Assembly: GCF_902459465.1 (NCBI RefSeq) | Contig: NC_047069.1 | Location: 12,834,001 to 12,898,000 of the forward strand | Direction of reading: 5' to 3' | Origin: Asterias rubens | Taxonomy: Eukaryota | Length of the DNA: 64,000 bases | In this document: one piece after another, positions 1-64,000 of the stretch | Layout of the letters: the number at the start of each line of letters is the position of its first letter | How positions within the stretch are numbered: the stretch's first letter is position 1 | Translations under genes and position numbers: made by a program | Notes under the pieces: model-generated | Seen by the model: only the letters and a program-made list of their open reading frames with translations | Database searches by the model: none | Told to the model about the DNA's origin: nothing

Positions 1-1332
1 CCACAATAGACGAAGCATGTGACATCATTTGTCAGAAGACGGTCAGAGCATATACTGTCCGAAATGTTGATTCGTTTAACACCGGTTCTTTGCAGAACCA
101 ACACAACTTATCAAGAGATACATTTGGTGTATCCCCATAGTGTTACCACAAACCTCTCTTAGTTTATACTTGCACCATGCAAAGTTTCAAATCCTATTGA
201 CGTCATTTGTGTAGTCTACACTTGGCAGGCTGGAGGTGAAAAAAAAAAATACACATTGGCCCATCCTGTGCGCTGCGCATGTGGTGACTGGTAGGTTGTG
301 TCCATCAGAAGAATTGGCAACAGCGCCGCCATGGGTCTTGGAGACTGTTCTGTTATTTAATCTATAAGCAGGCACCTTGATAGCCTGAACTACTGACGTC
401 ACACTTCGAGGCTCGTGAATAACGCCAGAGACCGGCCTCTTAATCGGCGTGTACATTCACCTCTAACCTACATTCATTTCACATTGAGATCTGCAGTCAA
501 ATTCTACACCAACATAACATGCAAGTACATCCACATGTATCCACAGTACATGTACTGTAAACATTATACCACACACATGAACACATCCAGACGACCGAAA
601 GTCAGCTTTCCATATCTATGTTATGATTGGTTGTCGGAGGTGACCTCAGACCAATCAAAACAAACCCAGCTACGGTAGCTTTTAGTCACTGCATTGATCC
701 AATGGTATCATTTTATCCAATGGAATCATTGGATCCGAGTAGCAGGTACCTGTCTTTATCCTTACGGATAAAGACAGGGGCCTAGTCTAGCACCTTGATG
801 ACATAGTACATGTACATGTATCATGTCTACATGTATTTAGCTAAACCATCAGTTGTACTTAACAATATGATTCTTAATTTCAGGCGAACACACCCCAATC
901 ACATTCCAAATTCCCAACACCAAGCATTATTTAAAATTACCTGTCAATTTAATCATATTTCACATATCTTTACAAAACTTAACATTAAAACTACAAGTAC
1001 TCAAGGGAAATACACACAACTAAGTAATTCATAATTGTAAAAAAATATTTAAGAAGAATGTAACAAATTTGAAAAACGAAATCATAATCAGTACTTGAAT
1101 TGTTAAACGTTTAAAAAAGCCTTTGTGAATGCAATCGGAAATCTTATTTCTTCTGAAGGAAATTATATGTACATGTAGAAGGGTTGCTTTATGTATCAGT
1201 GCAATTTAAAATAAACACCATAAAGGGCAATTAGTGTGAAATTAACTGTATAAAAAATACAATGTTATAATAGATGTTAAATTTGCATCAGGGATACAGA
1301 ATATTCATTTACCCATAAACCACTGTGTGTAA

Positions 1333-1460
1333 AGGCCGGTTTAAAGTCGGTCACGCATTGGTCGAGCGATAAAAAAAGACACGGTGTTTGGCCTTAGCGT
1401 TAACTATAAACTGTGTCGCACGTCAACATTTCCATCGCGCGACCGACTATAAACCGGCCT
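1333..1460. mobile_element. 128-bp MITE nested in a tRNA-derived SINE
   Basis: TIRs AGGCCGGTTTAAAGTCGGTCACGC / GCGCGACCGACTATAAACCGGCCT interrupt the SINE tail (compare 21100-21130). Confidence 0.85.
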
Positions 1461-1610
1461 AGCACTGTATACTCAGTACTTTCCCTAATCTGTTAAAATA
1501 TAATCCACAGGCATATTACTAGGGTGGGATTGAAACCTTGCGATTCTAGAGCAGTGTCATACCAACTATAGACCACCGAGATTGCCCGGTAGCTAGAGGC
1601 AGTTTGAAGC
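1461..1610 (-). mobile_element. tRNA-derived SINE, family S1 (other copies ~21090-21210 minus, 46494-46650 plus)
   Basis: The copies share CTGCCTCTAGCTACCGGGCAATCTCGG...TTGGTA(A/T)GACACTGCTCTA...GG(G)TTC(G)AATCCCACC..., with an A-box and B-box-like head. Confidence 0.8.
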
Positions 1611-2493
1611 CTATGTATCGGCAGCTGGTACTGCAACAATTTATGGATGTCACCCGGGTAATATGTTTGTGATTTGTTTTTCACAGAACTCAAAGAAAGT
1701 ACTAAGTATTAGGATAAAATGTTTTCCAGACATGCCTCATTACTGCAAACCAAAAAATCAAACCCCAAAACGTATAAAAATGTAGTTATTGTTCTGAGGT
1801 TTTCCATGGCAGTCAGAGAGCGTCTGACAATTCAGGAATGTTCTAGACATGATAGAATGTTCCCCTAGGCATCGCCTGCAGTGGACCATCAGAACATTCT
1901 GCTGGACTTGTCTTTGTCAGACATTTCAAAACTAGCCTTTCTGGCAGCTGTTAATGCCCCATATTGGTTTGCTCCGTATCCATTACATTATTTCCATTTC
2001 ATTTTCACACACAAAAAATTCTTTACCAGTTTTTGACTGGCTTTGACTTCAATAAACGTACTGTGTACTTAATTTGTCAACAATACGAAAATAAACGTTG
2101 ATTGAATTGAAACTAGTTGAATTTGTAAATTAGTTGAATTTGTAAATCAGTTTACCAACAATTTTGAGGCAACTGGTAAATGAAGTTTATTGGTGATTAC
2201 CTATTCCTAAAACTGTTTCTTCTTCTTTTTGTACAAAAATAGTAACGAACTTGGATGGGCATAGCTACTTTTTGTGCTTAAAACAGATCCATGAAAATGA
2301 GCCAAGATGAGATATGGAATAATGCACTTAAATCTTCTTGATCGTTAATCAAATACAATTTTGCTTAAACAATATGCTTCAGAAAGCTAATGTAAGCACA
2401 AAATTTGCTTAGCGTTCAACAGATTAGAAAATTTCAACATTTTTATCAAGGTATCATTCTAAGAATTTCAAATGCGTGGTAGTTTGTCTTTAA

Positions 2494-2866
2494 AGGCAGT
2501 GGACACTATTGGTAATTGCTCAAAATAATTTTTAGCATAAAACCTCACTTGGTAACAAGTAATGGGGAGCGGTTGATAGTATAAAACATTCTGAGAAACG
2601 GCTCCCTTTGAAGTGAGGTAGTTTTCGAGAAAGAAGGCATTTTCCACAAATTTGATTTCAAGACCACAGATTTAGAATTTGGGGTCTCGAAATCAAGCAT
2701 CTGAAAGCACAGAACTTCGTGTGACAAGGGTGTTTTTTCTTCCATTATTATCAACTTTGATGACCGATGAGCTCAAATGTTCACAGGTTTTGTATTTTGT
2801 GCATATGTTGAGATACAGCAAGTGAGAGGACTGGTCTTTGACAATTACCAATAGTGTCCACTGGCT
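2494..2866. mobile_element. MITE family A (~370-380 bp, TTAA-flanked, Kolobok-like)
   Basis: TIR AGGCAGTGGACACTATTGGTAATT / AATTACCAATAGTGTCCACTG(C)CT. Other copies: 7011-7351, 14188-14565, 20419-20520 (partial), 31561-31939, 37510-37888, 39646-40013, 58195-58565, 59061-59442, 60618-60976, 61731-62106. Confidence 0.9.
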
Positions 2867-3436
2867 TTTATACCTTATTGCTTTTAAGGAATATAAAATT
2901 GTTTTCTCATGTTACACAGCCATACTTCTACATTGTTTATGTACATCAGCATTAAACAACAAAATATTACAACTCCCTTCATACAAAACAGTGAGATTTT
3001 GGTTTTAAAAAAGCAGTTCTTTTCACCACCAGAAGTAGTGCAAATAACAAATTGCAGAAACTATAAACAGAGGTACAGCCACCAGAATGCATCACGCTGT
3101 AAAAGATAAATCTTCTCTGATGTAAAAAAGTGAGATTTTAATCAATCTTTGAGAACACTTTGGTATGTTTTGGACGATGATTTATACAAGTATTTACACT
3201 TTGGTTTTTTTGGCAAGGTTATCATTAAGAAAAAACACTGCAAGTCACCAACATTTCATAGAGCTGCTTAACAGATTATACTGCTAAGCACAATTAGCCG
3301 AGGACCAGTCATAAGGGACAGATAGCATAGCTATGACATTTGGACTGGTAACCCAACTTTTTGTTGGGAATTGTTCTCTTGTTTTTAGCTTGTGAGTGTT
3401 ATAAGCACCTTTGTGACTGCAAGTTAATACCGACCT

Positions 3437-6400
3437 TTAACTGAGCTCACTTAAAGCACAGCTGAAGCAGAAGGGTTTGGTGCAGTGGCCTGGTCCCTCA
3501 CACATATAGGAAGAGCTGACATTGCAACCACTAGAACGCAGGGGACTAGACGCTAACGATCCAACATTGCCACTCTCGTCAAACTTTTTCATCGGAGACG
3601 CAATCAACCTCCTCGCTACTGTCTTGGCAGGCGACCCTCTCTGGTCAACTTTGGTTGAACTCCGCACAGATTTGGTGTCCGACTGATATGCCCTTGTTGG
3701 GGAGTTTGCGTACATTTTCCTGCTTTTTTCCACACGGCCTGTGCGTGGCGGTGAAGCACTGTGGAGATTTCTGGCGATGCTCTTCGTCGATTTTGGAGAG
3801 GAGATAATCTGGCCGCACCGGATGATGGTTTTATGTTTGGTTTTGAAGCTTCCTACGTGGTTTCTTTTACTGACTTCGGGAACGGCCACTGGTACTTCCG
3901 CAGGGTCACTGTCATATGTGTCCATGATGCTGTGGTTGGACACCAGGGAGAGAAATTTAGCAGAGTCACCTGAAGAATCACTCTCCTCGTCCGAGAAGTC
4001 CAGCGTTTGTTCCGCTCGGACAACGAGCTTCCTCTCTCCTCGGATTAGAGTGGTATCTGAATTATTCTTCCCTTGTTTTGACACTGTTCTGTTTGGCGCA
4101 AAAGTCTTGTTTGCTAAAACTTTCTCCTTCTTTGAATGAAAAGGACTTGACTGTCCAAACTCTCCATCATTTTCTGAATTTCTAAGATCTTTATGATATC
4201 TCTCTGATTGTCGTTGATGCGTGTACCGTTCTAGCTGCGTCTTGGTATCGACATCAAAAACTCTGTCATGCTCTTGAGACTTTCGCGAAAGATGACTTGC
4301 TCTTGATTTATCTTTGCCCGAGATGCTGTTATCTCTATGGTCATTATAGCTCATGGGAGCTGGTTTGCCGTAAGAATGAGCAGTGCGTCGACTGCGGAAG
4401 TGACTTGGACCTGGCGATGAATCATCTGCTGTTAGTGAGTAAGGATCGACGTCAACTTCCATCTCATCCTCGGAATCGTCATCAAAATCTCTGATGGTCA
4501 TATGGGTTTGGTTAAATTCTTCTGAGGCTCGCTGCCTATCATTCAATCTCAAATGTTCAGCCATAAGGCTTGTCTTCGGATGACCCTCGGAGAGCTTTTT
4601 CTGTTTTTTCCTGACAGCCTGTTCCAAAGATGTCTTTTTATCAGAACCTTTAGGGAGTTGGCCTTTAACGGGTCTGTTGGTTGCTTGGGGCAAAGCTAGG
4701 GGCGAAGCCAGAGACATGCGATTCAACGGGGAGGAGAGCGTGGAGGGTGACCTTTGAACTGTAGGGGTCAAAATACTCCTCTTGACCTTTGAGGTCTTTG
4801 AGGACAACGGGGTCGTCTTTGAGTCGTCTTGAACATCTTCAGCACTGTTTTCCTTCAGATGCCTGGACTTCTGCATTGACTTTTTGCCAGTGTTGTTTGC
4901 AGTCCTTATTGGTAATTGTCTAGTGGTTGAAGGTTTTTGCTCACTGTGTTTTCTCCTTGCGTCCTGTTTTGTTATTGAAGCCGGAGTTCTCCGGCAGTCC
5001 AATTTTGGATTGACTGAATTCAAATCAGTGTGTAGGTCTGGGGTGTCAGTCGACCGTGAAGAGCGATGATGATGAGCTGTTCGTCTGATTTGAGAATCTG
5101 TCACCCTGAGGTCGGCTCCACAAACTTCAGAATGCTTGGCGTGTTGCTCTGGTACATTTAACAATTCATTGCTGTTGCCAGGAATTTGTCTCGTGGAGAT
5201 GTGAACCCCTTTGCACACAGATTTGTCTTTTCTAGTAGGAGCCATAGTCTTAAGTTCCCTCGTACCTTCCTTCAAATGTCGATTACTTCCCTGTACTTCA
5301 GGCCTAGCAATATTGGTTGCTTCAACTACTTCTCTCTGGTGTTTACAATGACTTGCAATTTCAACAACCGTTGGTGTCTTTGGCGTCCTTGCAATTTGGT
5401 TTGGTCCATCATCAGAAGTTTCACTTCGCTGATCATCATCACTCTCGGAATCAAACCTTAAACAGTCTAATGTCATCTCAGAAGCAAAGTCATTGCTCTG
5501 AATGATGATCTCCTTTGCTGATTGACTTCTGTGACCTGTACTTTTCTCTTCTTTTGACAATGAGGGACTCTGGAGGCGCAGTAACGCATTCGTTAGTGGA
5601 CCTGGAGAGGGCGCTCCAGAGCCTTCTCGCCTTACTCTCCGTCGTGGTGTCAAATCCAAACTATCAAAATTGATACCTGGTATGATCAGTGGCTTCGGCG
5701 ATCGGAATATCTCCATGATTTCCTGAGTGTTAAACCGAGGGGAAGCAAGGCTCGTCTTTGAGTTTACCGTTACGACTTTCCGCTGCCGGGCTCTAGGGGT
5801 GATGCCCGATACATCGCAGTTACTGGGACTCCTAATGGAATCTTGACGGTTGTGATTCCTTGTTGTTGGTGTGTTTGATTTCAGTGAATTATGAGCAGGT
5901 CTTCTGTTGGCGTCATCATATTTGATGGGAGTTCTGAATTCTGAGCTCCTTTCAGACTTTGGGGACTTGCTTTGTTCGTCGTCACTTCTAACTTCAGGCT
6001 TAGACTGAGCACTAAAGGGCACCACTCCGAGGCACATCTCTCCCTGCCCGTCAAGGGGTAACTCAAGTTCTCTGTGCCGATCCAAATCCAGTTGTGGTTT
6101 CCTCTTGGCTGTTCCAAGTGCAGAGGGTTGAATCTCACTAAGCATAGTGCTGTTGCAAATTGCCTCAAAGGGCGGCTGGGATTTTTTGCCCCTCGAGTCT
6201 CTGTTCTGGTTCACCCTCGAGAGCAGATTGGAAGGGCGGAAAAGTTGTTGGTTAGAATGCAGGTTACCAGCTAAGATAGTGCTGCAGTCTGTGTAGTCGG
6301 AGTCGGTGCTGGTGATTGTAAGTCCATCTAAGAGCCTCTCATCCTGCTGAGGAAAATCTTCATTTTTACTGCTAGTATTACCCGCACCTGTTATCCGATT

Positions 6401-9400
6401 CAATTTTGAAGTTCTTTTTGGTGTGGTCCTGGACTGGAGTGTCGACCACGCGGAGATGGATCCACTTGTTGCTTCACTGCTCTCAATAGTTCCCGCGCTT
6501 GCCTCGTCCTCACTCGACGAGTCCATCTCATCAACACCATCACCATCGCTAAAGCTGTCAGCAAGAATCGACTGCATCTTGAATAAGAATCGGTTCCGCT
6601 CCTCAAGGATGGAAGGAAGTTCATCTTTGAATTCATACGGATCCTCCTCCTCCTCCTCCTCCTCATCTTCGTCGTTCTCACTAAGTTCCTTAATCATCTC
6701 TTGCTCTTTTTTCTCTTTTACTCGATACTCATCCTCGAACCTCTTGGAGAGATTTCCACGAGCTCTCTGGTGAGCGCGATGGATGGGGTCACTTGTGGTG
6801 TCTTGAGGTCTTTGGCGTTGCGTCAGTGTTTTGAGAGAGGATTTTGTTGGGGTGGAGATCGGGCCGCTGCAGTCGGACTCCACATCCTCATTGCCTGAAT
6901 CCTCTGAATGTGAATTACGACTCATCAAATCATCTGTAAAAGGAACAACAAAAACAAATTACAGACCAGAATATTCATAGTGTTTGGCCCAATTTCATAG
7001 AGCTGTTTAAAGGCACTGAACACCTTTTGTAATTGTCAAAGACCGGTATTCTCACTTGGTGTATCCCATCATAAACATAAAATAACAAATCTGGACTCAA
7101 CCTACATAGTTGTAAGAGAACAGTGAAAGAAAACAGACTCTTGTTGCACAAATTTGTGTGCTTTCAGATGCCTGATAAAAGGCTTCAAGCCTGAATTTTT
7201 TTAATATTTCAGTGAGAAATTACCTTTTTTCGAAAACTTTTTCACAATGTTATATACTATAAATAAAACAGCTCTCCGTAATTTGTTACCGGGTAAGCTT
7301 TTATGCTACTAAATATTTTGATTCAGTAATTACCATTAATGTCCAGTGCCTTTAAGCACAAAAAGTAACTAAGCACAGAACGACGGTACAAGCCAACTTC
7401 TGTGGTGCTTGCTTTATTTTATCCAAGGAAACTTGACCGGTAAATGAGGAATCACAAAATCCTGACATCAAGAAAAATTCCTGAGCAAGTTACTTATAAT
7501 TGGTTTGGCCAGGACGTATTAACTCTCAAAATAAGGCAAAACTAGAGTGTGGATTTGGGCAGGTGAACAATAAAAATTCCCCCTCCCCCCCTCACAAAAA
7601 AAATAATAATACAAATTGACCAGGAGAACCAACTTACCATCAACTCTTTGTACAGCTTTTGCTCTCTCTTCTTTGTTGACATGTTTGGGATTCTGGACAA
7701 AGGAAATATATAAATTGGGACATTAGAAAGCTTTTGTCAAATATCAAGTGAAATTGTATGATGCTGGCTTTCATATCATTATCTACATTTGACCTGTTTG
7801 ATGACTTGGGTCTGTCAAAGTGAACCTACAAGAAGATTTGTCTAATTTGTTCTAAATCTTTCATACTCGACAGACTTGAAAGACACATGTATTTATCACT
7901 CTAAAAAAAGGCAATATACATTAAATTTCCTTTACCCACAAATCTTTGAGGTACGAAGGCAAACAATTGTTCAAGATCTCGGACTTCATCTCCTCAGTGT
8001 GTTCACAACTGTACCGTTCGGTGCTCTGGTATTTTTCAACTCCAATTTAAAGAGAATGTGTATAAGGGGGAACAAATCTGATCTTTCAACCACAGTATGA
8101 GCTTGGAAATGGAGGGTGATCATTGACAAAACTAAAGCTGTCTAACAAATCCTCTGGTTGCTCATGCTCAAGTATTTCTTTTGTTTATCTTGGTTGACTA
8201 AAGTTGCCACACAACAGAATTTAAAGATATTTTTTCAGACTCTCATAGTCAATTATTTTTTCCAAAAAGATATTGCACAATGCGGTAGCCTATTATTACC
8301 CATTTGAAAAACACAATACCACAGGGATTGCCCGGTCATAAGCTTACTGGCCCAAAGCTAAAATCTAGGGCCTAGGGCCTGTGGTCTAGTGTTGACTTCA
8401 AGCCCTGGTAAAACACTTGCAAAGCCCTGTTTATTACTATTACATGGTGGAGGATTCATGTGTCTGTGTACAGTACCTGGTGGTAGGTATAGTTGACTAA
8501 CGTCTCCGTCCCTGATGTGTCTTCACTCTCGCTGAGGCGGCTGCCAAAAGCCGAGTCCGTACTGTCCTTAGTTGAGTCCCAAGGGGTAGCTACGAAGAAC
8601 AAAATGAAAAAAATTGCAAAACAAAGCGGCAAATCCTACTTTTCTGAACAAAATTCAGGCTAGTATTTTATCCTTGGACAAGAAGTAGGAACATCTTTTT
8701 TTCGCAAGGGCTGACCTACATGTTGAATAAGGAGTTGGGTTTAATGGACTTTGCAGGCTAATTAATCACAATTTTTTGTATTGTTTCAAGGCAAAATATT
8801 TGACAATCAGACTATAAATAGGAAGAATACCATGCCTGGCAACAATTGTGGATAGTTTTTCCAGTTTTTTCAAGGTTACCCTCCTGTGACTAAGCCCCCC
8901 TCCCCCTAATTTTTCTAAAATAATAACATGAATAATAATTGTTACCTTTGTTAGGGGAGACTTTATCTGCTGCTAGTTTGATTGTTCCGATCCGTATCTT
9001 TCCTGTCCTGCCAATGGAACCTGCATGAATAAAAAATAAAAAACAGTAAGCAACAATCAATAAAAGTTAATTTTGCAATCAAATTTGCAAATGGTACACA
9101 TACATGTATTAACTCATTCTGTGTCTTGGCTCTGAGGTCTACTAGAGCATGGGGACTCAAGATCTGCTGGCCCCTAGACATCGGGGGTGTGAGGTTCAAA
9201 TCTTGGGCATGACTCCTGTGTCTTTGAGCAACCACTTAACCATAAATTGCTTCTCTTAACACAGTATATCAATCAATAGGAACCTACAAGGGCTGAGATT
9301 GAAATTATGTTGGATTAACACAAGCAGCTTGATGTTGGATGGTACCCAAGAAATTGAGAAAGTTTGAGGATTGAATCAAGTATGTAAGATGAACAAGGAT

Positions 9401-10782
9401 AATGTTGTGAATCGCCTTTACCTACAATCCCAGGAAAAAAACATTGGTACACATCACCCTTCCAAGTACACCACTCCTTAGTTTATCCATATTGTAATGG
9501 CAAAGCCGATTGGCTGGTAAGAGGTGAGGGGGAAGCGCCAGTTAAGCTTCGCTGTGGAGCTTCCGCTGCTGGTCGCCCCCTGCTAAGCCATTGGGTAAAC
9601 TGTTTGTCAATAACTTTGTTGGGGGTGTCAGTCAGAAGCCATTCGACCTGTACTGTTCTCCATGGTTGTACTAGCCAGAGATCACCCGAGTTTCCTGGGA
9701 AGCAGCAGTAGGGCCTGGATTGTAATAACCAGTCACTTTTTAATATGCAGTTCTGCCCTCTACACTGATTTATTATGTTACCTCGATCCTCTACCACTGT
9801 CATGTTGCTGAGATCCAGAACGTCGGATTCAACAAACGGGCGGTCATACTGCAAAGGGGAAGGTTACAAACAAAAACAACAAGAGTTGTTGTTGAATTTT
9901 GTTTTACCATTTGATTTTGAATTTGTGACACTTTCGCTTAATAAGCAAAAAATTAGATCCAATCATAATGCATCAAACAGGAACAGAACGCTTTTCGACC
10001 ACATTTGTAGAAACCTTTTGAAACTACTTATTAATTTATTTTAATGACCAATGATAAATACATTATAAATGCCTGGTATTTCATCTTTGACATATTGAGA
10101 AGCCAGGCCCAGGCAAAAAGCATGTAAATCAATTAATAGCACATCATATCTCTCCAATCAAGTTAAGTTAAACCATGGAATGGAGCAATAAGGCTTGAAA
10201 TAAAATTGGATAACTTTCCGTATGGCGCCACCACTTTTTCACTCATTTTTACAAAAAGGGATATCTCATTGAGGTAAATTAGAATGATATTTTTTCATAT
10301 CAAATGAAAAAGTGGTGGCGCCATACGGAAACTTTTCCATAAAATTATTTAATGCTTAAATTAAAAGTTAAGTTAAACAAATATTTAAACAAAAGAAAAG
10401 CGAATAGTTTTTAATTTTATAATAAAAAAAAAATTCAATTTTCTGAAAATTTACACAAGCAGCAAATCAAGTAAGAGGCAACTTGGTCGGGGTGACTTTG
10501 TAGGGGACGAGGACCGGGAACGATTTTGAAATAGGGTGATTTTGTGTGTGCGGGGGCCGGGGCGACTTCGCAAGGGGGGGCCACTGACCGAAACCACTTG
10601 TTATCGGTAATGACTTTGTATTCATTTTTATTTGCATGAATTATTAATTTAAAGCGAGGGAAGTTTGAAAAGCATACCTTGTCAATAATTGCCTCCAAAT
10701 TCGTCCGAAACCTTGTGGAAATTCGCTCTTTATCTCTAAGATAACTGCTAGTCTTCGTCTCATTTTGCGTCAAGAATGCCAT
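3437..10782 (-). CDS. Scm3/HJURP-like CENP-A chaperone candidate, 6 coding exons, 1303 aa, largely disordered
   Basis: Exons (minus) 10782-10678, 9848-9782, 9020-8946, 8589-8477, 7692-7638, 6933-3437. All junctions are GT-AG with compatible phases and total 3912 nt. The spliced N-terminus MAFLTQNETKTSSYLRDKERISTRFRTNLEAIIDK|YDRPFVESDVLDLSNMTVVEDR|GSIG fits the Scm3 pattern (RF..LE.I..KY..PF...D..DL....V..D.G). Exon 6 is the 1163-aa ORF of the track and ends in CEGPGHCTKPFCFSC. Gene model confidence is high; family assignment is moderately high. Confidence 0.8.
7011..7351. mobile_element. MITE family A copy nested in a family D MITE
   Basis: GAGCTGT-TTAA[AGGCACTGAACAC...GTCCAGTGCCT]TTAA-GCACAAAAAG splits the family D sequence GAGCTGCTTAAGCA. 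Confidence 0.85.
10208..10338. mobile_element. ~130-bp MITE with 8-bp TSD (ATAAAATT), GG termini (Merlin-like)
   Basis: TIRs GGATAACTTTCCGTATGGCGCCACCACTTTTTCA / TGAAAAAGTGGTGGCGCCATACGGAAACTTTTCC; ATAAAATT at 10200-10207 and 10339-10346. Confidence 0.9.
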
Positions 10783-10946
10783 GATTCTGAACGAACTATT
10801 CTCAGAAAATAAGACGACCTTTTTTCATTTTCGGCGGGTGCGTGATCGATGGCGATGGCGATGTTGTTTTCCTAAAATCTACAGACTGAAAAGCGCCCTC
10901 AATAGTTTAATTCTGGTAAACAATGAATTACACAACTATTTTTGAG
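10783..10946. promoter_or_regulatory. Bidirectional promoter between the Scm3-like gene and ETFDH
   Basis: The divergent start codons are only 164 bp apart (10782 minus, 10947 plus). The interval is CpG-rich relative to its flanks and has repeated GATGGCG (YY1-like) motifs at 10848-10863. Confidence 0.8.
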
Positions 10947-13900
10947 ATGGCGCTGTCCACGTCGAGACTATGCCGTGCTGGTATGTAAAAAAAGTATTTT
11001 GTTTGTGTATTTCTTTACCTGTAAATCCTTTTAATTTCAATTATTTATGTAGCCCTATGATATCCCGTTGTTTTCGAGTTGTTTCTATGCGTCTTATTTG
11101 TCTCATAAGAGAGTTTATCAAGACATTAGCACCGGCAGTTTTTCATTCTTAGAAAAATCAGATTCTCTGTTGTGTTGTGATGCTGACAGTCAATGATGAT
11201 GTAATTGTATTGTAATGTCTTTTTTTTCTAGGGCGGTGAGCTCAAAGGGTCAATTTTTGTTTACATTAACTCCTTCCCCCTCCATGGTTATTATAGCTCT
11301 ATGGTTTATGTTTATCCGTGCCCATGGTTTATCATACCACAATGACAAAAATATAGTTCAAACTGATTGTTTTGTTGATATTAAAACTTTATTTTTAAAA
11401 GTCTATGCATGGATGGACTCGGTCGGACGTAGAAAGTGTGATCAGCAGGCAGGCAATCAGTTGAATTGAACCAACATTGAAATAATTGTTATCTCTACAG
11501 ACTCAACCTTGTCATTGTGAGTGTCGACTGGACTGGACCGGAGTACAGTATCTCAGTTCCATTACATTCATTAAACAAAATTGAGAGAATCCACCATAAC
11601 TATATTGACACTACATTTTAGGGGTGGGGCTAGCTGTTCGGGCAGCCAACCCATCACAAACAGTGTATGGACTGTAGTGTTTGTGTGCATTTGTAGTTAG
11701 TTGAATTGGGCCTTTTTGTGTATTTTGTTTTCAAGGTTCTTAATTGGTAAACAGAATTGTCCAAAGGCCCACATCACAACTTATATTATAAAATAACAAA
11801 CCTGTGAAAATTTAGGCTCAATCTGTCATCGGAGTCAAGAAAAAATAACTGGAAAACCCACCCTTGTTCCCACCCTTTCTTCGTGTCATGACATGTGTTC
11901 AAAATAAATCAGTTATTCTCGGTATAGAGAATTGACAATTGTTTTAATGTTTTCTCAAGTAAAGCATTTCATGGAACAATATTTCAAGGGAAGTCTTTCA
12001 CCATTACCTTCTGTAAACCCTATAAGTTACATGTACTTGTAAATCTGTGAACTTTTAATTTTTTGTTCTGTTCAGAAAGTGTCCAATGGCTTTGAAACCA
12101 AATAAAATTTAAAAAACAGTTGATCATCCGGATTTAAAAAAAAAAAAGGAGGATGAGGGCCTTTAACATTTGTTTTCATTATTTTGTTTTCTAAGATGGC
12201 CGCTTAGTATTTTAAATCAAACAGGCCACCAATTCTTCAGTTTGAAAACCAGCCGCAAACTTATTTTATATCTATTTGTTGCATGAGGACCCGGGTTAAC
12301 AGGGTCAAATTATTACACTAAAAATATTTGCTGGTACATCACTAATTTTGTTTTATGAAACAGATGGTTACACGTGTTCGAGAAAACCAAAGATATTAGA
12401 ATGCTAATGCGCAACATGATAAACTCCAGCTGAAATTGTTGGCCTGTTTTTTGCGTTTATTTATTAACATATTTATCTATTTTTATATTTCAATGTTGTT
12501 CTCTTTAGGACCAGCTGGAGAGGAGAGCCTCTCGACAGGCTGTGTTTCTTTTTTCTTTTTTCTTTTTTTTTTCTAAACAAAAATCGAAAAATAAAAAATA
12601 GTTAAAAGGTCTCTGTTGCTTGTTACCAAGTAAGGTTTATGCTTATATGTATATTTTGAGTAATTACCAAATGTGTACAGTGCCTTTAAAGACCTCAAGT
12701 CATATTCCTTTATCTCCTTTCTCTCTAATTCAATTCATGTTTTGTCAGCAGCGTGCAGATATGCCAGAGTGTCTACTAAGGCATCGTACTGCACATCCAC
12801 AACACCCAAAATCACTACACACTACACAGTCGTCCCAAGGGAAAAAGATGAAAGATGGAAAGGTAATGGTTTTAAATATTAAAGAATGACCCAGTAATAT
12901 TCAGGGTGTGAGTTTGGCACTAGACCACATCTCACAGGCTGAGGCCAGTGATTTTAGCATTGGGCAAGTAAACTGAATGACCCAGTAATATTCAGGGTTT
13001 GAGTTTGGCACTAGACCATAGCACCCAGGCTGAGGCCAGTGATTTTAGCATTGGGCCAGTAAACTGAATGACCCAGTAATATTCAGGGTTTGAGTTTGGC
13101 ACTAGACCACAGCACCCAGGCTGAGGCCAGTGATTTTAGCATTGGGCCAGTAAACTGAATGACCCAGTAATATTCAGGGTTTGAGTTTGGCACTAGACCA
13201 GAGCACCCAGGCTGAGGCCAGTGATTTTAGCATTGGGCCAGTGAACTGAATGACCCAGTAATATTCAGGGTTTGAGTTTGGCACTAGACTACATCTCACA
13301 GGCTGAGGCCAGTGATTTTAGCCTTGGGCAAGTAAACTGAATGACCCAGTAATATTCAGGGTTTGAGTTTGGCACTAGACCATAGCACCCAGGCTGAGGC
13401 CAGTGATATTAGCATTGGGCCAGTAAACTCATGACCTGACAATTCCTGCAGTCTTGTGATTTTCAATTGAATAATAGGCCCTAGCCACTGTGATTTCAGA
13501 AAGAGCCGACGTTGGAATGTTGACTTGGAGTCTGGTACTTATACAATTATAACTCTGTTGAGTATCAAAGTACATCGTACACTTCTGTAAACCATCAGAC
13601 AAATAAAATAAAGCTTCTATCAGTACTTGTTAAAAAGATAAACTTACAAGATGAGAAAGCAGATTCTCACGAAGATTCCGATAGAGGTGAAATAAATTCT
13701 GGTACGGTTATTATTTTGAACTTTGATTATATATTCAGTTCAAAAGGCATTTTATTTGATCTTTGATCTTTTGACTGACGCAAAAACTCCTAATTGAATT
13801 GTACAGACTCATCTGTATTTGGTATAAAGGACATCGTATTTGAAATATCACTTGTAAATAATATAAAATAATATAATGAATAGGGTAGGTGGCCTTAGCT

Positions 13901-16900
13901 TTCGATCCAAACCGGACCTTCTTCAGAGGCATAAAATAAGTACAAACAAATACATGTATCCATTTATAGAAGAAGAGAGGGGAAAGGGATTAAGGGAAGG
14001 ATCATATTATAATAATAAGATTACATGTTGTCTTGCAATTACATTTCACTGCCACGCAATAGATTTTTCAATATTCGGTAGACATCTAAGTTCTTATTAA
14101 AGAACTGGTTATTAACTTCTACTTTCACTTTAGTGGATTGAAGGGACTTCCCGCCATAAACTTCACTATTGCAGAGTGAGTTCTAAAAGGCAGTGGACAC
14201 TATTGGTAATTGTCAAAGACTTGCCTTCATAGCTGGTGTATCTCGACATATGCATAAAATAACAACCCTGTGAAAATTTGAGCTCAATCGGTCATCGAAG
14301 TTGCGAGATAATAATGAAAGAAAAATAATCCTTGTCACACGAAGTTGTGTGCGTTCAGATGGTTGATTTCGAGACCTCAAGTTCTAAATCTGAGGTCTCG
14401 AAATCAAATTCGTGGAAAATTACTTCTTTCTCGAAAACTATGGCACTTCAGAGGGAGCCGTTATTCACAATGTTTTATACCGTCAACCTCTCCCCATTAC
14501 TCGTCATCAAGAAAGGTTTTGTGCCAATAATTATTTTGAGTAATTACCAGTAGTGTCCACTGCCTTTAATTGGTCTCAACGTTTGGACTAGCTTGCACTA
14601 GTTATCATCAGGAGACTTGCTGAATTACACTTTGTTTGTGACTTCCTAGATGTGGAGATGGAACGTTACGCTGATGAGGCTGATGTTGTGATCGTAGGAG
14701 GCGGCCCAGCCGGGATGGCCGCTGCCATCAAACTCAAACAACTGAGTCTAGAAAAAGGAACTGAACTCAGGGTGTGTCTGGTGGAGAAGGCTGCTGAAAT
14801 AGGTAAGCGCTAAGACATGGGGCCAATTTCATAGAGCTGCTTAAGCAGAAAATATTCCTTAACAATTGTCTGCTTAGCAGATATAAGCAGGATACCAGTC
14901 ACAAAATGTGTTTGTGGCATGGTAGTTTAGTTGGTAACCATGTTCTGGTTAGCACAATTTTGTTGTGCTTAGCACAATTTTGTTGTGCTTAGCTATTGTT
15001 TTTGCTGAAAGCAGTTCTATGAAGTTGGGCCCTGTGTTGTAGCTAGACTAATTTTAGTGGTGGGGTCCAGATCCACCAAGGGCAAATCAGATCAACAAAA
15101 TTATTTGTGTTTAGATATATGGGCCATCATTGCTGAAGTGCAATCTGGGGGAAGTCTTTGCTGGGCGGCACAGTGTATATTTTTTGTTAGAATGCTGGGA
15201 AAAAATGTTTTGTCCTGGGTAGGCCCATCTTGCACTGCCTACCACGCTGATTAAGACCAACAAAGTCATTGTGGATGTTTTGTGAGATTAAAACCGAGTG
15301 TTTTTTTAAGTTGTCATCAGTTTTAAAATTTAGTTAAACAATGCTGTTGCTAACTCCTCCGTCGTGATGTGACAAACGAAACCACCGAGCCAACCTGGAT
15401 AACTAACAAGTTGCTGGTGTATTTTTTTCTTTTCAGGTGGTCACACACTCTCTGGAGCGTGCGTTGAGCCCCGGGTATTTGATGAGCTTATACCTGACTG
15501 GAAGGAGAAAGGCTTGCCCCTTCTCACCCCTGTAAAGGAGGACAAATTTGGGATCCTGACGGAGAAGGGACGAATTCCAATTCCAATTTTTAAAGGTACA
15601 TAAACACAAAGATTTTTTTTAAGGGCAATTTCAAAGTTACTCACAAAAATGAGAAATTCTCCTATGCATAACACATAATTGTGCATTGTCAAAATAATCT
15701 TAGCATTTGCCCATACCTGTAGGTATTACTGATTTTACACTTTGACATTAACTTTGAGCTATGTATTGATGTAGAAAGGATTCGCTATGTGTTTTGTGTT
15801 GTCGTTTAGCCTTCGAGAAAGGCTCTGCTAGTGTCGAATCATCAGGCCAGAACCTTTTTTTACATTTATGTCGTAAGTCTTTTAGGTTGGTAAGCAGATT
15901 GCAACAGCTATTTATGCTTCTGTGTACTTAAGATTCATTTCTTGTTATTTATCTCCCTTTAAGGGCTTCCAATGTACAACCATGGCAATTACATTGTGAG
16001 GTTGGGTAACGTTGTACGCTGGCTCGGTGAATACGCAGAAGAGCTGGGAGTTGAGATATATCCTGGCTACCCAGCAAGTGAGGTTAGTAGAGGAAGAGTT
16101 AAGTTTTTTGGTTTATAACAAATGATAATAGAGCGTCAATGGCGCTACATGGAGATTTTCTGCTGAAATTGTGTGCCCTTGTATGTGTTTTTTTATGCGT
16201 ATTTGTAACATTGTTATTGCTGATTGTGTATTTAATATTTGTATATTTTTACATTTGTACATTTTTAAATTTCAGTTGTGGTCTTTAGCTGGAGAGGAAA
16301 GCCTCTAGACAGTAACTGTGTTTCTTTTAGGCAATCCGTTGGGCTCAAGATGGTTGTTTTCCTCTGTATTTTAATTGCTCATTGCTATATCTTGTAATGT
16401 TTTCACCTAATTAATGTGCGTAATATTGTACTTTTTATCTACCCGCGAAAATTAAGTTAATATAAATGTGAAATGTGTTCTGAAGGCCATTTCAGTAAGC
16501 AACTCTTTTGATGCAACATTAGACAAGTGCAGACACTGACATTTACTGTCAAAGATATAACAAATCATTTGCTTGCTGAAATGGTACAGGGACTCTGTAA
16601 TCTTTGGTTATAACTCGCTTTTATACTAGTGTAAACACAACCCAAGAAGGGTAGTTCTGTTAGGATCCTACCTCACTCCAACAAAATCCAACACGATATG
16701 ATAACTGAACACCCAAACTGTTGGACTGTATGCAGGCATGAAATTCTTCCTACATTTACTTTAGTCTGTTTCTGATTTGTTGCCCTTATTTTTTAATCAG
16801 CAAAGAGCGTCATTAACAAGCTGGGAAAAAAAACATTAAAGCCTACACCATATGAACATATAGGTCAGCCTTGGTGCTCTAAATGTTTGACAAAATATCA

Positions 16901-19900
16901 TGCCTGTATTATGTAGGTTTGCATAATCCATGTAATCGGCTTATTACAGTCCTCAGTTTAACAGAATAAAATGTGGGCACATACCAAACCAAACCAGTTT
17001 GACTTACCATTTCTGTTGTGATTTTGTGTAGCAATTGCCCCAAATAAACCATTTAAACAATGTGATAAACTTACCTGCAGATTCTGTATCATGAAGATGG
17101 AAGTGTTAAAGGCATAGCAACCAGCGATGTGGGAATTGCAAAGGATGGCTCACCAAAGGTAAGAAGAGACTCAAGTTTTTTCACTTCCTTCCCACAAAGT
17201 TTTATTGTTGATTTTTGTTTTGTCGTCAGCCTGAACTGGTAAAAAGTTCATCATGTTTTATGAAGCCCTTAATTTTATCCTTGAGAAGGCTCATTGAATT
17301 CCACAAAGGAATTCTTCCATGGAACTCTGCTCATCATACCCCAACTGCTTTTTATTGTTATTAAATGGTTGAATCCTTGCATTTTCAGGACACATTTGAG
17401 AGAGGAATGGAGCTCCATGCAAAATGTACAATCTTCGCCGAGGGATGCCATGGTCATCTAGGCAAGGAACTGTACAAGAAGTTTGACCTCAGGAAGGACT
17501 GTCAACCACAGACATACGCCATCGGTCTGAAAGAGGTCAGGCGGAACACTTTTATCATTTAAATTCTTGGAAAAAAACAAAGCCTCACCCCCAAAATAAA
17601 TTAACTAAATAAAAATAAAACAGCTCCAGATTCATCAACCAGACAGCTTTTTCTGCTGATCTGATACCTTTGGTTTCCGGAACTGTTTAATTGCTTTCAT
17701 TCTATATAAATGTAGATGTATACAATAAAAGTAAGAGGTGAAATTTTCATTCCAAAAGGTGGTCAGGTTTCCGAGAAATCACCTAAGTGGTTATGTCAAC
17801 AGAGTAAGAATAATCTCCAATAGGAATACACAATCTTAAAACCTAAATGTCACTAGTTTCTCAGATTCAAATTTTGGGGCATAACAACTTAAATCCTTTC
17901 ACATAACCATATTACTTTAAAGTGTTTTCTAGGGAATGCTGCTGTAGGCTTCTAAATATTTATCTCCATTAACTTTCAGAGTGATTACCAAGCGTATACC
18001 TTCCCTTAAACTGTGTCTGGTTATCATGAAATAATGCAATTTTTTCCAAATTGATCTTGGATTAAAGGTATGGGAAGTTGATCCAAGCCAGCACCATCCA
18101 GGGCGAGTGGAACACACCGTGGGTTGGCCACTGGTAAGTTGAGTTTAGCAAGTTGGCCTAAACAAAGAAACAAGTGATTTATTTGATCATCAAACAAGCC
18201 TTACTAGCTTCTGTAGATGTCCTAGGGCGACCTTGCTACGTTTCCCATGGATGGCCAGCGTAACCAGTTGTAGAGTTGCAATACAATACAACACAATACA
18301 CCAACACGACCGCCCCTGATGTTAGTAAGGCATACACAAGGCGGACACAAGTTCGAAATTGGCATCCCAAACTTTATTTTGGTCACAACAAAATTGCGTT
18401 AAATAATAATGATGTTTGAAGATATTAAATAACTTGATTTCTGTGTTTTTTCCCGTTCAGAAACTTGACACATACGGTGGCTCATTCCTCTACCACTTGG
18501 ATGAGGGCTCCCCAACAGTTGTCGTTGGGTTTGTCGTTTGTCTAGATTACAAAAACCCATACATCAGTCCATTCAAAGAGCTACAGAGATTCAAGCAGCA
18601 TCCGTCCATCAGGCCCACGTTTGCAGGAGGCACAAGGATAGCTTATGGTGCAAGGGCCCTCAATGAGGGCGGTGTACAGGTAAATAAAGACATCGGAGCA
18701 TGATTTCATAAAGCTGTCAGTAATGCTTAGAACGGTTTCTTTGCTAAGTGAAAATGAGTGGGCACCAGTCACAACAACCTTTAGCTAAGCAAGTTTTTTT
18801 CTGTGCTGAAAATTTTGTGTCCGCTTTAAGGCACAGATTTTATCGTGTCATCAAAACTTCTTACAGGGCCAAAATTTCTGAGCTATGAAGTAAAACAAAA
18901 AAACACAAAGTAAGCACAAGACTATAATTGCTTACCAGAAATATCTTACCAGCCAAACTTTAACCTTTAGTGTATTGTTGCTGACTGAATCCCTGCTTAT
19001 TTTTTCCTCAGCAGAAATTCATTGAGCACAATTTTTCTGCTCGAGCACCTCTTTGAAAATTGAGCCCATCGTTGTCCAGAATTTATTAGTCTTTGGGAAC
19101 TCGACCACCTTGATATGGTTGAAGTCTGTTAAGATTGCTGTATGATTTATGACATGAGTTGTGACATGAGTTGTGATGTTGTGCAGTAGGACCCGATTTA
19201 TCAATTTTCACCCCATTTATCAAATTTTGTTTGTTTGTATAATTGTGTCTTGCATTATGGTGCATTATTGTTGTCTTTGATCCATTGTTCTTTGCAAACT
19301 GTACTGTATTTGTTTCCAATTTCTAAATATTATAGTTTGTAATGTGCCATTTACCATTTTGCATATGAACCATTATTTTATTACTTTTTCTCTGTGTTTA
19401 TTTAAATTCTTTACTGCCTTTGTACTTTTCCATGTAATTTCTTTTTCATTGTACCTGAGTTTTAGCTTTGTTTTTTTCAATTGGCCTAGATGTATTTCCT
19501 AAAACTTAACTGCTCCTACAAATATAACGCTGTGTTGTCCGTGCTGTGTGATTTGTTTTTAAATCCGAAGTGTAACATTAAGTATGACTCTTTATCTGAC
19601 ACAAGGGAATTTTCAGGCAATCAATCATATTCATACCAAACAATTATAAAGGTCATACTCATTTCATTTTAGAGGGTGAGCTCGAGAAAATTGACTAAAG
19701 TGAGGTTTGAACATGGGACCTCTGGATAAATGTGTCGGCGCTCTACCAACTGAGTGCCAAGCCCTAATACCCAGCCAGTTATCTGTTGCAGCAGCCTTAT
19801 CTGTGTGGACAAGTGCGTTCCACTATGTCATGCACTTTGTGCATAGTGCAATGATTATTACCGCGATCGGATATTACGAGCTCCTGATATAACGAGGAAT

Positions 19901-22900
19901 ACTGGCCAGCCCGGCGGACCTCATAATAAATAAGAGTCGATTGTATTTTACAAAACCAAAGCTGGCACATTAGTCCAAAGCTTACAGGTTCAAAACCGCT
20001 GTAGTCAATTTTTCTTTGTTCAACCATATACATGTAATATTATTATTTACTCAATCAGTTTCCATTATGATTAATTACTTAATTCATTTTTTAAATACTT
20101 TTAGAAAAAAAAATCTATTTTGCAAGCAAAGTATTCATTATGAATGCTTGACAAAAAAATGACCACCTATGATAAGACACTTATATGCTCTTTGTTTCCT
20201 TCATGATTTCAGTCCATTCCGAAGCTAGCTTTCCCCGGAGGCATGTTAATTGGATGCAGCCCGGGCTTCATGAACGTGCCTAAGCTTAAAGGTACCCATA
20301 ATGCCATGAAAAGCGGCATGATCGCAGCGGAGACGCTGTTTGAAAAGCTCACTCAGGAAAATCCCTCGTCGGAAACAGCAGGTAATGTCTTCTCTTTTTT
20401 TTTCTCACTTAATATTAAAGGCACTGGACACTATTGGTAATTACTCAAAATAATTTTTAGCATTTACATTAACTTGTTATTGAGAAATGGAGAGCTGTTG
20501 ATAGTATAAAGCATTGTTTCAGACAACAAATTTTTTGTGAACTTAATTCAGAATTTGGTTCGGCACGACTCTGGAGCGCCTGTCTGAAAAGGGTGTTAAT
20601 CAGAAATATCAATATTTATAAACCAACTTTTTCTTGTTCCGCCCTTTCTCTGTTATGCAGGGTTATACATTGAAGACTATGAGCCCAAGCTGAAGGATAG
20701 TTGGTTGTGGAAGGAGCTGTACTCAATAAGAAACATCAGACCAGCGTTCTATAATCCTCTAGGAGTCTACGGGTCTATGCTGTATGCGGGCATCTTTTAC
20801 CTCCTAGGAAGAGGGAAGGAACCATGGACACTGAAGCATCATGGTAAGCTGAGCTCAAAATTAACACTGGACCCCAGGCCTGAGGCCAGTGATGTAGCAT
20901 TGGGCCAGAAGACTTACGACAGTACAAGTTTGGCGATCTTGTGTTTTTGAAAAATAATAACCTCACTGCATTTTTAACATACAAATATCTTTCAATTCTG
21001 TTGAGAATTTAACTTTACACATAAGACAAATGAGATCAATCTTATAATAGATGTTGTTTGCATCGGGATAAGGAATATTAATTTTGGTTGTTACACATAC
21101 ACCGATGTTTGTTAGCACTGTTTACTCAGTACTTTCCCGAGTCCTGGGAACAAAATATCTCGGGCATATTACTCGGGTGGGATTCGAACCATAGACCCTT
21201 GCAATTGCAATCTTATCTTAGTGCTTGTTCCAAACACAGCTTCAATGTAGAACTGTGTAGATAGTGTCTCATTTTGGTTCCAGTCTCTGGTCCAGTTAAA
21301 GTTCTGAGCTACAAGCCCTGCAGTCTTGTGCATATTCCCCCCCAATTCGAGCCCAGGTATAATAATAATGGCTTCTTAAACAGCGCTCAGGTCCGTCACG
21401 CAGTGACGCTCATGGCGCTCCAACATTATTACTCCTGGTCACAAGGCCTTAACTCACTCCTTAAACCATCTCAGCTTCCTGGGGAGTATACATCCTTGTG
21501 CAACAAATGCGCTACTCGGCTAAATCAATCACAAGAACCATCTCTGCCCTCACAGGATACCCATTTACCCCTGGGTGGAGAGAAGCAATTGTAGTGAAGT
21601 GTCTTGCTCAGGGACACAAGTGTCACGACCGTGATTCGAACCCACACTCTGCTGAACAGAATCACCAGAGCTTGAATTCTGCGCTCTTCTCCGCTCGGCC
21701 ACGACACCCCATATAATATGTATTATGGGAAGATAACATTTGTAAATTAGTGATTTTGTATGTTTGGGTATTCAGTCTCTTCATACAATAAAGGCCTCCA
21801 TACCCGTTGTTACATATTGCCTTGGTGCCTCTGAAATGGTCCAGTAGGAATTTGCTTACAGGACATATTTTCTGACCTACATCACTCTATGAAATTATAA
21901 TATTTTTTTTTTTGACTTCCTTTTTTGGTTTTTTTGGGCATCGGCTTACCAAAGCATATCTCACAAGAAATGTGTTATCGTGCAGGGGTCCTTTCTCAAA
22001 AAGTTAGGACTAATCCTTGGAGATATTAAAAATGTATGGCGAGTGCTAAGTTAGGACGAGTAACACGTCTTATACTCGATGTAAGACTAGTCTTTACTTT
22101 TTGTGAAATCTACCCCACGTGACATTGCCTCTTGCGTGACATTGCCTCTTGCAGAAGTACACAGCCGCAATCATGGGTACACTTTTTGTTATAAAGACCC
22201 CAATTGAACAGTGTTGAGTAACTCTTTGCAGATCTTGTATACTTGATGTATGACTAGTCTTTACTTTTTGTGAAATCCACCCAACTCAACATTGCCTCAG
22301 GCAGGACATTGCCTGTTGCAGAAGTACACAGCCGCAATCATGGGTACACTTTTTGTAAATAGAAAGACCCCAATTGAACAGTGTTGAGTAACTCTTTGCA
22401 GATCTTGTATTCAACAAACTCCATCATTTTTGACACAGCGATTGCATATACATGTACATGTACATGTACATGTACATGTACATTAAGATAACTGCTACAC
22501 AGTGGTTTTCAAACTGTTGTTCATATTAGGACAACACAAAATTGTGTACACATGATAATGACTGTGCACATTTTGTGCTAACTTACAAAATAATCAAAAG
22601 ACCTTATGCATTTACGTCATCCAGCCTCCATCTTAGAGGTAAAACGATGATGAAACTATTGTACACGTAGCGCACATGTTTGGCCAATGAACGGCAATTT
22701 TTTTACCTCTAGGTGAGGGCGCCTTACTGGTATGACATCATGTGCATAAGGTCTATTCTTCACATTTAAACAAATGCATTCCTCTCCCTCTCACAGGTAA
22801 GGACAACGAGTATTTAAAACCAGCGGCGGAGTGTACCCCCATCGAGTACCCCAAGCCAGACAATGAGGTGAGCTTTGACCTCCTCAGCTCCGTGGCTCTC

Positions 22901-33100: not shown

Positions 33101-36100
33101 CTACCGGTACAATGCAGATGTCAATTAAAATTAATTGTTTTATTCAAATACCTAGGCAGAAAATAATGTCACAATTATGCTAATTGGTTTTAGGCCTTTG
33201 ATAAATTCTCCTAATTATATTTTTAGGTTGAAGTTCCCTGTGTGGTAAGATTGTCAATAAATATTCAAAATATATGGTTTTCTAACTGAGTAAAACTGAG
33301 TTTCCTAGCCCCGGTGGGCTACATTACAATGCCTGCTATAAAGTGGTAATATTTATGTGGTTGAATATGCTTGAAAAAAGTTGTAAAAAATCTTCTTCTC
33401 ATATTGTTTGGTTTTGTTTCTTTTGCACAGGGAGCAAATGCATCTGCTTTGGAGAAAGAGATTGGATCAGACCAGTTTCCTCCCAATGAGCATTACTTTG
33501 GATTAGTCAATGTAAGTGAAGTAGAACTTGAAACTTTGCATTATGGCTATTGGCCAAAATACTAACTATATCTACGTAGTAAGGTTTGCTGCAATGACAG
33601 AGATTATTATAATAATAATTATAATGATAAGACTTGTAATGCGCAGATATGCACCCTGCTGGGTGTTCAAGGCGCAGTAAAACCAAAAACAAAACAAAAA
33701 CAAAACATATCACAAAGAAAAACAGACACAACAAAATTAATCCTTGAAAACCTGTGACATAAGATAAGTTTTGAGAAGAGACTTGAATTTTGTGGTACAA
33801 AGACAAGATCGAAGATTAAGTGGTAGAGAGTTCCAGATGCGTGGCGCGGTTGAAGAAAAAGACCTATCACCCCATGAGTGTCGAGACTTGGGTTCAATGA
33901 GGAGAAGCATGTTGTGTTAAGGTTGCAAATCTCACCATCCCCCAGAAATTTTAGAAACTATTCATGCATGAATTCTTACTTCTGAGTGAAATGTTTTGTG
34001 TTGAGAAATTATCCAAATATTACTTCCAATAGAATCCCTTCTTGAAACAGTTTATACTACCTCTATCAACAGCTGCAGTGCTTCTCAGCAAGTAGGTTTT
34101 TTTGGTCATTACTTTTTGGAATATTGACCAATCTATAGTCCAACCTTTAAAGCAAACATTAGCAGATGCCTACATTGTTGTACATGTATGCAAATGTTAC
34201 CAGAGCATTTGAGCTATAGACAGTGCAAGGCTCGCACATACATGTAGTAAAAATGTCTTGTGTATCTTGGGTTCCTATCATGTATACATGAACATTGCCT
34301 TTATTTACGAAAGAAACAAAATTGTACACTTAAATTTCAAGACTTTGCCCAGTCTTTCCTCGCTGAATGGAATTTGCCCCTTCGCATTAGCATATCCAGA
34401 ATTATTTGTAATAATCATTTGAAGTGATCTGTTTGTTTCCATACTGTTTGTTACAATGCCCTTTTCAAAACCATAAAACTTAAGTGCACTTAAACCTCTC
34501 ATGTGCAGCCTGTATATAATTGGCAACAAAAAAAAAACAATTGAAGAGGGCACCTCGATTGGGAAAATGTAAACTCAACTTGAATGTTTTATTGGGCACC
34601 AGGACAATGACTATTGGTTTTGACATTGCCAATAAACGCAGGCCTGGTCATGATGTTTCGGTGAGGCAGCGGAGGCAATAAACCCTTTGAATGTAACATC
34701 ACAAGCCCAAAACATTGAGGTCAATGAAGGCCTATCATTGGCTGAGAGTAACGTGCAGCGCTTCCATGTTTCCAATGTTTGACTTGGTGATGGTGTCGAA
34801 ATGAAGAGGTCTATTGCCTCAATGGTTATAGAGATGCTCTGTTCTAAACTAACTTGCCATTTTTATGTCATTGTAGCATCAGGCCTGTTGTATGCTATAA
34901 TTGAGGAAGCGATTCGTCAAGACCACATGACTGTGTTTGATTTCTTTCCAAAAGTCCCCTTGTTGTTTTAAAAAGGGACTCGTTGCCTTGGATCGGGCGA
35001 ATTGGTCTTTGAAAAGCATTTCAAACCTTTTGTTAATATAAAATGCATAATGGTTAGAAAGATAGTCTATAAGTAGGACATAATGATCCACACAAGCATG
35101 CCTCGAAATTGCCCGTTTTCCTTTTATCTCGCCAGTTAACATGGTTAACACGGTCGGTCATCTTATGGAGTCAAAATTTTGACTCCACCGAATGGCCGAC
35201 CGTGTTTGTTCGCAACAAATTCCATTAAGATAGCTATAATAGTACTTCCTGCTGTGCAATTGTTTCATTGGAAATTCCTCCGTTGTTTAGAACAAGAATG
35301 TCAACAATTTTGAACCTCCAAGTCTAGCCTTAAGTTTTAGAGATCTGAAAATTTATGTGTCTCACTAAAACGTGGATGGACTTTCCAGTCTTGATTAAAA
35401 TACCCTAACACCATGGACACATTTGTTTTGCTTTCTCAACAAGTAAACACTGTGTTTAGCTAAAACTTTGACATATCACCTAAGTGACTTTTTCTTGATA
35501 AATTCGCCCAAATCATACATTGACAAAAACAAAGACTCTACCTTTAATAATGTCCTTTGTCCACAACTTGGAACTTCAGTGCACTTATAATATGTAAACC
35601 TTCAATTTAAAATGGATATTGTTGTCTATGATATTACATTGCAATAAGCACCAATACATGTACGTTTGTAGGTTCGGACTGCTCTCTCAAAATTCATTGA
35701 TAATCTTGATATTCTGAAAATACACATAGAAAGTATGCATGATTGGTTTCCCTAAAATAATAACACTTGATAATTGTGTACACGGATGCACTTATAGCTG
35801 GAAAAATAGAGGTCTCCCTTTTGTTTGTAGAGAACCATCTGGCAGCATTCAATGTTGACACAAACATTGTCTGCCACCCAGCCATATATGATTGAGCATG
35901 AATGGATTTTCATTCGAGATTTAAAAGTGCATTTATAATTTTTTTAAGTGTTACTCTATACTTCCATGGAACAGAATTCTTTTCATATTACAAATAGTAA
36001 CATATGTAATCTGTTTTTATTTGAACAATCACTTAGAGAAAATTTATCTTATATTGTTTTTTTTTTTTTTTTTTTTTTTAATTAAACATATATTACACAT

Positions 36101-39100
36101 TGAGGTTGGACAGGCCCAAAGCTAAAATCAAAGGCCTCAAGCCTTTTTGTCTAAATTCTAATCCTACAATAAAAATACCTACAGATGAACATGTGTACAA
36201 ATTTAAACAGTCTTTTAATAATGCAGTTAACAGAATGTGAGAGGTAAAATATCAAATTTAATTTGACAAATTTCCAAATAACAGACAGCAGGTTTTACAT
36301 CCACAGCTGGTGGACGATGCTCGTAATCGTAATTAGAACAGCCCATATGCTCCCTGTACTAGATACATATTAAAATCAGCTGGTGTTTTTTAGGTATGCT
36401 AAAGTGTACAATCGATCAATTGAGAAAAACGTTTACAGTGTATTAGGCCCTACCATGTCACTCAGAGAGCATCCCACTTTTAGATTTTCCTGTACAAGAT
36501 GTAACTCATTGAAGCGCAGACCTAGAATAACACAGAAGCCATGTGCTCTGCTGGTGCCCTGGTCTTGTCCTTGGTGCCCTTTCTAAAGAGCGCGGATTTT
36601 TCCCATGGAAGTGCCCTTTCAACATGTTAAAATATTCAAAATGATGGCCTCGTCATTGTTGACAAACATGTAGCAATATCTAAAACCAAAACAACTTGTT
36701 TGTTTCATGTTATTTTTGTTCAAATTTGAATGGAAAACATGTAATGGACCAAGTGTGGTTGGAGGTTCAATACTAAGTCATCTACACGTAGCGCAATGGA
36801 CTACCCCATTAGCAAATTTCCTAGAGCTTCTTAAGCACAAAACCAATTTGGCTTTAAAGTCACCAGTCAAAATCACCTGTTTTTGTGACAGGTGTCCTGC
36901 TTAATTGTGCTAATCAGGGTATGTGTAAATGTAAGCATTATTGTGTGCCTAAGCAGCTCTTTGTAATTGGGCCTTGAGGCTGAACAAAAAATGAGCACTA
37001 GTGTTATCAATGTCTTGGTTTTGTTTGTGATGATTATACATGATGTGATGATTTGTCTTTAAAAGGTTAAGGGATTCCTGTTGTCCAATTTACATCAAAT
37101 TTGAACACCCTGTTTTTTTTTAAATTCCGTTGCAGACCCTGCTCTACATTTCTAATACAGTAATTTATTCTCATTCTCTCCTGCAGTTTGGGAACACCTG
37201 CTACTGTAATTCCGTTCTTCAAGCGTTGTATTTCTGCAAGCCCTTCCGGGACAAGGTACTCGGCTACAAGGCCCAGCCGAAGAAGAAGGAGAACCTACTG
37301 ACGTGCCTCAGCGACCTCTTCAATAACATCACCACACAGAAGAAGAAAGTGGGCGTCATCGCACCCAAGAAGTTCATCGGGAGGCTGCGCAAGGAAAATG
37401 GTAGGAGTGTGCGATGGGTGGTTTTTTTTAGCAGAAATATTTTTAGTTTTGGATTGAACAAAGACAAACTGATGAGGGTGGAACTAGAACCCATGTCCTT
37501 TGGTATTAAAGACAGTGGACACTATTTGTAATTGTCAAAGACCAGTACTCTCACTTGGTGTATCTCAACATATGCACGAAATAACAAACCTGTGGAAATT
37601 TGAGCTCAATTGGTCGTCGAAGTTGCGAGATAATAATGAAAGAAAAAACACCCTTGTCACACGAAGTAGTGTGCGTTTAGATGGTTGATTTCGAGACCTC
37701 AAGTTCTAAACTTGAGGTCTCGAAATCAAGTTTGTGGAAAATTACTTCTTTCACGAAAAACTACTCCACTTCAGAGGGAGCCGTTTCTCACAATGTTTTA
37801 TACTACCAACCTCTCCCCATTACTCGTTACCAAGTAAGGTTTCGTGCGAATAATTATTTTGAGTAATTACCAATAGTGTCCACTGCCTTTAATGTGCTGG
37901 CCAAAAGATCTTCCTATTTTGTTTTCAGATACATAGAATTTTTTTAACTTGAAACGGATTCATCTAGCAAATTGACATAGCAAAGAAAGCTCGACTGATC
38001 ATTCAACATATATTTTACACAATGAATGCCGATGTTGGATAGCAGCAAATGAATGATGGTTTTGTATTTCATGAGTAGTAATGGATGCATTTTGTGTAGC
38101 ATTGTGCAATGCTATACAAATAAAAAAATCATTCACTGATGTACCATCATTGAACAGAGAGACGTTCATTTAATATCCCTAACTTAATTACAAATTATAG
38201 AGCCATGTTTCTCCCAGGAGAGAGTCATGTCGAATGTTCTGTTGATGTTTGCTCTGATAAGCTCTGTATTTGCATGACTATTCGATCTTAGTGGAGAGTG
38301 GGCCTGAAGCAGAATGAGAAAAGCAAAAACATAGCCCGGTTTTGATTCGCCTTTCTGCATCTCCAGGATGCCAGCCAATTTCTACAAAAACCTTTTTGTT
38401 TTTTTTCTTTTTTTGCTTTAGGGTTGTGTCAGGCAAGGCCTTATTTCGTTCATGAAGGGGTACAGCATTTTTCCTCTTTGATGACAAATTTCAATTTGTA
38501 ATGGAACTTTGCAAGGGCACCAAATCAAAAGCCTAGGGCAACAGGGCACTTGAGTGAAATGACTTTGACTCTAGCAATGTCTCGGGTCGATCGTATTGGC
38601 TCAATACTTTACGCAATCTCATCTTGGCTTGTTCTACTGTTTGATTTTCTTCAGAGGTGTTTGATAACTACATGCAGCAGGATGCCCATGAGTTCCTCAT
38701 CTATCTACTCAATACAATAGCGGATATCCTGCAAGGTATGTGCATTGTTCACAGTGTCTCTCTACAAGTTTCTGCCCACAGTAGTTGGTGCCCGGAAACC
38801 TGCCTGACACTCTTGACTCCCCAACCACCACTGGCAGAATTTTCTGTTTTTGACCACCACACGTTTTCCGAATTGCTGAATTAAACTTGCAGTTTCCTTT
38901 CAAAGGTTTCAACAAAATGTCAAGTTGGATAATTTACCAGTTAAAAATAGTTAATACAAAGCCATACATTTCAAGTACTGTATCTCTCGATTTCGATTTT
39001 AGTATATTTTTATGGTAATCTAAATAAAAAAATACAATTGGTGTTAATAAAATACCAAATCGTTGCTAAGTTGTACTTTGGTTTTGGGTTTTAAAAAGTT

Positions 39101-42100
39101 CAGTTTTTCATACAGTTAGTTGATTTGTATAAAAGTTCATACATTCTATTGCTGTTTCAGTACACATTTTGCATTTTTTGTTTTGTTAATTGAAAAAATC
39201 TTATAAGAATATTTTCTGAATTTTCCTTTCTGATCTACTTTTAGCGGAGAGAACAGCAGACAAGCAAGGTAGTAAACCAAACAGTAAAGCCAGTACGCCA
39301 AACGGTTCGTTAAGCAACAACAACGACTATCATCACCACAAGACGGAACCAACATGGATCCATGAAATCTTTCAGGGTACCCTCACCAACGAGACCAGAT
39401 GCCTCTGCTGTGAAGGGGTAAGTTACTGCATAACTGGATCCGTGTTTAACAATCTCTCTCATACAAACATTGGTTGAATGTCTGTGGTTATGAATTGCAC
39501 AACTCAAGACATTGAGATCCAAAAAATAGATGGCAATAGTTATTCTAGTCATTGTGAAATCAAGGGTTAGCTTGGTAGGACTTGAACCCACAACCTGCAA
39601 GTCCTGCAATCTTAACCACTTGACCACAGTGATCTGGTCCTTTAAGGCACTGGACACTTCTTGGTAATTACTCAAAATAAATTTTAGCATAAAAACTTAA
39701 TTGGTAACGAGCAACGGAGAGCTTAAGATTGTATAAAACTTTGTGAGAAATGTCTCCCTCTGAAGTTACCTACTTTTTGAGAAAGAGGTTATTTCTCCCT
39801 CAAATATTAAAACACGCCTGAAGCCGTTTTTAGGCTTCTGGGAGCTTACAAGGTTTTTGTTTTATTATTTTTTTTTTTCATTATTCTCTTGCGACTTTAA
39901 CGACCAATTAATTCCAATGTTTTACAGATTTGCTATTTTATGCATACATGTATGTTGGGATATGCAAAGTGAGAATACTTGTCTTTGACAATTACCAAAG
40001 GTATCCATTGCCTTTAATGGACTTTCACTTTCTTCAATTTTTGTAGGTGAGCAGCAAAGATGAGGATTTCCTGGACCTGTCAGTTGATGTGGAACAAAAT
40101 ACTTCAATCACCCACTGTCTAAGGTAAATGCCAAGCCATATCACTAATCTTGACGGCCACTCTGTGTTTTTTTTAAGGGCTTTTTGCTGATTTTGTTATA
40201 TTCTGTGTTGTCGTTTTTACTATATTGAGTCTTCTCTGACGTCACATTTTCAATATTTTTCTTTTAATATAATTTCTCTTAGGCAACACTGACCGCCTTG
40301 TTATTTTAAATCATTCTCTATTCTTGGGCTCTTTTCTTCAAGACCTACCTTGAGTCAGAGAAATCCCAAGTTGAAACATGTTCAGCTTCGGGAAGTGAGG
40401 ACAGAGCGAGGTTGTTGAAGTATCCACTTTTCATGCATTTTATATGCAGCCTTCAATCAATTGGGTTCATGTTACATTCAGAATGGTTGACATGCATTGG
40501 TTGTAACATTGCACCAACTCAAATACAATGCTTTTTCTGCCTTGACTTTTTCTGTTAATTTTCTGTTTGTTTTTTCTTCTGTTACAGGGCTGACTGTTTG
40601 AATTATTAAAATGTGTACCAACTCATAATCAGAAATATGTTTGCGATTAAACAATGTGGTTGAATGTATTCTGAGTGATGGTTGTTCTGAGAAGAACCGA
40701 AGGACTCCGTGTTTCAGACTTATACTCTGTCCATCATCAGAAGACAGTCATCACAGAGTATACTCTTCGAAGCACTGAGTCCTCTGTAGCCGGTTTCACG
40801 AAACGCTAGGATTAATCCTAATTCAAGTTAGGACGAGTAACCTGTCCTAACTTGGGAAGGGTTCAATGCATCCTACGTATTTGGATACGGAACTGACCCC
40901 ATCTTAAGTCCTAAGATTAATCCTAAGTTAGGAAGAGTTTGGTGAAATCGACGTCTGGTTGTTCTCAGAACCACCATCACTCAACGAGATTTATCAAATG
41001 TCACCGCAAAATATTTCTTATGAGCCTTCCACCATGCAAACTTTCTAATCTTGTCAATGCATAATCGTTATTATGTATTATTGTATTATTGTTGTTGTTA
41101 TTTTTCTTTTCATTTATTTTCTGCATATTTTCCTTGTGTTACAGGCCTAAAAACATATTTTTGAAATTATTGAAATGTGTATCAATTCATTATGGTGATC
41201 TGTTGACTATTATGTATTACTGTTGTTTTTGCTTTCAAGATTTAATATGATATTATCATTCATTGTGTTACTGTGGTGGTGTTTTTTTGTGTGGTTTTTT
41301 ATTATTAATTGATTGATTGATTTATAATGTAGAATGAAATTTAATGTAACCTATCAAGCTTAGCTGATCATAAGAGGCCCTCGGTTTAAATTGTTAAAAC
41401 TTTTTTACTTGCACTTTAGCTTTAATATACTTTATTTTTATTGGTATATTCATTATATTAATTATGGTTTCCCATTGAAATTATTATAGTGATTATTAGA
41501 AATATGAATCTATTGATGTTTTTATCATACATGTACCTTAATGATGACTCACTGAAATTAATTTGGTACTTTTTTTCAACTGTATTAAACATTATCATTT
41601 AATAATACACAATTTTGAGAAGAGATTTGCACAAGCTAGTGTTATTTTTATAACATGCCTGTCATCCATTCTTTGTTTGCAGAGGTTTTAGTAACACCGA
41701 GACGTTATGCCATGAGTGTAAATATTACTGTGAAACGTGTTGCAGCAAACAAGAAGCGCAAAAAAGGTAGGTTGCCCAAATCTTTGTTGTTAGTTTTATT
41801 CACATGTCCCGGAACTTTCTTCCTCATAAAACTGCACTACAGAGTCACTGGAAATTTTCAAAAAAAAAACATCTTGACTGGAGCAGGACTTAAACCCAAA
41901 ACCTCTGCATTAACATGCCAGCGTCTTGTGGTTGCAGGTTCAATAATAAACTACAGCATTTATAAGGCGCACTTTACTGGAAAAGACAAACATTCAAAGG
42001 CAACGGTCAAGTTTTGTCAAGATGTTGGAAAGCAAGCAAGAACAAGTGTGTTTTGAGTTTCTGCTGGAAGAGTGATGTTGTGTATTTGTCTGAGGTATTT

Positions 42101-44480
42101 CGGAAGTGAGTTTCCGAGGCGAGTTCGAGGAACACGGAGCGTATTGTTAATAGATCTTAGACCGTGTCTAGTTGTATGGGGTGTCAAGAGATCGTGTATG
42201 TAGGGTAGAGCTGAACCATGTAGTGCCTTGAATGTGAGTAGGATTATTTTGAAAGATGGCCGCTGCATAGACTTTTGAACAAATGTCTCAACAGTAAATG
42301 TCCAGGAAAGCCATATTATGTTAGTAAGGTTTATGGTGAAAAGATCCTTTTTGATTAATTTCCAAACACGTCCTCAAAATCTCACCATGACCCTCCAGCA
42401 TAACATAATCTGACGAATTTCCACTCTTGGATCCGGCGTTTTTTACATTTTTTATCTTCTTATTTTCTAATGATTTTGTTTTGCTGTCTGACAGAATGCA
42501 AGTAAAGAAATTGCCTCAGATTCTAGCCTTACACCTCAAGCGCTTCAAGTACATGGAGCAGGTTCACCGCTACACAAAGCTATCCTACCGCGTTGTATTC
42601 CCGCTGGAGCTGAGACTAATGAACACAGTAAGTCAAATGTATTGCATCATTCAGTCAGTCCCACAATTGTATACCATTCCTTATATATGGTAGATGGTGC
42701 TCCATTAGTCTTTGATGTTAGTCAAATAGCACCTCTTTTTTTTAATGTGATACAATTGTAAACAATGTGAGATCGGTGTAAGGAAAAAATCAATTATTTT
42801 CTTATTCTTATGCCCTTTCTTGCCTTAATGTATTTTGGGGATTTAGGATATGTACATGCGCCTTTATTTTTTTTTACTTTTGTGCTCTCCTGGGCACCCC
42901 ATTGTTGTTTTACTTTGTTGCCTTAAATATTTATAATGTGTGTTAATGTGTGCCTGTAAATGTGTTTGCCCGAATAAGTATTATTATATTATTATCACTG
43001 ATGCACCTGAGACGAGCAGAATATACTGTTCGAAACATCCAGACCACACCGGCTCTTCTCCGAGCCAACACTCACACAAAAAAGGGGTGGGGGGGGGGGG
43101 GAAAGTGAACTATTTGTTTATATATAGTTTTTTCCTATTTACTGTATCCACACCATGCAAAACTTCAAACAATACTTCAATCTATTAAATCGTTGTGTCA
43201 CCTGCTGCTAACACATAGAGCTGGCTCGGTGACAGTGGTCAAGCAATTCAAAAGAGCGATTTGCCTGTGGATTTTTTTCAAAGAATTAAGGAAAGTAATG
43301 AGTTTGTGAATACACATCGATGTTATGGGTGCAAACAAATTATAGCACCTTTTGTATGAAATATGAGTTTAATTTTTCCCCCTGTTTTTCTCTTGACAGT
43401 CTGACGATGCGACGAGTCCGGACAAGCTCTATGACTTGGTTTCTGTTGTCATCCACTGTGGAAGGTAAACCACTAGATTCTTATGTTAAATAACACTTCT
43501 TACAGCGCTAATGGCAAAATGAATGGGAGACTTTGAAACGCAAGGTGGCAGCAGACTTATCAGGTAAATGTCCATTGTTTATGTAGTTCTGAGCTTGCGC
43601 ACATTACCGAAAAGAATGGATTGTATCTGGCAAGTCTGCTGCCACCAAGCGTCCCGAAAGTCCCCTATTGGTCTCATAGCTCCACGTACCTTGCAGGGAA
43701 AAATACTAAGCGCTTTGATACGCCACTGATAAAACGATATATATATTTACAAGAACGTAGTATTATTATTACTATTATTTAAACACGAGCAAGTTACATG
43801 CATTACTTTAATTTGATCAAGGTCATTTGGTTGTTGTTTTTTTGTGTTGATACAATGTTGTTTTTCTCCTGAACACAGTGGACCAAACAGAGGTCATTAT
43901 ATCACCATCGTCAAAAGTCACGGGTTCTGGTTACTGTTTGATGATGACCTTGTAGATGTAAGTGTTTTTGTAGCTTTCTCTAGTGTAACGTTGCGTCTTG
44001 TGACCACATAAATTCATTGGGGATATAACCGCGTCAACCATGGTATTTGTGATAGTGTAAAAACAGTTTTGTTTCGTAATCAGTTTCTTGAATGTTCTTG
44101 ATCGTTCTGGGGGTCGTTCGAAAGTGACATGGTTATCCTGTTTCTTTATTTACGTGTTAATATCCCTTTACTGTATTATTTTATGTAATTTTTATAAATC
44201 TTTTTAACTTCTCCATTTTTTGAGGTTTTGATGAAATAAATTAATAAAAATAAATAAATAGAATATAATGTGTTTTTACCTTAACACCAATGTGTATTAA
44301 GCACTACTTTCAAAAAAAATTCACAGGCAAATTAAATTATACTGTTCTCATTCTTCTCTTTGTTTATCTTGGCAGAAAATTGATGTTTCAAACATCGAGG
44401 AGTTCTACGGACTTGCAACCGAGGTCCAAAAGACGTCAGATTCTGGCTACATTCTCTTCTATCAGGCAAGGGACTTATAA
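30108..44480 (+). CDS. USP12/USP46: Ubiquitin carboxyl-terminal hydrolase 12/46 (co-ortholog), 11 coding exons, 364 aa
   Basis: Exons 30108-30110 (ATG|GTGAGA), 33431-33511, 37187-37400, 38655-38735, 39245-39417, 40047-40123, 41683-41766, 42495-42627, 43400-43464, 43879-43957, 44376-44480; total 1095 nt in frame. Cys box [26 protein letters not shown], His box [11 protein letters not shown], and LLFDDD. The ATG-only exon 1 is the least certain part. Confidence 0.96.
30755..30985 (-). mobile_element. L2/CR1-group LINE 3' end fragment
   Basis: Minus translation [27 protein letters not shown] matches the LINE ORF2 C-terminal motif (LWN.LP..I....S...FK..LKT.L). Confidence 0.7.
31561..31939. mobile_element. 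MITE family A copy (USP12/46 intron 1)
   Basis: TIRs with TTAA on both sides (31557-31560, 31940-31943). Confidence 0.9.
33700..33915 (-). mobile_element. L2-like LINE 3' end fragment
   Basis: Minus translation (frameshifted) [30 protein letters not shown]...FKSLLKTYL. Confidence 0.75.
37510..37888. mobile_element. MITE family A copy (USP12/46 intron 3)
   Basis: TIRs with TTAA on both sides (37506-37509, 37889-37892). Confidence 0.9.
39646..40013. mobile_element. MITE family A copy (USP12/46 intron 5)
   Basis: Degenerate TIRs GGCACTGGACAC / GTATCCATTGCCT with TTAA flanks; ends ~30 nt before the exon 6 acceptor. Confidence 0.8.
40792..40953. mobile_element. MITE family C (CGGTTTCAC...GTGAAATCGAC; AGTTAGGAC/GTCCTAA internal repeats)
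   Basis: Homologous copies at 50222-50365 and ~21988-22115, partial copy at 53520-53580. Confidence 0.75.
42110..42290 (-). mobile_element. L2-like LINE ORF2 fragment
   Basis: ORF 42017..42268: [34 protein letters not shown]...LRVPRTRLG, the typical L2 C-terminal region. Confidence 0.8.
43522..43668. mobile_element. MITE family E copy (USP12/46 intron 9)
   Basis: Homologous to 27110-27244, with both TIRs. Confidence 0.85.
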
Positions 44481-46493
44481 GCCGAAGTCGTTTGGGGGGA
44501 GGGAAGGGCAGGAGTTGTAAACTATCCATAATTACTTTTTAGTCAACATGCTGCAATGGTTTGTGAATGGTCTGCGAGGATTGTAAATTGGGAGAGGGAA
44601 GTTGTGTCTTGGTTTAAGTGAGTTTATACTTGGTAAAGAAATCTTCAACATTTCAATGGCTAAGGGTTGTCCGATGCATTCAACTAGTTCCTTGTGTTTG
44701 TGGAAATGTGTCTTCACCTTGTGTCTTCATGAATTTCATTTATCTGGTTTACACACGAAAATGTGCTTAGCATGGAAACACCTTGCTTAGTAGAAATGGG
44801 TTACCGGCTAAAATGATGTGTACTAGACATACATGTAGTTGTAACTGGTTCCCTATACATTTTTATTTTTATTTTTTCGTTTTGGTATTTTGGGGGGTCA
44901 TCAGTCCACCGCAGATGATGAACAGGAGTTTATTCATACATGATGGCCCAAAATACCAGCTGGGCCACGAGCAAGAGTCCAGTCCTTTTAACTTTGGGCA
45001 AGTAACATCACAACCAAACAAGTCCTAAAAATGAGTGTTTTTTTTACCCAAACCAGTATATTTGAAGCCTTCGCCAAAATATTCTCATCTTTTCAATCCC
45101 AAACCTCCATCCTAAAATGTCGGGAAATATATATAACATCAAGTAAAAAAATCACAAGGGAAACTAACTGGGTAAATTTACGTTGCAGGGAAAGTTAATC
45201 GCAATCTCAGACTTGAAATCAAGAGTTATAGCATACATGTATGATAGCCAGTAGAGGCAAACAGAGCTCTGCATGACTGATGCAGACCAAAGTAAAGGCA
45301 ATCTTAAGACTTGAAATCAAGTCTAGAAATGAACTTGACTACATATGAGCTGACTAAAGCAACAAGCACCCTCATGCATGGGTTTTGAGCTAGGATTTGG
45401 TGAAAGGGTGTCTAAGTTTGCTGGAAATAAAAAGAAATGGGTGTTCAAATTGTTCACTTGTAATACGTTTACATGTACAGATAAAACAGGGTGTCCAAAC
45501 TTACAACAGGGTTTCCAAAAGACACCAGACACCCTATTGGCTAACACTAAGCCCTCCTGAATTTGAATATCGGTTGATTAAATTATCACAAATTTAACTC
45601 AGTAAGCATTAAAGCAATTACCATCAGCAAGGTTGTAGTTTGCAAACAGCACATAAGTTGTATCTTTCAAAAAAAGGAACAAAAAAAACGAAAGTATTTT
45701 TCTAAAAAAGGCAACATTCTTATTTTGTAATGATTTTAGAAAAGTCGAAAAGAGTTGCCAAAAGTAGCATATGTAATGAATAAGTATAGAGATTATTTCA
45801 ATAATTTGTACATAAATATCTGAGAGATGTTGATAATTTTTGTATATGTAAAGCAGATTTTAGTGTCATGGTGGTAACGTGTGGTTGAGTGTGGTAAGAA
45901 AAAAAAGTAACCAATTTTATTTTAACAGTAATCTGTGAGTTTTTTTATTTTAATTTGTTCCCCTTCAGATGTGGAAATGTGATGTTTCTTTTTGGTTTTA
46001 AGGTTAACGCTTAGTGCGTTTAATACTTGTTATTTTTTCTTGTTTGTTTAAACAATGCATTTGTAGCCAGCCCAGGGGCTAAATTGCTACAAACTTTACA
46101 ATTTAAAAACACTACAATGTACATTATATAACTTCTGTAAAAATAGTTACTGATTTGCACATGAAACTAAAATATAACTAGAAAACCAAAACATTGCTAA
46201 AAAGAGAAAATTTATACTTGGTTCAAAATACTGACACAAAAATTTAGGTATCAGACTATGTTTGTTTTTGTGGGAAAGATTGTTAATGTTTCATAAGTTC
46301 ATACTGCAAACTAAAACCTCTTTGTTTGGGTAACCACAGACCGAACATATCAAAATCGTTCAGCTTTGGTGCAAAGATCTTTTCTGTGTCAATGACGTAA
46401 CATCTTGTGCTAAATGCATTAGGACGTGGCGATCCAGTCTTAGCCGTAGCCGAGGCTGCCAGTTCAGACACAACCCTAAGTTTAAGAAAACAT

Positions 46494-46650
46494 CTGCCTC
46501 TAGCTACCGGGCAATCTCGGTAGTCTCGTTGGTAAGACACTGCTCTATTGCAAGGGTCATGGGTTCGAATCCCACCCGAGTAAACATGCCTGTGATATTT
46601 TTCCACAGGACTCGGGGGGGAAGGTAGTGAGTATACAGTGCTATAAACCA
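46494..46650 (+). mobile_element. tRNA-derived SINE, family S1
   Basis: B-box GGTTCGAATCC at ~46562; homologous to 1461-1610 and 21090-21210. Confidence 0.8.
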
Positions 46651-48444
46651 AAATTATTATAACATCTACCATCAAAAGCATTTTGCAACGGCTATTTCTT
46701 CATCATATTAGATGAGTTGCAATAGACGCCATCTTTACGGGCAAATTGCATTTTAGCTTGCAGGCTGTTTTTGCACAAAACGCATGGCTGTGTTTTCAAA
46801 TAGCCCGTAAAGATGGTTGATTTATGTAATGTGGGACTTTCTATTGTGGACAAACATGATTCAGGGGGATCATTTTCTGTCAAGCTTGTTTCCAGTTCAC
46901 TTAGTTTTTGCATCAAATAAAGAACATGTATAAATTTTTCTTTGCAAAAAGAAAGAATATTATGTTTGACACCCAATGTAAAAATGGTTGTAGATATTTC
47001 TTGAATTTCTTGAATGTTCTTTGAAACATTTATGTATGCAAGCATATTTTGTGTTTCCTCATATATATCCATGTGTTCTAATTTTTACTTATAAATCTTA
47101 TCACAGTTTAGGCCACATACAATTTTAAAGAAATGTGGTTGGTCTATCGCACATGCACATTGATTCATACCAAAAACATAGCAGAGAGGATGTGTACAGC
47201 TTAGTATGAAGAATCGCTAGGTTTTAAATATTACTTTATTGGAAATAGCTAGAAGTTGAAATTCCATGTCGGAATTGCAGCAGAGGGCTGTTTTTCAAAA
47301 TAATTTGATGAGGATGGTTTATGTTTTCCTTTCATCGATGTCATGGGTGTCATGCTTGATACTTCATGCCCCCGATCAGCCTAGGTGTATGGGTCTCTTT
47401 GGGTAAAGAAGGAGATGAGAAGAGCAGTTGATTTCCCGGAATTGTACACAAACTTGTTTCAGGAGACGATTTAATAATAATAAGGCTAAATTGGTACAAT
47501 GCCACCACAATTTAGAGAGAGTGATTTGTTCATTCACAGAGTCTTGCCACAAACATCTTAATCTAATAATATTAGATTAAGATTTGAGTTTGAGTCCACA
47601 CCAACATTGAACCTAAGCACTGTAGTTTAAATTCGCACGCACTTCAGAGTAGACTATTTTAATCACACAATGCGTGTAAACACAGTTAGCTGTATTCACT
47701 TTTACCTGCCTTTGGGGTTATGCCTAAAAGGGGGCACCTTGCTTTCAAATCTCTCAACATTTTTTGCTGTTTGGAACTATTTCTTATCTTTGTTTAAGAG
47801 TTGCTCAATGTGTTATCATTGGTTTGTAATTATTACAAAAACATAAAGTTTGCCTCTTGGAATACAACCAGCGGAACATATACAGTCCTCCATTTTGCGG
47901 AGTCAAAGTTTGGTTGTACAGAATAGTGGACTGTTTTATCTGTCATTAAAAAAAAACGGACAATTTCAAGGGATATTTATGTGAAACATTATACATGTAC
48001 TCTACATTTGAAATATCTTTCCAATCATATTCATTTGAAAGCAAATGGGTTTTTTTTTTTCGCCCAAAGCACCCAATCGGAAGGCAACATGTCCTATAAT
48101 ATGTATCCGAGACATGCATTTAGTGTTGTGTATTTGTCATTGTATGTACATAGCCATCTGCCATCTTGGTCTAGTTCTCTGAATACAATGACTCAAGTTG
48201 TAGTGACAAGGTGGAACACCACCCTTTGTATCATACCAAAGGTGCCAGACTATTTGCCCAGCATTAGTGAAGTGCTGTTTGAAGCTTTGCATGGTGTGAA
48301 TAATAAGAATTAACTATACTGGTAAATAAGTAGTCAGTTTGCAGAGACAACCATGTATTAAATCTCTTTCGTGTGAGATTTAGCTCTGAAAAGAGCCAGT
48401 ATGGCCCTGACTTTTCTAACAGTATTCTCCTGAAGGCGAGCAGA

Positions 48445-48625
48445 GTAATAATAATAATTTACAGCACTTATAGAGCGCACAGAATCTGGCAAAAAAAAAA
48501 TTGCCATTCAAGGGCGCTGGTTCCCAAAGTCAAGAGTCACGGATTTAAGATATTTGTTTGAAGAGCCGAGTTTTGAGCTGCCGTTTGAAGATTGAGGGAT
48601 TATTTTGAGTATACTGTTTAAAGGG
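48445..48625 (-). mobile_element. LINE 3' end fragment
   Basis: Minus translation ...PSIFKRQLKTRLFKQIS* followed by a GCGCTCTATAA...(ATT)n tail. Confidence 0.6.
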
Positions 48626-51600
48626 TCAACACTTACACAAAGAGATTTAATACATAGTTGTACCTGCAAGATTACTATTTAATTATAGTTAAATCTCGGC
48701 ACTAGGTAGATGTGGGAGCCAGATACCTAGTTATGGCAGTAGTTTATGCCCCTAACTGCCAAATCTAAACTTTTCAAAATCTATTTAAAAAAAAGAACCT
48801 ACCGATTATCAAGATTGTAACTAATCGTTATCGCATTACGCTCAGCACAGAGAGGTTTCATCTGTATGAGTAATTAAACTTCAGGGGAATAGTGGAAAAA
48901 CACTTTTGTATGAAGGGATTGTAATGTTATTGCTCTGTATAAATGTTTTTTCACATTTATTGAAATGCCACAAAATAAAAACTATGTACAGACTCGAATA
49001 AGCCTTGTATTACTTTTGCCTCGTCATTCAATTCTTGTTTTTCATACATTTACAAGGTAAAACTTGAAACATAGTACTAAATTAATAAATGCACATTATA
49101 ATATTAATGTACACGATTCTAATATAGACCTTTGTCACACCGGCTCCTGCCAGATATATGGAGCTACGTATTGAAGTATGAGACCTATTCCTTTATAGCA
49201 CCAGGTAATGGTTTACAATGTACTGTGGCGCAACATGATGCCGATAAAACCCCTTCTTAAGCGCTTGGCCACAACACTATATTTTACTGATTTTTTGTTG
49301 ACAAAATGATCATACCAGAATGAGTGTTCAGGGACTGGGGATTTGTATTTAGTTTTGGAGAAAAACAAAATGCTTCTGTAAGTTTTATCATTTATTGAAA
49401 ACTTCAATAGAAAATTTTTTCCTGAAATTTAGCAATATGTCTTAATTAATTTTGTGCCAATACATTGCAGTTCTATGAGCATGGCGGTGCTACAAGGGGG
49501 GGGTGAACAGGAGTGGAGGAACTTGCAAGTTTTCCCCCAATGGCACAAATTGTAATTAAACACCAAAACATTAAAAAAAAACAATAATGCAGTTATGTTG
49601 GCGTTACCGCAGCTCAATGCTCTACATGTAAGTCACTTGGTTTATCAAAATTATTTTTTGCCCCTTAAATTAACCTTGCCCCTTAAATTAACCTCCCCCG
49701 CTGCCCCAAAGATGTACCAAACATAACTATGAGAGCAACATGCCTGTACAACCAGTCTTCTTTGTGGTCCCATCATAGTGTTAGCCAGAGGGGTGTCAAA
49801 GTGTCTTTTTGACACCCCGTTTTAAACTTTTAGTGTGCTAATTCTCATGTAAGTGTATTGTTATAGTAAGTGAACAATTTGGATGCTCAGTTTTTAAGGT
49901 TCCAGCAAACTTTGACATCCTTTTACCAAATTCTGGCTAAAAACCTTGCTTGGGTCCCATCAAGACTTGTGTTACACATTTCCATTAATAAAACAACTAA
50001 TACAAGGCAAATGCCTGGGCTGTAAAATGTTAATTTCAATTAAGTTTTAGTAATATTCTAAATAAGGATTACGTTATCGGTGTTCAAATTTACGATAATA
50101 CCAATGATGACATTAACAATACAAAATCAATTCATAAAATAGTCAACAACACATTTTAATTAGGAGAAAAATCTTAATGTGAAATGTAAAGAAGTATTAT
50201 TCAGATATTATGATAAATCAACCGTTGATTTTACAAAGAATTAGGACTCGTCTTATCTCAAGTTAGGACTAATCTTAAGGTCTGCATGCTACAGTGCAGG
50301 GTTGGGACTCTTCCTAAGTCCTAAGATTAGTCTTAAGTTAGGAAGAGTTTTGTGAAATCGACGGCAGGTGCTCAACAAATATTGTAAATGTTCAGGATAT
50401 TTCAAATCTCAACCCTGATGTCCAATAGTAGACACTCATGATGCTTCAATTCAATTGTGATCAATATTTATTGTACATAAAATAATAATAAAATGAATAA
50501 AATCCAAGAAATTTTAGCTGATTGTTTCGAGCCAATCAAAAGAAAAGCATAGAGTAAGTTATCATTATTAGAAGATTATTTTGTTAAAATTTGACTTTGC
50601 GTTAAGAATGGCAATTGAGGTCCAGCATGTCACTATTTTTAAATTGAAATTTTACTAAAATGGCCCCATTTCATGACTCTGCTTACTGCCAAATTCTGCG
50701 CTTATGATCATTCTCCGCTTATTGTGAAAGCGTTGAATTTCTGTGCCAGCTGTGCAAGTGAAGAATGCCTAATAAAGTGGAGTACGATTGCGCACAAGCA
50801 AAAATTCCCTTCTTCTGTAAGCGCCAATTCTATGCTAACAGTAGCAGAGCCATGTCATTCAGCCCAAGTCCACCGCACCATGACTGATCAAAAGATTGAA
50901 AACATACGAATGTTGGAATAAATAAAAATGTCCAGAACCTTAAAGTAAAACATGAGACATAAAAGTTTGTCAAATACATAAAGTGTGCCAGGGGTATCTC
51001 CATCAAATCATTTGTATGATATAATTTGGTCAGTAGCGATAAATCTTCAACCACTTTTGACAACATAAGTTCACCTTTTGCCAACAGAATTCAAACATGA
51101 CTCACAGAGGGTACTGTAGTCATGATCAAAACAGGATTGTGGCTGTACATTGAACTCTCACCCAATTACTGAACACAACCTTACCGATCCTACTATCGTT
51201 CTATTATTCCTTTTTCTAAAGAATTCCTTTCTTGGGTCCAGGTTTAACAAAGATTTCCCTTGTGTGGTCCATTGTTGCAATGTGTTTAAGACCCCACAAG
51301 GGAACTCCTGAAAGCCCACATATTCCTGTGCCCTCCATAGATAAGAGGGAGGGGGCTGGGTGGCACACTTCATGAAGTCTAAAACAGGATTTCTGGGCCC
51401 AAATTTAACAGCTCTATTTAAAAATACAAACAAGTAGTGAAGCAAAAAAGAAATTACGCTTGATCAGAATAAGCCGAAATCCCATGGCGCCAATTTCAAA
51501 AAGCTGTTTAGCAAAAATTCTGCTGAGCATATTTCTATGCTACGAGAAAATGAGTCGAGTACCAGTCGCAGTAATAGTAATTGTATGGTATTCTGGCTGG

Positions 51601-52013
51601 TAACCTAATTTGTCCAAGCAAGCTTTTGTGCTTACATGCTTTTTGAAGTTGAGCCCTGGTCACATGTACTTTCAGAGACTTTTTTCGCCGAGCAGAAAAT
51701 TGTTTAGCAATGTGTTTTGCTTCAGCAGCTCTGTGAAAGTGGGGCCTAGCCATAGAGTTATATATAAGAACTAGAGGACGCACTGGCCTAGTTACGCAGT
51801 CGCATAGCGTGTATTTATCATACACAGACACCGACGTGTACTTCATATTCATTGCACGTACAATGTTCATCTTACAAAATGGCATGCATGTCTCCTTGCA
51901 GTCCTGTAGCAATTGTGCACGCAGCATCACCGGTGCGCCCTCTAGTTCTTATATAACACTATGGGCCCAGCTGATGCTTCCTAACGAGATTAAGATTGGA
52001 TGTTATCTTTCCA

Positions 52014-55000
52014 TCATACTCTCTTCCTACTGTATTCATCTGGGAATCCAAATACATGCTTGCCCTGGCCACCGACCCTCGGCAGCATGCCGGCTCCTGG
52101 TACTACATTCCAATTCAGTGTCATTGTAATATTGTCGTGCCCTCTGTAGAAGATAACCGATGAAAAAGAGAAAGAACATTTAAGAAAAATTTACCCCAAA
52201 TAATTGGTCAGGGGTTTTTTCTTCAAAATTTTGAAAAACAAATAAACAGTTTTAGAGATGAACTAGTAGAAAAGTAGATCACCAAGTACACTTCTAAAAA
52301 GTCTAGAAACTAGATAATCTAGTAAAAACTGGATAACACAGATACAGCGTACGAGAACAAAACTCTACAAACTTACTTAAGGCCGTTACCGTCATCATAA
52401 AACGGGTATTTTAGGCTCATTTTCTTCAAGTCCAAGTTGGCCTTACTGCCACGCTTGATGATCTTATCCCATAAAACGACCTGATTTAATTTCTGAAACA
52501 ATAAAAAAACAAAGGAAGAAAAGAAGAGTTCAGGGAAAAACACTTACACTTAGTTATAATACATTGTCTTCTCTGAAAGGTATTGGGTGATTTCCAGCTC
52601 TTTAACCCGTTCTAAATCTACACCAGTGAAAACTGGGTCATGTGTTCCTCATAAAATGTGGCTGGTGATTAAGTGCGTTGATCTCAAATTATGGTTGCTG
52701 AGTCATCAGGGTGTGGGCTCGAATCCCAGTCATGACACTTGTGTCATTGAAGAGTACACACAATTGCTTCTGTTGGGGTAGCCTATATGGGTTCCAGCGA
52801 GGGTAGTTGAGATGGTTTTTGTGCTTGATTTAGCTTGGTGCGCTATTTTGGCAGCACTTGTTCCATACTACAATGGGAGCTGAGATTGTGTAAGGAATGA
52901 AATAAATGGCCCCGTGACCCAGTGCAATAAGGAGTGTCACTGAGTGATGGATTTGAGCGCTATATAAGAAGCCATTATCATTATTATTAGACAACACCAA
53001 GTATTTAGTTCGTATTTATTAATTTATTATTTTAATATTTATTAATTTATTTATTAGTATTTATTATTTAGTATTTATTAATTTTCACCTGCAAGTTGTA
53101 CAATCACAGAAATATTAAGATCTCACTTCAACTCAAGATGTGACGAACACTTACATTGTGTTCCGTCTCATATTCAACCATCAGATAAAGAAAAAGCTGC
53201 TTGGTGTTCCATGTGAACAGTGGGTCAAGGTCAGATGTCAGGTCAAAGGTTATGTGACCTCGGTCGGCTTTCTCGCCATGTGGGGTGTAGGTATTCTTCC
53301 TGTTGGAATAAAGAAGTTTCCTTAATCAATCAATCAATCAAAAGTTTTTAATCAGGGCTTGAATTTTGCAAAATATTTCATCACACTGCAGGGTTTGTAC
53401 CTTGAAATGTTTAATGGACCAGAATTTATTTTACAAGACCAGGATTGGACTTCAGAAAATGGTAAAGACTAGTCTCATTTTGAAGTTACTGTTCCCAACA
53501 TAGAAATAGGCATAAGTTTTTCATAACTCCTAGTAGGCCTACTAGTCCTAAGTTAGGACTATCTCTGTGAAATTGACCCTAGAATCTTCATAAGAAAGAT
53601 CTTTCTTTTCTACAGTTTAAGCAGTTTAAGCAGGATTCGAAATTTTCAACCTGGGACATTTTTTACTCTTTCGCTCGGGGATCTGGTAAGTTTTTGTCCT
53701 TTTTCTTCAAATTATTTCCTCAATGGTGTTTTGAGTGATATGGTAGGATACATTAGACATTGAGGATCAAGTACGTGTTCCTAGAATTTGTGTCATGATT
53801 TTCCAAAGTGGTAAAAATGGAGCAAATCTGCTGACTAGCTGTCGAAATTGGATGTTTTCAACCATTTCGCCCTGCACAGATTGCGGATGCTTCGTAACCC
53901 TCCGGCCTGGTGGCCGTCAGGAGGAGGGTTACTTTATCGTAGCCCCACTAGTGTGGCCAAGGCTAGCTGAATCCTTAGCCACACGTCCACACCATTTCCT
54001 CATGCAGCTAAGAAATAACCAAAAATAAAAAAATTCTGGCGCCTCCCCTACGAGCCCCTCGGCAGTATAAACCGGCTGAATGTGTTCACCTAACTCTTAG
54101 CTTGCTTTCTGTGTATTGAAAACTGAAACAAATAAAAATTTAAAAAGAAATTTTTAACAATAACTTTGCTACCTTTCTCCGACTCTAATTTTCTTGATTC
54201 GTACACGGCGCAGCCATCTTGGAAAATGCCAATCAGCATGCATGACGTTGTCGGCCGGCCGAGCTGTGGGCGGAGTGTGTGGAGCGCGAATACAAATCAA
54301 CGGCTGTTTTATGTGAATTAAGCTTGGGTATTATTCATGAACTACGTAGCGCATGCCATAAACAAAAGTACCCAAGCTTAATTCACAAATAACAGCCGTT
54401 GATTTGTATTCGCGCCCTCACGGGCCCACAGCTTGGCAGGCCAATGACGTCATGCTGATTCGCATATTCCAAGATGGCTGCGCCATGTACGAATCAAGGA
54501 AATTAGAGTGGGGGCCACTGGGAGAAAGGTAGCAAAGTTATCGTTAAAAATTTCATTTTATTTGTTTCACTTTTCAATACACACAAAAGAAAGCAAGCAA
54601 AGAAAGAGTTAGGTGAACACGCTCAGCCGATTTATACTGCCGGGTGGCTCGTAGATAAGGCGCCAGATTTTTTTTATTTCTTAGCTGCATGAGGAAATGG
54701 GGTGGACGTGTGGCTAAGGATTCAGCTATCCTTGGCCACACAAGTGTGGCTACCTTTAATTATCGCAACTACCCTGTTAGTTGCCAGCTTGGTATATCCA
54801 TGGAGGTAGAACATCCATGGTCTATCCCCTTGTGCCACAAGTTGTGGGAGTTTGCCGAGTTCCCTTGATGGGAAGATCATCTAACTAAACAAACAAACAA
54901 ACAAACAATATATAAGCAGACCCACGGTAATGAGGGCTGACTAACTGAGTTTTAATGGAATATTGACCAATACTTACACCAGATGTTTTTCAGTTTCCAT

Positions 55001-55120
55001 GTAAACTGGTGCGATATTGCTGTCAAAAGCTGTCGTCAGAAAACAGCCAAATGTTAGGGCTGCCATAACACTGAGCGTGAAGGCAAAAATAGTATTGGCT
55101 CTTGATAAAACATTGTTCAT
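52014..55120 (-). CDS. SPCS3: Signal peptidase complex subunit 3 (SPC22/23), 4 coding exons, 177 aa
   Basis: Exons (minus) 55120-54978, 53299-53155, 52492-52377, 52143-52014. Protein [32 protein letters not shown]...[28 protein letters not shown]...[14 protein letters not shown]...[28 protein letters not shown]...[11 protein letters not shown]. Confidence 0.97.
52655..52990 (+). mobile_element. tRNA-derived SINE family S2 (SPCS3 intron)
   Basis: B-box-like GGGCTCGAATCCC, then CATGACACTTGTGTC, and tail TTGAGCGCTATATAAGAAGCCATTATCATTATT. Confidence 0.8.
53939..54753. mobile_element. ~815-bp foldback/palindromic non-autonomous element in SPCS3 intron
   Basis: Arms ~53939-54330 and ~54368-54753 are reverse complements along their whole length (e.g. 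GTAGCCCCACTAGTGTGGCCAAGG / CCTTGGCCACACAAGTGTGGCTAC; GAATACAAATCAACGGCTGTT / AACAGCCGTTGATTTGTATTC). Confidence 0.92.
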
Positions 55121-56087
55121 TTTGGACGATTTTTTTGACAAGCTTTCAACCAGAAAATCGTGTTATTCATCTGCGGTATTGCACCCTTCTTACACTAGAC
55201 CATTAGCATGTAACTATTTGCGCTATATCGCGGGACCATTCTACCTGTAAAGACGATGTGGCTTTCAGCCATTGGTTGAGGGCGCTGTTCAAAATACATC
55301 GTTAGCAGCAAACGAATAAAATCGTATACAGCAACCAAAAACTAATAAACCAAAAACTAAAATTAATGTTCAAAAAATACTTATAAGTCGCTCAGCCTGT
55401 TGAAAGCCAATCAAATATATTTTTGGACAACTACATTTAGTTTTTGGCAGGTCAGCCGTTTGGAATAATTGCTAATTAACCCAGAAAAACACCCAGAAAA
55501 AATAATGTGCTTCAGTTTTCTCAAACTGATTTGGTGGCCGTGCATACCCAGTTTCACATTTTGGGGCACAAAAGTGATATATTTTTTTTGCATGAAACAC
55601 TTTACTTCGAATGTTTCTTAAATAAAGATGTGTACTATCGAAATCTATTGTAGGCTTATAACATGTGATGCCGTGCTGCCCTTTAAACGCTTCTTGAACA
55701 ATTTGAGTGCGTTCCGATTCCCCCAATCCCCGCCTACATCATATCTTTTGTTATGACGTTTCGCACGGGCCTGACGGCCGTAAAATACCATCAGAGTACA
55801 CCGTTTTTCATATTTGTAATTTATTAGAGTGGCTTCTTATAGCGCTCAATCCGTCACTGATGACGCTCATGGTGCGTGTATACTTACCCCTGGTCACTAG
55901 GCCATTTTATTAAATTCCTTCTAGCATCTCAGCTACCTCTCGGACATGGAGCAATAAACTATACATTGCTCCATGCAGATACAGCCCGTGCTGCCAAGTG
56001 TAGCGTAGTGTAGTGCACTAATATTAATCTTAAGAACCATCTTTGCCGCTGAGATAGGGCCTTCTCTCGAAGTCCAAAAAGAGTGAA

Positions 56088-56165
56088 AAGCACTCTTTGA
56101 AGAGCATGAGGGAAAGCACTCTTTGAAGAGCATGAGGGAAAGCACTCTTTGAAGAGCATGAGGGA
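56088..56165. repeat. 3 x 26-bp tandem repeat
   Basis: AAGCACTCTTTGAAGAGCATGAGGGA repeated three times perfectly. Confidence 0.95.
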
Positions 56166-58194
56166 AAACTCTTTTTCGAGTGGTATTCCACTCTTTTTTT
56201 TAGTTGCATATTTTGCTTTTGTGCACTCTGTCCTGGAGTGAAACCCCTCTAATAGCCACCCCTCTTTTCAAAGAGCCATATATAATAGTTGAGGGACAAC
56301 CCGAAATGTAAAGAGTGTTTTTTTTTTTTTTTTTAACTCTCCTTTACATTTAGAGAGTACTATTCACCTCTTGATGAAGCGAAGCATGTGAGGCCTACAG
56401 TTAAGAGTCTCAGCTCAACAACACAGTCACTATAGTGGTACCATGACCGGGAATTGAACCCATCACACCTTCATGACAATATAGCCATGGCCACTGCTTG
56501 AATTCGATACTCCCACTCGTCACGACACCCCATGGTAGACCTATATAGATCTTTGTCGCTGTGTTACACATTTAATTTGGTATAAGCGTTACCTGCTGGT
56601 ATCCACACCCTGTGAATTTGTATGCCGCTACCAGCGACGAAGACTCAATTGGAAGTGTAACATGTAAAGGACCTATAGCTGTTACCGTTATAAATAATGT
56701 GCAATTATGAATTACGAATCATATCACAAAAAAAATAATGAAACTTACAAACAACGATCATAGGCACCGAATCAAGGCCTATATAGATGAGGGGGAAAAA
56801 GTGGTAACAACGCACAAATTTCCCTATTTCGAAAAAAACACACACAAAACAAGGTCTATAATTTCAATCGTTTTATAATTTCAGTCGAATCTGAAATAAT
56901 GCATCGCTATTAATTTGTTTAGGAGTAGGGCCACACCATTTAACTTTCGAGAAAGACTCTGCAGGTAGGGAACTGCTTGTCAATGACAATTATTTTGGCA
57001 TTATAGGCACATTCATTTGGTTTGAGATTGAGAGCAACTTGCAACAGCTTATTTTCTCGAAATACTACGACTTCAAACACTTCCGTCCATGCCGGTGTCC
57101 TGGTTTCATTGATAATAGAGAATCGATCAAGTCTAGAGGTCCGTGGTATCACCATTGAACTCACTAGCCTTGGACGCCATGTTGACATTCACCGTGGGTG
57201 TTTTCTTTTAGTTAAGCCAATAAAAAGTATTATGTCTGTGTGCGAGAGATTCTGATGCTAAAAATATTTCCCAAAAGCAACAATTACATGTTAAAAAAGC
57301 TATAGGAAAATAAATAATAAAATACAAAATGAGCTTAGGCCTACAACAGTGCATTTGGACCGATCTCCCCCCCCCCCCCCCCCCCCTAATACTTAGAACC
57401 TCTCATGCTGTCTCACATTTTGATCATACAACCTTTCCCTACTGGGTGGGAAACAAATAATTATTGTAATAACGAAGCTGCAACCTTTAATATTTCCATA
57501 ATATAACCATTGAGCCACTGGACCGCCCAGCCGCCTATCGATATACTGTAGTGGTAGGAGGAAACCTTGCTAGCTTGTGTTTGTGGAAAAAAAGGAACAT
57601 CAAAAGAATCCTCGATAGTCATTATTAAGCTAATGAAGCTAATGATGGTGAAATAATTTAGCTCTTACCCCAACAAGACGCTCATTAGTAAACACAAAGG
57701 AAACTGTATTTATTCATCATTCATGATAATATTGTCGAAAACTCACGCCTTCGCATTTAATCAGTATAATCATTGAGTCAGATAAAAGCCTTGAAAAGCT
57801 ATTGTGTCCATTTTGTCCTTACAAACAAATATTCGCCATAAAAATTACCGTAGCCGTTTAACGAGAGACATGTATTGTTCTCATGCGAACTTGTACTTTT
57901 ATACAAATATCAAGGTTCAAATTGTGCATAAAAATTAAGCTGTGGCTATCTTTTAAAATTTGAACGACGATTCCAGTAGTTAACTGCAAGAATCTTGAAG
58001 TATTAGTTTTCAGCAAACTCGGGCGGTGCAGGGACTAGAGGGATAAGGTCTACAACATAATTGTAATTTCAGTCTCGTAATAGGCTGGGCCTACATTCTC
58101 ATTATCAGAGGTATATCAACTGTTAAATTAAATAACCTAGATGTTTTCCCATTTTTTGACAGAATAGACATATTATAGGTTAATACATATTTAA

Positions 58195-58565
58195 AGGCAC
58201 TGGACACCTTTGGTCAAAGAAAAGTATTCTCACTCATGTATCTCAACATAATGCATAAAATATCAAACATTTAAACATTAAATTGGGCTCTTTTGTCGTC
58301 GAAGTTGCGATAAAATAACGAAATGAAACCACCCTTGTTGCACGTGTGTGCTTTCAAATGCCTGAAAACAAAAGGCTTCAGGCCGGAACTTGCCTTTTAT
58401 TATTTGAGTGAGAAAATACATCTTTCTCAAAAACTAGGTAACTTCAGAGGGAGCCGTTTCTCACAATGTTTTATACTATCAATAGCTCTCCGGTGCTTGA
58501 TACCAAGTAAGTTTAATGCTAACAATAATATTATTTTGAGTAATCATCAAAATTGTCCAGTGCCT
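58195..58565. mobile_element. MITE family A copy
   Basis: TIRs with TTAA flanks. Confidence 0.85.
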
Positions 58566-59060
58566 TTAATGATTTCGCCCCTTCGGGTCCATGGCGTGCT
58601 GTGAGAGAATCAATAAATTGAAGTGAAGTGGAAGATACTCATGAAAGTAATACCAATTCCTTGGACGCCATTGTTATTTTTGTTGACACGATCACGCTCA
58701 AGTGATAGGCATATACTCCGTGTTTTTTCCATTTAGTGGGAGTGTAAACATGATAATAAAATGTGTTAACAAAATACATTATAACCCTCAACATGAGAAA
58801 TTCCCAACCATGAATATCTTAGTAACAATCGAAACACGACAGGTAGTTGTATTAGTAGATTACTAATGGAAAGTCTGTAAATTTACTTAATTGTAACCTC
58901 GCTGTGCAAAAAATAGTCAGATAATTGTGAATTCTGACAGAGAATATGTGTTTGTATTAAGTCATTTTCATTTCGTTGTTTTTTTGGAATGATCTTTTTA
59001 TTACCAAAGTTGGGTCAGCGGTCACGATAGAAAATTAAAGGTCACGATGACCTACTTTAA

Positions 59061-59801
59061 AGGCAGTGGGCACTATTGGTATATTACTCAAAATAATTAT
59101 TAGCATAAAACCTTTCTTGGTGACGAGTAATGGGGAGAGGCTGATGGTATAAAACATTGTGAGAAACAGCTCCTTCTGAAGTGCCATAGTTTTCGAGAGA
59201 GAAGAATTTACAACAAATTTGATTTCGAGACCTCAGATTTAGAACTTGAGGTCTCGAAATCAACCATCTAAACGCACACAACTTTGTGTGACAAGGGTGT
59301 TTTCTTCTCTCATTATTATCTCGCAACTTTGATGACCGATTGAGCTCAAATTTTCATAAGGTTAGTTATTTTATCCATATATTGAAATACACCAACTGTG
59401 AAGGCTAGTCTTTGACAATTACCAATATAGTGTCCACTGCCTTTGAAGCCATTATACACTTTCGGAACAGAACAAACAATAAAAGTTCACAGATTTTCAA
59501 ATAACTTACAGGGCTTACAGAAGGTAATGGTAAAAAACTTCTCTTGAAATATTATTCCATGAAATGCTTTACTTTTTGAGAAAACATTAATTACGGACAA
59601 CGAGAATTACGGATAAGAGTAAACACATGTCATGACACGGCGAAACGTGCGGAAACAAGGATGGGTTTTCCCGTTATTTTCTCCCGACTCCGATGAAAAA
59701 TTGAGCCTAAATTTTCACAGGTTTGTTATTTTATGTTTAAGTTGTGATACACGAAGTGTGGGCCTTTGGACAAAACTGTTCACCGAAAGTGTCCAATGGC
59801 T
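59061..59801. mobile_element. Adjacent MITE family A (59061-59442) and family B (59447-59801)
   Basis: A TIRs, a TTGA junction, then B with AGCCATTATACACTTTCGG / CCGAAAGTGTCCAATGGCT followed by TTAA. Confidence 0.85.
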
Positions 59802-60617
59802 TTAAAATATATATATAAATTGACAAAAGACTTTATTTGAGCATGATTTTAATACCATTCTTGCATAATTATTTGATGGCAATTAACACGGTTATGACCA
59901 AAAGGGTAGTATTTGATGTTTGTGGCTTTTTGCCCTGACCACAGTTATAGGAAACTGAGCACCTTGAGACGCCAAAGAGTTAGTCTTAATTTGTGACCCT
60001 GTTTGTGTGTAGAGAGGGCGCTGTACATCGTAAGTTTTTGGATGCTGACTTGGAAGGACTGTGCAAGTCTGCACATCTGGATCGAAACAGTTTGAATATT
60101 GTTTGTTTTTGTGATACAGATATCTCTTCACTAGTAATTCGTGTTGTTGATAGTAATTCGTGTGCCATATATCGGCAGGAAGTTAATAAAAAGAACGTGG
60201 TGCCACTCAAGACTACAATAGGGTGTGATAAAGCGCTACTATAAGAACCAATTATTGTTTATTATATTAAAAAGAAGGCCTAACTGTGTATGTGGCGTGT
60301 TGTTGTTGTAGCAACGTTTTATGTATTGAGTGCAACTCTGTTTCTTCAAGGACGCTGGTGCAGCAAATTATATTACTATTATTATTATTATTATTATCTT
60401 GGTCAATTATTTAAAAGGCAAAGATCTCAAATTGGCACGTTTGAAAGAAGCCGCGTGTAAGGTTACTTTGTATCCGACACGTCACACTTTTGTCGTCAAT
60501 CAAATTGAGGCTTTGGTACAAAACGGTATAATTGCAGCTGCGTATAATTTCATATTATACAGAAACTATAGTTGAATATACATGCATGATTTCAGTTATG
60601 GACTTATGATGGGTTTA

Positions 60618-60976
60618 AGGCACTGGACACTATTGGTAATTACTCGAAATAATTGTTAGCATTAAAACATACTTGGTAACGATCATTGGCGAGCTGTTGA
60701 TAGTATAAAACATTGTGAGAAACGGCTACCGCTGAAGTAGGCGTAGTTTTTGAGAACATTTTTGAAAATCTCACTCACAAAAAAACTTTAGCTGAATTCT
60801 TTTATTTGGGCATCTGAAAGCACAAAGGGCAACAAGGATGTTTTCATTCTTATTCTCTCGCAAATTCGATGATAAAAAAATTAGCCCAAATTTTCACTGG
60901 TTTGTTATTTTAGCATGTCGGGATACACCAAGTGAGAATACTGGTCTTTGACAATTACCAAAGGTGTCCGGTGCCT
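60618..60976. mobile_element. MITE family A copy
   Basis: GGCACTGGACACTATTGGTAATT ... AATTACCAAAGGTGTCCGGTGCCT-TTAA. Confidence 0.85.
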
Positions 60977-61267
60977 TTAATGTGGGCATGTATACGTCAC
61001 TACTGTGGACAACCAATCGAACTGAAGCTTCGGTTCACCGATATTACAACTGCGTACTTAATTTAACTCGATAATTTTCACCTGTGGGCCTATCTCTCTA
61101 ATTCAACTCACTCGCAATTTCGGTATCTCGGCTTCTGTGTCTAGTTTAGACTGCCTAGTTGTTGTCATCTCACCCGATCACCATTTGTTATTCTCGTGTG
61201 ATGGAGATTATAGTTGTCTAATTGGGGTTGATCAACAACTGTTTGCCTTTATCGGTTTAGGTGAAAA

Positions 61268-61319
61268 ATGGGAGTCGGCTGGATGTGGAACGTCATCGTT
61301 GCAGGTTGCTTTGTGACAG
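61268..61319 (+). CDS. Candidate first coding exon (signal-peptide-like) of a gene continuing to the right
   Basis: AAAAATGG strong Kozak context; MGVGWMWNVIVAGCFVT+G followed by a phase-1 donor CAG|GTAGGC; CCAAT and a CRE-like TACGTCAC ~260-280 bp upstream. No downstream exon was identified. Confidence 0.4.
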
Positions 61320-61375
61320 GTAGGCTTTCGTGTTGGTAAACTATACTGTTCTTTTCTTCTTCTTTTTAGCTCCGA

Positions 61376-62106
61376 GCATGGACACTTTCGGTAAGCAGTG
61401 TTATTCAAAGGCCCACACTTCGTGTTTCACAATTTATATAAAATAACGACCCTGTGAAAATGTAGGCTCAATCGGTCATCGGAGTCGGGAGAAACTAACG
61501 GGAAAACCCACCCTTGTTTCCGCACGTTTCGCCGTGTCAATAAATCCGTAATTCTCGATATCGAGAATTTATATTGCTTTTTGAGAAAACATTAAAATGT
61601 TTTCTCAAAAAGCAAAGCATTTCATGGAGTAATAATTCAAGAGAAGTATTTTACCATTACCTTCTGTAAACCCTGTTATTTGTAAATTTGTGAACTTTTT
61701 TTCTGTTCCGAAAATGTATAATGGCTTCAAAGGCAGTGGACACTATTGGCAATTACTCAAAATAACTATTAGCATAAAACCTTACTATGTAACGAGTAAT
61801 GGGGAGAGGTTGTAGTATGAAACATTGTGAGAAACGACTCCCTCTGAAGTGACGTAGTTTTGGAGAAGATGTAATTTTACTGCGAATTTGATTTCGGGAC
61901 CTCAGATTTAGAATTTGAGGTCTCGAAATCAAGCATCTGAAAGCACCCAACTTCGTGTGACAAGGTGTTTTTCTTTTATTATTATCTCCCAACTTCGACG
62001 ATCAATTGAGCTTATACATTTTTGCAGGTTTGTTATTTTATGCGTAGTTGAGATACACCAAGTGAGAAGACTGGTATTTGACAGTTACCAATAGTTTCCA
62101 GTGTCT
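61376..62106. mobile_element. Adjacent MITE family B (61376-61726) and family A (61731-62106)
   Basis: B is inverted relative to 59447-59801, then a TCAA junction, then A. Confidence 0.85.
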
Positions 62107-62689
62107 TTAACGACCTATCCTAAGCATGATTTATTTTGAATACAATTTCCTTTGGGTCTTATCACAAAATATCCATCAAATAAAACACCACAATCAAATG
62201 AAGACGGGTAAACTGACTAGCGGGATTTGAACCTCCGGATTAATTTGCAGGCGCTCTACCAACTAATAATAATAATAATAATAATTTTTATTTATGTATT
62301 TATTTTACTTTAAATCTTTAGACATACACAATAGTTACAAGTTGTACAGGGGCTGTCAAGGTTAAAACAAAAGTATAAAAACTGTCATCAAAAGATATGT
62401 AAAACCAGACCCCTGCCAACGATAAAAATATAATTATACAATATATAAAGGTGAATGCACTGAAACATTTAAAAATCACACACAAGAAAAAAATTCAAAC
62501 ACAAGCAAAACCAGACTATTGAAAACAAAAAACTGCACCCACAACAAAACACCGCAGCGATAAGAGGAAGGGATAACAATTTAAAATAAAAACCATAGAA
62601 TGGACTAAAACCCCTGAAAAACCAAAATAAAATTGGCACAGAGAGCAACCTTACAGATACGAAGTTCTTATAAAGCGCACATAGACACT

Positions 62690-62960
62690 AGATCAATGCG
62701 CTGAACAATAGAGAAATAACAATGAACAAACTAATGGGCTCTGAACAAATTGGTCTTCAACAGTTTTTTGAACAGCATGATTGAGTCAGACTGGCGGATT
62801 TCTGGAGGGAGGTTGTTCCATAGGTTGGGGCCGCTATATAACAAAAGCATGCCCTGACCAACCACTGCCTTACAGATGGTGGGGGTAAGTTTTGTTACGC
62901 TCTCCAGTTTACTGAGGTATGGCGGACTCAAGATCTCAGTTCGGGGTGCCAGTCTGAAGG
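62690..62960 (-). mobile_element. L2/CR1-group LINE 3' end fragment
   Basis: ORF 62731..63033 ends LLYSGPNLWNNLPPEIRQSDSIMLFKKLLKTNLFRAH*. Confidence 0.8.
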
Positions 62961-63752
62961 CATTAGCATATTCCATGTAGCCTGGGATTACATCTATATG
63001 GTATACGATACAAACTGGGAACATAGGTGTCAATCATAGAGGCGACAATGGGACATTTCCGCTCTCTAAATGTAAAAAAGTGAAAACACCACTCTTAATA
63101 TTTCGAGTGGTCCCTTTAAATAGCTATTTAAAAAGAGTGGTGGTTATTTCACTCTTTTTAGATGGGTTTTACCAAAGACCAACTCGACCGATCCAAGGCA
63201 ATGTGTGCCTTTAATTGTAAACTTGGCTGTATTTTGGGGTAAATACATATCGGAAAACATAATATGTGATTTGGAGGCACAAAAAACGTCGAACCTTATA
63301 AATCCCTTTGCGAAACTGCATGTCACTTTCTGCACGCCACAGCATGCCTGCCTAAAAGCTAACCCACGTGGAAGAAAACAACATGCCTGATCCGGCACAC
63401 AGAAAATAACGTCGTAAAATGATTTTTCAGAAATTAATAATAACTATAAATTATTTACTGTTTTTTATCTGTAGCCTACTATTAGGCTATAACTCTGAAT
63501 TGCAAGTATTTAATTATCACTTTTTACAATATGGAAACATTGATCGTCACCGAGCTACGATCCCGGCAAAAAAGCTTGGGGATATTTATAAACAAGCTTC
63601 CTGTCTGCGACCTCCCCATACTAGTATTATTAAGTTCTGTAATTAAGTTTCCCTTACATTGTACATGTTATACAAATGGTATGGAAAATAAACCTGAACC
63701 TGAACCTGAAACATTCCCCACCTCTCAATGTTGATGGCAGCGCATACCACGC

Positions 63753-63907
63753 AATCGACCTTTATCACGCTGTCACCATCTTGGTCATGTTCCCTGTTTC
63801 CATAACAGTAATGAAAGCTAACATTCATTGCGCAAACATGGCACCGGACTATTATTTCGTCCAGCCTCAGTTTGGATAGAAACGAGTTGCCGTGATAAAG
63901 GTCTATT
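63753..63907. mobile_element. ~155-bp MITE family G
   Basis: TIRs AATCGACCTTTATCACG / CGTGATAAAGGTCTATT. Confidence 0.75.
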
Positions 63908-64000
63908 AGAGCCAACAAATAGTGGTGCGGGAGTCCATCACGAGATAATGACCGGGATTGTAAACCCAGCAGGCATGATCAGCAGACGGGGGAAATATTC

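Follow-up and report, generated by a model that had tools for sequence, protein, structure and literature searches.

A conserved four-cysteine tail of starfish HJURP as a probable terminal module of the Scm3/HJURP family

For vertebrates (Mis18-binding repeats, CENP-C) and flies it is understood how HJURP finds its way to centromeres; to our knowledge this is not so for most other animals. In the starfish Asterias rubens, a long Ser/Lys-rich reading frame ends in four closely spaced cysteines, and the question raised by this locus is what kind of tail this is and whether it could be a part of the chaperone's targeting apparatus. The stretch of DNA analyzed here (the window) comprises 64,000 nucleotides of contig NC_047069.1, positions 12,834,001 to 12,898,000, and all coordinates below refer to it.

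The HJURP gene is already known, as is a cysteine-rich domain of fungal Scm3; a description of the Cys4 tail in animals was not found in the literature searched. A 2026 paper on metazoan HJURP reports no conservation outside the scm3 domain (PMC13322267).

The terminal motif and the gene that carries it

On the minus strand of the window, positions 3437-3502 read CEGPGHCTKPFCFSCALSELS, followed by a stop. The C-terminal spacing C-x5-C-x4-C-x2-C, which had been claimed in the original prediction, is reproduced exactly by this reading. The elements of the tail are as follows:

3440..3550, minus strand: 37-residue conserved tail (residues 1267-1303), composed of SSPLR..GC..SSSY, the Cys4 core and ALSELS
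3524..3526, minus strand: fifth cysteine, C1275, eight residues upstream of the core
3458..3502, minus strand: Cys4 core C-E-G-P-G-H-C-T-K-P-F-C-F-S-C (residues 1283-1297)
3500-3502, 3482-3484, 3467-3469 and 3458-3460, minus strand: cysteine codons of the core
3437..3439, minus strand: stop codon, seven residues past the last cysteine

The residues between the core and the stop are A-L-S-E-L-S. The fifth cysteine is kept among starfish and perhaps also in one of the proteins described below (P0010); otherwise the family alignment reveals no conservation at this position. The last 29 residues contain 5 of the 16 cysteines of the whole protein (expected ~0.002 over the whole protein), and the terminal cysteine cluster exceeds chance. 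In the 418-Mb genome, a six-frame profile search detected the Cys4 motif once.

The tail belongs to a gene of six exons (minus strand, 10782..3437) with GT..AG borders, which are joined in frame to give a protein of 1303 aa:

10678..10782, minus strand: exon 1, with the start codon and the N-terminal half (helix) of the Scm3 domain, ending ...EAIIDK
9782..9848, minus strand: exon 2, 67 nt, C-terminal half of the Scm3 domain with Y-DRPF...VVEDRG
8946..9020, minus strand: exon 3, junctions matching the RefSeq orthologue P0001
8477..8589, minus strand: exon 4, junctions matching P0001
7638..7692, minus strand: exon 5, junctions matching P0001
3437..6933, minus strand: exon 6, large and last, ~1165 codons, Ser/Lys-rich, low-complexity

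The open frame that ends in the Cys4 stretch has 1163 codons (3437-6928), and no Pfam domain was found on it. The long disordered region that had been placed ahead of the tail is there, and its length, estimated at about 1200 residues, is corrected to ~1220 between the Scm3 domain and the tail of the 1303-aa protein.

The identity of the gene is established by several lines of evidence. The gene model is 94% identical to P0001, the RefSeq protein of Asterias amurensis, and all junctions agree. The Scm3 domain is split across exons 1 and 2, between K and Y of the KY motif, and exon 2 by itself gives a weak match to Pfam PF10384 (E=0.0064). The PF10384 search of the organism's own genome gave no match, because the domain is interrupted by an intron. 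Scored on the orthologues, the N-terminal Scm3 domain with its KY motif lies above the Pfam cut-off of 24.3 bits (33.6 bits for P0001 and 37.3 bits for the Patiria protein P0002). The domain core RFRTNLEA...IRIGT is letter-identical to that of P0001; the Pfam-matched stretch differs at 2-3 residues.

The Patiria N-terminus also matches human HJURP chain 3r45_C in a PDB search (E=0.0047), and Patiria miniata XP_038057064.1 is named as the echinoderm HJURP in PMC13322267. The exon junctions, the Pfam Scm3 scores, the 3r45_C match and the naming of XP_038057064.1 together therefore identify the 1303-aa protein as starfish HJURP. It is a single-copy orthologue, as indicated by the single occurrence of the tail in the genome and the naming of the Patiria orthologue as HJURP.

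Distribution of the motif and its co-occurrence with Scm3

The best-conserved 30-residue window of the starfish protein is formed by its last 30 residues, where 25 of 30 columns are invariant, compared with 32% overall and 17/30 in the Scm3 domain. Identity of the last 37 residues reaches 89% to Patiria and 84% to Acanthaster; for the remainder of the protein the values are 41% and 36%. Among four starfish sequences (Asterias, Patiria, Acanthaster), 30 of the 38 tail columns are invariant, and the conservation windows show a few conserved islands in the linker of ~1200 residues. A homologue search with the tail as query, subject to word and length limits, returned starfish only.

A profile built from the four starfish tails was compared with 1.84 billion representative proteins at E<0.001. 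Nine matches were obtained, three of which are serine-rich noise and six real; the real ones are Ser/Lys-rich proteins, and the motif stands at the extreme C-terminus in 6/6:

two starfish representatives: motif at the C-terminus
P0004, 883 aa: motif at the C-terminus
P0007, 582 aa: motif at the C-terminus, on a contig of only 2 kb
P0010, 1157 aa: motif at the C-terminus
P0009, 95 aa: its cluster includes Strongylocentrotus purpuratus LOC757268 isoform X2 (P0011, 401 aa)

The aligned matches share the core C-[EK]-G-P-G-x-C-x-K-x-[FI]-C-F-x-C-A. Pfam detected no Scm3 domain in the non-starfish models, each of them one large ORF or a short isoform; for the sea urchin this applies to isoform P0011 only. 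Nothing scored in a homologue search with P0011 as query. No Scm3 exon was recognized within 18 kb upstream of P0010, a distance over which small, distant 5' exons could escape.

Co-occurrence was approached through DNA. The core was written as a degenerate DNA pattern (C-x-GPG-x-C-x-K-x-x-CF-x-C), of which Scm3 is not a part, and three collections were scanned with it. Neither the prokaryotic genomes (596 Gb) nor the viral contigs contained a match, and 8 metagenome contigs were matched. In 7 of these 8 matches the motif is in frame, with a stop 1-9 codons on; in the eighth, on contig L010, the motif itself is interrupted by a stop and the contig looks bacterial. The lineages with a complete gene on the contig are L014/L012, L011 and L016, and a same-strand upstream Scm3 domain is present in all three.

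The ORF of L014 (318-1145, same strand) scores 41.4 bits with Pfam Scm3 against the 24.3-bit cut-off, and an 85-nt GT..AG intron connects it to a 21-codon exon starting one codon ahead of the first cysteine; part of this contig recurs almost unchanged as L012. Of the 9 differences listed for a variant contig of L014, 6 (five substitutions and a 2-nt deletion) lie within the proposed 85-nt intron and fit a non-coding sequence. No RNA was found for the splice itself among metatranscriptome contigs, which cover only the neighboring TAF11 gene, whose sole PDB match is human TAF11. In L011 (27% G+C) the ORF at 647-1174 reaches 40.4 bits against the same 24.3-bit cut-off, and the intron before the Cys4 exon has the position and phase of that in L014.

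In L016 the Scm3 domain is split and was recognized with 23.3 bits (E=2.7e-6) by a custom domain model made of four Scm3 sequences, two of them from starfish. The split is as in starfish: one exon ends in ...K and is followed by a 67-nt exon, which runs from Y-N-H-A-F to phase 1 after D-Y, and the last exon, joined by GT..AG introns, ends in the Cys4 motif. The two introns that flank the 67-nt Scm3 exon have the same positions in L016 and in the starfish gene, so L016 may come from an animal or a close relative. L014 was recovered from peat metagenomes and L011 from wastewater or bioreactor metagenomes; for this reason they are not echinoderms. Their proteins are short (~270-300 aa) and have Scm3 and Cys4 at opposite ends. 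The three short Scm3 proteins may belong to animals or protists rather than to fungi.

Thus, a cysteine cluster lies C-terminal to an Scm3 domain in one polypeptide in starfish, L014, L011 and L016. According to the original prediction, a fungal-like two-ended architecture would lend independent support to Scm3 orthology, and conservation of the motif in related species and its co-occurrence with the Scm3 domain had been proposed as checks. The motif is present in the Asterias, Patiria and Acanthaster tails, it accompanies Scm3 in the starfish orthologues and in the three metagenomic lineages, and the support for orthology and for a two-ended architecture holds, given that three unrelated metagenomic eukaryotes found via the motif alone carry Scm3. 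Since Scm3 is a single-copy gene, chance co-occurrence of the two is practically excluded. That the tail is a chance cluster of cysteines in a fast-evolving disordered region, for which its short length and nothing else speaks, can hardly be believed at all, being refuted by the conservation of the motif and by the fact that independent Scm3 genes carry it again as their C-terminus.

The C-terminal position, the conservation and the co-occurrence with Scm3 therefore mark the motif as a family-specific terminal module of Scm3/HJURP. In its full form the explanation proposed here is that the Cys4 tail is probably such a module, a putative zinc knuckle and targeting end that would be the counterpart of the fungal CYS domain and would have been replaced by the R1/R2 repeats in vertebrates.

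Possible nature of the four-cysteine module

The alignment of 13 members gives the family consensus C-x-G-P-G-x-C-x-K-x-x-C-F-x-C, followed by 1-9 variable residues and a stop. The residues C, GPG, C, K, C-F and C are invariant in 13/13 members; in the metagenome members they were imposed by the search pattern. No Pfam family was detected on any of the 13 at E<=10, a PDB profile search with the motif returned nothing at E<=10, and the ESM Atlas gave no usable match to the tail. AlphaFold2 modeled the 38-residue tail from the 13 sequences with low confidence (mean pLDDT 52.8).

Four cysteines within 15 residues, together with the GPG turn and the CxxC that closes the motif, would be expected to form a mini knuckle around one metal ion. 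The CCHC zinc knuckle (PF00098) is similar in size (~14-15 residues) and in having four ligands that include a CxxC pair, but its order and spacing are reversed (C-x2-C-x4-H-x4-C vs C-x5-C-x4-C-x2-C), and the tail contains no histidine. Identity with this knuckle was rejected on the basis of the differing spacing, the missing histidine and the absence of a Pfam match at E<=10.

Instead of a structural zinc site, the four cysteines could form a redox switch or hold an iron-sulfur cluster, as four close cysteines are able to ligate 2Fe-2S or 4Fe-4S. This is improbable: the 15-residue span, the GPG turn and the CxxC at the end resemble compact zinc knuckles, and the fission-yeast CYS domain reportedly binds zinc.

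More doubtful again is a tail that forms no metal site, its cysteines being incidental to a role as lipidation signal, degron or short linear docking motif. Prenylation signals and C-degrons are typically found at the extreme C-terminus, as this motif is. However, a CaaX, CC or CXC box ends none of the members, about seven residues following the last cysteine in starfish and 1-9 variable residues across the family, so a prenylation box was rejected. The protein is also nuclear by function, and the invariance of the four cysteines and GPG amid varying residues is the pattern of a metal scaffold.

The zinc knuckle thus preferred would work as follows. The N-terminal Scm3 domain would hold CENP-A/H4. 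At the other end, the four invariant cysteines, with the GPG turn between the first two and CxxC at the end, could chelate one zinc ion, which would turn ~15 residues at the tip of a disordered linker of ~1200 residues into a mini zinc knuckle. Such a tail could dock the chaperone at centromeres by contacting chromatin or DNA, the Mis18 complex or CENP-C, and in this way would perform the job that vertebrate HJURP gives to its R1/R2 repeats.

Relation to known targeting ends and significance

A cysteine-rich (CYS) domain has been described for fungal Scm3 (Aravind, Iyer and Wu 2007), and that of fission yeast, in the work of Folco et al. from 2024, is reportedly a zinc binder in vitro and indispensable if Scm3 is to localise. 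In both the fungal and the starfish protein the cysteine cluster lies in the C-terminal part, far from the N-terminal CENP-A-binding domain; the starfish cluster differs in being carried by a 1303-aa echinoderm HJURP after ~1200 disordered residues. The prediction that a cysteine-rich motif of fission-yeast Scm3 is linked to centromere targeting is borne out by the literature, which ties a cysteine-rich domain of this protein to targeting (Folco et al. 2024, Nucleic Acids Res 52:1688, as cited in PMC13322267).

The fungal CYS domain most likely has its animal counterpart in the Cys4 tail, a likeness drawn from position, cysteine content and co-occurrence with Scm3 rather than from sequence alignment; zinc binding and function in animals are putative. 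Alternatively, the tail could be a conserved terminal module that Scm3/HJURP proteins have in animals and other non-fungal lineages, of independent origin or much remodeled, not homologous to the fungal domain and with a similar or a different role. This alternative is unlikely, though it deserves serious consideration. It agrees with the exhaustive profile search of the 1.84 billion representatives, in which no named fungal protein was matched at E<0.001, and with the two intron positions common to L016 and starfish. On the other hand, the starfish-only profile has little power for diverged copies, since even the sea-urchin copy of the motif reached merely 35.7 bits against it, and two of the short proteins match a small fungal-type Scm3 in size and layout. 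The nearest ESM Atlas clusters of the L014 and L011 ORFs are fungal Scm3 families, with scores of 0.84-0.85 that lie below 0.9 and make them leads only.

In vertebrates, C-terminal repeats of HJURP (HCTD/R1-R2) bind the Mis18 complex according to Pan et al. 2019 (PMC6731319), which agrees with the original prediction that mammalian HJURP uses different C-terminal repeats. Echinoderms are described as being without R1/R2 repeats in PMC13322267, and no match to the HJURP_C or HJURP_mid Pfam domains was obtained at E<=1 with the 1163-aa exon or the full orthologues. The repeats and the Cys4 tail are C-terminal targeting ends, actual or proposed, of one family, and both are candidates for docking to the licensing machinery; the repeats are regions of ~100 residues that show no sequence similarity to the 15-residue Cys4 knuckle.

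A similar layout, in which a long divergent linker separates the N-terminal scm3 domain from a short conserved C-terminus, is known from Drosophila CAL1 with its CENP-C-binding end and from Caenorhabditis with its NEFR-1 motif. According to PMC13322267 these ends are lineage-specific, and they contain no cysteine clusters, whereas the starfish motif spans several distant lineages.

Altogether, the chaperone seems to have in this tail a second functional end of old origin, lost in vertebrates. It is possible, and is put forward here tentatively, that the Cys4 knuckle represents the ancestral centromere-targeting end of Scm3/HJURP, which would predate the animal-fungal split, would have been kept in echinoderms and several animal or protist lineages, and would have been replaced by R1/R2 in vertebrates and by the CENP-C-binding domain in flies.

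The Cys4 tail, being better conserved than the scm3 domain, could serve as a second diagnostic mark for fast-evolving HJURP orthologues. It also offers a small mutable handle for centromere-targeting tests in starfish oocytes, an established CENP-A system. It may further link animal chaperones in evolution to the CYS domain of fungi; should alignment with the fungal domain fail, the tail would constitute a new conserved module of the Scm3/HJURP family. If the ancestral reading is true, Scm3/HJURP proteins would share two conserved ends, not one, and a 15-residue module would explain how centromeres are found in the many animals that are without the vertebrate Mis18-binding repeats.

Exon context of the Cys4 module

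In two unrelated short Scm3 genes from metagenome contigs, L014 and L011, a phase-1 intron lies exactly one codon 5' of the first cysteine of the C-terminal Cys4 motif; the Cys4 module is therefore a separate exon in both. In starfish HJURP, unlike these genes, the module has no exon to itself and is joined onto the large final one. In a further contig (L013, JAAUYA010100257.1), the terminal segment bearing the Cys4 motif is duplicated in tandem, with the copies about 330 bp apart.

L014:1142-1226, phase-1 intron before Cys4 (approximate)
L011:1153-1246, phase-1 intron before Cys4 (approximate)
L013:3975-4353, tandem Cys4 terminal segments

Neighbouring genes and repeats

The short Scm3 gene of L014 and a TAF11 gene are arranged tail-to-tail, with their 3' ends a few hundred bases apart at most. 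Human TAF11 was the sole match of the latter in a PDB search. L014 thus comes from a eukaryote in peat whose genome is very compact.

L014:1402-1797, minus strand, TAF11 gene

The starfish HJURP gene is arranged head-to-head, with ~3.9 kb between start codons, with a gene that appears to encode electron-transfer flavoprotein-ubiquinone oxidoreductase (ETFDH). The exon ORFs of this neighbour open with a Rossmann motif. A SINE-like repeat that includes GGCAGTGGACACTATTGGTAATT occurs three times, with both orientations represented, in the HJURP 3' flank, in HJURP introns and upstream of ETFDH. An imperfect inverted repeat in the HJURP 3' flank, with arms AGGCCGGTTTAAAGTCGG ... CCGACTATAAACCGGCCT, may correspond to the two termini of a small transposable element.

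14652-20950, plus strand, ETFDH-like gene
about 2490-2860, 7000-7370 and 14200-14560, both orientations, SINE-like repeat copies
about 1331-1460, imperfect inverted repeat

Conserved islands and the Scm3 exon

The disordered middle of starfish HJURP contains islands of conservation, in which 20-23 of 30 residues are invariant among the three genera compared. One of them, NTQEIMEIFRSPKPLIIPG, is also recognisable in P0004, an 883-aa protein with a C-terminal Cys4 motif. The islands are candidates for short linear motifs that engage partner proteins.

3437-6933 (region), HJURP residues 81-120, 231-270, 531-570 and 951-980, conserved islands

The second exon of the Scm3 domain is 67 nt long both in starfish and in L016, a contig from a metagenome eukaryote with 57% G+C, and the intron positions and phases are identical.

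L016:104-375 and window 9782-10782, regions compared for the 67-nt Scm3 exon

Therefore, either this gene structure is old or L016 is derived from an animal.

What the first reader, a model, noticed from the sequence alone, without database searches (positions are those of the whole stretch)
9782..10782. Hidden Scm3/HJURP CENP-A-binding domain: candidate centromeric histone chaperone of an invertebrate deuterostome
Splicing exons 1-3 gives RDKERISTRFRTNLEAIIDK|YDRPFVESDVLDLSNMTVVEDR|GS. This lines up with human HJURP (RASRRRFQRRMQRLIEK-YNQPFEDTPVVQMATLTYETPQG) and with the fungal Scm3 pattern (F..I..KY...F..DEIDL.TG.IV.DNG). The domain is split over two small exons, so the ORF track shows only an anonymous disordered protein. 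Exon 2 is 67 nt, phase 0 to 1, starting at the Tyr. From memory, human HJURP has the same ...IEK|Y junction and a 67-nt exon 2, which would be strong independent evidence of orthology. CENP-A chaperones are fast-evolving and poorly annotated outside yeasts, tetrapods and flies (CAL1).
Basis: partly seen in the sequence, partly recalled or inferred. Interest (0 to 1): 0.9.

Follow-up and report, generated by a model that had tools for sequence, protein, structure and literature searches.

The report
Starfish HJURP gene, already described

Summary
The minus-strand gene has six coding exons (10782..3437). All five junctions, including 10678/9848 and 9782/9020, are carried by transcript contigs in three public runs. 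The spliced 1303-aa protein is letter-identical to Asterias rubens XP_033632250.1, named "uncharacterized protein LOC117293884".

- Residues 17-60 hit Pfam Scm3 (E 8e-9, above the gathering score).
- An N-terminal family profile hits the three solved Scm3/HJURP chains: human HJURP, S. cerevisiae Scm3 and K. lactis Scm3.
- AlphaFold2 gives the expected helix plus hairpin.
- The K|Y phase-0 intron is shared by eight bilaterian orthologues, and seven of them have the 67-nt exon 2 (61 nt in Lytechinus). A published mouse Hjurp guide RNA places the exon 1 boundary at the same spot.

It is not new. The Patiria miniata orthologue XP_038057064.1 is listed as HJURP in Sci Adv 2026 (PMC13322267).

Two points are not mentioned in that paper:
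- An extreme C-terminal Cys4 motif co-occurs with the Scm3 domain in echinoderms, a brachiopod, an annelid and a fungus. It probably matches the cysteine-rich centromere-targeting domain described for fungal Scm3.
- A head-to-head pairing with ETFDH is shared with Patiria and Lingula.

The scan had not noted this gene on other DNA.

The parts
10783..10852 (-). 5' UTR. Transcript contigs of X8 and X10 end at 10848 and 10852. It contains a short uORF (ATG at 10827, 8 codons).
10678..10782 (-). Coding exon 1 (aa 1-35). It encodes the Scm3 alpha-helix and ends exactly after Lys35 of the KY dipeptide, phase 0.
9782..9848 (-). Exon 2, 67 nt (aa 36-57.3). It starts at Tyr36 and encodes the acidic/hydrophobic beta-hairpin part of the Scm3 domain. 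It ends in phase 1 before the conserved Gly58.
8946..9020 (-). Exon 3 (aa 58-82), with the conserved G..IG..L segment just after the Scm3 profile match.
8477..8589 (-). Exon 4 (aa 83-120). It holds the echinoderm-conserved block DSTDSAFGS (aa 88-99, window 8540-8575).
7638..7692 (-). Exon 5 (aa 121-138).
3437..6933 (-). Exon 6 (aa 139-1303 plus the stop at 3437-3439). It is a long Ser/Arg/Lys/Thr/Asp/Glu-rich region of low hydrophobicity, probably disordered, with no Pfam match.
5687..5722 (-). Conserved short motif EIMEIFRSPKPL (aa 543-554), shared by echinoderm classes and weakly by Lingula. Its role is unknown.
3458..3502 (-). Extreme C-terminal Cys4 motif C-x5-C-x4-C-x2-C (aa 1283-1297), with four invariant Cys across 13 Scm3-domain proteins.
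12664..23560 (+). Neighbouring gene ETFDH (electron-transfer flavoprotein-ubiquinone oxidoreductase), transcribed divergently from the same intergenic region. It is not part of the chaperone but forms a conserved gene pair with it.

Best explanation
This is the Asterias rubens orthologue of the CENP-A-specific histone chaperone Scm3/HJURP (RefSeq LOC117293884). Its N-terminus (aa ~7-60) is a bona fide Scm3 domain: a long helix ending in the KY dipeptide, followed by an acidic/hydrophobic beta-hairpin. [quoted passage not shown] This holds a pre-nucleosomal dimer until it is delivered to centromeres. The roughly 1200-aa, probably disordered remainder carries short conserved motifs and ends in a Cys4 cluster. 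I infer that this cluster is a single-zinc knuckle equivalent to the cysteine-rich domain of fungal Scm3, and that it contributes to centromere targeting.
For: Splice junctions are present in three transcriptome runs. The model is identical to XP_033632250.1. Pfam Scm3 scores E 8.1e-9, above its cut-off. PDB hits are 3r45_C human HJURP at E 0.012 with the single sequence and 2.7e-8 with the profile, 2l5a Scm3 at 8.3e-8 and 2yfv_C at 6.8e-5. The AF2 model has helix 7-36 and strands 45-47 and 52-55, with pLDDT 77-91 over aa 11-50. The Patiria orthologue P0002 is XP_038057064.1, listed as HJURP in PMC13322267. Intron position and phase are conserved in 8 bilaterian orthologues and agree with the mouse exon 1 boundary. 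ETFDH microsynteny is shared with Patiria and Lingula. The C-terminal Cys4 co-occurs with the Scm3 domain in proteins that were selected by the N-terminal profile alone. hhalign of echinoderm versus non-echinoderm C-termini gives probability 97%, E 1.3e-10.
Against: There is no direct evidence of CENP-A/H4 binding or centromere localisation for this protein. No multimer model could be run. The vertebrate HJURP_mid and HJURP_C domains are absent. The Foldseek match of the monomer model to Scm3 is not significant (E 4). The C-terminal model is uninformative (pLDDT 51). The equivalence of the Cys4 motif with the S. pombe CYS domain rests on one fungal sequence (Basidiobolus), on weak Atlas leads and on my recollection of a paper I could not open.
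Confidence: 0.9

Rival explanations
1. A Scm3-domain protein that has diverged in function, for example a general H3/H4-binding or DNA-repair factor, and is not the CENP-A loader. Another protein would then do that job in starfish.
For: Outside the 50-aa domain there is no similarity to vertebrate HJURP. The family evolves fast, and the paper reports 9.9% whole-protein identity among deuterostomes.
Against: The paper reports a single strong hit in most deuterostome genomes. Architecture, intron positions and synteny are conserved across phyla, which argues for one orthologous lineage under constraint. The KY dipeptide and the hairpin residues that contact CENP-A in solved complexes are kept.
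Confidence: 0.06
2. The C-terminal Cys4 cluster is not the fungal CYS domain. It would be an unrelated short motif, for example a dimerisation half-site, a DNA- or RNA-binding knuckle or a redox/lipidation site, that resembles it by convergence.
For: The motif is only about 15 residues. AF2 gave no confident fold. The only PDB resemblance is a non-significant one to the UBE3A AZUL zinc loop (E 0.41).
Against: The motif has the same spacing, the same flanking residues (G.G.C[TS]K.FCF.C) and the same extreme C-terminal position in a fungal Scm3 (Basidiobolus), echinoderms, Lingula and Capitella. All of these were found through their N-termini only. The top named Atlas neighbours of the last 32 residues alone are fungal Scm3 clusters, though the scores are weak at 0.58 and 0.55.
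Confidence: 0.3
3. Chance resemblance in a non-functional or mis-spliced ORF.
For: None beyond the short length of the domain.
Against: The E-values are 1e-8 to 1e-9. Spliced transcripts occur in three runs. A 1303-codon open frame is conserved among starfish, with 92% identity to A. amurensis over the 1164 aa of exon 6.
Confidence: 0.01

Closest known systems
Patiria miniata HJURP candidate XP_038057064.1 (Sci Adv 2026, PMC13322267)
   Same: It is a 1:1 orthologue. It has the same six-exon structure with identical exon lengths 105/67/../113/55, an N-terminal Scm3 domain, the same conserved internal blocks, the same C-terminal Cys4 and the same ETFDH neighbour.
   Different: N-terminal identity is 52% over the first 85-90 residues and 53% over the last 104 residues. 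The middle is much more diverged. It is 1372 aa against 1303 aa.
Human HJURP (PDB 3R45 chain C)
   Same: It shares the Scm3 domain with the ...IEK-Y..PF...V....T motif order. The exon 1 boundary after the Lys is inferred for mouse Hjurp.
   Different: The starfish protein has no HJURP_mid or HJURP_C (HCTD) domains and no homology to the Mis18-binding R2 region (paper). The paper names the scm3 domain as the single feature shared across deuterostome HJURPs. From memory, human HJURP lacks the C-terminal Cys4; this was not checked here.
Fungal Scm3 (S. cerevisiae 2L5A, K. lactis 2YFV, S. pombe Scm3 with its cysteine-rich CYS domain; Folco et al. 2024 NAR, title seen, content from memory)
   Same: It has the Scm3 domain. 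A fungal Scm3 from Basidiobolus ranarum carries the same C-terminal C-x5-C-x4-C-x2-C motif.
   Different: The starfish protein is four to six times longer than the yeast proteins. No AT-hook, Myb or Mis16-binding segment was recognised. Budding-yeast Scm3 lacks the Cys cluster (from memory of Aravind et al. 2007).
Drosophila CAL1
   Same: The 2026 paper argues that CAL1 is a derived HJURP orthologue with the same chaperone role.
   Different: CAL1 has a degenerate Scm3 region and a C-terminal CENP-C-binding domain. Neither resembles the starfish protein.

Membership tests
Scm3/HJURP (Pfam PF10384) | A profile match to the Scm3 domain above the curated threshold | tested here: met
   E 8.1e-9, 35.5 bits against a cut-off of 24.3, aa 17-60 on profile positions 4-48 of 53. 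The family profile A2 hits 3r45_C, 2l5a and 2yfv_C.
Scm3/HJURP (Pfam PF10384) | A conserved KY dipeptide at the end of the helix, spaced hydrophobic residues in the helix, and a downstream alternating acidic/aliphatic strand | tested here: met
   K35 and Y36 are present. Y36 and I32 are invariant, and K35, F40, D44, D47, D56 and G58 are at least 90% conserved in 20 sequences. These criteria are stated in PMC13322267.
Scm3/HJURP (Pfam PF10384) | A helix plus beta-hairpin fold | tested here: met
   The AF2 model has helix 7-36 and strands 45-47 and 52-55, with pLDDT 77-91 over aa 11-50. The Foldseek top hit is 2yfv_C, but it is not significant.
Scm3/HJURP (Pfam PF10384) | Selective binding of the CENP-A/H4 dimer | not testable with these tools
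   No multimer prediction or experiment was available.
Scm3/HJURP (Pfam PF10384) | Centromere localisation and a requirement for CENP-A deposition | not testable with these tools
   This needs tagging and depletion in starfish oocytes or embryos.
Scm3/HJURP (Pfam PF10384) | Orthology, shown by shared gene structure and synteny with accepted members | tested here: met
   The K|Y phase-0 intron is present in 8 of 8 bilaterian orthologues and the 67-nt exon 2 in 7 of 8. The mouse exon 1 boundary lies at ..IAK|gt. ETFDH lies head-to-head in Asterias, Patiria and Lingula.
Vertebrate-type HJURP (HJURP_mid PF12346, HJURP_C PF12347, R1/R2 Mis18-binding repeats) | The presence of HMD/HCTD domains | tested here: not met
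   There is no Pfam hit in aa 139-1303 even at E 10. The paper also finds the R2 homology absent in echinoderms.
Fungal Scm3 cysteine-rich (CYS) domain | A conserved zinc-binding Cys cluster C-terminal to the Scm3 domain | tested here: inconclusive
   Four Cys are invariant in 13 proteins, including the fungus Basidiobolus. hhalign gives probability 97%. Neither the S. pombe CYS sequence nor the paper's text was available, and zinc binding was not tested.

The most novel reading that the evidence does not exclude
The extreme C-terminal Cys4 knuckle of the starfish protein is the same module as the zinc-binding cysteine-rich domain that targets fission-yeast Scm3 to centromeres. That domain has so far been treated as fungal (from memory of Folco et al. 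2024). If they are the same, the ancestral opisthokont chaperone already had the architecture 'N-terminal Scm3 domain ... C-terminal CYS'. Echinoderms (all four classes sampled), a brachiopod and an annelid would have kept it, and gastropods would have lost it, as the sequences found here show. Loss in vertebrates is inferred from memory and was not checked. Starfish HJURP would then be recruited to centromeres in a 'fungal' way. [quoted passage not shown]
Probability: 0.55. Interest if true: 0.45.

Novelty: already known. Interest (0 to 1): 0.2.

Why it matters
The main claim adds little. The gene model is in RefSeq, InterPro-type annotation already flags the Scm3 domain in its relatives, and a 2026 paper names the sister-species protein as HJURP. 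What is useful is a functional name for LOC117293884 in a species used for oocyte and embryo work, and independent support for orthology from intron positions and synteny, which the published survey did not use. The C-terminal Cys4 motif may matter more. If it is the fungal CYS domain, it gives a testable handle on how HJURP finds centromeres in animals that lack the vertebrate Mis18-binding repeats.

Tried and rejected
- Word-indexed homologue searches restricted to aa 1-100 and aa 1200-1303 found only starfish proteins. They are too insensitive for this family.
- The AF2 model of the last 60 residues was uninformative, with pLDDT 51 and no secondary structure.
- A Foldseek search of the N-terminal monomer model against the PDB put K. 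lactis Scm3 first, but at E 4, so it is not evidence.
- The PDB profile search with the C-terminal alignment gave only a non-significant resemblance to the UBE3A AZUL zinc loop (E 0.41). I keep it as a lead, not a classification.
- The papers by Aravind et al. 2007 and Folco et al. 2024 are not held. What I say of their content is from memory.
- The supplements of PMC13322267 held as text do not list Asterias or accession numbers.
- tblastx of the 500-bp upstream flanks of Patiria and Lingula against the window found nothing. The ETFDH neighbour was instead shown by Pfam hits on window ORFs.
- No vertebrate HJURP locus could be fetched, so the 67-nt length of the human exon 2 stays unchecked.
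- The very high read depths at 6971-7441 and 10111-10424 are intronic repeats, not exons.

Full report
**What is in the sequence.**
On the minus strand an ATG at 10782 opens a 105-nt exon. It ends ...GAC AAG|gtatgc, that is ...IIDK, in phase 0. After an 829-nt intron a 67-nt exon (9848..9782) follows an acceptor ...ccctttgcag, starts at TAT (Tyr) and ends ...GAT CGA G|gtaaca in phase 1. A third exon starts at 9020.

I extended the model by phase-compatible splice sites to exon 4 (8589..8477), exon 5 (7692..7638) and a 3.5-kb terminal exon (6933..3437). This gives 1303 codons with no internal stop.

**Transcript evidence.**
Logan contigs from three public runs (X7, X8, X10) of the same organism carry all five junctions. 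Each has CT..AC ends on the plus strand, which is GT..AG on the minus strand, and the contigs reach 10848-10852 at the 5' end. The very high depths at 6971-7441 and 10111-10424 lie in introns and behave as dispersed repeats. The second holds a 50-nt inverted repeat.

**Identity of the gene.**
The large exon found three starfish proteins. Cluster look-up showed that my spliced model is letter-for-letter XP_033632250.1, "uncharacterized protein LOC117293884 [Asterias rubens]". So the window is A. rubens, and RefSeq already holds this exact model. The A. amurensis and Patiria relatives carry a precomputed PF10384 tag.

**Is it an Scm3 domain?**
- The 82-aa spliced N-terminus hits Pfam Scm3 at E 8.1e-9 (35.5 bits, gathering score 24.3) over aa 17-60 and profile positions 4-48 of 53. 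The 1164-aa rest has no Pfam hit even at E 10.
- Against PDB sequences the single peptide's best hit is human HJURP 3r45_C (E 0.012).
- A profile search of 1.84 billion representatives with a three-starfish N-terminal alignment returned 24 proteins.
- A 20-sequence alignment of their N-termini has invariant I32 and Y36. K35, F40, D44, D47, D56 and G58 are at least 90% conserved.
- As a profile, that alignment hits human HJURP (2.7e-8), S. cerevisiae Scm3 in 2l5a (8.3e-8) and K. lactis Scm3 2yfv_C (6.8e-5). Nothing else falls below E 0.07.
- AlphaFold2 on aa 1-120 gives a helix at 7-36 that ends at the KY, and a hairpin at 45-47/52-55, with pLDDT 77-91 across aa 11-50. This is the architecture of the solved domains.
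- Foldseek ranks K. lactis Scm3 first, but not significantly.

**Is it known?**
Yes. [quoted passage not shown] (Sci Adv 2026, PMC13322267) reports previously uncharacterised HJURPs across deuterostomes, including echinoderms. It lists Patiria miniata XP_038057064.1. That accession is P0002, the Patiria orthologue of the window's gene. The paper also notes that InterPro already flags several of these proteins.

**The intron argument.**
I fetched the loci of seven orthologues and mapped their exons by exact translation.
- A phase-0 intron lies exactly between the K and the Y in all eight genes: Asterias, Patiria, Lytechinus, Amphiura, Anneissia, Lingula, Capitella and Physella.
- The next exon is 67 nt in seven of them. 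It is 61 nt in Lytechinus, which has a two-codon deletion. It always ends in phase 1 before the conserved Gly.
- No vertebrate locus could be fetched. However, Filipescu et al. [quoted passage not shown] They also give an exon 2 guide whose complement encodes PFEDDP. This places the mouse boundary at the same K|Y position.
- The 67-nt length of the human exon 2 remains unverified.
- The coelacanth assembly gap of 64 transcript bases that removes the scm3 domain has about the right size for this exon. That is only suggestive.

**Things the published survey does not mention.**
1. C-terminal Cys4 motif. The protein ends in C-x5-C-x4-C-x2-C (aa 1283-1297), six residues before the stop.
   - Among the proteins retrieved by the N-terminal profile alone, the same motif sits at the extreme C-terminus in all three other echinoderm classes sampled, in Lingula, in Capitella and in the fungus Basidiobolus ranarum.
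   - It also occurs in two metagenomic eukaryotic proteins, and with shorter spacing in the ichthyosporean Chromosphaera.
   - Five gastropod proteins found by the same search lack it, as do the short choanoflagellate sequences.
   - The four Cys are invariant. An echinoderm profile aligns to a non-echinoderm profile with probability 97%, E 1.3e-10.
   - The last 32 residues alone have fungal Scm3 clusters as their top named neighbours in the ESM Atlas, at weak scores.
[quoted passage not shown] From memory, it shows zinc binding and an essential role in centromere localisation for S. pombe Scm3. I therefore infer, but have not shown, that the starfish motif is the same module.
2. ETFDH pairing. 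ETFDH lies head-to-head upstream of the gene in the window (Pfam ETFQO_UQ-bd and Fer4_ETF_QO hits). The same pairing occurs in Patiria and in Lingula.
3. Conserved internal blocks. A full-length alignment shows only two further conserved blocks, at aa 88-99 and aa 543-554.

**Mechanism.**
- Shown: transcription, splicing, the domain identity and the conservation pattern.
- Inferred from the solved human and yeast complexes: the helix binds along CENP-A alpha-2 with the KY contacting a conserved Glu, and the hairpin shields the dimer.
- Composition: the long middle has 71% disorder-promoting residues, 31 SP/TP sites in the whole protein and a pI of 8.8. It would serve as a regulated linker.
- Speculative: the Cys4 knuckle helps centromere targeting.

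**Verdict.**

Noticed in passing
window 12664-23560 (+), and L007:1-342, L002:1-265: ETFDH (ETF-ubiquinone oxidoreductase) is transcribed divergently from the HJURP gene. The same head-to-head pair is seen in Patiria miniata and in the brachiopod Lingula anatina, so this is an old bilaterian micro-synteny, possibly with a shared bidirectional promoter. One X7 contig runs on past the HJURP 5' end for about 1.9 kb.
   Followed up: partly
window 3458-3502 (-): The C-terminal Cys4 motif is also noted by the scan as s1-150654. It is shared with Scm3-domain proteins of four echinoderm classes, Lingula, Capitella and the fungus Basidiobolus. It has a weak, non-significant likeness to the zinc loop of the UBE3A AZUL domain (C-x4-C-T..FC.SC).
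   Followed up: partly
window 37124-39474 (+): Exons of a ubiquitin-specific protease are present (Pfam UCH hit, E 9e-11, on 37184-37330). The sequence looks like USP12/USP46.
   Followed up: partly
window 10207-10339: A 50-nt inverted repeat (82% complementary, 33-nt spacer) lies in intron 1. It sits in a segment with word depths of thousands to tens of thousands in all four runs, so it is a dispersed, transcribed MITE-like repeat. A second highly repeated segment lies in intron 5 at 6971-7441.
   Followed up: partly
window 10801-10827 (-): A short upstream ORF (ATG at 10827, 8 codons, stop TGA) lies in the 5' UTR, about 45 nt before the main ATG.
   Followed up: no
P0003 (Acanthaster planci isoform X2): The annotated isoform replaces exon 1 by another first exon and so lacks the Scm3 helix, beginning ...ILQ|YDRPF. 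It is either an alternative promoter in intron 1 or an annotation artefact.
   Followed up: no
window 5687-5722 (-) and 8540-8575 (-): Two short linear motifs (EIMEIFRSPKPL and DSTDSAFGS) are conserved across echinoderm classes in an otherwise unalignable region. They are candidates for partner-binding or phospho-regulated sites.
   Followed up: no
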